Origin: Spirochaetia bacterium
GTDB lineage: Bacteria > Spirochaetota > Spirochaetia > SP-2023
Direction of reading: 5' to 3'
Assembly: GCA_965225855.1 (NCBI GenBank)
Contig: CBDDCK010000005.1
Location: 896,001-960,000 of the forward strand
Length of the DNA: 64,000 nucleotides
The translations under genes and the position numbers were made by a program. The notes beneath the pieces are model-generated. The model was not told where the DNA came from, made no database searches, and saw nothing but the letters and a program-made list of their open reading frames with translations. Positions 1-64,000 of this stretch are shown here, one piece after another. Position 1 is the first letter of the stretch. Each line of letters starts with the position of its first letter.

Positions 1-202
1 CATCGCGACCACAGCCCCATTTTTATGCTAAGTGCTTCGCTCCAAAATGCTAACAAAAAGCTTGCCATTAGTTATACTTGATCGTCCAACAAAACTATAG
101 TATAATTATCGAAAAATCTTAGTGATTCTTCATCGGTTATACTTGATCGTCCAACAAAACGGGAATTATGTATAAAAGGGTACTAAAATAAATTGTGAAA
201 AA

Positions 203-1141
203 ATGACAATAGTAGTTGACAATAAATATACAAAAATGTACTCTATAAATATGGAAAATTCAATAATAGATTTATTAGATACATTCAAAGATGACAAAGC
301 ATGTGAGCAGTATTTTCTTGAAAAGAGGTTTGCCAATGGTGTATGTTGCTTATATTGTAAACATGATAAAGTATATAAAATACAAGGCGTCAATAAATGC
401 CAGAGATATAAATGCGCCAGATGCAAGAAACGATTTAGTGCGCTTACAGGTACTATTTTTGAGAGCACCAAGTTAGGATTGCGAAAGTGGTTTTTAGCAT
501 TTCATTTAATACAAAATTCAAGTAAAGGAATTAGCAGCATACAATTATCAAAACACCTAAAAATAACCCAACGTACAGCGTGGTTTATTTTACACAGATT
601 TAGAGAAGTGGCAGAAGATAAGTTTCAGATGGTTAGTGGAAGTGTAGAAATCGATGAAACATTTATAGGCGGAAAAGAAGGCAATAAGCATGCAAGTAAA
701 AAGCTTGGGTATCATGGAACAGAAGGTAAAACTGCAGTTATGGGCGCAATATCACGGCAAGACAAGCAAGTAGTAGCGTCTCCTGTAAAAGAAGTATCGT
801 ATAGCTCTGTAGAAATATTTAGGAAGCATAATATAGCAAAAGGAAGTATAATCTACTCTGATCAATGCAAAGCCTATCGTGGGCAGTCTGATTTTAAAGT
901 CCATCATAGTCTGAAAGAATTTGTTAGGGATGGCCATATTCATACCAACTGTATCGAGAGCTTTTGGGCGATACTAAAAAGAGGGTATATCGGTATCTAT
1001 CACTGGTGGAGTGTTAAGCACTTACACAGATATATCAATGAATTTACTTTTAGATTTAATCATAAACAAATATCTTTAGCAACACTGCTGGAATATACCG
1101 TCAATAAAAGACTGAAATATAGAGAGCTTACTGATGGCTAA
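203..1141 (+). CDS. IS1595-family (ISXO2-like) DDE transposase
   Basis: Zn ribbon CLYC...CARC, HTH, VEIDETFIGG, IYSDQ, HTNCIESFW and KHLHRYINEFTFRFN motifs. Confidence 0.96.
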   Translation: MTIVVDNKYTKMYSINMENSIIDLLDTFKDDKACEQYFLEKRFANGVCCLYCKHDKVYKIQGVNKCQRYKCARCKKRFSALTGTIFESTKLGLRKWFLAFHLIQNSSKGISSIQLSKHLKITQRTAWFILHRFREVAEDKFQMVSGSVEIDETFIGGKEGNKHASKKLGYHGTEGKTAVMGAISRQDKQVVASPVKEVSYSSVEIFRKHNIAKGSIIYSDQCKAYRGQSDFKVHHSLKEFVRDGHIHTNCIESFWAILKRGYIGIYHWWSVKHLHRYINEFTFRFNHKQISLATLLEYTVNKRLKYRELTDG

Positions 1142-1292
1142 AAAACAACAAAGATTCAAAATAAACATGTCTTTCAATGATTTCTTGAATCAAGTTATCG
1201 ATAAGGCCGATATACAATCAGGCAAAGACAAAGAAGTTATTACGACCAAAGATAATAGCAAAATTACTTTACACAAAAGCTTGCCAAAATGA
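1134..1292 (+). CDS. Small 52-aa hypothetical protein inside the IS
   Basis: ORF MAKKQQRFKINMSFNDFLNQVIDK... overlaps the transposase stop, and its TGA overlaps the MTase ATG (ATGA), suggesting translational coupling. Confidence 0.55.
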   Translation: MAKKQQRFKINMSFNDFLNQVIDKADIQSGKDKEVITTKDNSKITLHKSLPK

Positions 1293-2804
1293 GAATCAAT
1301 CATCCAATAAACCCTCATAATTGGCGGAATCTATTGTATAGAGCCGATTGTAAGTATGCTCTACAACATTTAATCAGCAATCAAGTAACAGTAGACTTAA
1401 TTTATTTAGACCCACCGTTTAACTCAAACAGAGTCTATAATATGCTCTATTCACAAAATAAAAACAATCACGGCGCAAGCCAAAAAGCTTTCCACGATAT
1501 GTGGACAATTACCAGCCAAACACGTGAAGTTTGTTTAGCTTTTCAAGATAGAATGAAAAGTGAACAAGAAATATCACCTATTGTCAAATCTTTGTTGGAA
1601 ACTTGGACTAATTCTTTGATAAACGGGGGGAAGAAGTAATCAGATGATAGTATATCTGATTTATATGGTTGAAAGACTGATATTAATGAGAAAAGTGCTA
1701 AAGGACACAGGAAGCATCTATCTACATTGCGACCCTACAGCCAGCCACTACCTTAAAATAATTATGGACGGGATATTTGGCCATGATAATTTTGTAAATG
1801 AAATTATTTGGAGTTATAAAAGTGGTGGGGCATCTAAAAAAAGATGGGCAAAGAAACATGATGTAATTTTAATGTATTCTAAAACAAAAGATAACTTTGT
1901 ATTTTGTACACAATACTATAAAAGGTACTTATTAAGAGATGAACAGACAGGCAAAGAACTTGGCAAAGACCCTAGAGAGCATGTTAAATATTATAAAGAC
2001 GGGATAGGAACTTATCGAATAAACATTGAAAGAGATATTTGGGAAATTCCTATTATTAGTCCTAATAGCAAAACTGAAAGAATGGGCTACCCCACACAGA
2101 AACCGCTAGCATTATTAGATAAAATTATCAAAGCTTCATGTCCCGAAGACGGCACTGTATTAGACCCATTTTGTGGTTGTGGCACGACTTTAGAGAGTGC
2201 TATTATCAATAGAAAAAATTGGATAGGTGTGGATATAAGCAATAATGCTGTAGAAGTAATGCAAAATAGAATAGCCAATACCCATACAGGAGCAAAATAT
2301 GATTTAATACACGGAAACCCTGAAAACTTAATGGATTATCAAAAACTCAATGCCTATGACAAACAAGAGTGGTTAATCAATACTATTGGTGGCTTCCCCA
2401 ACCCTAAAAAGTCTGGCGATAGCGGAGTCGATGGTGATCTTACCGTACATGGCGGTTTTGATAAAACTGGTAGAGATATATGGCATAAGGTGATTTTTAG
2501 TGTAAAAACTGGCAATCAATGTGAGCCTAAATTTTTGAGAGAACTTATAGGAACAATGAAAATACATAATGCTACTTATGGGGGTTTGATACTGGATAAA
2601 GACCCAAGCGAAGCAATGCTTAAGACGATATATAACAGCAAAAAAATTACCTACCAATATGCCAAAGAATTGCCACCACAATATTTTGATACCTTACAGA
2701 TATTGACAAGCCAACAAATAATAGATGGTGCTAAATTTGACTTACCCCCTACCATAAATAAAATTAAAAAATATCGGCAAGTCCCTACACTAGATTTTGG
2801 TTAG
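1289..2804 (+). pseudogene. Beta-class N6/N4 DNA methyltransferase with C-terminal Mrr-like nuclease-fold domain, frameshifted at a G6 tract
   Basis: DLIYLDPPF in ORF 1289-1639. SIYLHCD, GYPTQKP, VLDPFCGCGTT and GDSGVDG...FSVKTG in ORF 1644-2804. Removing one G at 1625-1630 fuses the two ORFs. Confidence 0.85.
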
Positions 2805-5800
2805 TCCGCTTTTATACATAATTACCCAGCAAAACTATAGTATAATAAAATATATTTTATGATTGGGTTCGCAACGGTTATACTTGATCGTCCAACAAAA
2901 CTATAGTATAATGGTAATGGTATCATCTAGTCTTATTGTCATGTTATACTTGATCGTCCAACAAAACTATAGTATAATTAACACAAGCGTTTAGAACAAT
3001 GACAACCGGTTATACTTGATCGTCCAACAAAACTATAGTATAATTAATCTTACAAGTGGCTTATCTGTAAGTAAGTTATACTTGATCGTCCAACAAAACT
3101 ATAGTATAATGCTAATTCGCAAGGGCAAAGTGGCATGACTGTTATACTTGATCGTCCAACAAAACTATAGTATAATTTAGACTGTATAGAGCAATATACG
3201 CAAGAGGTTATACTTGATCGTCCAACAAAACTATAGTATAATGCCCTTGCGTGTGGCCTTGGTGCGTAAGATGTTATACTTGATCGTCCAACAAAACTAT
3301 AGTATAATACAAAACAACGGAAGCCCTCGGCTTATTTGGTTATACTTGATCGTCCAACAAAACTATAGTATAATGCATTGGCTGCCCCAGCATTAGCAGC
3401 CAATGTTATACTTGATCGTCCAACAAAACTATAGTATAATATGTCTTGCCAAGCCCTTGCTGACGAAATAGTTATACTTGATCGTCCAACAAAACTATAG
3501 TATAATACAAAACAACGGAAGCCCTCGGCTTATTTGGTTATACTTGATCGTCCAACAAAACTATAGTATAATGCATTGGCTGCCCCAGCATTAGCAGCCA
3601 ATGTTATACTTGATCGTCCAACAAAACTATAGTATAATTCTAATATCTGCGGTATTAGGAATATTCCAGTTATACTTGATCGTCCAACAAAACTATAGTA
3701 TAATAACTGTAATTGCTTAGAAGTGAGGATATTTGTTATACTTGATCGTCCAACAAAACTATAGTATAATTAAACAAGTCAAAAAAATCCCCCCTTACTA
3801 GTTATACTTGATCGTCCAACAAAACTATAGTATAATAAAATATCGATATGATTATCGAAATGCTTAGTTATACTTGATCGTCCAACAAAACTATAGTATA
3901 ATTTTATGCAAGGACGAGCAAGGCTTGCTTATGTTATACTTGATCGTCCAACAAAACTATAGTATAATCATAGTCATCTTGGGGAGCCGTAACTTGAAGT
4001 TATACTTGATCGTCCAACAAAACTATAGTATAATCATTATGACGAGGTAATGTTGTGAAATTAAGTTATACTTGATCGTCCAACAAAACTATAGTATAAT
4101 TACTTTCATTTTTGATACTCCTAAAAAAAAGTTATACTTGATCGTCCAACAAAACTATAGTATAATTTAGCCCCCGATTCCAAGAGCAGCTTAACCGTTA
4201 TACTTGATCGTCCAACAAAACTATAGTATAATCAAACAGCAACCGTTGACAAAAGATCATTTGTTATACTTGATCGTCCAACAAAACTATAGTATAATAA
4301 TTGGGAAAAAATCTTATTCGAATATATAGTTATACTTGATCGTCCAACAAAACTATAGTATAATACCCATGTCACCCGTGAGTAATACAGAGTGGTTATA
4401 CTTGATCGTCCAACAAAACTATAGTATAATCAATAAATTCAGGTCGTTGCAAACGAGCATGTTATACTTGATCGTCCAACAAAACTATAGTATAATGACA
4501 GCTTGCTAAACGCACAAATTGCTCTTGTTATACTTGATCGTCCAACAAAACTATAGTATAATAGCCCAATAATGATAGAAAATCATTCTTCCGTTATACT
4601 TGATCGTCCAACAAAACTATAGTATAATTACCAGAAGTTTGAAGAACTTCCGAAATAAGTTATACTTGATCGTCCAACAAAACTATAGTATAATAGCAAC
4701 AGTCGCACCAACTTGAGCGGTAGAGTTATACTTGATCGTCCAACAAAACTATAGTATAATAAAAACTTAAAAAGAAGATAGGAGAAAAAAGTTATACTTG
4801 ATCGTCCAACAAAACTATAGTATAATGAGTCGAACCTTGGCAAAATTAACAAAAAAGTTATACTTGATCGTCCAACAAAACTATAGTATAATAAAACTTA
4901 AAAAGAAGATAGGAGGAAGAAAGTTATACTTGATCGTCCAACAAAACTATAGTATAATATCAAATGTAATATATCATCTCGCAAACTTGTTATACTTGAT
5001 CGTCCAACAAAACTATAGTATAATATCCCCTCAGAAAAATTCTGGGAATTATGGGTTATACTTGATCGTCCAACAAAACTATAGTATAATATCTTGCCTG
5101 AAACTAAAGAAGCCATGCAAGTTATACTTGATCGTCCAACAAAACTATAGTATAATTATTTTCAGTGGTTACCGTGTAACCATAAGGTTATACTTGATCG
5201 TCCAACAAAACTATAGTATAATAATAGCCAAATTCTGAACCTTCTATTTCTTGTTATACTTGATCGTCCAACAAAACTATAGTATAATTAAAGCTTAGTA
5301 AGCTTATCTAATCTATTAGTTATACTTGATCGTCCAACAAAACTATAGTATAATTCTTCCCAGCTTTACTGCCAAGGGTATTTTGTTATACTTGATCGTC
5401 CAACAAAACTATAGTATAATAAGCAGCCGATAATATACAGTAGAAGATTAGTTATACTTGATCGTCCAACAAAACTATAGTATAATCAAAAAACTTAAAA
5501 AGAAGATAGGAAAAAAGTTATACTTGATCGTCCAACAAAACTATAGTATAATGATTGGTAAATTTTTCCATCCATCAGGAGCGTTATACTTGATCGTCCA
5601 ACAAAACTATAGTATAATAGTCCTCATTATGACTAGTCTGATGAGTAGGTTATACTTGATCGTCCAACAAAACTATAGTATAATAAAATATCGTGCAAAC
5701 TACATACACGGTAAGTTATACTTGATCGTCCAACAAAACTATAGTATAATTTTTTTCTTTAGCACTTCTATCTATGTTTGTTATACTTGATCGTCCAACA

Positions 5801-6553
5801 AAACTATAGTATAATAACGCTCACCAAGACCATTGGAACAAGAAGGTTATACTTGATCGTCCAACAAAACTATAGTATAATATATAAAATCTGCTGAAAA
5901 CACTCAAATCCGTTATACTTGATCGTCCAACAAAACTATAGTATAATAAATGGAAAACAAAGGTGCTTACTTTTCCAGTTATACTTGATCGTCCAACAAA
6001 ACTATAGTATAATAAATTCAGTTGATCATCACTTAGCTCTGCCGTTATACTTGATCGTCCAACAAAACTATAGTATAATCAATTGGATAACCACAGATGA
6101 AGGAAGAAAGTTATACTTGATCGTCCAACAAAACTATAGTATAATTACGCAACTTATGGCCATTATATTGAAATTGTTATACTTGATCGTCCAACAAAAC
6201 TATAGTATAATAGTTGGCCAGCCAAAGCTTTGCGTGGTTTTGTTATACTTGATCGTCCAACAAAACTATAGTATAATAATACTCGTTGTAGATAAAATTA
6301 TACGCTTGTTATACTTGATCGTCCAACAAAACTATAGTATAATTCACCAACATTAGCACCAGTATAACCACTAGTTATACTTGATCGTCCAACAAAACTA
6401 TAGTATAATAAATAATGCACATATGCAAATATATCATGTGTTATACTTGATCGTCCAACAAAACTATAGTATAATACGACCTAGCAGGTCAAGACATAGC
6501 AACATGTTATACTTGATCGTCCAACAAAACTATAGTATAATTGTGTCTGGCTT

Positions 6554-6590
6554 AAATAGTGGCAAAGTAAGTCTTTGCCACTATTTTTTT
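6554..6590 (+). terminator. Rho-independent terminator after the array (possibly bidirectional with cas2)
   Basis: AAATAGTGGCAAAG-TAAGT-CTTTGCCACTATTT followed by TTTT. Confidence 0.8.
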
Positions 6591-6616
6591 CGTCCAAAAA
6601 GCAGATTATCAGGCGC

Positions 6617-6985
6617 TTAAAATAATAAATAACAGCCATTTTTTTCTAAATCTTGTTGTTCATTTCCAACTAAATTCGGGCCGATAAAGTTTTCGGCCAT
6701 CGTGTACTGCCTATCGGTAATGTAAAATATGCTAATTTGCCCTTCGGGGGGAATGCCGTATTTTATCCTCTGGGCTACGATCTTCGCTGCGGCCAAATTG
6801 CGGCACGGCTTAATGTAGACGGAAAATTGCTTCATGCAAAAACCGTTGTCCAGCAAATGGTTGCGGAACTGGGTGGCCAAGCGCATTTGTCTCTTAGTCT
6901 GTACGGGCAGGTCAAACATGCAGAGCAACCACATCATGGTCCAGCCCGTGGGCCGCCTATACTTGCTCTTTTTTTGTGTCAGCAT
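6617..6985 (-). CDS. cas2: CRISPR-associated protein Cas2
   Basis: MWLLCMFDLPV...FRNHLLDNGFCMKQFSVY...ITDRQY, typical type II Cas2, adjacent to the array. Confidence 0.95.
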   Translation of the reverse strand: MLTQKKSKYRRPTGWTMMWLLCMFDLPVQTKRQMRLATQFRNHLLDNGFCMKQFSVYIKPCRNLAAAKIVAQRIKYGIPPEGQISIFYITDRQYTMAENFIGPNLVGNEQQDLEKNGCYLLF

Positions 6986-9900
6986 GGCAAAAGACCTTGT
7001 GCTTGCGCTTCATTTTGCCAAACGGGCTTAGCTCGACCTTGCGGGCTCCGTGCTCGCGGAAAAAGCTTCCCCCCTTTACTAACAAAGCTGGGGCCAAGTA
7101 CTTTTGTTTCTTAGCCAGCACACTGTTGCGCCCATCGTGGGCCAGGCAAAAGCCGATTGCATTATCTTTAACTGTCAACTTGCATACCACCACTAAGCAA
7201 CGTTCTGCGCTGACCAAACTTCGATATTCTTCGGGCGTATTCAATTCCAGCAAGTCCCCTTGGTGTAGGGAATACTGCAACTGTAGGCCTTTTTGCCGCC
7301 ACTGCGTCACAAAATTTTTGTCGTTGGCGTCAAAGCGGCGAATCACTTCGATAATGCTATCGCCCTTTATATCCAAGACGATATCCGCGCGGTGGTTATT
7401 GCCGCTTTGATAATATAGCCCGTGCTTGGGCACGGTTATTAGAGATTTGTTACACTCAAAGTAATCTATCTTATGTGCGATCGGCTTTGCGCCGTCTGCC
7501 CTGTTGTGTTGGGCCAGCGCGATGGCTTTAGCCATAATGTGATTTTCGCCAATCTCTTTAACTTTTTTGCCCTCGGCCTTTTGCTCTTCCCGCTCTTGCT
7601 CTAATTGCTCCCGGGCCCTATCCCAGTTGGCCGCGATGCCTTGCTGGGCATCGGCCAAGTCTTGCCGCGCTTTGGCGATGCGCTCGTGCCACTCTGGGGG
7701 AAATTTACAAAACTGGCCGACATCTTTGCGCAAATCGGCTTGCGTTTTGATCAGCTCTTCTACCTTGCGCTTATAGACCGTCAAGGGGTCGCCCGCCGCA
7801 GGTTCTTCTTCTTTCTTTTGGAAAAACTGGCCGTATTGCTTCTCTTGAGCCTTGGTTTGGGCAATATAGCCCAGCACTATGCGCCCCGTCTCTTTGTGCA
7901 ATTGGCCCTGGGGGCTGTGCTCGGCCTTGTGAGAAACTTTTACTTCATCGAGTACGGCAACAACTTGCTCGACAAAATCTGCGCCGCTTGCGTAGCAGGA
8001 GGTAAGGGGGCACAGCTCTCTCTTCGGCAGCTTTCTGCCAATTTTGTCTGCCCGCGTAATCTTCTGTATTAAGCTGCGGGTAGACAGCGCGACAACGATG
8101 GCATCTAGCGCGTGGTGGCGATGGTCCATGCGCGGCTTGTCCAGCCATTCGGGGTTGCACACTAAATCTTTTTTATACCAACCCTTCTCGTCTACTGGAT
8201 GATAACTAACTTCTTCGGTATCCCTCTTTATCCAATGCACCTCGTTTACGGTGTTTTCGGGCAACTTCTGGCGTATTTTCTCGTCGGTAACGGGCAATTT
8301 TAGGTATCTGGGTATGTGAAACCCCATCAATTGATACTCTAGGCCTAGCAAATTCCATATGCGGCGCAGCTTGGCTGTACACTGGCCGCGTATGGGCACA
8401 ATGCGCACCGAATGGTCCCCACTTTTACTTGCGTCCGCAGGGGAAGTCGCCCTCCCTAGCTCTTGGGCCGCAATCCTTTGTGGGGCCAAGATCGCTCGCA
8501 AATAGCGCAGGGCCAGCTTGGCCATATAGCGAGTGTCCGTCAAATAGCGGCTCGTGCCATCCATATCCCCGTCACTTTCAAAAATTTCTTGGGCATCTGC
8601 TTCAAAGCGCCAAGCCTTATTTTCAGGCAAGCTTTCGGCCGCCTCTAAAATGGCTTTCAGCTTTTCGGGGCTGCGGCTCTTCTGCAAATACGGATACGGA
8701 TAGCTATCGCCCTTGTCTCGGTTGTCGTTGCGGCTGATCAAACATAGGTTTGCCGGCGTATCGCTGCCGCCCCTGGCTTGCGGTATCAAATGCTCTATTT
8801 CAAAGCCCTCAAAGCTTTGCGGTATATTTTTGGTGCTATCAAAGGCGTCCTTCCACTTCTGTTCCTTGGCCAATTTGTACTTTAAGATATTTGTCCCATT
8901 TACTACCATATTGCGCTCGACTAAGTATTTGCGGGCCTCATCGTTGATTTCTCGGTTTTTCTTTTGCTGCTTTTCTATCTCCTTCCTCTTATTTTTTGAA
9001 CGGCCCACATCGCGGCCAACTTCCACGTGAATGGCCTGCGGCCGGCCGTAAATGCGCACAATATCGTTTACCACTAGGCGCAACTGATTGAGCATCATGT
9101 GCACCGCCGGGTTGGCCAATTTGCCATACTTTTGCTCTTCGGGGTTTAGGCTCGAATTGCGCTCAGCACTCCACTGGGCTACCGGTTGGGTATCTCTGGT
9201 CAAGATTTGCCCATAGTAAGGCAAGGCTTCCCATTGGGCCTGCTGGTCACGTGCAGCCAGGTCGGCAGCGCGATAGCGCGGGTCTTCCTTGGCCAATTGG
9301 TCGGTAATTGCGCGCTGTGTCGTGGCCTGCTCGGCGCACGCAAAACCTTTGAGCACGGCCTTTGTGGCCGTCTTGCCTAAATTGCCGCGACCCTTGGGAA
9401 ACAAATGGAGCACTTCTGCGGCCTCCTCTGTGTTTTCTAGGCACAGCCGCCGCTTTAAATTTTGCAAGAGCTGCTCTTCGGTATACAAACGCCTCTGAAC
9501 ATCTTCGGGGTTTACTGGGTTGGCAATAAAGTCTACCAGTTCTTCCAAATCCCCTTCACAGAGCTTCATACCCTGAAACTTTTCGTTCGCATACAGATAG
9601 GGCTCAATGCCTTTCTTATCGGCTAGCACAATCTTGCTACTCTTGTCCAAGCCCAAGGCTTCTTGAATTTTCGTTGGCGTTGCCTTTTGGCCCTTCATTA
9701 GCAAAGTTTCGATGACGATATTTATTTGTTTTATCTCTAACAATGACTTTTCTAACGATGACTTTTTTGTCTCAAAAGTTAGGGCTGGCTCATCCCATAA
9801 CTCTAACGATGACTTTTTTGTCCCCCAGCGGCGGATGCGAATATTGTGCGCCGCTTCGCAAATGCGGTGCCTTTCGGCTAGCGGGTGGGCCTTGGGCAGG

Positions 9901-10685
9901 CGCTCTTCTTCGGAGATAAAGATGCAATTGCCCGTGGCATAGGGCATGGGCGGGTGCTCAAAAAATAGTATATCATAAATTTTTTGCCTTAAAGACTCGT
10001 CTTGCAAGGGGGCAAAGTGCGGCGCTTGGCAAGCCCAAATCTGGCGAAATTCCTCTCGTACCAAATAGCGGGGAATCGCATAGTCCACCTCTTGGGCCTG
10101 CTTGCGCTGGCGCACTATCTTTTTATTTTTCAGGCGTTCAAAGAAATATTGGCCAAGCGTCTGTAGGCCCTTCTCTTTTAGCCGTTGTGGCAGAACTTTA
10201 TAGGGGTTATCGGGGTTATCACGCACTTCTTTGCCCTCTTTTTGGCTCTTTTCTTTCAGCTCTTGTTCAGCGGAAATAAAATCTGCGCCGCGGTGTTTGG
10301 CCAAATGCATCAAAATGCGCCCCAATTGATGGCTACTCTCTAGCTTTTTTCGCACGGCCGCGTCTCGCAAATAATACACACATTGCTTGCGCAATTGCTT
10401 AGTGCCTGCTGCAATTTTACCTTGAGGGCAGCAATTCCACAGGCCCGCCTCGTACAAGGCCCTACCCAGGAGTTCTAAGCGCTTTTTCGTGCGCACAGTA
10501 TTCGTGCGCGCAGTGCGCTGCAAACGCCTAGCCTCCGCCCCTTCACTAACCTCAAATATCCTAGCACCCGCATCGCAAATCTTCACGGCCTTATTGCACT
10601 CATCTAATTCCACGACTGCCGAGCCGATCGAAGAGACACCTAAATCTAAACCCAAGCGATAACGCATATATCTCTCCATGCCCAC
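6957..10685 (-). CDS. cas9: Type II-C Cas9 (about 1240 aa; likely start ATG at 10667)
   Basis: RuvC-I LGLDLGVSSIG, Arg-rich bridge helix, NPAVH...QLR and IHVEVGRD (RuvC-II), HNH EIEHLIP...N, RuvC-III DHRHHALDA. Confidence 0.98.
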   Translation of the reverse strand: MGMERYMRYRLGLDLGVSSIGSAVVELDECNKAVKICDAGARIFEVSEGAEARRLQRTARTNTVRTKKRLELLGRALYEAGLWNCCPQGKIAAGTKQLRKQCVYYLRDAAVRKKLESSHQLGRILMHLAKHRGADFISAEQELKEKSQKEGKEVRDNPDNPYKVLPQRLKEKGLQTLGQYFFERLKNKKIVRQRKQAQEVDYAIPRYLVREEFRQIWACQAPHFAPLQDESLRQKIYDILFFEHPPMPYATGNCIFISEEERLPKAHPLAERHRICEAAHNIRIRRWGTKKSSLELWDEPALTFETKKSSLEKSLLEIKQINIVIETLLMKGQKATPTKIQEALGLDKSSKIVLADKKGIEPYLYANEKFQGMKLCEGDLEELVDFIANPVNPEDVQRRLYTEEQLLQNLKRRLCLENTEEAAEVLHLFPKGRGNLGKTATKAVLKGFACAEQATTQRAITDQLAKEDPRYRAADLAARDQQAQWEALPYYGQILTRDTQPVAQWSAERNSSLNPEEQKYGKLANPAVHMMLNQLRLVVNDIVRIYGRPQAIHVEVGRDVGRSKNKRKEIEKQQKKNREINDEARKYLVERNMVVNGTNILKYKLAKEQKWKDAFDSTKNIPQSFEGFEIEHLIPQARGGSDTPANLCLISRNDNRDKGDSYPYPYLQKSRSPEKLKAILEAAESLPENKAWRFEADAQEIFESDGDMDGTSRYLTDTRYMAKLALRYLRAILAPQRIAAQELGRATSPADASKSGDHSVRIVPIRGQCTAKLRRIWNLLGLEYQLMGFHIPRYLKLPVTDEKIRQKLPENTVNEVHWIKRDTEEVSYHPVDEKGWYKKDLVCNPEWLDKPRMDHRHHALDAIVVALSTRSLIQKITRADKIGRKLPKRELCPLTSCYASGADFVEQVVAVLDEVKVSHKAEHSPQGQLHKETGRIVLGYIAQTKAQEKQYGQFFQKKEEEPAAGDPLTVYKRKVEELIKTQADLRKDVGQFCKFPPEWHERIAKARQDLADAQQGIAANWDRAREQLEQEREEQKAEGKKVKEIGENHIMAKAIALAQHNRADGAKPIAHKIDYFECNKSLITVPKHGLYYQSGNNHRADIVLDIKGDSIIEVIRRFDANDKNFVTQWRQKGLQLQYSLHQGDLLELNTPEEYRSLVSAERCLVVVCKLTVKDNAIGFCLAHDGRNSVLAKKQKYLAPALLVKGGSFFREHGARKVELSPFGKMKRKHKVFCHADTKKEQV

Positions 10686-10742
10686 ATTTTCGCCCTTCCC
10701 CTCAATGCGGTAAAAAATAATAATTATTTTTCTATTTTACAC

Positions 10743-10771
10743 TTGACAGCAAAAAGTGCAAGTATTATAGT
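10743..10771 (+). promoter_or_regulatory. Sigma70 promoter for tracrRNA
   Basis: TTGACA-N17-TATAGT immediately upstream of the anti-repeat. Confidence 0.7.
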
Positions 10772-10777
10772 GGCTTT

Positions 10778-10910
10778 TGTATTGGGCCGGGCACTCTCAT
10801 ACTATAGTTTTGTTGGACGATCAAGACTATTATAATAAAGGTCATTGCGATTATTTCGCTTTGTGCCCAAAAATGCGGGCTCTGTTTTTGGAAACAGAGC
10901 CCTTTATCTT
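10778..10910 (+). ncRNA. tracrRNA
   Basis: Perfect 27-nt anti-repeat ATACTATAGTTTTGTTGGACGATCAAG (10799-10825), a bulge, TATAAT able to pair with the repeat 5' end, an AAAGG nexus-like stretch, and terminator GGGCTCTGTTT-TTGG-AAACAGAGCCC-TTT. The 5' end is estimated from the promoter. Confidence 0.9.
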
Positions 10911-11061
10911 TGCCTAGGCTCTCCCCATCTTTTTCTATCCCACCCGTTGGCCCAGCTGTGGCTATCTTCCTAAGGAGCTGTGCGCATCCCTCTGCAATTT
11001 ATAAGTATCCTAAGTATCCCTTAAAGCTGTGCTGTCGCTGTGGCCAACGGTTAGGGCTATT

Positions 11062-11550
11062 TCAGCGGTGCTTTTGTCTTGGCGTGCTGTCTTGGCGTGC
11101 CAAGTTTTGAATTTGCGCAATTTCGTATGCGTCTAGCGGGCTGTGGCTTTTGCGGTAGCGTTCTTGTAAGGCTTGGCATTCTAGGCTGGCTTGGTGATAC
11201 CATTCATAAGCATTTAAGGCTTTGTCTTTGTATTCTGAAACTTCCCGCTCCAGCTTGTAAAAGCCCGGCTTGCCAATCGATGGCAAAACTTCGTGGGTTA
11301 CCCAGCGCTTAAAGCTTTGGCCTCTGGTTTGGTATTGCCACAGTCTCGTTGGAAAATCCCCAGGTTGCAAATCAAAAAAGCTAGTAAGGTTTTGACTGAA
11401 AACCTTATTAGCTTTTTTTGGAAACCTTACTAGCTTTTTGAGACTACGGCCCGTTACCATGATATTTTGATACTTGATGCCATATTGTTGCCCAATTACT
11501 GCCGACAATGACCCATAGGCCGAAAAACAAAAATTTTTTACTTGTTCCAT
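11062..11550 (-). pseudogene. Degenerate BRO-N/phage antirepressor-like protein
   Basis: FKRWVTHEVLPSIGKPG motif of Bro-N domains; the rest looks scrambled. Confidence 0.5.
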
Positions 11551-11774
11551 TTGTGGCCAATTTGATATTTACCCATTATTTTTAATGTTTAGATGTTTAG
11601 ATATTTAGCCCCCAATTAGGGCTTGTTCTGCAATATCAAAAGCAGCTTTGCGGGTTTGGGCCTCTTGGCAAGTTTTGGCAAAAATGTTGTTGCCCCGTAT
11701 GATAAGCTAATAAGCCAAGCGGTGCGGCAGCGTATCGCAACAGTTCTCAAGTAAAATTAAAGTGGGTTAGTTGG

Positions 11775-12239
11775 TTATTTAAGTATGATAGAATTAAGTT
11801 TTTGGACTAACAATTTTGGTTGCTCGTGAAAATCTTTGAATAATTTATTGACCACTTCTGCTAAACTGTAACTTAATCGAAAAGTCGTTCGTATCCCATT
11901 CATATTGAATTGATCGCCATACCCCCAATTTTCTTCAAGAGCCAAATAATAGTCTTTTAAAATTTCAGGATGTTTTTGTGTCCATTTATCTTTAATAAAT
12001 GATCTCATATCACTAATGCTAGCATCATAATCAGTACCCTTAATGCTTTCGAGCGTTAATTGAATCCCTTGAAGTATCAAAGTGTCCCCATAAGCATCAT
12101 TATTACTTTTTCTTTTTCCAAACACAAACGCTTGCTCATATCTTTCCTTTATCCAATCTAGTAAGCTGGTTTGTGCTTATAGATTAGTGCCTATAATGAT
12201 GTGAATAATCAATAATAGACTGAAGCATGTTTTTTGCAT
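11775..12239 (-). pseudogene. Secreted hypothetical protein with a nonsense codon in the signal peptide
   Basis: RBS plus MQKTCFSLLLIIHIIIGTNL*AQTSLL..., continuing in frame into ORF 11775-12125. Confidence 0.55.
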
Positions 12240-12519
12240 AAAAATCTTTCTCCTCTGCACTTTTACTTTAGGATTTCAAAATTACAAACAATTTTATTAT
12301 TTTCACAAAAATATGTGGTTGTTAGATTACCGAATGGGGTTTTTGTACTATAACATACCCCTCTTGTTCCCAAGACCCTGATACTACCGATTTAGCTCTA
12401 TTGTAAAATGCATTTGGACGCACTAATACGGGATATGTGCTTACTATCTTTCCATTTTTTTCATTGAATTGAATTAGAGTATAGCTTTCAGTTTCTTCAC
12501 TAAAGAAATATCCCAGAAT

Positions 12520-13036
12520 TTATTCATCAATGTAATCGTCATAATTTTCGGCTGGAACTTTTAATCTGATCTTAGTTTGTATAAGCCCGTCAATTCCGTG
12601 CCTCTCATAAAAGAATGTTTTATGTTCAGTTCTGTCGGCATTCCAAAAACCACTAGATATTTTCTTAGTATTTAGTTTGTCTATAAAGTATTTCTTAAAA
12701 GCAGCATTATATTTGTCTAATGCTTTTAAAGGTTCTTCTCTTCCTAAAGGTGTTACGTCTTCTAAATTTAGAAAAAAATTCTTTAAATGGGGATAACCAT
12801 TTAACTCAAAGTCTTTTAATAAATCTAAATGTTTTTTAAAGAGCACTTCACTCATATCTTTTAAAAGAGATTCAACGACTTTAATGTCAAAGTTTTTTAG
12901 GTAATCATAGTTCTGCGTTTTCTTTTTTTGTTTCTAAAGGTTTTTCTTGCGCTTGTAGCTCTTGAGTTGGTTGTTTATTTGCTTTACAAGCTATCACCAT
13001 AGCTATAGTTAGTGTTATTAGAGTTATTTTCTTCAT
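12520..13036 (-). pseudogene. Putative lipoprotein split by a homopolymer frameshift
   Basis: MKKITLITLTIAMVIAC lipobox-like N-terminus. An A7 run near 12923-12929 joins ORF 12520-12855 if shortened by one base. Confidence 0.55.
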
Positions 13037-13099
13037 TGTATATCTCCTTGTTTTCTTCCTTTAGTAGTAAAATTAAAATGGGGTAGTAATTAAAAATCT

Positions 13100-13746
13100 T
13101 TAGTTAGACGGAAGGCTCTCTTCTGGTTTAGGGCTGTTACAACTAATATCTTTGGGTTTACAAAAATATCTAATATCTACATTGAATGAATCTTCATATG
13201 AACCTTTAACATGAAGGTTATAGCTCTTGTCCTCGTCCCAACTTCCCATCCGACTATCCCCGTCTTTATCTGTAAATAAAACCCATGGCGGTGATGATAC
13301 TGGTAGTAAATCTCTGCGGTCGCTTGATTTTTTAATAGGCCCAATTGCCTCACCAATTAGTATTAGTATATAGCCTTGCGATATTGGGTCCATAAAATAG
13401 CCCACAAGATAATCTGCAACAACTGATCCACTCTTATCTACATATTGCATTATTAGAATTCTTTTAGATTGATTTAATTGTATTTGTCAAGCTCTTCTCT
13501 TTCTGATAGTAGAGAAGATTTATAGTATTCAAGCCTTGCTTCTATATGTCTCATAGTTACATTTCTGGAAGAGTTAAGAACTTTAAAACCTTCTCTCTCA
13601 AAGTAATTAAGGGCTTCCGTGAATTCTTTTTCTTGTTCAGGCGATAACGTTTCTTTAGCTTGTAAGTTTGAGCTAATAAAAACGCTAGTATTATAAGATA
13701 AAAATATAGCAATAGATATTACTATCAATAGTTTGGTTGTTTTCAT
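13100..13746 (-). pseudogene. Secreted hypothetical protein, probably split into two ORFs (13474-13746 and 13100-13450)
   Basis: Signal peptide in the first ORF. The second ORF frame is open back to the end of the first. Confidence 0.4.
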
Positions 13747-13944
13747 CGTATATTCCCTATGATGCTAATAAAAATAATTCGCTTATCAAAGCGTATTTGT
13801 AATTTATAACTACATAATATTTATCTTTGGCCAAGTGAAAATAAATAAAATACTAAAAATCGGCTTTATTTGTAAAAATAATTTACAAATAAACATTTAA
13901 GCGTTTTCTTTTCAAGCTAATGAATTTCTATATTATTATAAAAT

Positions 13945-14175
13945 ATGCTAGAGCAACAAATACAAGAATTATTACAACAAGGGAAAACCCAACGACAAAT
14001 TGCAGTCGAGCTGGGCACGAATGTATCTAAGATAAATCGGATTATTAAACGCTTGAAACAAGATGAAACAAAACCTAAAAAATTGAAACAAAATGAAACA
14101 CGCAATAACAAAAGTAAGGCTACAGTAAGCCAATGGCTCACTTACAAAAAAATTTTGCTAGGGTGTGTTTTTTGA
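13945..14175 (+). CDS. Small helix-turn-helix protein
   Basis: GKTQRQIAVELGTNVSKINRII HTH pattern. Confidence 0.55.
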   Translation: MLEQQIQELLQQGKTQRQIAVELGTNVSKINRIIKRLKQDETKPKKLKQNETRNNKSKATVSQWLTYKKILLGCVF

Positions 14176-14299
14176 AATAAAAAATTTATGGCATTAAAAA
14201 GTGTTGTTTGCATAGTTGGTTTTAGAGAAATGCTCGAATTGGTCAATAATATAAGGTAATGCTAGGCATTCACAAAAAAGTTGGCTACAATGTGAGGCC

Positions 14300-15079
14300 A
14301 TGGCTAAGACTTATGTTATCGCAAACCAAAAAGGTGGTGTTGGTAAAACAACAACAACTGCAAATCTTGCTGCATACCTTGCGCTAGAAGGTTGCCGTGT
14401 ATTGATGGTCGACTTTGACCCCCAGGGGAATTTGTCTAGCCATTTTGGTCATCACAATATTGAAAATACAAGCATGTATGAAGTATTGCTGGGCGAATGC
14501 AGTATTCAAGAAATTATTGTTACTTTAGAAGAGAGCGGAATGCAAGGGCTTTCTTTAGCTCCAGCGAATTTGCATCTTTCTGGTGCTACGGTTGAGCTAG
14601 CCAAGGCTGATAGACGCAACCATTATTTGAAGGCAGCTCTGGAACCTGTTGTTGATTTATATGACTATATTCTGATAGACTGTCCACCATCTTTGGGTGT
14701 ATTGACACTCAATGGCTTTGCGGCTGCCCAGCGGGTTCTCATACCATTGCAATGTGAGTTTTTGGCTTTAGAAGGCTTACTGGGTATGATTTTTAATACA
14801 ATCCACAAGGTGCAACAGGGCGTGAATCCGGCCTTAGAAATTGGTGGAATTATTTTTACCATGTATGATGGCCGTACCAAATTTGCCAACGATGTCATCA
14901 ATTCTGTGCGAAATACTTTTGCCGATTATCCTGACTATATTTTTAATACGATTGTCCCCCGCAATATACGGCTTTCAGAAGCACCATCTCATGCTTTGCC
15001 TATATCTTTGTATTCTCCAGATTGTGTGGGAGCCAAAAGCTATAAGGCTTTGGCAAAAGAGGTAATTGCTCGTGGCTAA
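14300..15079 (+). CDS. parA: Chromosome partitioning ATPase ParA/Soj
   Basis: NQKGGVGKTTT deviant Walker A, DFDPQGN, IDCPPSLG, PRNIRLSEAPS. Confidence 0.96.
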   Translation: MAKTYVIANQKGGVGKTTTTANLAAYLALEGCRVLMVDFDPQGNLSSHFGHHNIENTSMYEVLLGECSIQEIIVTLEESGMQGLSLAPANLHLSGATVELAKADRRNHYLKAALEPVVDLYDYILIDCPPSLGVLTLNGFAAAQRVLIPLQCEFLALEGLLGMIFNTIHKVQQGVNPALEIGGIIFTMYDGRTKFANDVINSVRNTFADYPDYIFNTIVPRNIRLSEAPSHALPISLYSPDCVGAKSYKALAKEVIARG

Positions 15080-16433
15080 GCGGGTAGCAGGTTTAGGCCG
15101 AGGCCTGGAGGCATTGCTTCCTTCTGCCGATATAAATAGTCAGTTACAGAAAATCAAAAAAGCCAATACGGTCGGCAGTACAAATACATCGGAACTGGAA
15201 GCAGAGCAGATTGGCACCCATATTCAAGAATTGCCATTGAGTGCGATACGGCCGGCTAGTGAGCAGCCGCGCAAGCACTTTGATGAATTGACCATTCGTG
15301 AGCTCGCCCAGTCTATTTTTGAACATGGTTTGTTGCAGCCTATTTTAGTGATGCCGCTAGCTGCTAGTGAGTTTTCAGATGATGGTGCCAAATATCGGGT
15401 GCTCGCTGGCGAACGGCGATTTCGCGCTTGCCAAATTCTCCAGTGGCCAAAACTTCCGGCGATTGTCAAAACAGTTTCCGAGGTTGAGCGCTTTGAATTG
15501 GCGTTGGTGGAAAATATTCAGCGGGAAGACTTAACCCCTATTGATGAAGCCCTGGCTTATGAGTATTTGCTGCGCATTTCGGGCTTATCGCAAAATGAAA
15601 TGGCTAAACGCTTGGGGAAAGAGCGTTCTTCATTGGCCAATAGTCTGCGTTTATTGCAATTGCCCCCTAAAGTGCAAGAGGGGTTATCTCAAGGTATCAT
15701 TCGTTCTGGCCATGCCAAAGCTTTGCTGATGCTCAAAGAATGGTCTGAAAGTCTCTTAGATGCATATGCATTGTGTGTCGGTGAAGCATGGACTGTACGA
15801 GCGGTGGAACGGCATTGCCAACAGGTGTTGAGCCAGTTATCTAATGCTGCCAATGTGGAAACAGCCAGCAAAAGTTTGCCCAAAGAAACAAGGGAAACAA
15901 GGGAAACAATTGTTGTTGAGACTTTAGAAGACCCTCACAAGCAGCTCCAGCATATTGAGCCAAAAAGTTTAGAGTTCAAAAAAGAACAATCCCAACCGCA
16001 ATTTGAGGAAGAGGGTGAATTGGTCAAAGATGGTGGGCCGAGTGTTTCGCAATTGCCCAGACAAAATCGAGCAGAAATAAATCACATTGAGATAAATGAA
16101 GCTGGAATAATAGAGCCAAAACAATCGCAAGCAATAATACCAATACAAGAGAAAGAGTCAAAATATTGGGGGGCTGGTGGCATGTTGTTTAAAGAAGAAC
16201 AGTTAGAAAGCCATTTGGCTAAAGTGATGAGTTTGTCTTTGCCATTGCGCTTGCAATTGCGCTTGGAAGTAGATTCGGAAGTAAATTCGCAAACAAACAA
16301 TACAGTCCAAGATGGCCGTATTGTGGTGCACAGGCCCCGCAAAGCCTTGTTACAAGTGGAATTTGAAAATGAAGAACAGTGGGAACTTTGGCTAAACCAG
16401 TTAGGCCTTAATCAAGTTTTGGACAGTACTTAG
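15066..16433 (+). CDS. parB: Chromosome partitioning protein ParB/Spo0J (start may be GTG 15072)
   Basis: GLGRGLEALL, QPRKHF, AGERRFRA, ENIQREDL, HTH; follows parA. Confidence 0.95.
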   Translation: MLVAKRVAGLGRGLEALLPSADINSQLQKIKKANTVGSTNTSELEAEQIGTHIQELPLSAIRPASEQPRKHFDELTIRELAQSIFEHGLLQPILVMPLAASEFSDDGAKYRVLAGERRFRACQILQWPKLPAIVKTVSEVERFELALVENIQREDLTPIDEALAYEYLLRISGLSQNEMAKRLGKERSSLANSLRLLQLPPKVQEGLSQGIIRSGHAKALLMLKEWSESLLDAYALCVGEAWTVRAVERHCQQVLSQLSNAANVETASKSLPKETRETRETIVVETLEDPHKQLQHIEPKSLEFKKEQSQPQFEEEGELVKDGGPSVSQLPRQNRAEINHIEINEAGIIEPKQSQAIIPIQEKESKYWGAGGMLFKEEQLESHLAKVMSLSLPLRLQLRLEVDSEVNSQTNNTVQDGRIVVHRPRKALLQVEFENEEQWELWLNQLGLNQVLDST

Positions 16434-16521
16434 TATAAAAACGAATATTTTTTATAGAATGAAATGATATATATTTTGTGTGTTTTTGATGAAGTATTAA
16501 AATAATTAAGGGGCTGATAAA

Positions 16522-17430
16522 ATGGGGATATTAAATAAGCGTTCTTGGCAGCAGCGTTTGCGGGAACTTTTTCAAAAACTGCGTTTTTCAGAGGAAAGCC
16601 TAGACTATTTAGAGGATTTACTGCTGGAAGCAGATATAGCCCCCATTTTGGCAATAGATTTTAGTAAAGAGTTGCGCAACCAAGCTGTCAAACAAAAATT
16701 GCAAACAGAACAAGATTTGTTGGGACAGATGGCCCGCCAATTAGAAAGTCGTTTACTGGGAAATGATGGCAGTTTTGAGCAGCAATTGCGTTCTGACAAG
16801 TTGCAAGTCATTATGTTGCTGGGCGTAAATGGTGTTGGGAAAACGACAATTTTGGCCAAATTAATTCCTTACCTTTCTAAAAAATGCGATATACCTTTAA
16901 ATGAAATTACAATTGGAGCAGGTGATACGTTTCGTGCAGCAGCAATTGATCAATTAAAAATTCACGGAGAACGTTTGGGAGTCCGGGTTGTTGCTCAAGA
17001 ACATGGGCATGATAGTGCTGCAGTCATTTACGATGCGGTTTCAAGTGCATTGGCGCGCAAGCACAGGCTAGTAATGCTCGATACAGCGGGCAGAATGCAT
17101 ACCAAAAAATTATTGCTTGAAGAGTTGGCTAAAATTGGCCGAGTATTAGACCGCCTTATAGAAATAGAGCAACGTCATAATTTGATTGTGATTGATGCGA
17201 CTACGGGCAAAAATGCACTTTCTCAAGCAGAGACATTTTACGAAATGTTGCCTTTGCGGGGTTCTATTGTTACGAAGTTGGATTCAAAATGTGGTGGTGG
17301 CATTGTATTTTCTTTAAGTGATAAATTGAAACTACCGGTGCTATATGAAGGCCAGGGAGAAAAATATAACCAATTAGCTGCTTTTGAGCCAAGTATTTAT
17401 GTGCAAAATTTGTTGGGAATTTCCCATTGA
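16522..17430 (+). CDS. ftsY: Signal recognition particle receptor FtsY
   Basis: GVNGVGKTT, DTFRAAA, DTAGR, TKLD motifs. Confidence 0.95.
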   Translation: MGILNKRSWQQRLRELFQKLRFSEESLDYLEDLLLEADIAPILAIDFSKELRNQAVKQKLQTEQDLLGQMARQLESRLLGNDGSFEQQLRSDKLQVIMLLGVNGVGKTTILAKLIPYLSKKCDIPLNEITIGAGDTFRAAAIDQLKIHGERLGVRVVAQEHGHDSAAVIYDAVSSALARKHRLVMLDTAGRMHTKKLLLEELAKIGRVLDRLIEIEQRHNLIVIDATTGKNALSQAETFYEMLPLRGSIVTKLDSKCGGGIVFSLSDKLKLPVLYEGQGEKYNQLAAFEPSIYVQNLLGISH

Positions 17431-17451
17431 TCTTTTCAATAGATCTTCAAT

Positions 17452-18534
17452 TTAATATTGGCTGCGTCCCAAACGTATTTTGTAGCGCTGATATATACGG
17501 CGCAAAATTTCTTCACTAATGAGCCGGCTCCCTTCAAGAGTGAAATGAACTCCATCTTTGGTTCGCAGTGAATACAATTTGCCATCAATAACTTTGCTCT
17601 GTATGTAAGAGCCATCATCATTTGAAATGATGTTTACGGTTTCAATGATCTCATCAGCCATTTGGTGTGCTTGTAATCGTTGAGCAGTTCCAACAGTATT
17701 CATACATTCTTGATAATCTTGTTTGAGCATTGGGGGGTTCATTAGCCACCACACAGCAGCCCCTTGCTTTTTAATGATTGTGATAAATTCTTGAATTTTC
17801 ATACCGTAGGCCGCAGGCCAATTATCTGAACCGTAGCTGGTCACGCTGCCATCTTCATTGCGCACGGCTTGGCAACTATTGGCTCCAATAAAAACCAAAA
17901 CCAAATCGTAGTGCCTTTTGCTAAGTAGTTTGCGCAAAGTATTGGGCCAATCGACAAAATGTTTGTTGGTTAATGTTGATGATACGATTCCATTAGCAGT
18001 TAGGCTGACACTGGGGATATTGCTCAATAAAGGGTTTAAGCTTAACTCGATAGATTGTGCTAGGGAGTCTCCAACCAATAATACTTGTAATGGTTGCCTT
18101 TCAGAATAATAAAATAGCGACTGGGAGCCTTCTTTGTAGTGGCCTTTGATTGGATGTGGCTTTGCATTGTTATGGTATTTTTGCCAAAGCCATTGAGAAT
18201 TGCGGAAACGTTTTTGCCAACGCAACAAAGCCCCATCTAAACGTAAAGGTTGTAAAGTTTGCAATATTGCGATCATTTGGTCCTGCTGCTTGGTGCTCAA
18301 TTTACCATTGCGGTAGACCCAAGACTCTACCGATTGGTAGCTAAGTAGCAAGGCAACAATGATAAAAATAATTACACAAACACACAGCCAAACTGCACGA
18401 TAGCGCAGACCATAAACTGGCAAGATATCCAACCAGTGATTTTTCATTTGTGCCATATCAAATTTAATCAGACATTTTGGGAAATATAGAATAGACTTTT
18501 GAGTTGGTGACAGATTCAAAAACATTTTGAGCAT
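17452..18534 (-). CDS. DUF459-like SGNH/GDSL hydrolase, membrane anchored (start uncertain)
   Basis: LVGDSLA block I, IGAN, DGVHFT catalytic motif, N-terminal hydrophobic helix. Confidence 0.75.
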   Translation of the reverse strand: MLKMFLNLSPTQKSILYFPKCLIKFDMAQMKNHWLDILPVYGLRYRAVWLCVCVIIFIIVALLLSYQSVESWVYRNGKLSTKQQDQMIAILQTLQPLRLDGALLRWQKRFRNSQWLWQKYHNNAKPHPIKGHYKEGSQSLFYYSERQPLQVLLVGDSLAQSIELSLNPLLSNIPSVSLTANGIVSSTLTNKHFVDWPNTLRKLLSKRHYDLVLVFIGANSCQAVRNEDGSVTSYGSDNWPAAYGMKIQEFITIIKKQGAAVWWLMNPPMLKQDYQECMNTVGTAQRLQAHQMADEIIETVNIISNDDGSYIQSKVIDGKLYSLRTKDGVHFTLEGSRLISEEILRRIYQRYKIRLGRSQY

Positions 18535-18761
18535 TTTGACTGGGCAAATTTTCTTTTATGCTTTTTAGACTACTGTTATAATCCATCATCTCTGCAGGTT
18601 TTAGAAGTACTGCTGATTGCGTGTAACTTATCCCTGGTACAGCAAGTGGCGGTTCTGAATCGACAAGATTAAAATATTGTTCCATTTTTCCATTCTCTTT
18701 GTTACTTATGAATAATAATTTTTCGGAGGTAGATAGGAATTCTTGAGGGAAGAGCGTTTGT

Positions 18762-19076
18762 TCATTGTACAATGCAGATTGAAAATTCGTTCTCTTTCGT
18801 TAGTATTACATCGCGAAAATCTGCACTGAGTAATGAAGCCTGTGTTAAATTAGCCTCACTAAGGTTTACTGTTTGAAAATTTGCCAATTGCCAAGTAGCT
18901 TCCTTTAAGTAAGCGCGTTGGAGCATAGCACCTAAATCGGCTAGAGCTAAGTTTGCACCCTTCAAATAAGCGTTATTGAGTTTGGCTCCCCGCAAATGAG
19001 CACCCTCCAAATTTCCAATAGTAATTTTAGCATGTCTATTGAGCCATAGCATGCAGCCAAATGCAAGGTCGTCCAA
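18762..19076 (-). pseudogene. Pentapeptide-repeat protein fragment
   Basis: A(N/D)L-type pentapeptide repeats; short and surrounded by fragmentary ORFs. Confidence 0.55.
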
Positions 19077-19507
19077 CCTTGATCACCTCAGCTTTCATCG
19101 GTTATAGGGTATGGATATTAATAATATCATCTCCATTGAGGTATTCTCCAGCTATCTATATTTTGTTTTGGCTTACGGTTAAGAGAAATTTATCTTCATC
19201 TCTTAGAGCTACAAGATGCTGTAAAAAACAAAAAGTAATAATAGAATTGCAGCGAATTTTTCACAATGCCTTCTATATTTTATAAATCATTAGGATAAAA
19301 AATTTATGGGCGAGATTAGTAGGTAGATCTTTGTTGCAAAACAAGAATAAAAACAAATATAAAATAACGAAATAGGGTAAACCGATTCCAATTGGTGTTT
19401 TCTAAATTTTTCTAAATAAATTAGGTTAACCACTTGTATAGATTTTTGGTTTTTATATAATCCCCACCAAGTTTTTGCATCGCTTTGCTTGATGTGATAG
19501 TAAATAA

Positions 19508-19580
<73 letters not shown>

Positions 19581-19689
19581 CGATTTATAATATAAAGCCT
19601 AGCTTATTGTGTATGCTAGGTTTTTTATTGTCTATTTTCCTTTTCCCTACTGATTCATATAACTTCATTTTTACAGGTCAATACACAGA

Positions 19690-20952
19690 ATGAATGATAA
19701 CGAGCCTAGCTGGGTTAAACAGTCTAATGGTATGATAAATTCTCCCCTAGGTTTTTGGGCTACGGGTCTTCATGCTGGTTTTCGGCGCAATTTCAGCCGT
19801 CTGGATTTAGGCTGTATCTATTCGGAATGGCCTGCTCAAGCTGCAGCGATGTTTACTCGCAATCAATTTTGCGGCTCCCATATTGCTATTACGCGCAAGG
19901 CTTTACAGCAGAGTGGTGGCATATTGCAAGGCTTAATTTGCAATAGTGGCCAAGCCAATACGGGTACAGGGAAACGTGGTATTGAGTTAGCCCAAGAAAC
20001 ACAGACTCTCTTTCAGCAAAAAATGGCTATTGCCAAGCCTGAATGGGTGGCCGTATTTTCTACAGGGGTAATTGGGATTCTTCCTGAAATTCGTTGTGTC
20101 CGCAATGGTATTGAACGATTGCAGCCTAGCCATAGCCCCAAAGCTGGTAGTGATTTCAGCCGTTCCATTTTGACAACCGATCAGGTTACGAAAACCAGTT
20201 GCTATACGATGGAAATTGATAGCCAGTTGATTACACTATCGGGTAATGCCAAAGGCTCTGGCATGATCCACCCCAATATGGCTACCATGCTTGCTTTCAT
20301 TACCACCGATGCTGCAGTAGCAGAAGGTGCACTCGTTCCTTTACTGCAGCAATGCGTCAATCGTAGTTTTCATCGTATTAGTGTCGATAACGAAACATCA
20401 ACTAATGATTCTGTAGTCATTTTGGCCAATGGTATGGCTAGAAATAAACCTTTACATCCAGAGCATTCTCGCTGGAAAACTTTTGCCAATGCTTTAGAGG
20501 CTTTATGCTTGGACTTAGCCTATGCGATTGTCCGCGATGCTGAAGGTGCCCACAAGTTTATTGAAGTGGAAATTTTGGGAGCGATTAGTGAAGAGCAAGC
20601 AGCTTATTGTGCCAGAGGTGTGATTTCTTCTAATCTATTTAAAGCAGCCATGTATGGCGAGGATATGAACTGGGGCCGTATCTGTAGTGCTCTTGGTACG
20701 GCTACGATTGAGTACAATTTGTCCATTGATTTTAGCCATATTGATTTGATAGCAGGCAAGGGCAAAGAAGCCATTTCTTTGGTGCGAAATGGTGAGTTAC
20801 AAAAATATTCAGAATACGATGCAGCCACATTACTTTCGCAGGCTAATATTTACTTTGCTATTGATCTGCATTTGGGCAGAGAAAGTGCCAAGGCCTGGGG
20901 CTGTGATTTGTCTTATGATTATATCCACATTAATGCAGCCAAACGAAGTTAG
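19690..20952 (+). CDS. argJ: Bifunctional glutamate N-acetyltransferase ArgJ
   Basis: NSGQANTGTG, STGVIG, KGSGMIHPNMATML, ETSTND, WGCDLSYDYI motifs. Confidence 0.96.
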   Translation: MNDNEPSWVKQSNGMINSPLGFWATGLHAGFRRNFSRLDLGCIYSEWPAQAAAMFTRNQFCGSHIAITRKALQQSGGILQGLICNSGQANTGTGKRGIELAQETQTLFQQKMAIAKPEWVAVFSTGVIGILPEIRCVRNGIERLQPSHSPKAGSDFSRSILTTDQVTKTSCYTMEIDSQLITLSGNAKGSGMIHPNMATMLAFITTDAAVAEGALVPLLQQCVNRSFHRISVDNETSTNDSVVILANGMARNKPLHPEHSRWKTFANALEALCLDLAYAIVRDAEGAHKFIEVEILGAISEEQAAYCARGVISSNLFKAAMYGEDMNWGRICSALGTATIEYNLSIDFSHIDLIAGKGKEAISLVRNGELQKYSEYDAATLLSQANIYFAIDLHLGRESAKAWGCDLSYDYIHINAAKRS

Positions 20953-21057
20953 TAGCACAGCAATTAAAATTTGTTAAGTTAATTTGCAATAATTAGATAG
21001 ACCATTTTCTTTAGCTCATCAGAACCGACTTGAAAGTCAATCCCTTGCATAATATCG

Positions 21058-21618
21058 CTATAGTAGGTAAAACAGATGCGAAAAAATGGCATAGGCTGCT
21101 AAGTCAACAGAATTTTCTGCCAAAGCAATTTGCTTATGTTTTATACCATAGTTGAGAATTACTTGGAGTAACAAAATATTTTGCTCTTTAAAAGCCTTAA
21201 CAATGGATTGTATCAATTTATGGAAAGAATTATATTCAAATAATAAAGCTTGATGCTTGCGCAAAAGTTGGTCTCCAATTTCGACAATGGTTTCTATATA
21301 ACTTTCCAAAGCTGCTAAACAGTGAAAATTTTCTAAATTCGTTTTCTCTAGCTCAGACAATTCCAAGCCGTTTAGAGTAGATGATTCTATTTTTTGATAT
21401 ACATTCAATACTTCCCAATCCATTACAGCAGTAAATATCGACTTTTTATTTTTAAAATAATAGTAGAGAGCTGTTTTACCTACTTTGCTGATTGAAGCAA
21501 TTGCATCTAATTTCGTATTTTTGAAACCATTCTGGCGAAATAATTGCGAAGCAAGCTGTATTAGTTCCTGCCGTTTGTGATCGCGCTGACTATCGTCTGT
21601 TTCCCATTCAATTTTCAT
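21058..21618 (-). CDS. TetR/AcrR family regulator
   Basis: N-terminal HTH LFRQNGFKNTKLDAIA...GKTALYYYFKNK; divergent from the transporter operon. Confidence 0.9.
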   Translation of the reverse strand: MKIEWETDDSQRDHKRQELIQLASQLFRQNGFKNTKLDAIASISKVGKTALYYYFKNKKSIFTAVMDWEVLNVYQKIESSTLNGLELSELEKTNLENFHCLAALESYIETIVEIGDQLLRKHQALLFEYNSFHKLIQSIVKAFKEQNILLLQVILNYGIKHKQIALAENSVDLAAYAIFSHLFYLL

Positions 21619-21654
21619 TATTGTAGCGATGATATACTATTACTCTTATTTTTA

Positions 21655-21753
21655 TCAATTTCTATTTTGAATAAATTGATAAATATTCAAAATAGAAATT
21701 GACACTATTTTAAATAAATATTATTTTGAATAAATTGATAAATATTCAAAATA
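21655..21753. promoter_or_regulatory. Duplicated palindromic operator, likely TetR sites
   Basis: TATTTTGAATA-N10-TATTCAAAATA at 21663-21694 and again at 21722-21753, flanking a TTGACA. Confidence 0.65.
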
Positions 21754-21767
21754 AAGGAGTCTTAAAT

Positions 21768-22556
21768 ATGAAATATTTTACTATAATTATGGTGTTGAGT
21801 CTGATATTCTTAAAACCGCTATACTCACAAGAGGGTCAGAAGGTTGGGCTTAATGGGGCACAAATAGCACAAAAATCTTTTGCGATAGCAAAGCCGAATT
21901 CTTTGCGTATGAAGGTTTTGATACAGCTAATCAATCCAAAAAGCCGCAAAGCCAGAGTGCGCCATATTGAAGTTATACAAGAGGAAAGTGCAAAGTCTCG
22001 CAAATTTATTGAATTTATTAGCCCTCAAGATGTAGCTGGTACAAAATTCATCAGCTCTGAACGGGCGAATATTACAGAAACACGAATGTTTTCTCCCGGA
22101 GATGGAAAAATCCGTGTTATTACCAGCAGTTCCAAAAAGAATTCTTTTATGGGTACAGACCTTTCTTATTACGATTTGGAAAGCCATAATTATGAGGATT
22201 TCCATTACACATTGCAAAGCAGTGGGCAAAAGATTAAAGATAAATCTTTTGCGGGAATGTCTTTTTATGTTGTTGAGGCCATACCAAAAGATCGTGCTGC
22301 CCCCTATGATAAAATGCTTTACTGGATTGAAGATGACTACTTTCAAGCTCGGCGCATTGAAGCTTTTGTCAATAATATCAAAGTCAAGGATATTTATATG
22401 CTCAAAAATATAGAGGGCATTGGGTATATCATTCCTAAAGTTATTCTGGCAATCAATCATCAGAAAAATGGGCATCGCACTATTTGGGCTGTCCAAGAAC
22501 AGGAGCTCAACCCAAATATTGAAGAGCGTGTATTTTCACTACAAAATTTAAGGTAG
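21768..22556 (+). CDS. Outer-membrane lipoprotein-sorting (LolA-like) protein
   Basis: AGGAG RBS before ATG 21768, signal peptide, F.SP.DV.GT and SFMGTDLSYYDL motifs. Confidence 0.8.
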   Translation: MKYFTIIMVLSLIFLKPLYSQEGQKVGLNGAQIAQKSFAIAKPNSLRMKVLIQLINPKSRKARVRHIEVIQEESAKSRKFIEFISPQDVAGTKFISSERANITETRMFSPGDGKIRVITSSSKKNSFMGTDLSYYDLESHNYEDFHYTLQSSGQKIKDKSFAGMSFYVVEAIPKDRAAPYDKMLYWIEDDYFQARRIEAFVNNIKVKDIYMLKNIEGIGYIIPKVILAINHQKNGHRTIWAVQEQELNPNIEERVFSLQNLR

Positions 22557-22563
22557 TGATTTT

Positions 22564-24099
22564 ATGAACATATATCAAAATTTGCGATATGGCATAGTAT
22601 TTTGTATAGCTCTATTCATTATAGTACCCAGTGTATTTAGCCAAGATACAGCTCAAGATATGAATCAGGACTTTGAGCAAGATACAGATTTGTTAAGTGG
22701 CTTTGTGGCTCCAGAGCTTTTGCTTGAAAAACAGACTAGTTCAAAAGAATTGAAATCCAGCGTAAAACTTGAAGGTGAGCATATTTTATTGGGGGCTATA
22801 CCTACTGCCGAAGATTCTCTTGTTGGTGAAGTTGCCCCTGCGTTGGTAAACCAAGTTCAATTGAGTTTTGACCAAGGCCAAGGCCTAGCTCTAGTTGCAG
22901 GGTTGGACTTGCAAAGTCGTTTGGGACAAATAGGGCAAAGTAGCCAACTAAAACATCAGCTCCGTCCATTAGAAACATATGTTGGGCTTTATGACTTAAA
23001 TGGCATATGGAGCTTCTACCTTGGTTGGCAGAATTTTGGTTGGGGGGCTGCCGACAAAATAAGCCCTATTGATATTCTCAATTCGCGTGATTTGCAACCA
23101 AGTCCGAGGAGGCAAAAAAAGCTAGCAGTGTTGGCGGCCCAATTCCAATTGCAACCATTACCTTGGTTGGGTTTTGAGGCCGTCTATCTACCGTTTTATC
23201 AAGGCAATCAAATAGATATACTTTCTCAGCTAAATAAAGAATTGGCCTCTATGAAAGCTAAGGCTGTGTTGGATAAAACGGAATTAAACTTTGATGAACC
23301 AACCTTGGGTGGCCGTCTGCGTTTTTACTTGCCAAATTTTGATATAGGCCTTAGCTATTTATTTACTCCTGATGATAATTTAACAGCATCGGTCTCTAAC
23401 TTGAAATTCGATGGAGGTAAAGGCTATGTTAAAGAATTATTAGAATTATTGTTAAAGCGCAAGCAGCTTCATCATTGGGGCTTAGATTTGCGATTGGCTT
23501 TCCCAGAATGGAGCTTATGGTTGGATACAGCTTTTGCTCTGGATACCGAATGGGAGCTTGGTTCTTATACTGTGCGTTCGCCCAAACTCAGCAGTGTGCT
23601 TGGAGCTGATTTTAACTATGGCCCTGATAAAAAATTCTATACCAATTTCCAATATTCCTTGCGTTGGTTGCCAGATTATCAAGACAGTTATTCTGGGATT
23701 CCCAAAACAAAATGGGATTTTAAAAATCTGTATGCCTTACTACAATTTAACAATAAACTGGCTAACTACAATGAGGGGCTTTTACAACGCTTTATACTGC
23801 ATATGGCTTTCCCGTTTACCATAAATACAACAAATACAGAGAATAATTCAATATTGAATTTAATTTCTGTATTTAACTTGGCTTATGATATTCCCCTATT
23901 GTACAAAGGAGTAGGGGCACATCACATTTATATTAACCCCGAATTGGAAATGAGTTGGGATTGGCAAACCAGCATTACTCACAGCTTACAATTGGGTTTG
24001 GCAATAGGTTTCGAGTGGTTTGCCAAGCTCGAACAAGAAGCCGTTAACCGTGGTTATTATCAAGACCAAATATACCTTGAACTTCGTCTATTATGGTAG
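22564..24099 (+). CDS. Putative outer-membrane beta-barrel protein (DUF1302-like)
   Basis: Signal peptide, LGWQNFGWGAAD...PIDILN motif, C-terminal alternating residues ending in W; context in a LolA-like/MMPL operon. Confidence 0.6.
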   Translation: MNIYQNLRYGIVFCIALFIIVPSVFSQDTAQDMNQDFEQDTDLLSGFVAPELLLEKQTSSKELKSSVKLEGEHILLGAIPTAEDSLVGEVAPALVNQVQLSFDQGQGLALVAGLDLQSRLGQIGQSSQLKHQLRPLETYVGLYDLNGIWSFYLGWQNFGWGAADKISPIDILNSRDLQPSPRRQKKLAVLAAQFQLQPLPWLGFEAVYLPFYQGNQIDILSQLNKELASMKAKAVLDKTELNFDEPTLGGRLRFYLPNFDIGLSYLFTPDDNLTASVSNLKFDGGKGYVKELLELLLKRKQLHHWGLDLRLAFPEWSLWLDTAFALDTEWELGSYTVRSPKLSSVLGADFNYGPDKKFYTNFQYSLRWLPDYQDSYSGIPKTKWDFKNLYALLQFNNKLANYNEGLLQRFILHMAFPFTINTTNTENNSILNLISVFNLAYDIPLLYKGVGAHHIYINPELEMSWDWQTSITHSLQLGLAIGFEWFAKLEQEAVNRGYYQDQIYLELRLLW

Positions 24100-26657
24100 A
24101 CTCGAACGAAAAGAACGAATTTAATAGAAGGGAAGCGAACATGGCAAGTACCGTAATAGAACCGCCGGACAACTGGGCCGGCCGAATACTGACCTTTTTA
24201 TATCACCGCAAGTGGCTAGGTATTATCCTGCTAGTAGGTATTATGCTGTTGTCTTTTTGGGGTATGCTGAGCCTTGTGGTAGAAGCCGATGCTACTAAAT
24301 TCCTACCTAAGAACACAGCAGAGCGCCTTGCCAGCCGAAAAATAAAAGAGCTGTATAGCATTGATACGGAAATGATTATTGGCTATGAAGCAACAGACAT
24401 TGCAGAACCTAAGATAATTAGTCTGATAACTGACTTGACTAATGCGTTGCAGAGCTTAGAAAAAGAAGTAGTAAAAGAGGTAGAACCTGCTACCACCGAT
24501 GCGAGCAAGCTTGGTGAGAGCAAAAATTTAATTAGTAGTGATTTGCTTGGTGAAAGCAATTTGGATAGTGATATTTTTGAGGATTCGGAGTTAAGCAATC
24601 TTGCTTTTAGCAATGACAATAACTTAACTTTACAAACATCGCTTATTCAAGATATTCAATCTTTTGACACCATTAGTATTATGCTTTCCGATGGCATTGG
24701 TGGTTTGGAAGACAAGGAAGTTACCTCTCTTCAAGGTGATGCTTTGAAACAAGAGCTTCGAGATTGGGGCCTATATGAAAAAATCCTCTATAATGATGAC
24801 TTTCGCTACGGTGCGATTATTATTCAGCCGGGAACGGAGCTAACTTCAGATCAATACCGCAGGCTCTACCAAGAAGTTGTGGTTACGCTAGAGTCCTTTA
24901 AAGGAAAAGGCTTAAATTTTTTCCTTGGAGGCGAAGCTGTGATACAAAGTGCCATGGGTGAATATATTTTAGCTGATTTAGTTTGGCTGATTCCGTTGTT
25001 GGCTTTGATTGTCTGTAGCATTTTGTACATTTATTTCCGCAGGTTTTCTGCTCTTATCATCATTCTTTTTCCTGTAGTCTTTGCGCTCTTAGCTACTATT
25101 GGGCTTATGGGCTGGCTGGGTGTTAAGTTTACTTTTATCCATGCCAGTATTCCTATTATTATCATTGCTTTAGGCAGTGCTGACTCAATTCATACTTTGG
25201 GGCATTTTGCCAAACAAGGTGGCGGTAATCTCTTATTACTACAGCGTATCAAAGCTACCCAACGGCAATTGCTCCAGCCTATCACCCTTACCAGTATCAC
25301 TACCAGTATTGGTTTCCTCTCTTTTGCTGGCAGTGTTATGTTACCTATCCGCAGCTTTGGTTTATTCAATGCGGCTGGTATTGGTTTTGCTTGGCTTTCC
25401 AGCCTTTTTATAGCCCCCTTGTTGCTACCTTTATATAAGCCTCCTTTACAGCAAAAGCCTAAGAATAACAACCAGCATAATGCTTTGAATGTAGCAGCAA
25501 TCGCTTGGAACTTCACTCGTTTGTTAGCAAGACACCCCTATATTACCCGCACGGTATTCCTCTGCAGTGCTGGCTTGCTGCTGCTGATACCGCAGGTACC
25601 GGTAAATAATGACACTATCAGTTACTTCCACCCCAACTCACGTGTGGTCAAAGATAGCTTGATTATCAATGATAAACTCAGTGGTATCTACACTATCCAT
25701 ATTAGTATGGAAGCTGTTCAAGCAAGTATATCTGATACTTCTCAAAGTTCAATCGAGCAGAAAGTACTAGAGCCAGAGATTCTACAATATATGGCCAACC
25801 TAGCTACTTACGTCAAAGAACAAAACCCAAGTCTAGTCAATAAAACCATTGGCTTGCAAGATTTTGTGTTGCAACTCAACGGTTTGCTAAACCCAGGTCG
25901 CAATAACCAAACGCCACAATCACTGCCAAACCGCCAAACTATCGTGCAATATCTCTCCTTGTATTCGGGAAACTTGGATAGTTTTGTTAGCCCAGACATT
26001 TACGAAGCCCAGAGTGCCAGAGTCTCCATTTACTTAAATGACGGTAGTAAAGACAGCACTCAAAAAGTGCTACGCGATATTGAAGTGTTCCAAGCTCAGC
26101 ACTTGCCAAAAGGTTATAAGCAAATAGAAAGCGGTGCTTCTTTAACGATAAACAACATGAATCAGTTAGTGGTCAAGGAACAAATACGCAGCATCATTTT
26201 GGCAATCACTGGTGTTTTCCTCATTGTTCTGTTTAGTTTCCGCTCGCTACGCTTGGGCTTGCTCGCTTGTTTGCCTTCAACTATCACCTTATTGCTTAAC
26301 CTTGTGCTCATGGCATTGCTGCAAATTGATTTGGACATCAGCACGGCATTGATCAATAGTCTGTTAATTGGCGTGGGGATTGACTACGGTATCCACTTAA
26401 TTAGTGCCTACCGCCAAGGCAAAATTCAGCACGATGGCCCTAGTGCCCTGCAGCAAGCCCTCAAACAAGTCAGCTCTAATATCCTGCTCAATGCAGTAGC
26501 TGTAGGCCTAGGCTATATGACATTAGTCTTTTCTCAATTCCGTAGTTTAGGCTACTTTGGTGGACTTTCGGCACTGGCCAATATGATAGCCGCTGCCTTA
26601 ACCCTGTTGATTCTACCTCTACTTCTATTAAACAAAAAACAAAGGTCTTCACTATGA
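24093..26657 (+). CDS. MMPL/RND-family exporter
   Basis: Two MMPL repeats, multiple TM helices, ALGSADSIH and GVGIDYGIH motifs. Confidence 0.88.
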   Translation: MVDSNEKNEFNRREANMASTVIEPPDNWAGRILTFLYHRKWLGIILLVGIMLLSFWGMLSLVVEADATKFLPKNTAERLASRKIKELYSIDTEMIIGYEATDIAEPKIISLITDLTNALQSLEKEVVKEVEPATTDASKLGESKNLISSDLLGESNLDSDIFEDSELSNLAFSNDNNLTLQTSLIQDIQSFDTISIMLSDGIGGLEDKEVTSLQGDALKQELRDWGLYEKILYNDDFRYGAIIIQPGTELTSDQYRRLYQEVVVTLESFKGKGLNFFLGGEAVIQSAMGEYILADLVWLIPLLALIVCSILYIYFRRFSALIIILFPVVFALLATIGLMGWLGVKFTFIHASIPIIIIALGSADSIHTLGHFAKQGGGNLLLLQRIKATQRQLLQPITLTSITTSIGFLSFAGSVMLPIRSFGLFNAAGIGFAWLSSLFIAPLLLPLYKPPLQQKPKNNNQHNALNVAAIAWNFTRLLARHPYITRTVFLCSAGLLLLIPQVPVNNDTISYFHPNSRVVKDSLIINDKLSGIYTIHISMEAVQASISDTSQSSIEQKVLEPEILQYMANLATYVKEQNPSLVNKTIGLQDFVLQLNGLLNPGRNNQTPQSLPNRQTIVQYLSLYSGNLDSFVSPDIYEAQSARVSIYLNDGSKDSTQKVLRDIEVFQAQHLPKGYKQIESGASLTINNMNQLVVKEQIRSIILAITGVFLIVLFSFRSLRLGLLACLPSTITLLLNLVLMALLQIDLDISTALINSLLIGVGIDYGIHLISAYRQGKIQHDGPSALQQALKQVSSNILLNAVAVGLGYMTLVFSQFRSLGYFGGLSALANMIAAALTLLILPLLLLNKKQRSSL

Positions 26658-27562
26658 ACACAATTAATAAGCGTATCAAACCCCTATTTTCTATGATAGC
26701 TTTGCTAGCATTCAGTGTTTTACCCGCCATGTCTTTACAAGCATTGCCCACAGATTTACTGGATACTTGGGTCTTACCTCAGCAATCACAATCTTGGTTC
26801 AACGGGCAATACCGTTATCGAGTGTTGGCTTTTTGGCAAAAAGGCCCAAGCATTGAATATTTAGAATTACGTATTTACCCCAGCGATGGCGTGCGCAGCG
26901 TCTTGATTACCGGCAAAGTTCGGGGGCAAGGGCAGGCTACTTTGGTATTGCAACAACAGCAAGAAATCCGCATTGTCAATGAAGGCAGAGGTTTCCCTAC
27001 ATATTTTAGCCACCATGTCAAACCGCTTGCAAGCCAAAAGGTGCACAAATATCGCCTAGAGAGTGGTAAAACTTTAGAGCTCAATGGCCAAGAAACCTTT
27101 AACCATTACGGCGCAAGTTGGGCCAAAGCTCGCCGAAATCATGATGCTTTTGCTGCGATGGACTTAACTGTAATCCATTTCTACCTAATACAATCTCAAG
27201 TACCCAACTTCGGTAGCATGAAGATGATGAAAAATTCTAATACTGAATATACAGGTTTACTCTCTGGACAAATGATCCTGGACTTTGAGGCCCGCGGCTT
27301 GTTAGGCTTTGGCAATTCTGGCCTATGGTTTCGATTGATAGACTTTCAACAATTGCCTCACACCCTGATAAACGGCAAATGTTTTGGTGGCTTTAAGTCT
27401 ATGGAAGGGTTTATGCAGTTTTTTGTCTATGGAGAACCCGTATTGAAAGTAGACTATAGTCAAGTAATTATGGCCAACGGCTATGCAGCTGATGGTTCCT
27501 TTCTGGTAAACTTTCCCGGCAAAAGTCAAGTTGCTATACCAGTCGGTCGCTACGGCCAATAA
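26654..27562 (+). CDS. Secreted hypothetical protein
   Basis: 302-aa ORF with signal peptide, ATGA overlap with the upstream gene. Confidence 0.6.
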   Translation: MNTINKRIKPLFSMIALLAFSVLPAMSLQALPTDLLDTWVLPQQSQSWFNGQYRYRVLAFWQKGPSIEYLELRIYPSDGVRSVLITGKVRGQGQATLVLQQQQEIRIVNEGRGFPTYFSHHVKPLASQKVHKYRLESGKTLELNGQETFNHYGASWAKARRNHDAFAAMDLTVIHFYLIQSQVPNFGSMKMMKNSNTEYTGLLSGQMILDFEARGLLGFGNSGLWFRLIDFQQLPHTLINGKCFGGFKSMEGFMQFFVYGEPVLKVDYSQVIMANGYAADGSFLVNFPGKSQVAIPVGRYGQ

Positions 27563-27828
27563 GTCCAATATCATCGACTATCTAGTTAGCAAAAGTCGAT
27601 TCAGTTTTATCATATCAGTTCAGTAGCGTTGCAATTTCAGCAAGGCTACTTTATCATTCCAGCAAAACTAGATAGAAAACTTAGTGGTTCTGTTTGTCTA
27701 TTTCACCTAATCTGATGAGTGCCTTCCCCAAATAGGAAGGCACTCATCAAAAACTTGTAACTCCAGAAAAGCTGGCTGCCGTATGCCATTGCCTACGGCT
27801 TAACATAGCTAAATCACCGTGATAGCGA

Positions 27829-28527
27829 TTACTTGACGGTTAAGATGTTTGCCAAAATACCCGTGCGGATTTCATTGTTTTGGGTATATGCAGCCCGCAA
27901 CTCCAAATGGTAATTGCCTTTATTCAGCGTAGAAGGGATCAAAAAGTTCACTTTGCTATTGGTACTATCTAACACATCAATAACGCGGGTCTCGGTGTCA
28001 TCATTGGCTATGAAGAATATCCCTTCGCTACTCTCGTTGGCATCAAACTGTAGTCTCGTGCCAGTCAGCCGCGCCATATTTGCAGGAGTAATCGTCTTAT
28101 TAGTGGTGTTGCTCTTGCTATCAAACAATTCTATAGGCTGTGGTGCTACTAATTCGGCTGCAACCTTTTCGATCACAGCTTCTTGAATCGACATTTCTAA
28201 AGTCGAACTAGCACTAATGCTGACGTGTTTGCGGTGCTTTCCACTGGTGAAACTATCTGTAGGAGAACTAAACTTGCCCTTAATGCCGGGGCGATAGTTG
28301 CCGTGCCGCGTGTTGACATAACAGCCTTCTCGCAGGTATTGTTCCAAAGTCGTAATGTATAACTGCATGCAAGCCAGTATATCTCCTTTGGTTAAACTGG
28401 TGCCAGCTTGGGTCATACGTTCGTAAATATCGTCTTCCCCAATGTTTTGTACCGGGTGCACCATAGCCTTATAAACTTTACTCTTTGTTATTAAGTTGTT
28501 TTCAGACAAGCTGTATTTAATAGGCAT
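27829..28527 (-). CDS. HU-like DNA-binding domain plus DUF4469 Ig-like protein
   Basis: MPIKYSLSENNL...AGTSLTKGD, LTGTRLQFD...EGIFF, IPSTL..G.YHLELR pattern; GGAGG RBS. Confidence 0.7.
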   Translation of the reverse strand: MPIKYSLSENNLITKSKVYKAMVHPVQNIGEDDIYERMTQAGTSLTKGDILACMQLYITTLEQYLREGCYVNTRHGNYRPGIKGKFSSPTDSFTSGKHRKHVSISASSTLEMSIQEAVIEKVAAELVAPQPIELFDSKSNTTNKTITPANMARLTGTRLQFDANESSEGIFFIANDDTETRVIDVLDSTNSKVNFLIPSTLNKGNYHLELRAAYTQNNEIRTGILANILTVK

Positions 28528-28889
28528 TCAATCCTCCAAATATCGTATTGATTAGGCCATATCCAATATGGCTAATATGGGAATTACTATAATAGCAATT
28601 CATTATCTTGTCTAGTGGTTGGCATAATAGTTATGCTACAATTGAATATTTGACTATTGGCACTCTGATTGTCTAATTGTTTTGCGGCAATTGTCGTTGA
28701 TAGTTCCACCCACTACCTATGATATTGGGCGTATGAATAGGCAATTTTTCACTTATTTATCCATTGTATTGCATTGTCGATGCTGGGTTTGATGTTGTCA
28801 ATCATATGGCTTTTTGGCTATGATTGCTTACTATTCAGTATCGTTTTGCAAACTCAAGTTATGCCATAGCCTTGTTATAATGGTTGTTC

Positions 28890-30374
28890 CTATCTAAGGC
28901 TTTCGGTCAATATCTCGTTATCTGGCACACCTTCATCTAGGTTGTTTCTAACGCAACCACGCTTAGTTAGGGAAAAACAAAAGGCGCTTTGTTGCTGTTG
29001 TTTGCTGGCAATTGCCAATTCTTTTAGTACAAACTCACTTTGGCTAGCGATAAATATCTGCACGCCTTTTGCCGCTAGTGCGGCCAAGATCTGCACAAAC
29101 TGCTGCTGCAAAGCAGGGTCAATGTCGGCTTCTATTTCGTCTATCAGCAGCACACTATCGCGATTGATGATGTGGTTCTCTAGCAATAAGCGCAGCTGTT
29201 GCACTTTTTTGACCCCTGGGTCTCCCTGATCAAAAGGGATTGTTTCACCGCTAGCCAGTTGGTAGATAAATGCATCGTATGATTCAAGATTGGGGTTGCG
29301 CTTTATTGTTTGGCCACCACAGTAGTATTGTGTAAAGCATTCCAGCAAGCTTTCTTGCTGCTTGAATGCTGCTTGATCATAGGGACTGTAGATTAATTTC
29401 TGGCAGGTCGTACTATAAAAACGCGGATATTGTTGCCAATTTTCGATTACTTCGCTGTATAAGCTTAGCAATTCTGTTGGCGGCAGAAATACAGGATCAA
29501 AAAAGAATATACCTTTATGTGCCTTATCTGTAATGTTTTGCCATTGCCATTCTCGGTTATAACTTTGCAAATTAGCTTGGATATGGGCTTGCTCTATCTC
29601 CGATATTAGAAAGTATTGTTGTAAGTTTTGCTTAGGGTCTGTGCTGGTAATCGCATACAATAGCGTTAGCAAAGTGGTTTTGCCTGTGCAACTTTTACCC
29701 CAAAATACGTTGAGCCCGCCAAATTCCATCGTTAAGGCTGGCAGGGTCTGTAGGCGATTGAGCTCTAGCTTTTGTATTTTTATCGGCTGAAAGTCCTGCG
29801 GTTTTACCAGCTTGGCGTGGTATTCTCGCGTTTTATCATACATAGGGTGGTAATAAGGAGATAATGGTTGGATTTTGCGGTTATCGTCTAAAGCTTGTTC
29901 ATATTTACCTTGTTTGGCATAGCATTGACTGCGATAAAAATAGTTAATTTCATCGTTTGGGCTGTGCTCAATCAATTGGTTGTAGTCGGCTAGTGCCTTA
30001 TGCCATTGCCAGTCCCTTTCGTATAATAAGGCTCGATCGATGTAGACAAGCATATAGTTTGGCTGCAATTTAACCACTTGGTTATAATCGGCCACGGCTT
30101 TATTCCATTGTTGTTGCATTTCATATAATTTACCCCGTTGATGATAAGCAGGCACATAGCTTGGCTGTATCGCAAGGGTTTGGTTCAAGTCTCGTAAAGA
30201 TTGGTCTAGCTCTCCTAGTTCTTCATAGGCTATTGCTCTGTTGTAATAGTATTTGGCATTGTTTGGTTCTAGCTCTATAGACTTGGTATAGGCTGTTATA
30301 GCTGCCAAATAATTCCCTTTTCTTCGCTGCTTTTGCCCTCGATTGAAGGAATTTTTTGCTTCTTTATTCGTCAT
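28890..30374 (-). CDS. TPR repeat (about 5) plus ABC-type AAA ATPase, degenerate paralogue
   Basis: TPRs, Walker A GKSCTGKTT, LLIDEIE; H-loop His replaced (ASQS), frameshifted tail, no partner gene. Confidence 0.75.
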   Translation of the reverse strand: MTNKEAKNSFNRGQKQRRKGNYLAAITAYTKSIELEPNNAKYYYNRAIAYEELGELDQSLRDLNQTLAIQPSYVPAYHQRGKLYEMQQQWNKAVADYNQVVKLQPNYMLVYIDRALLYERDWQWHKALADYNQLIEHSPNDEINYFYRSQCYAKQGKYEQALDDNRKIQPLSPYYHPMYDKTREYHAKLVKPQDFQPIKIQKLELNRLQTLPALTMEFGGLNVFWGKSCTGKTTLLTLLYAITSTDPKQNLQQYFLISEIEQAHIQANLQSYNREWQWQNITDKAHKGIFFFDPVFLPPTELLSLYSEVIENWQQYPRFYSTTCQKLIYSPYDQAAFKQQESLLECFTQYYCGGQTIKRNPNLESYDAFIYQLASGETIPFDQGDPGVKKVQQLRLLLENHIINRDSVLLIDEIEADIDPALQQQFVQILAALAAKGVQIFIASQSEFVLKELAIASKQQQQSAFCFSLTKRGCVRNNLDEGVPDNEILTESLR

Positions 30375-30479
30375 TTTCTTGCTCCTGTTTCGCTGTACTG
30401 TGAATTTGGTTTTGCTAATTTACCAACCAAATCCCTGTGATTCTCTGTCTATATATCATGGATATTTGCATGATTTCGC

Positions 30480-30650
30480 AATTATAATCTATCGGTCCAC
30501 CTAATGTCAATAGAGCGACCATCATATATTTTTTATCCTAAAGAATCAAGGTAGCTTGTTCCATTGTATGATGATTGCCTTTGTCAATACTGGTTTACGA
30601 CTTCTATCAATGCCATTGAATCTTGATCGATAGTCGAAATATTTTTTATG
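30480..30650 (-). pseudogene. Diverged remnant of the HEPN gene 3' end and downstream flank
   Basis: GCTTGTTCCATTGTATGAT...TGGTTTACG.C.TCTATCAATGCCATTGAAT aligns with 36626-36693. Confidence 0.65.
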
Positions 30651-30719
30651 AGTAGCTTACAATATTGGGCTATATCGTTGATCATTGGCTGAATTTTCAC
30701 TGGTAGATGCTTGGGCAGT

Positions 30720-31259
30720 CTATGGTTGTTGCTGGTTTTTTGTGCGGTCTAGCTCTATGCTTAGCTTGAGTTTTGCCTCGGCTAATTGTTGCTTTCCCAC
30801 TATGATTTGGAAGGGTAAGCCGGTTATCTTTTGGTAATTTGTTATAATTGTGCGTACATTTGTATACATTTCATCTATAGAGTTTCTGCTATCATCATCA
30901 AGAGTATCGTCTACGTAGTAAATGAAATACAAGTAGACTCGGTTTGGTTGGCTGTCAATAAAGTTGCTTTTAATATCAAATTTACATTGATAAGAAAACG
31001 CCAATAATAAAGTGTCCAAGGCTTTCTTGACGATTTCATGTTGTTGTTGCCGCCTATATTGCTTTATCTCTTTACGAGACTTTTGGGCAAACTCGCAGAC
31101 TTCCACAAAATAAAAGCACTGTTGTTTGCTATAGAAAAAGTCCATATCCTTTAAGGGCCAACTGCTTCCCAGCTGGTCTTTTACCTGAAAGCAAGTCTGT
31201 TCCCGTAATGCTTGGTCTTGAAACTGCACTATTAATCGGCCTTCGGTAAACTCAATCAT
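30720..31259 (-). CDS. Small PD-(D/E)xK-like hypothetical protein, partner of the TPR-ATPase
   Basis: 8-bp overlap with the ATPase stop; LKDMDFF...YFVEV motif; paralogue at 39496-40083. Confidence 0.65.
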   Translation of the reverse strand: MIEFTEGRLIVQFQDQALREQTCFQVKDQLGSSWPLKDMDFFYSKQQCFYFVEVCEFAQKSRKEIKQYRRQQQHEIVKKALDTLLLAFSYQCKFDIKSNFIDSQPNRVYLYFIYYVDDTLDDDSRNSIDEMYTNVRTIITNYQKITGLPFQIIVGKQQLAEAKLKLSIELDRTKNQQQP

Positions 31260-32772
31260 GCCACATTACCTCGTCATAACAGTCGTTCATATCTAAAGAT
31301 TCACTTAGTATTTCGTTGGTTGGCACCCCGTCCTTTAGGTTGTTTCTAACGCAACCACGCTTAGTTAGGGAAAAACAAAAGGCGCTTTGCTGCTGTTGTT
31401 TGCTGGCAATTACCAGCTCTTTTAATACAAAGTAGCTGTGGCTAGCGATAAATATTTGCACGCCTTTCGCCGCTAGTGCGGCCAAGATGCGCACAAACTG
31501 GCGCACCAAAGCGGGGTGAAGGTGGGCTTCTACTTCGTCTATCAACAGCACACTATTGCGATTGATGCTGTGATTCTCTAGCAATAAGCGCAGCTGTTGT
31601 ACTTTTTTTATTCCTTGAGCTCCCTGTTTAAAAGGGATTGTCTCACCGCTAGCCAGTTGGTAGATAAATGCATTGTGTGATTCAAGATTGGGATCGGGCT
31701 TTACGGTTTCACCTTCCTGATAATATTGTTCAAAGCATTCCAGCAAGCTCTCTTGCTGATTCAGTTCTCGAAAACCTCTGTGATTATCAAGCAATTTCTG
31801 GCAGGTTGTACTGTAAAAACGAGGATATTCCTCCGAGTCTCCCAGTATTGCGCTGTACCAACTTAGCAATTCTGTTGGTGGCAAAAACACAGAATCAAAG
31901 AAGAATAGGCTGTTATGTGTTTCATCGCTCGTGCTTTGCCAGAGCCATTGTTCGCTATAGCTTTGCAAACTAGCTTGGATATTGGCTTGCTCTATCAGCG
32001 ATAGTTTGAAATATTTTCGTAAGTGTTTCTTCGGTGTTTCGCTGGCAATGCAGTGCAATAGCGCCAGTAAAGTGGTTTTGCCTGTGCTGTTCTTGCCCAA
32101 AAATAAATTGATTTGGCCAAATTCCATCGCCAATTGTGGCAGGGCATATAGCCGGTCTAGCTCCAAACTCTGTATTTTTATCGGTTTAAAATCCTGCGGT
32201 TTTACCAGCTTAGATTGGTATTCATGGCTTTTGTCCAGCATGGGGTAGTGATCGGATAGTTGATTTACTTTTCGGCTATCGGCCAAGGCTTGTTCGTACT
32301 TTCCTTGTTTGGCATAGCATTCACTGCGATATAAATAGTAGAAAACCATAGCGTTTGGGTTTCTCTCTATCAATTGGTCGTACTCGGCAAGTGCGAGATT
32401 CCACTGTTCTGTTCTTTCGTATAACAAGGCTCTATCAACATAGATCGACATATAGTCTGGGTTTAATTCAATTACTTTGTTGTAATTCTCTAAGGCTTTA
32501 TCCCATTGTTCTTGCATTTGATATACATTACCTCGTTGATGATAAGCAGGTAAATAGTTTGGCTCTATCGCCAGGGCTTGGTTTAAATCTTGCAAAGATT
32601 GCTCTAATTCCCCTAGGTATCTATAACTTATTGCTCTGCTGTTGTAGATTTCAGCATTGTGTGGTTCTAGTTCAATCGCCACGGTGTAGGCTGCAATAGC
32701 CTCCGCGTCATTGCCTGCTTTTTGTCGCTTTTGCCCTCGATTGAAATGCTTTTTTGCTTCTTTATTTTTCAT
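31252..32772 (-). CDS. TPR repeat (about 5) plus ABC-type AAA ATPase
   Basis: TPRs, Walker A GKNSTGKTT, signature-like AQGIKK, Walker B LLIDEVEAHLHP, H-loop ASHS. Confidence 0.85.
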   Translation of the reverse strand: MKNKEAKKHFNRGQKRQKAGNDAEAIAAYTVAIELEPHNAEIYNSRAISYRYLGELEQSLQDLNQALAIEPNYLPAYHQRGNVYQMQEQWDKALENYNKVIELNPDYMSIYVDRALLYERTEQWNLALAEYDQLIERNPNAMVFYYLYRSECYAKQGKYEQALADSRKVNQLSDHYPMLDKSHEYQSKLVKPQDFKPIKIQSLELDRLYALPQLAMEFGQINLFLGKNSTGKTTLLALLHCIASETPKKHLRKYFKLSLIEQANIQASLQSYSEQWLWQSTSDETHNSLFFFDSVFLPPTELLSWYSAILGDSEEYPRFYSTTCQKLLDNHRGFRELNQQESLLECFEQYYQEGETVKPDPNLESHNAFIYQLASGETIPFKQGAQGIKKVQQLRLLLENHSINRNSVLLIDEVEAHLHPALVRQFVRILAALAAKGVQIFIASHSYFVLKELVIASKQQQQSAFCFSLTKRGCVRNNLKDGVPTNEILSESLDMNDCYDEVMWHD

Positions 32773-32794
32773 GATGTGGCTCCTGTGTTTACGA

Positions 32795-34316
32795 TTGATA
32801 AACCGTTTATCAATGGTTTACGGACTCATTTTAACCGATTGGGATTCTAAAGGGTATAGACCCTTTAGCGGGGTTTCGGGCAGAGCCCCGGATATAATAG
32901 TAAAGAGTAGGCTTGTCAATCGGTGGTAGTTGTATCATTTATCAATGGTTTACGGACTCATTTTAACCGATAGGGATTCTAAAGGGTTTAGACCCTTTAG
33001 CGGGGTTTGGGGCAGAGCCCCGAATATAGTAATAAAGAATAGGTTTGTCAATAGGTGGTAGTTGTATCATTTATCAATGGTTTACGGACTCATTCTAACC
33101 GATAGGGATTCTAAAGGGTTTAGACCCTTTAGCGGGGTTTGGGGCAGAGCCCCGAATATAATAGTAAAGAGCTGGTTTGTCAATAGGTGGTAGTTGTATC
33201 ATTTATCAATGGTTTACGGACTCATTTTAACCGATAGGGATTCTAAAGGGTTTAGACCCTTTAGCGGGGTTTGGGGCAGAGCCCCGAATATAGTAATAAA
33301 GAATAGGTTTGTCAATAGGTGGTAGTTGTATCATTTATCAATGGTTTACGGACTCATTCTAACCGATAGGGATTCTAAAGGGTTTAGACCCTTTAGCGGG
33401 GTTTGGGGCAGAGCCCCGAATATAGTAATAAAGAGTTAGCTTGTCAATCGCTGGTAGTTTTCCATATTGTCAACGATAGGGATTCTAAAGGGTCAAGACC
33501 CTTTAGCGGGGTTTGGGGCAGAGCCCCGAATATAAAAATAAATAGTTTACTTGTCAATAGGTGGTAGTTGTATCATTTATCAATGGTTTACGGACTCATT
33601 CTAACCGATAGGGATTCTAAAGGGTTTAGACCCTTTAGCGGGGTTTGGGGCAGAGCCCCGAATATAGTAATAAAGAGTTAGCTTGTCAATCGCTGGTAGT
33701 TTTCCATATTGTCAACGATAGGGATTCTAAAGGGTCAAGACCCTTTAGCGGGGTTTGGGGCAGAGCCCCGAATATAGTAATAAAGAGCTGGTTTGTCAAT
33801 CGCTGGTAGTTTTCCATATTGTCAACGATAGGGATTCTAAAGGGTTGCGACCCTTTAGCGGGGTTTGGGGCAGAGCCCCGAATATAATAGTAAAGAGCTG
33901 GTTTGTCAATAGGTGGTAGTTGTATCATTTATCAATGGTTTACGGACTCATTTTAACCGATAGGGATTCTAAAGGGTTGCGACCCTTTAGCGGGGTTTGG
34001 GGCAGAGTCCCGGATATAGTAATAAAGAGCTGGTTTGTCAATCGGTGGTAGTTGTATCATTTATCAATGGTTTACGGACTCATTCTAACCGATAGGGATT
34101 CTAAAGGGTTGCGACCCTTTAGCGGGGTTTGGGGCAGAGCCCCGGATATAGTAATAAAGAGCTGGTTTGTCAATCGGTGGTAGTTGTATCATTTATCAAT
34201 GGTTTACGGACTCATTTTAACCGATAGGGATTCTAAAGGGTTGCGACCCTTTAGCGGGGTTTGGGGCAGAGTCCCAAATATTACAATAAAGAGTAGGCTT
34301 GTCAATCGGTGGTAGT
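32795..34316 (-). repeat. Tandem array of 12 palindromic repeat units (132-bp and 110-bp periods)
   Basis: Core GATTCTAAAGGGT-N4-ACCCTTTAGCGGGGTTTGGGGCAGAGCCCC at 32843, 32975, 33107, 33239, 33371, 33481, 33613, 33723, 33833, 33965, 34097 and 34229. Confidence 0.95.
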
Positions 34317-34787
34317 ACCGGTAATATTCAGTACTTCAGCTAAGCACTTTAGCAAATTCGATACTTCGGTAAGCCACAGAGTTAAGTTCCTTTGCCCTAT
34401 GCTGGTATTGCCACCGTGTGCAAGTTGATTGCGGTTTTTAATTAAAGCAGCTATGGCATCTTTGGTTTCTTGGGTTATTCTTTGCTTAAATGCTTGTTGT
34501 AATGGCTCTGTTATATCTCCTAACAATTGTGAGAGTACGTCAAACTTAAATGAGCTTTGGCGGCGCAAAATGCGCTTTTGCACTAACTGATTCAGTGATT
34601 CTCCCGAATTTTGTGCCACATACTGCAACAGGTATTGCTTGACAGACTGTTCATAGTGCGCACTGATACGAATGCAAAGATACTGGTTAAAGTCCCCTTG
34701 CAAGTCGACATCTTCTATAGCAGTAGACTTTTCTAGCTTTTGTTGTAAGCGATTATTGTTGGTGCTTATGTTGTAATCTGCTACCAT
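34302..34787 (-). CDS. HEPN domain protein (RiboL-PSP/MAE_28990-like)
   Basis: RNQLAHG Rx4H motif, N-terminal SAHYEQ helix; downstream of DUF262. Confidence 0.8.
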   Translation of the reverse strand: MVADYNISTNNNRLQQKLEKSTAIEDVDLQGDFNQYLCIRISAHYEQSVKQYLLQYVAQNSGESLNQLVQKRILRRQSSFKFDVLSQLLGDITEPLQQAFKQRITQETKDAIAALIKNRNQLAHGGNTSIGQRNLTLWLTEVSNLLKCLAEVLNITGTTTD

Positions 34788-34790
34788 AAT

Positions 34791-35906
34791 CTACAGTTTG
34801 GCAAAGGTTTGTTGTGCTAAGTCAAAGCGTTTATCTACATGGTTTTCGTCCGCTGTAGGGCCTTTACAGTATTCTTTGTATGTATTGTTCTGCAACAATT
34901 CATCGTATAATGTTTTGACTCTCTGTGGTTTAAGCTCTGTATTACTAGACAATTTGTGGGCCAACGCTACCATTACCGAATCAAAACAAGCTGCATTAAA
35001 GATTTTAAAAGGCCGAAAGGCTTTGTTTGGTTCACCGTTAAAAGCATCATAGACCAGCTTTATTGTGCGGCCAAATAACTGAAAGTCGATATTGCTACCG
35101 TCTTTATGTGCACTCATAAACTCGTTCATAAACTTTTTATATGGTGCTTTATAGTTTGCTCTGTTGTAGTAGTAGGCATAAAAACGCAGTATATATTCCT
35201 CATCTTTTTTGCGGTTATCTTCCTTGCCGTAGATGGCCCGCCAGTGCTGATTCTGGTTGAGTTGCTCGAGTTGATTGTTAAACTCACCCATATACATACA
35301 GGCCCTAAGCTCTTGGGGCGCCAATACCCGCCCGCTGGAATTGAGCCTTTCAAACACTAAGTAAATGCCACTCTGGCTGCGATCGGGTTTTTCTTGCTTT
35401 ACAACCGTAATATGTAGCATGGCATTGTCTAGCTTTCTTTGGTAGACATCCGCTAAGTCTTGGTATGTTTTACCATGAAGTGGGTTGCTTTTACCCAGTT
35501 GCAAGGCAAAACTTGTCGCTGGTTTTGTACCTGTAGGGAACTGATTGGCAAAGAATCCTTCAATGGTTTTTAGCCGTTGTTGGCCGTCAATTACCATAAA
35601 CTTTTCATCATTTGTTTTGGCTAAAAAGATGGTAGGGATAGGCAAATCCATCAATAGCGATTCTATAAATCGGGAAGCTTCGGCTTTATTCCAGACGTAG
35701 TTGCGTTGGTAGTTCGGTATAATAAACTCTTGCTTTTGTAGTTTTCTAACCAGAATCTCTACAGTAAAGTCCACCCCATACGTACTAATCTCATAATTAT
35801 ATCGTATATCTTCATTTTCTCCGCTTTCTTGTTCGGCTTGCAATTCCTGCTGTTCTGGTGTTAATCGATCACGAAAGTTATTGTCAATATCGCTTTCTTG
35901 GGACAT
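34791..35906 (-). CDS. DUF262 (GmrSD N-terminal, ParB-like) protein
   Basis: IPNYQRNYVW, FIESLLMDLPIP, IDGQQRL, FERLNSSG motifs. Confidence 0.9.
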   Translation of the reverse strand: MSQESDIDNNFRDRLTPEQQELQAEQESGENEDIRYNYEISTYGVDFTVEILVRKLQKQEFIIPNYQRNYVWNKAEASRFIESLLMDLPIPTIFLAKTNDEKFMVIDGQQRLKTIEGFFANQFPTGTKPATSFALQLGKSNPLHGKTYQDLADVYQRKLDNAMLHITVVKQEKPDRSQSGIYLVFERLNSSGRVLAPQELRACMYMGEFNNQLEQLNQNQHWRAIYGKEDNRKKDEEYILRFYAYYYNRANYKAPYKKFMNEFMSAHKDGSNIDFQLFGRTIKLVYDAFNGEPNKAFRPFKIFNAACFDSVMVALAHKLSSNTELKPQRVKTLYDELLQNNTYKEYCKGPTADENHVDKRFDLAQQTFAKL

Positions 35907-36059
35907 CGTATCCTCCTTTTATAAAGGGCAGAATAAACAAATAACTATTTGGGGTCAAACGAATGTAGAGTATAAATTCTATTTTTTGAGGTAGGGAAGT
36001 CTATTAAAAATAAACACTGAATCGGCCTAAATTAAATCCATTATCACCGATTTCTATCT

Positions 36060-36540
36060 TAGCTATCTATAACATTATTTGGGGCTCTGCCCCAAACCCC
36101 GCGCAAGGGTCTATACCCTTGAGGATCCCAATCGTTGATTGTTTAAGTTACTCTTTGGCAACCTGTCTTTAATCATCACTTATTTTTACCCCAACTATCT
36201 ACTATATCATTCGGGGCTCTGCCCGAAACCCCGCGCAAGGGGTTATACCCTTTAGAATCCCAATAGTGCATAGTTTAAGTTACTCTTTGGCAATCTGTCT
36301 TTAATTATCACTTATTTTTACACCACTTATCTATAACATCATTCGGGGCTCTGCCCGAAACCCCGCGCAAGGGTCTATACCTTTTAGAATCCCAATCGGT
36401 TATAGTTTAAGTTACTCTTTGGCAATCTGTCTTTAATTATCACTTATTTTTACACCACTTATCTATAACATCATTCGGGGCTCTGCCCGAAACCCCGCGC
36501 AAGGGTATCTACCCTTTAGAATCCCAATCGTGTATAGTTT
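36060..36540 (+). repeat. Tandem array of 4 palindromic repeat units (132-bp period), opposite orientation
   Basis: GGGGCTCTGCCC(C/G)AAACCCCGCGCAAGGG-...-ACCCTT cores at 36081, 36213, 36345 and 36477. Confidence 0.93.
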
Positions 36541-36623
36541 GACTGTTTGTTGGTGATAATCTATTGGTTGGTCTACTAGCAATAGATGGTCGATCATATA
36601 TTTTGTTAGCCTACAGAGTCAAG

Positions 36624-37202
36624 CTAGCTTGTTCCATTGTATGATAATTGCCCTTGTAAATGCTGGTTTACGGCCTCTATCAATGCCATTGAATGCTGAT
36701 ACATCTGCGAAATATCTTCCACGGTTAGCTGGCCTAGGTTTTGTTCTACGTAATTTTTATGGACAAGCTCATTGCGCTTATACCCCAATCTTATGAAAGA
36801 CTTGGCATAGCTCTCACTATAGCGATCGATACTTGTTAGTGATTCCATTTCTATATCTATGCTTTTTAGAAACCTATTAAAGCCACGTTGGTGTGGTTCT
36901 TTAAACTCAAACAGTTTATAAAACCCCCGATCGAAAACTTTAGTTTCTACTAGCTTAGTTAGGGAAGTAGTCTTGCTTGCATTTTGTAACCACTGTTTGA
37001 GCATTTCAATAAAGCAATGTTCGACATAACTAAAAGCAGAAATCACTAACGACTTACGCAGCTCTAGGTTTAGTTGGTTGGCATCGTCAAACTTCTCTTC
37101 AGCAGATAGAAATTCTTGTATTCTATGGCATAACTCTATCGATTGCTCTATTGAGCCCTTTGTTTGCATTGTTGTTTGTTGCATAAACTTATACTTTTGC
37201 AA
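36624..37202 (-). CDS. HEPN domain protein (RiboL-PSP-like)
   Basis: KSLVISAFSYVE, RNELVH Rx4H motif; overlaps the DUF262 stop. Confidence 0.8.
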   Translation of the reverse strand: MQKYKFMQQTTMQTKGSIEQSIELCHRIQEFLSAEEKFDDANQLNLELRKSLVISAFSYVEHCFIEMLKQWLQNASKTTSLTKLVETKVFDRGFYKLFEFKEPHQRGFNRFLKSIDIEMESLTSIDRYSESYAKSFIRLGYKRNELVHKNYVEQNLGQLTVEDISQMYQHSMALIEAVNQHLQGQLSYNGTS

Positions 37203-38361
37203 GAATATCTTTGGCAGTTTGTATGCGTTGTTCTACCAGTCCTTTGTTGGTAGTCGGTAGGTTGGTTTGTTGCAATCGCTGTTGAATAGTTTTCTTCAGC
37301 TGGTCAAACTGGGCTACTGTAATCGAGACTTGCACTTGCCCCTTGCAAGAAAGCTGGGCCCAAGCGGTAAACAATGCATCGAGTATCGTAACTAAAAATC
37401 TACCGTCATTACTTTTCAAGTTATAACTTTCTATGGGCTGGGTAAAGCTATTCAGAAAGTTAGCAAACATTTGTCTACACTCTGCAAGTTGTTCTTCGGT
37501 GAAGTCTTTTGTTGTTAGCGAAAAGGTATTGAGGAAACGTGCCATAGGTGGCTTGTATTCTTCGGCGTCAGCCAGAGCAAAACAACGCAACAAATACTCT
37601 ATATCTTTATAGTTGTTGTCGGGACTGTTTTGGCCTAACAACTTTTGCCATTGCGGTTTACGGTTTAGTTCATCGAGTAGTTGGTAAAACGGACCATCGA
37701 AAATCGATCGTCGTACTTCCTGGGGTGTTAGCTTAGTTCCACCAGTGTTTAAGCGCTTAAAGATTTCATACATCGAAGAAGCCTGATGTTCAGGTTTCGG
37801 ATCAAATTGAGTGATAGTGATAGTCCGCAGTGTTCGCATGTCGAATATCCATTGTTGTTTGATGCTTAGTTCGCTATACTTTATGCCATGCAAATCGTTC
37901 TTTTGTTCTACATTCGTTACTTTAGGGAGCTGCAAGCGGAAGTCTTCAAAGTATGTATTGTCATCAAATAGTTTGGGATCAATAAACTTGTAGCCTGCTT
38001 GTAGGGACTTTGACCGGATGGTGCCGTACTGATCTTTTCTGGGAAAGCGTTGTTTATAGAAAAAGTATATCGAAGATAGGCGCTGTTGGCCATCTATTAA
38101 CAATTGCTGTTTATTGTGTTCAAAGAGGAACAGCTGCGGTATCGGCAGCCCCATGATTAGCGATTCGATTAAAGAAGACGCTTGTTTTTTGTTCCACGTA
38201 AAGTTGCGTTGAAACGGTGGAATGGTGAATGAGCCTCGATCAATAAACTTTACTAAAGATTCAATATTCCAATCATTGGGTAGCGATCTTATATCATAAA
38301 CGGTTAATCCCGTTGCGTCATCCTCCTCTTCCTCTAATGGTTGTGCTTGATTTTCAGCCAT
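37189..38361 (-). CDS. DUF262 (GmrSD N-terminal) protein
   Basis: IPPFQRNFTW, LIESLIMGLPIP, IDGQQRL, FKRLNTGG. Confidence 0.9.
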   Translation of the reverse strand: MAENQAQPLEEEEDDATGLTVYDIRSLPNDWNIESLVKFIDRGSFTIPPFQRNFTWNKKQASSLIESLIMGLPIPQLFLFEHNKQQLLIDGQQRLSSIYFFYKQRFPRKDQYGTIRSKSLQAGYKFIDPKLFDDNTYFEDFRLQLPKVTNVEQKNDLHGIKYSELSIKQQWIFDMRTLRTITITQFDPKPEHQASSMYEIFKRLNTGGTKLTPQEVRRSIFDGPFYQLLDELNRKPQWQKLLGQNSPDNNYKDIEYLLRCFALADAEEYKPPMARFLNTFSLTTKDFTEEQLAECRQMFANFLNSFTQPIESYNLKSNDGRFLVTILDALFTAWAQLSCKGQVQVSITVAQFDQLKKTIQQRLQQTNLPTTNKGLVEQRIQTAKDILAKV

Positions 38362-38524
38362 AATGTCAACCTCCTCAATTGGTTTTTACCCGCTAGATTA
38401 TAGAAAAACACCGCCAGTTGTGCCATAACATGCTCTAAATTTTGTTGCATTTGCTTTCTGATACCCTACAGAAAGGCTGCCTATATATTTGAGTGATGGT
38501 AGATATTTGCACGATTGCCACTCC

Positions 38525-39420
38525 AACTATCCGCTATAGTATCTGGGGCGCTGCCCCAAACCCCGCGCAAGGGGTCTATACCCTTTAGAATCCCAATCGT
38601 GTATAGTTTAAGTTACTCTTTAGCAATCTGTCTTTGGCTTTCATTGATTTTTACCTTGACTACCTACAACATTATTCGGGGCGCTGCCCCAAACCCCGCG
38701 CAAGGGTCTATACCCTTGAGGATCCCAATTTGTTATAGTTTATCCGTAGACCATAAATAAATGATGAAACTATCAATGATGGACAAACCAATTATTTATT
38801 ATATTATTCGGGGCTCTGCCCCAAACCCCGCGCAAGGGTCTATACCCTTGAGGATCCCAATTTGTTATAGTTTATCCGTAGACCATAAATAAATGATGAA
38901 ACTATCAATGATGGACAAACCAATTATTTATTATATTATTCGGGGCGCTGCCCCAAACCCCGCGCAAGGGTCTATACCCTTGAGGATCCCAATTTGTTAT
39001 AGTTTATCCGTAGACCATAAATAAATGATGAAACTATCAATGATGGACAAACCAATTATTTATTATATTATTCGGGGCTCTGCCCCAAACCCCGCGCAAG
39101 GGTCTATACCCTTGAGGATCCCAATTTGTTATAGTTTATCCGTAGACCATAAATAAATGATGAAACTATCAATGATGGACAAACCAATTATTTATTATAT
39201 TATTCGGGGCTCTGCCCCAAACCCCGCGCAAGGGTCTATACCCTTGCGAATCCCAATTTGTTATAGTTTGTCTTATTGTTTGTTGCTCTGTCTTTGGCTT
39301 TCATTGATTTTTACCCCCACTACCTACTATATCAATCGGGGCTCTGCCCCAAACCCCGCGCAAGGGTCTATACCCTTACGAATCCCAATCGTGTATAGTT
39401 TGCTTGTCAATCGGTGGTAA
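38525..39420 (+). repeat. Tandem array of 7 palindromic repeat units (132-bp period)
   Basis: Cores at 38545, 38678, 38810, 38942, 39074, 39206 and 39338, with two linker types. Confidence 0.94.
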
Positions 39421-39495
39421 TCTGACCAATACCCTACAATTTTCGATCGGTTGATCGATTAAATTGAGCCTTTTTTCCCACTATTTAGGAAATGC

Positions 39496-40083
39496 TTATC
39501 CATTTTCCAGGCTCAAGAATACATTGAGTTTTTCTTTGGCTAATTGCTGGTCGATTAGCTTAAATTCAAAAGGCAATCTGTCATTCATTATGGTTGTATA
39601 CTTGTTTATTTCCGTTTCAATATTCTTTTTCCAGTCATCAAACTGTTGTTGACCCTGTAGATCGTCTTTTACATAGTAAATGAAATACAAGCATACTCGT
39701 TGGGGTTGGTTGTGGATAAAGTTGTTATCAATGGTAAAATTCCATTGATGAGAAAAGGCCAATAGCAAGGTATCTAAAGCTTTCTTGATGATTTCTTGTA
39801 GCTGTTCTTGCTTATATTGCTTGATAATATGGCGTTTGATGTCTTTAATAGAATTGCCTTCTCCGATAATTCCTTGCCATTCCGTAATATCTCTTTGGTA
39901 TGCTTTGGGCTGGTATTCGGAAACTTCGACAAAATAAAACCACTGTTGTTTGCTATAGAAAAAGTCCATATCCTTTAATTTCCAATTGCTTCCCAGTTTG
40001 TCTTCCACTTTAAAGCAGTTGGTTTCATTTAGGTTTTCATCTTCAAACCTTACGGTTAATCGGCTTTCTGTAAACTCAATCAT
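39496..40083 (-). CDS. Small PD-(D/E)xK-like hypothetical protein, partner of the TPR-ATPase
   Basis: Paralogue of 30720-31259; 8-bp overlap with the ATPase stop. Confidence 0.65.
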   Translation of the reverse strand: MIEFTESRLTVRFEDENLNETNCFKVEDKLGSNWKLKDMDFFYSKQQWFYFVEVSEYQPKAYQRDITEWQGIIGEGNSIKDIKRHIIKQYKQEQLQEIIKKALDTLLLAFSHQWNFTIDNNFIHNQPQRVCLYFIYYVKDDLQGQQQFDDWKKNIETEINKYTTIMNDRLPFEFKLIDQQLAKEKLNVFLSLENG

Positions 40084-42190
40084 GCCACATTACCTCGTCA
40101 TAATGGTCATGCATCTCTAATGCTTCGGCCAATATCTCGTTATCTGGCACGCCGTCTTTAAGGTCATTGCAGATGTAACCTTGCTTAGTTAAGGCAAAAC
40201 AAAAGGCGCTTTGTTGGTTGCGTTTGCTGGCAATTACCAGTTCTTCTAGTACAAAAGAGCTGTGACTGGCGATGAATATTTGCACGCCTTTCGCCGCTAG
40301 TGCAGCCAAGATTTGCACAAACTGGCGCACGAAAGCGGGGTGAAGGTTGGCTTCGGCCTCGTCTATCAACAACACACTTTCACGAGTGATGCTGTGGTTT
40401 TCTAGCAATAAGCGCAGCAATTGCAGCTTTTTTATCCCTTCCGCTCCCTGCTCTAAGGGTATTGTTTCACCGCTAGCCAGTTTGTAACTAAATTCATTGC
40501 GGGGGCTAGATTTGCGATTGCGCTCTACCGATTCGCTGCCTTTGTAGTGTTGTTCAAAGCATTCCAGCAGGTTCTGTTGGCGATTGCTGAGCTGCTTATC
40601 TGGGCTATTGCGGAGCAACTTCTGGCAAGTTTGGCTATCAATAGCACTATATTCATGGGGTAGGGTGATTATGGCACGGTACAAACTCAATAGGCATTTG
40701 TCTGGGATAAACACAGGTTCAAATAAGGTTGTGCCTCTATGCGATTGGTTTGTGGTGCTGTTCCATTGCCATTGTTGCTGATAGCTTTGCAAAAATGCTT
40801 GGATATTGGCCTGCTCTATCACCGATAGTGCAAAGTGTTGTTGTAAATTTTGTTTGGGGTTGTCGCTGGCAATGCAGTGCAATACCTTCAATAAAGTGGT
40901 TTTGCCTGCACCATTTTTACCCAAAAATAAATTGAGTTGGCCAAACTCCATCGCCAATTGGGGTAGGGCATATAAGCGATTTAGCTCCAGCTTCTGTATT
41001 TTTCTTGGTTGGAAATCTTGTTGCTTTACTAGCTTTTCTTGGTATTCTCGTGCTTGTTGATCTATAAAAGGAAATCCCGGCATCAATTGGTTTACCTTGC
41101 GGTTATCGGCTAAAGCCAGTTCGTACTTCCCTTGTTGTGCATATAGCATGCTGCGGTTCATGTAGGCTACTGCATTGGTTTTGTCTAATTCAATCGCTTG
41201 GTTGAAGTCTAACAGAGCCTGATCTTCTTGCCCTTGTTCTGCGTATAGTGCCCCACGATTGCCATAGGCATCTGCATAGTCTCGGTTTAATTCAATCGCT
41301 TTATGGTAATCTTCCAGAGCCTGCTCCCATTGCCCTCTTTCTGTATATAATAGGCCTCGGTTATAGTAAGCTGCAACATTGCCCAACTCAATCGCTTTGT
41401 TGTAGTCTAACAGAGCCTTATCTGTTTGCCCTTGTTCTGCGTATAATACCCCACGATTGCCATAGGCATCTGCATAATCTGGCTGTAACTCAATTGCTTG
41501 GTCGTAGTCTTTCAAAGCCTTATCCGTTTGCCCTTGCTTTTTATATAATACACCTCGGTTGTTGTAAGCTGTAACATTGCCCAACTCAATCGCTTGGTTG
41601 TAGTCTTCCAGTGCCTTATCTTCTTGCCCTTGTTTTTGGTATAGGTTTCCACGATTGCCATAGGCATCTGCATAGTCTCGGTTTAATTCAATCGCTTTAT
41701 GGTAATCTTTTAGAGCCTCATGCCATTGCCCATGTTTTCGATATAAGTTGCCTCGGTTGTTGTAAGATTCAACATTACCCAACTCAATCGCTTGGTTGTA
41801 GTCTAACAGAGCCTTATCTTCTTGCCTTTGTTCTGCGTATAGTACTCCACGATTGCCATAGGCTGCTGCATTGTCTGGCTGTAATTCAATCGCTTGGTCG
41901 TAATCTTTTAGTGCTTGATCCAGTAGTCCTTGTTCCCGATATAGATTGCCTCGGTTATAATAAGCTGTAGCATTGTTTGGTCTTATCGCAATGATTTCGT
42001 CATAATCTCCCAAGGATTTTTCCCATAAACCTAGGTTTTTGTATAAGTTTCCTCGGTTGCTGTAGGCTTCAATACATTTATTGTCTAGCTCAATAGCCTT
42101 GGTGTAGGCTTCAATGGCCGCCTCTATGTTCCCTGTTTTTTGGTAGTTTTCTCCCTGTTCAAAGTAGGCTTTTGCTTCTGGGTTTGGCAT
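40076..42190 (-). CDS. TPR repeat (about 11) plus ABC-type AAA ATPase
   Basis: Conserved AYxNRG TPRs, Walker A GKNGAGKTT, AEGIKK, LLIDEAEANLHP, ASHS. Confidence 0.87.
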   Translation of the reverse strand: MPNPEAKAYFEQGENYQKTGNIEAAIEAYTKAIELDNKCIEAYSNRGNLYKNLGLWEKSLGDYDEIIAIRPNNATAYYNRGNLYREQGLLDQALKDYDQAIELQPDNAAAYGNRGVLYAEQRQEDKALLDYNQAIELGNVESYNNRGNLYRKHGQWHEALKDYHKAIELNRDYADAYGNRGNLYQKQGQEDKALEDYNQAIELGNVTAYNNRGVLYKKQGQTDKALKDYDQAIELQPDYADAYGNRGVLYAEQGQTDKALLDYNKAIELGNVAAYYNRGLLYTERGQWEQALEDYHKAIELNRDYADAYGNRGALYAEQGQEDQALLDFNQAIELDKTNAVAYMNRSMLYAQQGKYELALADNRKVNQLMPGFPFIDQQAREYQEKLVKQQDFQPRKIQKLELNRLYALPQLAMEFGQLNLFLGKNGAGKTTLLKVLHCIASDNPKQNLQQHFALSVIEQANIQAFLQSYQQQWQWNSTTNQSHRGTTLFEPVFIPDKCLLSLYRAIITLPHEYSAIDSQTCQKLLRNSPDKQLSNRQQNLLECFEQHYKGSESVERNRKSSPRNEFSYKLASGETIPLEQGAEGIKKLQLLRLLLENHSITRESVLLIDEAEANLHPAFVRQFVQILAALAAKGVQIFIASHSSFVLEELVIASKRNQQSAFCFALTKQGYICNDLKDGVPDNEILAEALEMHDHYDEVMWHD

Positions 42191-42212
42191 GGTGTGTCTC
42201 CTGTCTTTACTA

Positions 42213-42368
42213 TAGATAAACCGTTTATCAACGGTTTACGGAATCATTCTAACCGATTGGGATTCTAAAGGGTCGAGACCCTTTAGCGGGGTTTGGGGCA
42301 GAGCCCCGAATATTATCATAAATAGTTTACTTGTCAATCATTGATATTTCCATCATTTATTTATGGTT
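42213..42368 (-). repeat. Single copy of the 132-bp palindromic repeat upstream of the TPR-ATPase
   Basis: Same core and flanks as the 32.8-34.3 kb array. Confidence 0.9.
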
Positions 42369-42413
42369 TTTAGTTTTTCAATAGTGTATAGTATCTAGTA
42401 GAATAGCTAATAG

Positions 42414-45272
42414 TTATTCGGTTTTAACCTTATTGTCGCTGGGTTTGTCGGTTGTTTGGGCCTGGTGTTTGTGTTTATAATGCTCTGCCAATTCTGCATG
42501 CACCCAGTCTTTTACCTTTAATCTTAGCTTGGTTCTGTGTTCATATTGCGGCAATTCATACAAGCTCAAATGCAATTTCTGCACAAATTCCGTTTGCTCT
42601 GTCTGCTTGTAATGGTCCACCATTACGGGAATATGCTGGGCTATCAATGCTTTGTGCTGGTAGAATTGCCGTTTTCTTTTAGCCGTAAGGTAGCGGCTTG
42701 TATGTAAAACCATCCAGTAGATAAACAAGGTATAAAACGGGGTGAGGGCCAACAATATATAAAGGCCTTGCCATATAACTATGACTAATATCCCAATAGT
42801 TACCGCAGTAATAGTCAAAATCCCCTTATGTTCAAGTTTAAAGAAATTGAATACCGCTTCAATCTTTGCCAGTGCTTCCTTCTCTTCTCTTTGAAACTCT
42901 TCCTTTTTATCGCTAAAACCTTGATGTAGTTCTTCTTTAAGAACCTTTGCTAGTTGCTGTTTCTGTTGCTCTATCTTGCCTAAACTATTTATATTATCCA
43001 CAGCTTTAAGGTATAAGTCTTTGGCTTGTTCAATATTTTTCTCTAGCTTTTCTTTGGCAAAGTCTTGGGCTTTTTGCCAAATTTTTCTGGCAGAATCTCT
43101 CCGGTTATCGGCTAATTCTTGCTCTGCCCATTGGCTATATAAGATGCTAAGATTAGTCCAAGCTAGAACATCATCTGGCTGTAATTCAATCGCTTGGTCG
43201 TAGTCTTTCAGAGCTTTATCCAGTTGCCCTTGCTTTTCATATAATCGGCCTCGGTTATAGTAGGCTGTAACATTGCCCAACTCAATCGCTTTGTTGTAGT
43301 CTTCGAGTGCTTTATCTGGTTGCCCTTGTTCTTCGTATAGGTTTCCACGATTGCCATAGGCTTCTGCAAAGTCTGGGTTTAATTCAATCGCTTGGTCGTA
43401 GTCTTTCAGAGCTTTATCCAGTTGCCCTTGCTTTTCATATAATCGGCCTCGGTTATAGTAGGCTGTAACATTGCCCAACTCAATCGCTTTGTTGTAGTCT
43501 TCGAGTGCTTTATCTGGTTGCCCTTGTTCTTCGTATAGGTTTCCACGATTGCCATAGGCATCTGCATCATCTGGCTGTAACTCAATCGCTTTGTTGTAAT
43601 CTTTTAGTGCCTTATCCAGTTGCCCTTGCTTTTTATATAGATTGCCTCGGTTGTTGTAAGCTGTAACACTGCCCAGCTCAATCGCTTGGTTGTAGTCTAA
43701 CAGAGCCTTATCTTCTTGCCCTTGTTCTGCGTATAGTACTCCACGATTGCCATAGGCATCTGCATCATCTGGCTGTAATTCAATGGCTTGGTCGTAATCT
43801 TTTAGAGCCTCATGCCATTGTTTTTGCTTTTGATATAGATTGCCTCGGTTGTTGTAAACGTCAACATCGCCCAACTCAATCGCTTGGTTGTAGTCTTCCA
43901 GTGCCTTATCTGGTTGCCCTTGTTCTGCGTATAATACCCCACGATTGCCATAGGCTGCTGCAAAGTCTGGCTGTAATTCAATGGCTTTATCGTAGTCTTT
44001 TAGTGCTTGATCCAGTAGCCCTTGTTCTGCATATAATAGGCCTCGGTTATAGTAGGCTGTAACATTGCCCAGCTCAATCGCTTGGTTGTAGTCTAACAGA
44101 GCCTTATCTTGTTGCCCTTGTTCTGCGTATAATACCCCACGATTGCCATAGGCATCTGCAAAGTCTGGCTGTAATTCAATCGCTTGGTCGTAATCTTTTA
44201 GAGCCTCATGCCATTGTTTTTGTTTTTGATATAATCGGCCTCGGTTATAGTAGGCTGCAACACCGCCCAACTCAATCGCTTGGTTGTAGTCTAAAAGTCC
44301 CTTATCTTCTTGCCCTTGTTCTGCGTATAATACCCCACGACTCACATAGGCATCTACAAAGTCTGGCTTTAATTCAATTGCTTTGTTGTAATCTTCCAGG
44401 ACTTTATCCGTTTGCCCTTGCTTTTGATATAGATTGCCTCGGTTATAGTAGGCTTCAATATAGCCCAACTCAATTGCTTGGTTGTGGTCTAATAGAGCCT
44501 GATCCCATTGCCCTTTTTTTACGTATAGCACTCCACGATTCGTATAGGCTTCTGCAAAGTCTCGGTTTAACTCAATCGCTTTGTTGTAATCTTCCAGGGC
44601 TTTATCCGTTTGCCCTTGCTTTTGATATAGATTGCCTCGGTTATAGTAAGCTTCAACATTGCCCAACTCAATCGCTTGGTTGTAGTCTAACAGAGCCTGA
44701 TCTTCTTGCCCTTGTTCTGCGTATAGGTTTCCACGATTCGCATAGGCTTCTGTAAAGTTTGGCCTTAATTCAATCGCTTTATGGTAATCTTCCAGAGCTT
44801 TATCTGGTTGCCCTTGCTTTTCATATAATACACCTCGGTTGTTGTAAGCTGCAACATTGCCCAACTCAATCGCTTGGTTGAAGTCTAAAAGTGCCTTATC
44901 TGTTTGCCCTTGTTCTGCGTATAATACCCCACGATTGCCATAGGCATCTGCATAGTCTGGCTGTAATTCAATCGCTTGGTCGTAATCTTTTAGTGCTTGA
45001 TCCGATAGCCCTTGTTTTTGATATAGATTGCCTCGGTTGTAATAAGTTATAGCATTGGTTGGCTCTATCGCAATGGCTTTGTTGTAATCAACCATGGCTT
45101 CGGCCCATTTTCCTATTTCTCTATATAAGATTGCTCGGTTGTTATAGGCTTTAATACATTTATTGTCTAGCTCAATAGCTAGGGCATAGGCCTCAATGGC
45201 CGCCTTTATATTTCTTACTTCTTGGTGGTTTTCCCCCTGTTCAAAGTAGGCTTTTGCTTCTGGGTTTATCAT
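42414..45272 (-). CDS. TPR protein (about 21 repeats) with coiled-coil and C-terminal membrane helices
   Basis: Alternating 34/32-aa TPRs, then a charged helix and hydrophobic ILTITAVTIGILVIVIW and LYILLALTPFYTLFIYW segments. Confidence 0.87.
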   Translation of the reverse strand: MINPEAKAYFEQGENHQEVRNIKAAIEAYALAIELDNKCIKAYNNRAILYREIGKWAEAMVDYNKAIAIEPTNAITYYNRGNLYQKQGLSDQALKDYDQAIELQPDYADAYGNRGVLYAEQGQTDKALLDFNQAIELGNVAAYNNRGVLYEKQGQPDKALEDYHKAIELRPNFTEAYANRGNLYAEQGQEDQALLDYNQAIELGNVEAYYNRGNLYQKQGQTDKALEDYNKAIELNRDFAEAYTNRGVLYVKKGQWDQALLDHNQAIELGYIEAYYNRGNLYQKQGQTDKVLEDYNKAIELKPDFVDAYVSRGVLYAEQGQEDKGLLDYNQAIELGGVAAYYNRGRLYQKQKQWHEALKDYDQAIELQPDFADAYGNRGVLYAEQGQQDKALLDYNQAIELGNVTAYYNRGLLYAEQGLLDQALKDYDKAIELQPDFAAAYGNRGVLYAEQGQPDKALEDYNQAIELGDVDVYNNRGNLYQKQKQWHEALKDYDQAIELQPDDADAYGNRGVLYAEQGQEDKALLDYNQAIELGSVTAYNNRGNLYKKQGQLDKALKDYNKAIELQPDDADAYGNRGNLYEEQGQPDKALEDYNKAIELGNVTAYYNRGRLYEKQGQLDKALKDYDQAIELNPDFAEAYGNRGNLYEEQGQPDKALEDYNKAIELGNVTAYYNRGRLYEKQGQLDKALKDYDQAIELQPDDVLAWTNLSILYSQWAEQELADNRRDSARKIWQKAQDFAKEKLEKNIEQAKDLYLKAVDNINSLGKIEQQKQQLAKVLKEELHQGFSDKKEEFQREEKEALAKIEAVFNFFKLEHKGILTITAVTIGILVIVIWQGLYILLALTPFYTLFIYWMVLHTSRYLTAKRKRQFYQHKALIAQHIPVMVDHYKQTEQTEFVQKLHLSLYELPQYEHRTKLRLKVKDWVHAELAEHYKHKHQAQTTDKPSDNKVKTE

Positions 45273-45292
45273 GATGTGTCTCCTGTTGTTAT

Positions 45293-45715
45293 GATAGATA
45301 AACCGTTTATCAACGGTTTACGGACTAATTTTAACCGATTGGGATTCTAAAGGGTATAGACCCTTTAGCGGGGTTTGGGGCAGAGCCCCAGATATTATAA
45401 TAAAGAGTTGTTTTGTCAATCATTGATAGATAAACCGTTTATCAACGGTTTACGGACTAACTCTAACCGATTGGGATTCTAAAGGGTCGAGACCCTTTAG
45501 CGGGGTTTGGGGCAGAGCCCCAGATATTATAATAAAGAGTTGTTTTGTCAATCATTGATAGATAAACCGTTTATCAACGGTTTACGGACTAACTCTAACC
45601 GATTGGGATTCTAAAGGGTCGAGACCCTTTAGCGGGGTTTGGGGCAGAGCCCCAGATATTATAATAAATAGTTAGCTTGTCCATCATTGATAGTTTTATC
45701 ATTTATTTATGGTTT
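45293..45715 (-). repeat. Tandem array of 3 palindromic repeat units (132-bp period)
   Basis: Cores at 45343, 45475 and 45607. Confidence 0.93.
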
Positions 45716-45808
45716 TTAGTTTTTCAATAGTGCATAGTTTCTTTTATTGTTTAGGAATTTAACCCTTATTATCCATTATTCCCACCCAACCTATCTGCTA
45801 TATCAATT

Positions 45809-45870
45809 GGGGCTCTGCCCCAAACCCCGCACAAGGGTATATACCCTTGAGGATCCCAATAGTGCATAGT
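45809..45870 (+). repeat. Single inverted copy of the palindromic repeat core
   Basis: GGGGCTCTGCCCCAAACCCCGCACAAGGGTATATACCCTTGAGGATCCCAAT, next to the RM gene stop. Confidence 0.88.
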
Positions 45871-45872
45871 TA

Positions 45873-48800
45873 TTATTTTTCTTGATGATTCTTTGCTTCC
45901 TTTTCCAGCATTTCCAGTAGCTCTACCGTCTGTAGGCTGACCGTGATTACACGACAAACCAAGTCGATAATGGCTTCTTTGTGCTCGGCAAAGCTAAAGG
46001 CAGGGACTAACTCTGCAATGGTCGGGTCTTTAATCTTTAGGGCTTGACGGTAGCGTTCCAGTGGCCAATCTATCGCACTTCGGTTGCCTAGGCGGTAACT
46101 CCAAGCGATAGTCGGAATGTTTGTTAGCGTGGTTTGGTTGTCGATTCGTATCGTTCCATTGGCAGAATCGCTTTTTAGTTTGGGCAACAATACCAATTCT
46201 GGTTCTGCTTGCTGTGGTTCTTCGCTTGGGCTATCACTGAATAAAGGCCCGTCAATCGCTTTTTTCTTTTGGGGCTTTTTACTATTTGCTTCTTCTCTTT
46301 GGCAAGTAAACGGTTCTACTGTGGCAAAGTTTATATGCAATTCTGCCAATTGTTGGCCGATACTCTGGTAATGAGCAAAGTCTTCTTTAGTAGACCCCAA
46401 CAACGGCATTCGTGGAAAGCTGCGCTTCAAATCTACGGCATACTTCTCGCGATAGCTCGATAAATGCAACACAGCATAGCAATAGTGCCAGATACTTTCG
46501 GCCATAATGGCCTCGTCTTTGTAGTGTTCTCTAAACTTCTTTAAACCATACTCGGTAACATTGCTGCGCTTTTCGCCTTCTTTTGTCCAGTAATATAGTG
46601 GTATACATTGGCTGTCTCCAGTTGCATGTAAATCGACAATCGTATCGCTTGCCAGTGTTTGAAAGTCTTTAGCTGTACCGGGTGCAGCTAAACAAAGGTA
46701 GATATTTGGTTGTTCTTTGCGCCATATCTGCGGCCATTGATAGGTCATCGAATTAAAATTCTTGTCGTAGTACAGGTGCATTGTAGTAAAGGGGCGGTAC
46801 AAACACAACACAATCTGTTCTTGGTTATAGCTTTTGGTTATGCCTCTTTTCAGGTATTTGTTTAGCTCTCTATCCCATTTAATGCTTTGTTTATCGCTGG
46901 TTTTGCCCTCTAAAGTCTGTTGATATACCTTGCTAAAGTACTGCATCTTGGTTTGTAAATCGTCTATATCAAAATCATAAACCCATTCATCTCGCTGGCT
47001 CTTTAACCCATTAGAAAAGGTTTTGAATAAAGGAGTTTCTCCTTTTGCCGTTGCTTTGCCTTCTTTGACTTGCTTATTAATAATAGGAATCAAGCTATGC
47101 CAATCGTTATCGGTTTGCTGTAGCCAATGGTTTTGTTTACTGGGCACAATCTGCCTAAAGTCTATTTTATCTATGGGATTGCCTTGCAACCAAGCTAACT
47201 TTTGCCCTTTCGTCCATTCATCTTCTACGCTTGTGTAGTGTAAAGTAGTGCTTTGTAGCTCTGAATCTCGCACGAAAAACAGAATACTTACGCCTACCAT
47301 AATATCAAATACATTGCCTACTGCCGTTCCCTTTCCACCAGAGGTGCGCACATTACCGCCCAGATCGACAATATAAATCCGTTGAAAGTCCTGCATAACA
47401 CAGCTACGCAAACCGTCCAAAGCCATTGCATCAATAAAACTTCTGTTGCATACAAAGGCCACAATTCCGTTATTTTTAAGGCGATCACTGGCATAACGCA
47501 CAAAGCGAATGTACATATCATAAAGCTGGTTTTTGTTTTGTGCGCTTCCTTGCTTGGCGTAAGTTTGTTTAATTCTTTGGTCAATAAAAGGGTACTTTCG
47601 GTTAGAGTTTTGGTCATTGTAGCTTATTTGTTTGGCATTATACGGCGGGTTACCGATGATCAAACTAATATTCTTGTTGTTTTGTTCGGCGATTCTCTCG
47701 GCATTTGTGCTAGAAAGTCCAAACAACTCTAAGCGATTGTTGGGGGCATTCGTGCCTAGGGCTTCGGTATTGTCTAGGGTATCGGCAAAGCATAAACCGC
47801 TAAATTCTTTATATTCTTTCATCTTTTGTTGGTATGTGTATTCTATATTCAAGGCGGCAATGTAGTAAGGAAGTATCGCCACTTCATTGGCATGTAGCTC
47901 GTGTTCATACTTATATTGTAGGCTTTCCTTTGGCAGTTTCTCTATCAGTTCGCAAATGAATGTGCCCGTACCTGTGGCAGGGTCTAGGATTTCCACGCCT
48001 GGACTGCCCAAGGTTTTGCCAAAGTGTTCGGCCAACAAATGGTTAGAACTGTCTATCATAAAGTCGACAATCTCGGTGGGAGTGTACACAACTCCCAGCC
48101 GATCTGCCATCTTCGGGTTATACGCCTTGTAGAAACTCTCATAAACTGCCTTCAAGAATTTCTGCTTCTCATGGTGATCTTCAATCTGTTTAGCGTGCGC
48201 ACTCAAGGTAGAATAGTAGTGTTCTATGTTGCTAAGTAGGCGCATGCGTTCGGCTCTACTTAGGAAAGTCGCCACCAATGTTTCCAATTGTTGGCCTATG
48301 TTGTTACTGCGGTGGAATCTTGTATCGCTGAAAATACTACTGAATAGCTCTTCTGTAAGTACGTGTTGTACCAACATCTCATCTATATCATGCGTGGTAA
48401 TTTCTTTGTTTATCGTCTGTTTACAAGTTTCATAAAAGCGATTGTGTTCCTCTCTAAAGCCGATATTTTCCTTGTGTTGTTGCTGTACTAGCTCCACAAA
48501 GTGCGCAGCTATCTGGGGAATATCGGCGGTAAACTGTTCTAAAGCCGCTTGAAATTCCTTTACCTCTGGTGGAGTGTAGGCGGTAAACTGCAGCAATAAC
48601 TGGTGCAGTTTGTGCTTATCGCTAAACGAAACTCGGCCATATTCTTGGCTATTCTGGTACAGAATCGCCTGCATACTGTCTTCAAATAGAATGTTGTTTC
48701 TGGGGTATCCTTTGGCAAACTTTACTTGAATCTCTTTGTCTATGTCGTCTTTCGAGTCCTTACTTTCCCAAAAGCCAAAGTCTAAACGCAAGGCATTCTT

Positions 48801-48998
48801 TAGCGTTCCGTCCGGCCTTGGGCTCTTGTTTCGTGCTTTGTGGGGCAGTTCCCGCACTAAAAACAGGTTTTGTTTGTCCGCATAATGGTTGATCAAACGC
48901 TCAAAGCAACTCTTGATCTGCTCTTCATTGCGGCTGCCTCCGTACTGTATCACCTTGTCGCGTTCACTTAAATAGGTTTCAATCTGCGCTATACTCAT
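45873..48998 (-). CDS. Single-polypeptide restriction-modification enzyme (type IIG/ISP-like, no helicase)
   Basis: N-terminal RPDG...WESK nuclease motif, ILDPATGTGTF, IIGNPPY, C-terminal type ISP-like region (RDEWVY, YRPF, PRMP). Confidence 0.85.
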   Translation of the reverse strand: MSIAQIETYLSERDKVIQYGGSRNEEQIKSCFERLINHYADKQNLFLVRELPHKARNKSPRPDGTLKNALRLDFGFWESKDSKDDIDKEIQVKFAKGYPRNNILFEDSMQAILYQNSQEYGRVSFSDKHKLHQLLLQFTAYTPPEVKEFQAALEQFTADIPQIAAHFVELVQQQHKENIGFREEHNRFYETCKQTINKEITTHDIDEMLVQHVLTEELFSSIFSDTRFHRSNNIGQQLETLVATFLSRAERMRLLSNIEHYYSTLSAHAKQIEDHHEKQKFLKAVYESFYKAYNPKMADRLGVVYTPTEIVDFMIDSSNHLLAEHFGKTLGSPGVEILDPATGTGTFICELIEKLPKESLQYKYEHELHANEVAILPYYIAALNIEYTYQQKMKEYKEFSGLCFADTLDNTEALGTNAPNNRLELFGLSSTNAERIAEQNNKNISLIIGNPPYNAKQISYNDQNSNRKYPFIDQRIKQTYAKQGSAQNKNQLYDMYIRFVRYASDRLKNNGIVAFVCNRSFIDAMALDGLRSCVMQDFQRIYIVDLGGNVRTSGGKGTAVGNVFDIMVGVSILFFVRDSELQSTTLHYTSVEDEWTKGQKLAWLQGNPIDKIDFRQIVPSKQNHWLQQTDNDWHSLIPIINKQVKEGKATAKGETPLFKTFSNGLKSQRDEWVYDFDIDDLQTKMQYFSKVYQQTLEGKTSDKQSIKWDRELNKYLKRGITKSYNQEQIVLCLYRPFTTMHLYYDKNFNSMTYQWPQIWRKEQPNIYLCLAAPGTAKDFQTLASDTIVDLHATGDSQCIPLYYWTKEGEKRSNVTEYGLKKFREHYKDEAIMAESIWHYCYAVLHLSSYREKYAVDLKRSFPRMPLLGSTKEDFAHYQSIGQQLAELHINFATVEPFTCQREEANSKKPQKKKAIDGPLFSDSPSEEPQQAEPELVLLPKLKSDSANGTIRIDNQTTLTNIPTIAWSYRLGNRSAIDWPLERYRQALKIKDPTIAELVPAFSFAEHKEAIIDLVCRVITVSLQTVELLEMLEKEAKNHQEK

Positions 48999-49195
48999 GG
49001 CTTATCCTATCGATAATCGGTGTTACATTGTGTTGGTCTAACTATGATAATCGGCCAATCCATAAAGATAAATAGCAAGCCTTACTATGGAAAAACAACC
49101 AAAGCAAGAACAAAATTCTACTACCCAGCCACCAGTACCCAGGCCAAACAACACTTATTGCTTGTGGTAAAAATAGACATCATACTAAACTACTA

Positions 49196-50413
49196 TCACG
49201 TTGTTCGGCGATAATATGTTTTTAAGCGCAAAGCATGTAAGTTGATAAAGCCTTTTGCGTCTGTATGATCATAACCGCCCTCTTCATCCATTGAGGCAAT
49301 CTTTTGATCGTAAAGAGCATAGCTGCTACTACGGGCAATGGGGTAAGCATTGCCCTTATACAGTTTGAGCTGTACCATACCGCTAACATATTCTTGGCTC
49401 TGGCGAATGGCTGCCATGATAAATTCCATTTCAGGGGAAAACCAAAAACCGTTGTAAATTGCTGCGGCAAAACGCGCTACCATGCTATCACGCAATTGCA
49501 TTACTTCTCTATCTAAAGTCAAGCCTTCCAAATCTTTGTGGGCTTCCAGCAAAATTTGGAAACTAGGCGCTTCATAAACCCCACGGGATTTCATACCCAC
49601 AAAACGATTTTCTACCATATCGAGGCGACCAATGCCGTTAAGCCCACCAACGGTATTTAAATAATTGATAATCGCAACTGCTTCAGTGATTTCTGTATGG
49701 TCTTTGCAGTTATACACTTTAACCGGAATGCCCTTATCAAAAGTGATTTCAATAATAGTCGCCTCGTTGGGCGCCTCTTCTGCGCTACGGGTAATACTGT
49801 AGACATCTTCTGGGCAAGGCATAGCCGGGTCTTCAAGGATACCAGCTTCATGGCTAATATGCAGCAAATTTGCATCCTCACTGTATGGCCGCTTTTTACT
49901 AGCACCAACTGGTATACCGTGCCTTTGTGCAAAGGCCAACATATCGCTGCGGCCGGCAAAATTATTTAGAAATTCTGGGTCTTTCCAAGGTGCAATTATT
50001 TGTATTTCTGGGGCCAACGCACAGTAAGAAAGTTCAAAACGCACTTGATCATTGCCCTTGCCCGTGGCCCCATGCGCTACATAAGCCGCCCCTTCGCGCT
50101 GGGCAACTTCAATTTGGCGTTTGGCAATCACAGGCCGAGCCAAAGAAGTCCCCAGTAAATAACGCTGTTCGTAGACGGCATTACCTTGTAAAGCGGGGTA
50201 AATATAATCGGTAACAAATTCATGTTTTAAGTCTTCCACATAAGCTTTACTAGCACCAGTTTCCAAAGCTTTTTTCTGAACCGCTTCAAAATCTTCTTCC
50301 TGTCCTACATCTGCAATGTAGGCGATGACTTCAAAGCCTTTAATCTTTAACCATTTGAGGATAATAGAGGTATCAAGCCCCCCTGAATAAGCCAGTACAA
50401 CTTTATTGCTCAT
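49196..50413 (-). CDS. argG: Argininosuccinate synthase
   Basis: [48 protein letters not shown]. Confidence 0.98.
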
Positions 50414-50558
50414 ATAAAAAACCTTACCTAAAATACTATTACTAAGCTCTAATCAAAAAATATACAAAACCAGACTGTATAGCTATATAATAGTCATATA
50501 AAAACAAAAAAGCTAAATTTAAGAAAACCTAAACTTAGCTTTTAAACAAAATGCCACA

Positions 50559-50631
50559 TGCCACCGGTGAGAATCGAACTCACGACACAGGGATTTTCAG
50601 TCCCTTGCTCTACCGACTGAGCTACAGCGGC
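50559..50631 (-). tRNA. tRNA-Phe (GAA)
   Basis: GCCGCTGTAGCTCAGTCGGTAGAGC...AGGGA-CTGAAAA-TCCCT...GTTCGATTC...GGTGGCA. Confidence 0.97.
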
Positions 50632-50756
50632 TAATCAATGCTGCAGGGAATATATTGCTGTGCTCTACCTTTGTCAATATATTCCCTGCAAAATTTGCAA
50701 TAAACGGAAATACTATATGAAGCAACTCTAAAATTTGCTTCCTTTGTTTCCAGTTC

Positions 50757-53045
50757 TTATTTGCTACATTCTTGGCGTAAAACTTTTGCAGCCTCAACCA
50801 TCAATTTCAAAGCTTCTTGGGTTTCGGGCCAATCGCGGGTCTTTAAGCCACAGTCCGGATTAATCCAGATTTGCCAATTTTCTAAGTATTGTTTGGCTTT
50901 GCGGATTACACTGGCCATTTCCTCAAGCTGGGGCACACGTGGGGAATGAATGTCATAAACACCCAGACCAATTCCACTAGGGTATTTTGACTCGCTCATA
51001 ACTTTTAGAATATCGTGCTGGGAACGCGAAGCTTCAATGCTAATTACGTCTGTATCCATCACAGCAATGGCAGCCATAATTTCATTAAATTCAGAATAAC
51101 ACATGTGGGTATGGATTTGTGTCTGATCTTTTACGCCCGCAGCACTGATACGAAAGCTTTCCACCGCCCACTTCAAATAAGCGCTCTGGTCTTCTTTGCG
51201 CAAAGGCAAGGCTTCACGAATCGCTGGCTCGTCAATTTGAATTATGGGCAAGCCAGCTTCTTCCAAATCTTGCACTTCATCGCGCAGGGCAAAAGCAATT
51301 TGGCGGCAAGTTTGAGCCAAAGGTTGGTCATCACGCACGAAAGACCATTTCAAAATGGTAATTGGGCCGGTAAGCATTGCCTTCATGGGAAGTTTGGTTT
51401 TCTGTTGGGCAAAGGTCATCCAATCAACTGTCATTGCCTTGGCGCGCGCTATATCTCCATAAATTACCGGCGGGCGTACACAACGCGAACCGTAGGATTG
51501 CACCCAGCCGTTACTGGTAAAAGCCAAGCCCGAAAGCTGCTCGCCAAAATATTCCACCATATCGGTGCGTTCAAACTCACCATGAACCAGCACATCTAGC
51601 CCTAAATCTTGTTGGAGTTGAATACATTTTTGGGTTTCTTGTTCTAAGAAATCATGATATTGCTGTTGGCTAATTTCCCCTTTGCGGCAAGCGCTGCGTT
51701 TTTTGCGCACTTCCGCTGTTTGCGGGAAAGAGCCAATGGTTGTGGTTGGAAACAAGGGAAGCCCTAATTTCTGCACTTGTTTTTTGCGCCGCTCGCTAAA
51801 AACGCTGTTGCGCTGGGTATCTTTTGGGCTAATAGCCGAAACGCGTTGTTGCACGCTAGGGTTGTTGATAATGCTAGAGCTTTTGCGATCTTCAATGGCA
51901 GCATTACTGACTTCCAAAGCTTGCGTTATATCTTGGCCATCTAAGCCTTTGGCTAGAGTAACAATCTCATCGAGTTTCTGGCGAGCAAAGGCTAACTGTT
52001 GGTATACTTCTGGTTGTAAATGGCCTTGTTCATGCCTTAAATCCACTGGGCTGTGCAGTAGTGAACAAGAAGAGCTAACGATCAAACGTTCTGGACCTAT
52101 TTTGTCTACTATATTTTGCAGTAAGGCCAAAGACTTACCCAGCTTATTGCGCCAAATATTGCGGCCGTTAACGATACCAGCAGAAACTTTAACTGCTTCG
52201 GGCAGCTTGCCTAGTATTGCGTTAAGCTCAGCTTGACTGTGGTTGATTAAATCTAGGTGCAGGGTTGCAATCCCTTGGTTTACCACCAATTCGGCATTTT
52301 CACGCAGTGGCGCAAAGTAACTGCTTACAAATAATTTGGCTTTACTAGCTAGCAAACCATAGGCTTTGCGGTAGGCCTCTTTGGCTGCATCGTCTAAATC
52401 CAAAGCTAAAAATGGCTCTTCAATCTGTACTTGTTGGTATTCGGCAAGCTCGGCTAGCAACTGTTGATATACAGCTAACAAAGTATCCAAAAGCTGTAAC
52501 GGTTGGTCCAAGCCTTTGCTAAGCAATAAAAAGCTTACGGGCCCTAACACTACTGGGCGAATTTTGGCTTTCGTCCCAATAGTATTTTGGGCTTCTTGCA
52601 GTAGCTGTTTTACGGTGGAGCTGTCTAATTGGAATTTTTGCCCTGCTACTAATTCTGGTACAATGTTGTGGTAATTGGTATCAAACCACTTGGTCATCTC
52701 CATGGCCGCTACATCAATGCCATCTTGCTGGCGGCCACGGGCCATTGCAAAGAATAGGTCTAACGGTTGCTCTAGTTTACTTTCAATATCTTGGTAGCGT
52801 TGCGGAATTGCTCGCAACATACAAATGGTATTGAGCACGTGGTCATAAAAGCTAAAATCACCTACCGGGATTTCGGTTACTCCAGCTTCCAGCATAGCAG
52901 CATAGTTGCTTTGGCGCACTCTGGCCGCTGCATCTTGTAATGCTGAAATACTAGACTTACCTTTCCAATAGGCTTCTTGGGCACGTTTTAGCTCACGTTT
53001 AGCCCCAATGCGGGGGTAGCCGAGTATGGTTGTTGCTATAGACAT
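50757..53045 (-). CDS. metE: Cobalamin-independent methionine synthase
   Basis: GYPRIG, EMTKWFDTNYH, PTTTIGSFPQ, HTHMCYSEF and NPDCGLKTR Zn ligands. Confidence 0.98.
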   Translation of the reverse strand: MSIATTILGYPRIGAKRELKRAQEAYWKGKSSISALQDAAARVRQSNYAAMLEAGVTEIPVGDFSFYDHVLNTICMLRAIPQRYQDIESKLEQPLDLFFAMARGRQQDGIDVAAMEMTKWFDTNYHNIVPELVAGQKFQLDSSTVKQLLQEAQNTIGTKAKIRPVVLGPVSFLLLSKGLDQPLQLLDTLLAVYQQLLAELAEYQQVQIEEPFLALDLDDAAKEAYRKAYGLLASKAKLFVSSYFAPLRENAELVVNQGIATLHLDLINHSQAELNAILGKLPEAVKVSAGIVNGRNIWRNKLGKSLALLQNIVDKIGPERLIVSSSCSLLHSPVDLRHEQGHLQPEVYQQLAFARQKLDEIVTLAKGLDGQDITQALEVSNAAIEDRKSSSIINNPSVQQRVSAISPKDTQRNSVFSERRKKQVQKLGLPLFPTTTIGSFPQTAEVRKKRSACRKGEISQQQYHDFLEQETQKCIQLQQDLGLDVLVHGEFERTDMVEYFGEQLSGLAFTSNGWVQSYGSRCVRPPVIYGDIARAKAMTVDWMTFAQQKTKLPMKAMLTGPITILKWSFVRDDQPLAQTCRQIAFALRDEVQDLEEAGLPIIQIDEPAIREALPLRKEDQSAYLKWAVESFRISAAGVKDQTQIHTHMCYSEFNEIMAAIAVMDTDVISIEASRSQHDILKVMSESKYPSGIGLGVYDIHSPRVPQLEEMASVIRKAKQYLENWQIWINPDCGLKTRDWPETQEALKLMVEAAKVLRQECSK

Positions 53046-53208
53046 TGATTCTCCTCTTATTTGATAGCTTGGTAAGACAGCGAGTATTTTGGCTTCTCGA
53101 TCGTTATTTTTGAAACGCTACGGGCAAGCTTATTTTCCGTATCAATTTATAAAGTTTATCGGCCTAACTGAAAACTATTGACTAAGAATTTTTATAAATT
53201 TTCTGCAA
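51402..53208. repeat. Copy 1 of an 1807-bp direct repeat (metE 5' part plus 163 bp upstream)
   Basis: Appears identical to 58436-60242 (offset 7034). Confidence 0.95.
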
Positions 53209-53608
53209 TACTTTTATGGTACAGTTTACCAAGCTGACAGTTAGCCCCTACGCCCTTGCATTACATTACAAATCGCCTTGGCCTGTTTTTTGCCAAGGAA
53301 GCAACCGTAAATTATAGCCTTAATAAAAATTTTTATAGCCTTGCTAATTGTTTTTTGCAAGGCTATTTTTACTTGTTGTAGCCTTGGATATTTTGATAGT
53401 AACGCTGAAGACACTTTCTTTTTGGTTAAAATGAATTAAGCTTGAGTTATTGCTAAACTTAACGTTTAGCCAAGTTTACGGTAGTTCCTACTAGAAAGTA
53501 AGCTCAAAAAAATTTTTTATTCTTGACAACTCAAATATCCTGCTCAATAATACTGTCCGTAGGAACGGAAAGCATTATTAGGTAAAAAATATGGGTCTAA
53601 TCCTAAGC

Positions 53609-53656
53609 AAAATTTACAATTAGTTTAAAATAAAAATTTACAATTAGTTTAAAATA
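53609..53656. repeat. 24-bp tandem duplication upstream of the TRAP operon
   Basis: AAAATTTACAATTAGTTTAAAATA twice. Confidence 0.7.
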
Positions 53657-53709
53657 AGTTAATAATATTTATTTTGAGTTGGTTTCTATTAAAAAATGAG
53701 GGAAACTCT

Positions 53710-54216
53710 ATGAATTATTTATTAAAATTACTTTCTGATTTTAATAATTATCTTTGTAAATTTCTTGTGAACCTTACTGGGCTTATTCTAGTGCTGATCT
53801 CGATTATTTTTTTCTATGCAGTATTGATGCGATATACTTTAAATAGTCCAGTTACTTGGAGTGAAGATGCTGCAAAGATTCTTATGGTCTGGATGATTCT
53901 CTTGGGAGCTCCTGTAGGGTTAAAAGCAGGGAATCATGTTTCTATTGATTTGTTGCTTGAAGAATTACCAGAGATATTAAGTAAACTCTTGAGAATTATT
54001 TCTGTTCTCCTGATTGTCTTTACCACAATAATTGTTCTGAAATATGGTTGGTCTTTTGCTTTGAGAGGAATGAGACGAATTGTCCCTAGTATTGATTGGA
54101 TGAAATTTGGAGTGGCTTATTTAGCCTTACCAGTAGGATACGGCTTGATGCTTCCAATTTGTTTTGAACAAATCCTTCGCCATATTGCTGAATTGTGTTG
54201 CGGTTATAAAAAATAA
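53710..54216 (+). CDS. TRAP transporter small permease (DctQ family)
   Basis: Four TM helices, MRY.LNSP.TWSE, NHVSIDL; ATG at 53710 after GAGG. Confidence 0.88.
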   Translation: MNYLLKLLSDFNNYLCKFLVNLTGLILVLISIIFFYAVLMRYTLNSPVTWSEDAAKILMVWMILLGAPVGLKAGNHVSIDLLLEELPEILSKLLRIISVLLIVFTTIIVLKYGWSFALRGMRRIVPSIDWMKFGVAYLALPVGYGLMLPICFEQILRHIAELCCGYKK

Positions 54217-54231
54217 AGGAGATAAATTAAA

Positions 54232-55515
54232 ATGCCTTTGTATTTGATTATTGTTGTATGCTCTAGCTTTATTGGCTTGCCAATAGTATTTGCCTTAATT
54301 CTTGGACCGTTTGCCGATTTTTTGCTAAATGGTCAACAAGCAATATTAGAAACTTTAGTCCAACGAATTTTTTCTGGAATGCACAAATTTATCTTACTTG
54401 CAGTACCTCTTTTTATTTTAGCTGGTGAAATGATGAATCAAGGTGGAGTTACTATGCGGATAGTAAATCTTTCGCGCGCTATGGTAGGCCATTTTCATGG
54501 CGGCTTGGCGCAAGTTAATATTCTTGCCAGTATTCTTTTTGCTGGTTTGAGTGGATCCGCAGTTGCTGATACATCAGCCTTAGGTTCCATTTTGATCCCA
54601 TCTATGGAGGAAGACGGTTATCCTAAAGATTTTTCTGCTGCTGTTACTGCCGCCTCTTCTATAATCGGCCCGATAATACCACCCAGTATTATTATGATAG
54701 TTTATGCTTTTATAATGGAGGTATCTACTGGTGCGCTCTTTGCAGCAGGGATTCTGCCGGGTATAGTAATGGGTGTTGGACTTATGTTAATGACAAGAGT
54801 AATTGCAAAAAAAAGAAATTTTCCACGAAGTGTTCAAACTAATCTTGAAGAAAAATTCGTGGCAATAAAATCTGGCTTCCTGCCGATGTTAGCTCCTGTG
54901 ATTATTCTTGGTGGGATACTTTTCAGTATTGTATCTCCCACTGAAGCAGCTATTTTAGCTGTTGCATATGCCCTATTTCTTGGTCTATTTATAACAAAGG
55001 ATTTAAAAATAAAAACGATTCCTCAGATATTTAATAAAGCATCTATAGAATCTGGTGTCATTTTATTGGTTATTGGGTCTGCTGCAATGTTTGGATGGGT
55101 ATTAACGGTTACTCGAATCCCCCATATGTTAGCTACCTTTATTTTAGATTTAACAGAAAACAAATATTTTTTCTTAATTATAATGAACGTATTTCTTTTC
55201 CTAATTGGAATGTTTCTCGATGCAGGGCCAGCGATACTTATTTTAGGACCAATCCTTGGCCCAACATTTTTTGAATTGGGAATAAATCCAACTCATTTTG
55301 CAGTGGTTATGTGTGTCAATTTGACTGTAGGATTAACGACACCTCCTTTTGGATTAGTATTATTTGCTGCATCCGCAGTATCAAAACTCTCTGTAAAAAA
55401 GATTGTACGCCAAATGGTCCCCTACTGGTTCGTTCACATAATTGTAGTATTTATAATTACATTTGTGCCCGATCTATCTTTGACTTTACCAAAGTTATTA
55501 GGATTTTCAGTGTAG
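54232..55515 (+). CDS. TRAP transporter large permease (DctM family)
   Basis: LLAVPLFILAGEMM, GLSGSAVAD, IIPPSI, PTEAA, TPPFG. Confidence 0.95.
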   Translation: MPLYLIIVVCSSFIGLPIVFALILGPFADFLLNGQQAILETLVQRIFSGMHKFILLAVPLFILAGEMMNQGGVTMRIVNLSRAMVGHFHGGLAQVNILASILFAGLSGSAVADTSALGSILIPSMEEDGYPKDFSAAVTAASSIIGPIIPPSIIMIVYAFIMEVSTGALFAAGILPGIVMGVGLMLMTRVIAKKRNFPRSVQTNLEEKFVAIKSGFLPMLAPVIILGGILFSIVSPTEAAILAVAYALFLGLFITKDLKIKTIPQIFNKASIESGVILLVIGSAAMFGWVLTVTRIPHMLATFILDLTENKYFFLIIMNVFLFLIGMFLDAGPAILILGPILGPTFFELGINPTHFAVVMCVNLTVGLTTPPFGLVLFAASAVSKLSVKKIVRQMVPYWFVHIIVVFIITFVPDLSLTLPKLLGFSV

Positions 55516-55578
55516 TATAAAATTATCCCAACCGTTTTTCAGTTGGGGAAATAAAAAATTCTAGGAGGTTATTTTATT

Positions 55579-56631
55579 ATGAATAACATCAATAAACTAT
55601 TTTTGCTAGCAATGATCGTATCATTGTTTGCTAGTCCATTCTTATTTGCCAGAGGCTCTAGCGGAGGGAAGGCTGAATCCTATACCTTAAAAATATCCCA
55701 TGCGGGGCCGGTATCAGAAGTAAATGATGACTATGTGGGTGCAAAAGCAATTAAAGATTATATAGAAGAAAAATCTAATGGTAAAATTTCTGTTGAGATT
55801 TATTCGGGAAGTCAGCTTGGCAATTATCAGGAAGTTATGGAACAAGTTGATTCGGGTGTCTTAGAAATTGCGCATACTTCGATTGGGGGCGTTACTCCAT
55901 TTATCCCTGAGCTAGCTGTTGTAGACTTGCAGTATATGATACCAGGAGATAAAGTTGTGGTAGAATTAATGGATGGGCCTTTCTTTGATGAAATGAATAC
56001 TGCTATTAAAAATGTATTGCCTAATGTAACACTTGCTGGTGTTTCAGACGGGGGACGATGGCGTTCTTTTTATACAACGAATACTGAAGTAAAATCTGCA
56101 AATGATTTAAAAGGATTGAAAATTCGGACGATAAATTCGCCACTACAGCAAGAATTTGCTAGACAACTTGGAGCGGCAGCTACCCCTGTAGCTTGGAGTG
56201 AAGTCTATACAGGCCTTGCTTCAGAGCTAGTTGTCGGACTTAAAATAGCTACTCCTGATATTATGTCTAATAACTTTGATGAAGTGATTCGCTTTGGTGT
56301 TTTAGATCGGCATACATTTCTTTTTGGATTCTATTTTATCAGTGATCAATTTATGAATAGTATGCCTAAAGACCTTCAGAATATTGTTATGCAAGGCGTT
56401 GAATACGGAACAAAACAGCAGACAGCCTTTAACCAAGCCAGGGAAGAACAAGCCAATAAGGAATTTATCCAGGGAGGTGGTGCCATTCATGAATTGACGG
56501 AAGCTGAAAGAGCTACATTTCTTCCTGCAAGAGAGGCCATGAAGAGTTGGTATATAAATAAATATGGTACCAAATGGCTAAACTCATTTGAAAGTGCCAT
56601 AGAAATAGCAAAAGCGGCAGTGGCAAAATAA
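55579..56631 (+). CDS. TRAP transporter substrate-binding protein (DctP family)
   Basis: Signal peptide, GSQLG, DLKGLKIR, PVAWSEVYTGL. Confidence 0.93.
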   Translation: MNNINKLFLLAMIVSLFASPFLFARGSSGGKAESYTLKISHAGPVSEVNDDYVGAKAIKDYIEEKSNGKISVEIYSGSQLGNYQEVMEQVDSGVLEIAHTSIGGVTPFIPELAVVDLQYMIPGDKVVVELMDGPFFDEMNTAIKNVLPNVTLAGVSDGGRWRSFYTTNTEVKSANDLKGLKIRTINSPLQQEFARQLGAAATPVAWSEVYTGLASELVVGLKIATPDIMSNNFDEVIRFGVLDRHTFLFGFYFISDQFMNSMPKDLQNIVMQGVEYGTKQQTAFNQAREEQANKEFIQGGGAIHELTEAERATFLPAREAMKSWYINKYGTKWLNSFESAIEIAKAAVAK

Positions 56632-56692
56632 AGTAGCAACAAGATTTACAAGAGAGGCCAAATTGTAATTTGGCCTCAAAAAGGAGCGATAT

Positions 56693-57784
56693 ATGAAAGC
56701 GATGGGATTCCCACTCATATATAAACAGGGTAGTAATCTGGTTGATTCTTTAGGAGAGCATGTACGACTTTTTGGAACAAAAGCTTTTATTGTTGCCGAT
56801 CAGTTTATTAGAGATTCATATGGGAAAAAATTGGCCGATGCTTTGAATAAAGAAAGTATTGAGACAGTGTTTGTTGATTTTTCAGGCCAAACGGCACCAT
56901 CAGAGTTGGAGCGATTACGCCAAATATCACAGGAAAATGCTTGCGATTTTGTTATTGGCTTTGGTGGAGGGAAGGCTCAAGATGCGGCAAAAGTCGTCAA
57001 AAAAGAACAGGGTATTCCTGTCGTGATTATTCCCACAATTGCATCTAATGACGCAGCCACCAGCCGGCTTGCAATAACTTATACCGAAGATGGTAAATTT
57101 CTAGGGCCAATCTTGCTTCCTACAAATCCCGATGCTATTATTGTGGATACATCAATCATAATAAATGCACCTGTTCGTTTTTTTATTGCTGGTATTAGTG
57201 ATGCATTAGCTACATATTTTGAAGCTTTCCAATGTAATTCTTCTGGCGTGAAAAATTTTTTCAATGGTCGGCAAACGGAAACAGCATTTGCTTTAGCAGA
57301 AAAATGTTTTCAACTTATATCGGAAAATGCAGAGCAAGCTGTGGCCGCAGTTAAAAATAAGGAGCTCACGGACTCGGTAGAAAGGGTTATTGAAGCAAAC
57401 GTATTGTTAAGTGGACTGGGCTTTGAAGGATGTGGCGTTGCCGCTGCACATGCGATTTCACAAGGATTTACTCTGATACCACAATTACACGGTAATCTCC
57501 ACGGTGAAGAAGTTGCGGTTGGGCTACTTTCCCAGTTCGTATTGGAAGAAAGAGACGAAACATTTTTACAGTCTATGTTTGATTTCTACCGCCGTATAGG
57601 TATTCCCAATAGTCTTAGATCTTTGGGGTTGTTGGAACCGAGCAACGAACATTATCAGATTATTGCTCAATTTGCTTGCCGAGATAATAGCCGCATATTT
57701 AATATGGACAAAGAGATTACTATTCCTCTGGTAATAGATGCGCTCAAAAAGACCGAGTATTTAGCACAAGAATACAAAAATTAG
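56693..57784 (+). CDS. gldA: Glycerol dehydrogenase (iron-containing ADH family)
   Basis: GFGGGK..D.AK, IPTIASNDA, AGISDALAT, LSGLGFE, AAAHAI, HGEEVA. Confidence 0.85.
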   Translation: MKAMGFPLIYKQGSNLVDSLGEHVRLFGTKAFIVADQFIRDSYGKKLADALNKESIETVFVDFSGQTAPSELERLRQISQENACDFVIGFGGGKAQDAAKVVKKEQGIPVVIIPTIASNDAATSRLAITYTEDGKFLGPILLPTNPDAIIVDTSIIINAPVRFFIAGISDALATYFEAFQCNSSGVKNFFNGRQTETAFALAEKCFQLISENAEQAVAAVKNKELTDSVERVIEANVLLSGLGFEGCGVAAAHAISQGFTLIPQLHGNLHGEEVAVGLLSQFVLEERDETFLQSMFDFYRRIGIPNSLRSLGLLEPSNEHYQIIAQFACRDNSRIFNMDKEITIPLVIDALKKTEYLAQEYKN

Positions 57785-57925
57785 CTATATATTTAGATTC
57801 AAATCACCTTCTAGGTTAGTAGCAAAAAATACCAAACTATGATTAATGTCTCTACCAAGCTGGTAGCTTTTATTATTACAAAAAATTTAGGTAAGGCCTA
57901 TTGCGTTGTTTACAAAAACTTTGCC

Positions 57926-60079
57926 CTACAGTTTGTTAAGCTCATTTTGTAGGGAATCAAATTCTTGTTGCTGTTGCTCTAGTTGCTCTTCTACACGGTG
58001 GACGCTAGCCAGTATTTCATTGCGCATTTGTTCGTGCGCTTGCTGGCTTTGCTCTTGCATAAATGCACTGTAGTTTTGCTCTATGTTGCTGCGGCAGTTG
58101 CTAAAGTATTGCTCTAGCTGGTGCTTGGCCTCGGTTTCAAACTGCTGTTGAATAGCTTGCATGTTCTCTTTGAGCTTTTCCATGCTAAAGGTAATGTCAT
58201 GGTTGTTTGGGTCTTGCTTCATTACGCCTTTGCCCCGCTGGTTGCCCTTGCCTTCAAAGGTGATGGGCGGTGCGCTAAATTGCAGTAGCATCCAGTCTTG
58301 TACTTGGGTTGGCGCAATTTCTTGAGTACCATCTTCTGGCTGGGGCTCTGCGCCATATTTGGTTGGGCTGGGGCCATTACCCCCTAGCTGCTCGGTCAAT
58401 AGCTGCTGAAACGGTGTGCGGTACTGCCCTAGTAGCTGTTGGGCAAAGGTCATCCAATCAACTGTCATTGCCTTGGCGCGCGCTATATCTCCATAAATTA
58501 CCGGCGGGCGTACACAACGCGAACCGTAGGATTGCACCCAGCCGTTACTGGTAAAAGCCAAGCCCGAAAGCTGCTCGCCAAAATATTCCACCATATCGGT
58601 GCGTTCAAACTCACCATGAACCAGCACATCTAGCCCTAAATCTTGTTGGAGTTGAATACATTTTTGGGTTTCTTGTTCTAAGAAATCATGATATTGCTGT
58701 TGGCTAATTTCCCCTTTGCGGCAAGCGCTGCGTTTTTTGCGCACTTCCGCTGTTTGCGGGAAAGAGCCAATGGTTGTGGTTGGAAACAAGGGAAGCCCTA
58801 ATTTCTGCACTTGTTTTTTGCGCCGCTCGCTAAAAACGCTGTTGCGCTGGGTATCTTTTGGGCTAATAGCCGAAACGCGTTGTTGCACGCTAGGGTTGTT
58901 GATAATGCTAGAGCTTTTGCGATCTTCAATGGCAGCATTACTGACTTCCAAAGCTTGCGTTATATCTTGGCCATCTAAGCCTTTGGCTAGAGTAACAATC
59001 TCATCGAGTTTCTGGCGAGCAAAGGCTAACTGTTGGTATACTTCTGGTTGTAAATGGCCTTGTTCATGCCTTAAATCCACTGGGCTGTGCAGTAGTGAAC
59101 AAGAAGAGCTAACGATCAAACGTTCTGGACCTATTTTGTCTACTATATTTTGCAGTAAGGCCAAAGACTTACCCAGCTTATTGCGCCAAATATTGCGGCC
59201 GTTAACGATACCAGCAGAAACTTTAACTGCTTCGGGCAGCTTGCCTAGTATTGCGTTAAGCTCAGCTTGACTGTGGTTGATTAAATCTAGGTGCAGGGTT
59301 GCAATCCCTTGGTTTACCACCAATTCGGCATTTTCACGCAGTGGCGCAAAGTAACTGCTTACAAATAATTTGGCTTTACTAGCTAGCAAACCATAGGCTT
59401 TGCGGTAGGCCTCTTTGGCTGCATCGTCTAAATCCAAAGCTAAAAATGGCTCTTCAATCTGTACTTGTTGGTATTCGGCAAGCTCGGCTAGCAACTGTTG
59501 ATATACAGCTAACAAAGTATCCAAAAGCTGTAACGGTTGGTCCAAGCCTTTGCTAAGCAATAAAAAGCTTACGGGCCCTAACACTACTGGGCGAATTTTG
59601 GCTTTCGTCCCAATAGTATTTTGGGCTTCTTGCAGTAGCTGTTTTACGGTGGAGCTGTCTAATTGGAATTTTTGCCCTGCTACTAATTCTGGTACAATGT
59701 TGTGGTAATTGGTATCAAACCACTTGGTCATCTCCATGGCCGCTACATCAATGCCATCTTGCTGGCGGCCACGGGCCATTGCAAAGAATAGGTCTAACGG
59801 TTGCTCTAGTTTACTTTCAATATCTTGGTAGCGTTGCGGAATTGCTCGCAACATACAAATGGTATTGAGCACGTGGTCATAAAAGCTAAAATCACCTACC
59901 GGGATTTCGGTTACTCCAGCTTCCAGCATAGCAGCATAGTTGCTTTGGCGCACTCTGGCCGCTGCATCTTGTAATGCTGAAATACTAGACTTACCTTTCC
60001 AATAGGCTTCTTGGGCACGTTTTAGCTCACGTTTAGCCCCAATGCGGGGGTAGCCGAGTATGGTTGTTGCTATAGACAT
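57926..60079 (-). CDS. Chimeric ORF: MetE residues 1-548 fused to an unrelated 169-aa Gln/Glu-rich coiled-coil tail
   Basis: Identical to metE up to ...TFAQQ, then diverges; lacks the C-terminal Zn-binding motifs. Confidence 0.85.
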   Translation of the reverse strand: MSIATTILGYPRIGAKRELKRAQEAYWKGKSSISALQDAAARVRQSNYAAMLEAGVTEIPVGDFSFYDHVLNTICMLRAIPQRYQDIESKLEQPLDLFFAMARGRQQDGIDVAAMEMTKWFDTNYHNIVPELVAGQKFQLDSSTVKQLLQEAQNTIGTKAKIRPVVLGPVSFLLLSKGLDQPLQLLDTLLAVYQQLLAELAEYQQVQIEEPFLALDLDDAAKEAYRKAYGLLASKAKLFVSSYFAPLRENAELVVNQGIATLHLDLINHSQAELNAILGKLPEAVKVSAGIVNGRNIWRNKLGKSLALLQNIVDKIGPERLIVSSSCSLLHSPVDLRHEQGHLQPEVYQQLAFARQKLDEIVTLAKGLDGQDITQALEVSNAAIEDRKSSSIINNPSVQQRVSAISPKDTQRNSVFSERRKKQVQKLGLPLFPTTTIGSFPQTAEVRKKRSACRKGEISQQQYHDFLEQETQKCIQLQQDLGLDVLVHGEFERTDMVEYFGEQLSGLAFTSNGWVQSYGSRCVRPPVIYGDIARAKAMTVDWMTFAQQLLGQYRTPFQQLLTEQLGGNGPSPTKYGAEPQPEDGTQEIAPTQVQDWMLLQFSAPPITFEGKGNQRGKGVMKQDPNNHDITFSMEKLKENMQAIQQQFETEAKHQLEQYFSNCRSNIEQNYSAFMQEQSQQAHEQMRNEILASVHRVEEQLEQQQQEFDSLQNELNKL

Positions 60080-60242
60080 TGATTCTCCTCTTATTTGATA
60101 GCTTGGTAAGACAGCGAGTATTTTGGCTTCTCGATCGTTATTTTTGAAACGCTACGGGCAAGCTTATTTTCCGTATCAATTTATAAAGTTTATCGGCCTA
60201 ACTGAAAACTATTGACTAAGAATTTTTATAAATTTTCTGCAA
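58436..60242. repeat. Copy 2 of the 1807-bp direct repeat
   Basis: Appears identical to 51402-53208. Confidence 0.95.
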
Positions 60243-60477
60243 AGCTTGTACTACGAGGCTATTGGCTAGCAACGAGTGTAGTGCTGTTGATAGATTATTT
60301 TCGCTGTAGATTGACCGGTTTTAAAGTTACTCGCAGAACTTAATGGGCTTGCGAACAACAGCCATACTTTGGTTATACTACTAGCTATCCAGCTGGCCGC
60401 CATAGCCTTGGCTTTCGCTAAAGTAGTGCTTTGTTTTGTGGAATTGCTAAGTTTATTGTTAAAAATTATATAAGATG

Positions 60478-60603
60478 TTATTGTTTTCTAACAACTACAA
60501 GGGAAGCCAACAACGCCGTGCGTCCATTGCCATCTGCAAACGGTTCGATTAGGCTAAAGCGGTGGTGTGCAACGGCGCACGAAATAATTATACTATCGAT
60601 CAT
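60478..60603 (-). pseudogene. Fic-domain remnant (41 aa)
   Basis: AVAHHRFSLIEPFADGNGRTALL resembles HPFxDGNGRxxR with the catalytic His replaced. Confidence 0.6.
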
Positions 60604-61903
60604 AATTGATATTATTGTTCAATTCTGTCAAAGTGATGGCTGCGCTGCCTAGGCAAATATCACCCCGATAGAATACCGCAAATTGGCCAGGTGCTACCCC
60701 TCTATCGCCCCGTTCCATCACTACATGCCAGCAATCATTCAATTGCTGTAACTGGCAGGCTATCTTAGTGGGGCCGTGGCGCAGTTTTAATTGCAACGGC
60801 CCTAATGCTAGGCTGTGCCAAGCAAAATTGCTCTGTAGCCAGTGGGGCTGTTCTACCCAAAAGCTGCGCAATAACTGGGAATCACTGTACTGTCGGCTAA
60901 CATATAAGCGGTTTTCTAGCATATCCTTAGCACAGACATACCAAGGGCCACCGCTCAAGCCCAAACCCTGACGCTGCCCTATAGTATGGAACCATAGCCC
61001 CCTATGCTGGCCCAATTCTCGGTTTGTTTCCAGCTCTACAATTGGGCCTAGTTTTTCCCCAAGGTATTGTTTGGCAAAGTCCCGAAATTTAATCTTACCC
61101 AAAAAGCAAATGCCTTGGCTATCTTTGCGTTGCGCGGTAGCCAAGCCCCAATATTGGGCCAAACTGCGCACTTCAGCTTTATACAAACACCCTAAAGGAA
61201 ACAATAGATTTTGCAATTGAGATTGCCCTAAACGGGAAAGAAAATAACTTTGATCCTTTACCAAGTCTGGAGCTTGTTGTAACAATATTTCGTTCGTTAT
61301 ATCTTTCTGATTCAAGCTAGAATAGGCATTCATTAGCTGGCTAATGCGAACTAATAAAGCATAGTGCCCACTGGCGACTAAAGGCTGTAAGGCTTTATCA
61401 TTACTTGGCTTTAACTGCTGTAAGAATGCACCAAATTTAACGCCCTCGTTGCAAAACAAATCTGGGCTTGGTGTGCGCCCCTTGCAAAGCTCATCAATAG
61501 TGTAAGATACCACATAATCGTAGTATTGTTGTTGTAAGGGCAGTACCTGTAAAGGTATATCTAATTGCTCGCAAACTGCGGCGGCATAGCTTAAATCGTC
61601 TTCCCAAGGGCATTCACCTAGGAACTGTGCGTCTTCTTGAAGCCAGATTTTTAAATAGTAGGCCGTTAGTTTTTGGCAACCATAGTTTTTTAAGCTAGCT
61701 AGCACTACCGAGCTATCTACCCCGCCAGAAAGCAATACAGCTATTTCGCGCCGGTGGTCTAAACCATAAGTTTGGCTCAAATAATGCTCTAGTTTCGCTA
61801 CTATCTCCATGGGGTTTGCAAGGCTGGGCGTGGCTAGCTCGCCCGCATAATTTGTTTGTGTATCTGTAAAACTGAGTTGTCTACTTGAGTAATTTTCTTT
61901 CAT
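60593..61903 (-). CDS. mnmA: tRNA 2-thiouridylase MnmA
   Basis: LLSGGVDSSV, GRTPSPDLFCN, KDQSYFL, KDSQGICF, TIGQRQG, APGQFAVFY. Confidence 0.96.
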   Translation of the reverse strand: MKENYSSRQLSFTDTQTNYAGELATPSLANPMEIVAKLEHYLSQTYGLDHRREIAVLLSGGVDSSVVLASLKNYGCQKLTAYYLKIWLQEDAQFLGECPWEDDLSYAAAVCEQLDIPLQVLPLQQQYYDYVVSYTIDELCKGRTPSPDLFCNEGVKFGAFLQQLKPSNDKALQPLVASGHYALLVRISQLMNAYSSLNQKDITNEILLQQAPDLVKDQSYFLSRLGQSQLQNLLFPLGCLYKAEVRSLAQYWGLATAQRKDSQGICFLGKIKFRDFAKQYLGEKLGPIVELETNRELGQHRGLWFHTIGQRQGLGLSGGPWYVCAKDMLENRLYVSRQYSDSQLLRSFWVEQPHWLQSNFAWHSLALGPLQLKLRHGPTKIACQLQQLNDCWHVVMERGDRGVAPGQFAVFYRGDICLGSAAITLTELNNNINYDR

Positions 61904-61928
61904 TTGGGGGTATTTCTTCCAACAGGCT

Positions 61929-63230
61929 TTAACTTATACCCGTGTTCTTAGCCTTGTTTGTAGATTTCTTGCAGGGCTTTTTGGGGCTGAACTTTGGCCT
62001 TTGGCGGTCAATCATTTGGCCATATTTTTTGACAATCAAGCGCGGTTCAAAGGGCAGACCCTGACCCATAAACAAATGCTTACAAGCCGTCCATACCTCT
62101 ACATTAGGAGTATTGAGATCATTTAGACATTCCTTTATCTGCAAGTAAGCTGCAAGTGTACGCTCTTCATCACCCATAGCTTGCAAGCGTTGCCACTGGA
62201 ACGAATGCTGAAAGTAGGCAGCAAGCAAATAAGAGAGCCCAATACCCAGTAAATGCTTGCCCAAATGGCCTTCAACTAGGAGCGGTTCCTCCATTTTACT
62301 TGGCTCTTTATATCCCCCGTGTTGCCTATATGCTAATTTCTTTAGTTTTAACTCGGCTTGAAGTGATTGTACTTGATTGTGCTGTTGCAAGCATTTCTGC
62401 CACACTAGCATATTCTTAGTAAAGCTCGCTTTATAGCTATTCGGTAACTTCTTTAGAGCTAAACAAGGTAGCATAATCTCTAAAATACCAAACTGCTGTA
62501 AGTCTTTCATAATCTGGTGGCACTGTTCAGAATAAAGTATCTTATTGAGCTCTTCTGACAAGCGGGATTTGGAGCAACTGTAGAGCAAGTTAGCATCGCG
62601 TCTCAATTGCAATATAATCTTTTTTGGTATCTTGAAACCGGCCTTTGCAGCATACTTAATACAGCGAATAATGCGCACTGGGTCTTCTTTAAATATTTTA
62701 GGTAAGGCAATAATGTTGCGTATTTGCCGCTTGCGGAAGTCCGCCATAGCCCCGATAAAATCTAAAATTTGTTCTTTATTTAAATCATAATACAAGGCAT
62801 TGGCCGTAAAATCTCGGCGTTGCACGTCTTCTTCAATCGTACCATACAAGTGGTTATGGTCGCTAGAATCCAAAGAGCGAAAAGTAATAACTTCAATAAT
62901 ATCACCGCCTTTATAAAAGACGTGCACCAAACGAAACCTTTTGCCAATAATGCGCGAATTGCGGATAATTTTGCGGATTTCTGAAGGCGCAGCATTGGTA
63001 ACTATATCAAAGTCTTTAGGTTGTTGGCCCAACAGTAAATCTCGAATCGCACCGCCAACAAGGTAACTATCATAGCCATGCAGCTTTAGCTGACTAGCAA
63101 TTTGAAACACCCTATCATCAATTTTCTTATTATCAATTTGATGATCTTGTGCAAAATATACATCGGCCACCCTAACGGCCTTACCTTGTTCATTGTGGCT
63201 ATATCTGCCAACTTTAGAAAGCTTTAGCAT
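61929..63230 (-). CDS. pcnB: Poly(A) polymerase PcnB
   Basis: YLVGGAIRDLL..PKDFDIVT, IIGKRFRLVHV (PAP I signature), RRDFTANAL, EDPVRIIR. Confidence 0.9.
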   Translation of the reverse strand: MLKLSKVGRYSHNEQGKAVRVADVYFAQDHQIDNKKIDDRVFQIASQLKLHGYDSYLVGGAIRDLLLGQQPKDFDIVTNAAPSEIRKIIRNSRIIGKRFRLVHVFYKGGDIIEVITFRSLDSSDHNHLYGTIEEDVQRRDFTANALYYDLNKEQILDFIGAMADFRKRQIRNIIALPKIFKEDPVRIIRCIKYAAKAGFKIPKKIILQLRRDANLLYSCSKSRLSEELNKILYSEQCHQIMKDLQQFGILEIMLPCLALKKLPNSYKASFTKNMLVWQKCLQQHNQVQSLQAELKLKKLAYRQHGGYKEPSKMEEPLLVEGHLGKHLLGIGLSYLLAAYFQHSFQWQRLQAMGDEERTLAAYLQIKECLNDLNTPNVEVWTACKHLFMGQGLPFEPRLIVKKYGQMIDRQRPKFSPKKPCKKSTNKAKNTGIS

Positions 63231-63613
63231 AAATTCTAATATATAACCCTAACTAATAACCCTAACTAACTACAAGTTTAAGGTGCAGATAGTACTGGTT
63301 AAGCACTATGGAAACAATACAAAAACTGCTTCATATAGCAAAAAAGGCCCTTTCTACACCCCCTAGATTTACAGAATAATTACCTACCAAGGCCAACACC
63401 CTTAAGCCTTTTGATTGGCATGGATTTTGAACCACCTTACAACACTAAAACACAAATAACACACAAAAAAAGTGCCCAAACATAAAAAAAGCACAAAAAA
63501 TCTTACAAAAAGCCTTATATGGGCCTTGACTCAATTCCCCCTAACACAATAGGGCGCTATATACTAGCCCGTATGGCTTGGCAAATCTTTATCCATTTTT
63601 GGAGGTATTGCTT

Positions 63614-63811
63614 ATGTATAAGCACAAACTACTTTTATTGCCTGTAGCTTGGCTATTGGCTTTTATGGCCTTTCCCTGCGCCCCACCCGATGACGATAAG
63701 CCATCTTCTGGGCCGTCTGGGCCGACTATTAATAAGGCCATCTACGATGTTGGCACGGCTCTGCTAACTTTACAAGGTACTTACTTAGGTAGTGCGACCC
63801 AAATCTATTGA
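63614..63811 (+). pseudogene. Putative lipoprotein N-terminus truncated by a tandem repeat
   Basis: GGAGG RBS, signal peptide ending MAFPC, Ser/Pro linker; the stop codon lies in the first repeat unit. Confidence 0.5.
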
Positions 63812-63974
63812 TAGAATTACCTCTCACCTATTGATAGAATTGACTTAAATCTATTGATAGAATTACCTCTCACCTATTGATAGAATTGACCTAAATCTAT
63901 CAATAGAATTACCTCCCACCTATTAATAGAATTGACCTAAATCTATCAATAGATTTACCTCCCACCTATTGATA
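63801..63974. repeat. 23-bp (46-bp dimer) tandem repeat, about 8 units
   Basis: CTATTGATAGAATT alternating with ACCTCTCAC / GAC(T/C)TAAAT. Confidence 0.9.
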
Positions 63975-64000
63975 CCCTAGTCTTTAATGAAATTTTCTAC

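Follow-up and report, generated by a model that had tools for sequence, protein, structure and literature searches.

The window, a stretch of 64,000 nucleotides, contains three paralogous genes encoding ABC ATPases with a TPR array, which are interspersed with other TPR, DUF262-HEPN and restriction-modification (RM) genes and with REP-like repeats. In the order of their coordinates the features are:

28890..30374, minus strand: TPR(5)-pseudo-ATPase, 494 aa, ABC motifs changed, partnerless
30720..31259, minus strand: HEC-02B/NERD-like partner of the 506-aa ATPase, 179 aa, D40-E53-x-C, restriction-endonuclease-like fold predicted
31252..32772, minus strand: TPR(5)-ABC ATPase, 506 aa, HEC-02A-derived (PADLOC HEC-02A, E 2.8e-49), ABC motifs intact
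32806..34316, minus strand: 132/110-bp tandem array of 12 REP-like double hairpins, directly upstream of the 506-aa gene
34302..35906, minus strand: DUF262 (371 aa) and HEPN (161 aa) genes, PD-T4-2-like
36063..36540, plus strand: 132-bp tandem array separating the two DUF262-HEPN cassettes, 4 REP-like hairpins
36624..38361, minus strand: DUF262 (390 aa) and HEPN (192 aa) genes, PD-T4-2-like
38515..39443, plus strand: 132-bp tandem array located downstream of the 195-aa partner, 7 REP-like hairpins
39496..40083, minus strand: HEC-02B/NERD-like partner of the 704-aa ATPase, 195 aa, D40-E53-x-S
40076..42190, minus strand: TPR(11)-ABC ATPase, 704 aa, HEC-02A-derived (PADLOC HEC-02A, E 7.9e-48), all ABC motifs intact
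42200..42340, minus strand: single REP-like unit, upstream of the 704-aa gene, that bears a promoter-like site
42414..45272, minus strand: TPR protein, 952 aa, about 20 repeats, coiled hydrophobic C-terminal tail
45292..45828, both strands: REP-like units, three on the minus strand upstream of the 952-aa gene and one on the plus strand behind the RM gene
45873..48998, minus strand: type ISP/IIG restriction-modification enzyme, 1041 aa

The three ATPases are of the AAA_21/AAA_15 ABC type with the TPR array at the N-terminus, and their ATPase domains share 60-70% mutual identity. An initial sequence-only reading had described three such paralogues with about 5, 5 and 11 repeats; all three minus-strand ORFs were recovered with 11, 5 and 5. 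The two intact copies had been reported to overlap by 8 bp with a conserved gene of 179-195 aa, which the coordinates confirm for the stop of each ATPase, and the motifs KDMDFF and FVEV are present in the partners. The motifs AQG/AEG-IKK and SHS, attributed to all three ATPases, were found in the 704-aa and 506-aa proteins but not in the 494-aa copy, in which the signature Glu/Gln (DPGVKK), the H-loop His (SQS), the Walker A Asn and the D-loop His are changed. This copy ends 12 codons before its paralogues do and possesses its own 12/12 sigma70-like promoter at 30510-30481; a search for a partner remnant behind the gene found none. It would be a dead-ATPase relic or a decoy.

Among 5027 PADLOC models HEC-02A was the best match for all three ATPases (E 7.9e-37 to 2.8e-49), ahead of Menshen NsnB, PARIS AriA and Septu PtuA by at least 17 orders of magnitude. 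These profile matches indicate that the ATPase-partner pairs descend from HEC-02 and that the two-gene core is already known; the novelty is the TPR-fused variant of HEC-02 and not the core pair. The earlier claim that no named system underlies the pair had to be given up for the core, to which PADLOC assigns HEC-02A and HEC-02B. A direct match to a named system, set beforehand as one of the refuting results, was thus obtained for the core and not for the TPR fusion. According to the available part of Payne et al. (bioRxiv 2024.01.29.577857), where the HEC-type ABC ATPases are defined, HEC-02 gives phage protection for which both genes are needed, Inserts 1 and 2 are proposed to set trigger specificity, and infection sensing is stated as open.

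The 195-aa and 179-aa partners are 49% identical and carry EVS and EVC, respectively, at the ExK site. The alignment bears out this replacement of the lysine, already seen from the sequence alone: 83 of 83 outside partners possess it, compared with 0 of the 4 lysine-less partners. HEC-02B is the sole PADLOC model matched by each of these four (E 7e-5 to 1e-3), the match being weak for the window's two (E 3e-4 to 4e-4), and a profile built from the 83 outside partners gives 20-35 bits for the four and 25-31 bits for the two. ESM Atlas neighbours of the partner are DUF6661/NERD proteins (0.93-0.94). A Pfam search of the window partners yielded no credible family, a sequence comparison of the partner profile with solved structures gave no match, and in Foldseek, proposed at the outset as a check, neither of the partner models reached a match of E<=0.001. 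In a wide fold search a first, low-confidence partner model (pLDDT 67) gave mixed matches. The core of a PD-(D/E)xK nuclease is alpha-beta-beta-beta-alpha-beta, its acids lying on strands 2 and 3; in the partner model of pLDDT 91, E53 lies on strand 48-57 and D40 where strand 41-45 starts. With this model nuclease entries made up 10 of the best 11 matches at Z 5.8-8.0, where Z 6-8 is common by chance, and the same 11 show an rmsd of 3.0-4.0 over 105-130 residues. Rows 2-11 comprise Can2/Cdn1, CdiA-CT, FokI, BspD6I, Cfr10I and McrC (Z 5.8-7.4, to be read with the same caution that Z 6-8 is common by chance). The original proposal, an ABC ATPase of defence type whose partner has a PD-(D/E)xK fold, agrees with the HEC-02A/HEC-02B matches and the predicted fold.

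The uniform lack of the ExK lysine, whose role Ser or Cys is unable to take, could mean that the nuclease fold of the partner is without catalytic activity and serves as adaptor, antitoxin or DNA-binding subunit; the TPR-ATPase would then act through another output, for example ATP depletion, the DUF262-HEPN cassettes or the TPR-membrane protein encoded nearby. The partnerless dead-motif copy, still largely intact, fits this explanation as well, which we nevertheless regard as improbable: the metal-binding acids D40 and E53 together with E6, K37 and K79 are kept in all four lysine-less partners at an overall identity of about 40%, and the neighbours vary between genomes, so that no other effector stands out as a constant companion. 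With dN/dS values of 0.31 and 0.18, which denote purifying selection, a recent pseudogenisation of the partner was rejected. An active partner, as we prefer to assume, would most simply substitute for the lost lysine with K79, which lies on the helix that follows the catalytic strand. PD-EXX-K, with the lysine moved to the second core helix, is a described variant in the available part of PMC3424549. However, K79 is present in 82 of the 83 outside partners that retain the canonical lysine and, being near-invariant beside it, need not be the substitute. In viral contigs the profile of the lysine-less partners gave 89 pattern matches, none of which was confirmed.

TPR-fused HEC-02A-type ATPases were detected only in this genome, in one genome of the same genus (G002) and on one ENA contig; among 188 outside loci there was no TPR fusion. 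The literature searched does not describe a TPR-HEC-02A fusion, although Krishnan et al. 2020, a paper about ABC ATPases, may mention one, and the available part of PMC10853773 contains nothing on the ATPase-partner pair. With the 506-aa protein the ESM Atlas yielded no TPR+ABC cluster (best 0.80), which is no evidence of absence. Different N-terminal additions occur on other HEC-02A-like ATPases, two of which carry PF14088. All six fused ATPases fall into one clade with an SH-aLRT of 97 in a quick tree search that carries a long-branch warning, and on this topology the TPR fusion is seen to have arisen once. Within the clade 2, 5, 8, 11 and 23 TPRs and two partner subfamilies occur. Walker A and the VFLP strand are 63-72 residues apart in the fused ATPases (6 of 6) and 98-173 in the others (102 of 102); the full-length Insert 1 of HEC-02A, by which the beta-sheet of the ATPase is extended, is therefore lacking, 30-40 residues being gone in all six. 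Since loss within Insert 1 and gain of the TPR array go back to a single event, common to the six and placed on a long branch, their coincidence counts only once.

The same kind of repeat is widespread in the genome. A profile of these repeats matches 20 of 2788 ORFs, on several unrelated tails; arrays are also found on DUF2971, TIR and membrane-type tails. The 952-aa gene directly upstream, absent from the sequence-only reading, has its array in common with the 704-aa ATPase (82% DNA identity over 1001 nt), and TPR arrays have been exchanged between the ATPase gene and neighbouring genes. The occurrence on many tails also fits a passenger expansion. Ordinary HEC-02 function, with the TPR array as a lineage-specific, non-sensing passenger or scaffold derived from recombination among tandem TPR genes, is accordingly an explanation to be considered, possible though not probable in our judgement; the repeat number ranging from 2 to 23, the internal repetitiveness of the long arrays (76-84% DNA identity) and the restriction of the fusion to this clade are in line with it. 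The 5-repeat arrays, however, contain no internal DNA repeats and are under purifying selection (dN/dS 0.37), part of Insert 1 is gone in every fused ATPase, and the nameable tails of the TPR proteins are of conflict type (DUF2971/PDC-S31, TIR). The TPR arm is likely a swappable phage sensor, an idea to which the shortening of Insert 1 and the exchange of arrays between effectors lend indirect support.

The context of the window is a defence island. DUF262-HEPN and RM surroundings had been noted before and were found again as two DUF262 (GmrSD_N)-HEPN pairs between the ATPase operons and the type ISP/IIG RM gene upstream. The REP-like hairpin arrays at the cassette junctions had not been noted; the array at 32806..34316 contains TTGACA-17-TATATT in 8 units, and no Y1 (RAYT-type) transposase which could account for the repeats was found in this genome. 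In G002 the pair at locus L020, a member of the TPR-fused clade with a canonical HEC-02B (E 1.3e-31, ExK intact), is embedded in a type I RM operon, and the copy at L007 has housekeeping- or lipoprotein-like neighbours except for one TPR-DUF2971 gene. That the genes have no anti-phage role at all, being either duplicates in decay or TPR proteins engaged in host or housekeeping interactions, seems very unlikely to us. The third copy is degenerate, and of three genomes from the same genus two (completeness 89% and 92%) gave no strong HEC-02A match, but patchy presence is usual for defence genes, both genes of the pair are under purifying selection, intact operons exist in two species, and the embedding is that of a defence island and of a type I RM operon.

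Taken together, we lean, with slightly better than even confidence, towards a TPR-sensing defence pair derived from HEC-02 and consisting of the TPR-ABC ATPase and an active NERD-like partner. The TPR array would bind a phage-encoded trigger, having taken over the sensor role from Insert 1; the ATPase, presumably in complex with its partner, would close in an ATP-driven manner and switch on the overlapping NERD-like protein, whose predicted cutting of nucleic acid could halt infection. A wider reading, which we put forward as doubtful, is a lineage with a diversifying repertoire of innate-immune receptors: recombination would place interchangeable TPR arrays on defence outputs that are unrelated to each other (HEC-02 ABC ATPase, DUF2971/PDC-S31, membrane tails, TIR), within islands of cassettes bounded by promoter-bearing REP-like repeats, with the TPR replacing the native insert, the partner lysine relocated and the dead third copy serving as sensor-only helper or decoy. 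If true, TPR-sensing STAND receptors would gain a first counterpart in the ABC class. The natural series of 2, 5, 8, 11 and 23 TPRs, the shortened Insert 1 and the two partner subfamilies turn the question of HEC sensing into a direct swap experiment, and the series could show that ABC-ATPase defences are retargetable via a repeat arm. The lysine-less yet conserved partner is a test of active-site plasticity in NERD-like nucleases. As the variant is so far represented by three sources that lie within or close to a single spirochaete genus, its reach is narrow.

In Avs a TPR arm senses phage proteins and switches on a nuclease; the ATPase is of the STAND class, with C-terminal TPR and fused effector. 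The idea of a TPR arm as phage-protein sensor is shared as an analogy only, whereas the ATPase described here is of the ABC type with N-terminal TPR and the effector is a separate gene, so that membership in Avs was rejected. Two features are shared with Menshen (NsnABC): NsnA is matched by the DUF262 genes nearby, and NsnB by the ATPases (E 1e-15 to 1e-19). However, NsnB ranks far below HEC-02A, and the DUF262 genes form pairs with HEPN genes, REP-like arrays lying between them and the ATPases, so that there is no NsnA+NsnB+NsnC operon; beside the two G002 copies no DUF262-like gene was seen by eye.

Septu (PtuAB) and PARIS (AriAB) likewise couple an ABC ATPase to a nuclease effector, which in Septu (PtuB) is of the HNH type. 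Of the ATPases with a solved structure, PtuA and AriA come closest in sequence (E 1e-11 to 1e-7), but their profile match is far weaker than that of HEC-02A, they have no TPR, and membership was excluded as the partners match neither the PtuB nor the AriB model at E<=1. The PARIS effector is of the TOPRIM type, as stated in the available part of bioRxiv 2024.01.29.577857. HEC-02 itself agrees in both families by profile, in gene order, overlap and defence-embedded context. It differs in lacking the N-terminal array of 2-23 repeats, in its longer Insert 1, and in that the window holds tandem paralogues and a dead-motif third copy. Among the partners of TPR-fused ATPases solely that of L020 carries the (D/E/Q)xK signature of HEC-02B, and its absence from the window partners defines these pairs as a variant of HEC-02 and not as plain members.

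The three genes in which an N-terminal TPR array is fused to an ABC-type ATPase lie, all on the minus strand with their neighbors, in the following order of transcription (window coordinates):

48998-45873, minus strand, type ISP/IIG RM gene (first)
45272-42414, minus strand, 952-aa TPR gene (second)
42190-40076, minus strand, 704-aa TPR-ATPase with 11 repeats (third)
40083-39496, minus strand, 195-aa partner, after the 704-aa TPR-ATPase
38361-36624 and 35906-34302, minus strand, two DUF262+HEPN pairs, between the 195-aa partner and the 506-aa TPR-ATPase
32772-31252, minus strand, 506-aa TPR-ATPase with 5 repeats, after the DUF262+HEPN pairs
31259-30720, minus strand, 179-aa partner, after the 506-aa TPR-ATPase
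30374-28890, minus strand, 494-aa TPR-ATPase with 5 repeats (last)

The sequence-only reading had described about 5, 5 and 11 repeats, an 8-bp ATPase/partner overlap in both intact pairs and DUF262-HEPN and RM neighbors; the counts of 11, 5 and 5, the two overlaps of 8 bp each and the genes listed agree with it. No further close copy of the TPR-ATPases was found in the 2.7-Mb genome.

Comparison with 5027 PADLOC models revealed HEC-02A as best match of all three ATPases (E 7.9e-37, 2.8e-49, and 7.9e-48), with NsnB, AriA, and PtuA far behind on each, and HEC-02B as the only model matched, weakly, by each window partner (E 4e-4 and 3e-4). The earlier view that no named system stood behind the pair is thus superseded. 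The only relevant literature found on HEC-02 is the defining preprint, which describes an ABC ATPase and a NERD-like PD-(D/E)xK protein that lower plaquing and are both required, and whose authors suggest that specificity rests on Inserts 1 and 2 of the ATPase (bioRxiv 2024.01.29.577857).

Because the HEC-02B match was weak, partner identity was checked by profile, ESM Atlas and structure model. From the genes directly behind ATPases outside the TPR-fused clade, 94 were extracted and 83 of 140-215 aa were kept (11 dropped by length); on their profile the four partners without the ExK lysine scored 19.6-34.5 bits. Searching in the opposite direction, across 3125 ORFs, gave a weak result (best E 0.004), with such partner genes in the top four rows. 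ESM Atlas neighbors were DUF6661/NERD clusters (0.91-0.94). With the partner model (pLDDT 91), a fold search of 48161 chains gave Upx first (Z 8.0) and, at middling Z of 5.8-7.4 in rows 2-11, Can2, CdiA-CT, Cdn1, FokI, BspD6I, Cfr10I, and McrBC, which we take to be PD-(D/E)xK proteins; Foldseek with the partner models returned no significant match. The pair very probably descends from HEC-02, and its core is a named, validated defense system; that these genes do not serve defense at all seems highly improbable.

Within the partner active site, the first acidic residue (D40 here) is present in 83/83 outside partners and the Glu (E53) in 82/83. The ExK lysine, found in all 83, is S or C in all four lysine-less partners, as the sequence-only reading had noted for the window. 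K79 on the next helix occurs in 82/83 outside partners and in all four lysine-less ones; in a different family, a shift of the lysine onto the second core helix has been described (PMC3424549). Pairwise dN/dS was 0.31 and 0.18 for partners (third pair saturated) and 0.37 for the 5-repeat arrays, so neither is drifting freely. A dead partner, with another output for the system, would suit the missing lysine and is rather improbable beside the retained D40, E53, and K79.

At 58 columns, at least 95% of 47 outside ATPases agree. The third, 494-aa copy retains 32 of these columns, and the remaining five fused proteins retain 36-39. Among the residues additionally altered in the 494-aa copy are the Walker A Asn, signature Glu, D-loop Leu-His and H-loop His, so the claim of ABC motifs in all three copies does not extend to it. 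It stops 12 codons early, and no partner remnant was found behind it. Pairwise dN/dS of the two intact ATPases is 0.34, and 0.41 for pairs with the 494-aa copy.

Among 40 related genomes, a partner homolog was found in one, of the same genus (G002). Its locus L007 encodes a fused ATPase with 8 repeats (database protein P0016, NCBI label Candidatus Haliotispira prima), a lysine-less partner and then a TPR-DUF2971 gene; its locus L020 encodes a fused ATPase with 23 repeats and a canonical partner with ExK (HEC-02B, E 1.3e-31), between genes judged from translations to be hsdS-like and hsdM-like. An ENA contig adds a 2-repeat ATPase (P0007) with a lysine-less partner (P0006). TPR fusion was seen in none of 80 GTDB loci (best 80 of at least 500 confirmed; N-terminus inside the locus in 75), none of 28 loci from the 28/400 same-phylum genomes with a match (a count leaving out 9 further match rows without locus) and none of 80 metagenome loci (best 80 of at least 410). 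A long-form search returned seven proteins, four of them already-known fused ATPases and three HEC-02A-like ATPases of other origin that carry N-terminal additions of another kind (P0015, P0017, P0018; PF14088 on two), suggesting that this family generally accepts accessory domains at its N-terminus. Since the loci were the best rows and the long-form search, which missed a 1107-aa protein, is insensitive, the survey for TPR fusions is partial. As far as surveyed, the variant is narrow in distribution. Titles and abstract openings yielded no TPR-fused ABC ATPase as anti-phage sensor, and the literature search found nothing on DUF2971 combined with TPR.

In a tree of 108 ATPase domains, the six fused ones fall into a single clade (SH-aLRT 97, stem 1.08; quick tree search, long-branch warning). 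Insert 1, taken here as the stretch between Walker A and the VFLP strand, has 63-72 residues in 6/6 fused ATPases and 98-173 (median 102) in 102/102 others, other segments being unchanged; the shortening is one event, not six. In the partner tree (50/88 rows used), the main clade takes in the L020 partner (99), and the four lysine-less partners cluster with partners of the KEMD type from Bacteroidota and a single spirochaete family (90, subject to a long-branch warning). Profiles of the subfamilies point the same way (99 vs. 11 bits for the former, 2-9 vs. 11-23 for the latter). As the partners derive from two subfamilies, they were likely swapped within the fused clade.

The arrays of the 704-aa ATPase and the 952-aa neighbor share 82% identity across 1001 nt, including an exact match of 62 nt, whereas the former shares only 68% over 277 nt with its own paralog. 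In G002, the N-terminal stretch of the L007 ATPase is common to the neighboring TPR-DUF2971 gene (81% over 101 nt). A profile of these repeats matches 20 of 2788 ORFs of the genome: three TPR genes have fused DUF2971 tails, two of them matching PDC-S31 strongly, several have tails without Pfam match, and one protein carries a TIR domain N-terminal to the repeats (L131, G000:C5:81274-83550, 758 aa). In two clusters, of which one was scanned, TPR genes take turns with type III Mod-like methylase genes, and arrays on different tails there share 66-76% DNA identity. Judged by these sequences, TPR arrays are mobile.

The Mod-like clusters, G000:C5:110500-130200 (L132) and 770000-788000 (L133), consist of tandem methylase and TPR-effector pairs with DUF2971 (PDC-S31-like) or unnamed tails; L133 also carries a ThsB-like TIR gene with an 8xMP gene, and a GmrSD gene. 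The C-terminal 250 aa of the 952-aa protein lack a Pfam or PADLOC match and include a single hydrophobic stretch near residues 815-845. In G002, the TPR-DUF2971 gene is closely followed downstream by three lipoprotein-like genes in tandem (L006:12956-17041), which contain runs of asparagine and repeated motifs resembling those of beta-propellers. Elsewhere the window contains an IS1595-family transposase and, after it, a DNA methylase that weakly matches an inactive REase (NA-iREase1; 203-2804), a CRISPR-like array of about 55 units with period 66 (2877-6542) adjoining a Cas9-like gene of 1242 aa that matches RuvC and HNH (6957-10685), and two cobalamin-independent methionine synthase genes (50757-53045 and 57926-60079), the match of the second covering only part of the catalytic domain.

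A GC-rich REP-like double hairpin occurs in 28 copies in the genome, all in the stretch 32806-45828 of the window, more exactly between 32868 and 45828, in five clusters at junctions between defense cassettes; G001 and G002 had none, and G003 one match with 2 mismatches. Four units were folded; the stability of two far exceeded that of shuffled sequences (z -3.7 and -3.5), and that of the other two did not. The 952-, 704-, and 506-aa genes are each immediately preceded by minus-strand units, which bear sigma70-like sites (eight with 11/12 matches); in front of the 506-aa gene, amplification of 132-bp units with such promoters reaches 12-fold. A Y1 transposase was not found in the genome. These repeats would provide homologous stretches through which duplication and changes in copy number could arise.

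We somewhat favor a sensor-effector pair like HEC-02, with a TPR arm that would meet the trigger in place of native recognition and an ATPase that would gate a NERD-like partner predicted to be still active as a nuclease. That the TPR array is a mere passenger on an ordinary HEC-02, as its mobility might suggest, we regard as unlikely, though less so than a dead partner; the shortened Insert 1 and the dN/dS of the 5-repeat arrays speak against such a passenger. With a TPR fusion, a lost insert, swapped arrays and partners and a changed active site, the sensing question becomes testable. Compared with HEC-02 relatives, whose Walker A-VFLP stretch spans 98-173 residues, the fused ATPases have 63-72, and they carry a TPR array that none of the outside HEC-02-type loci examined possesses.
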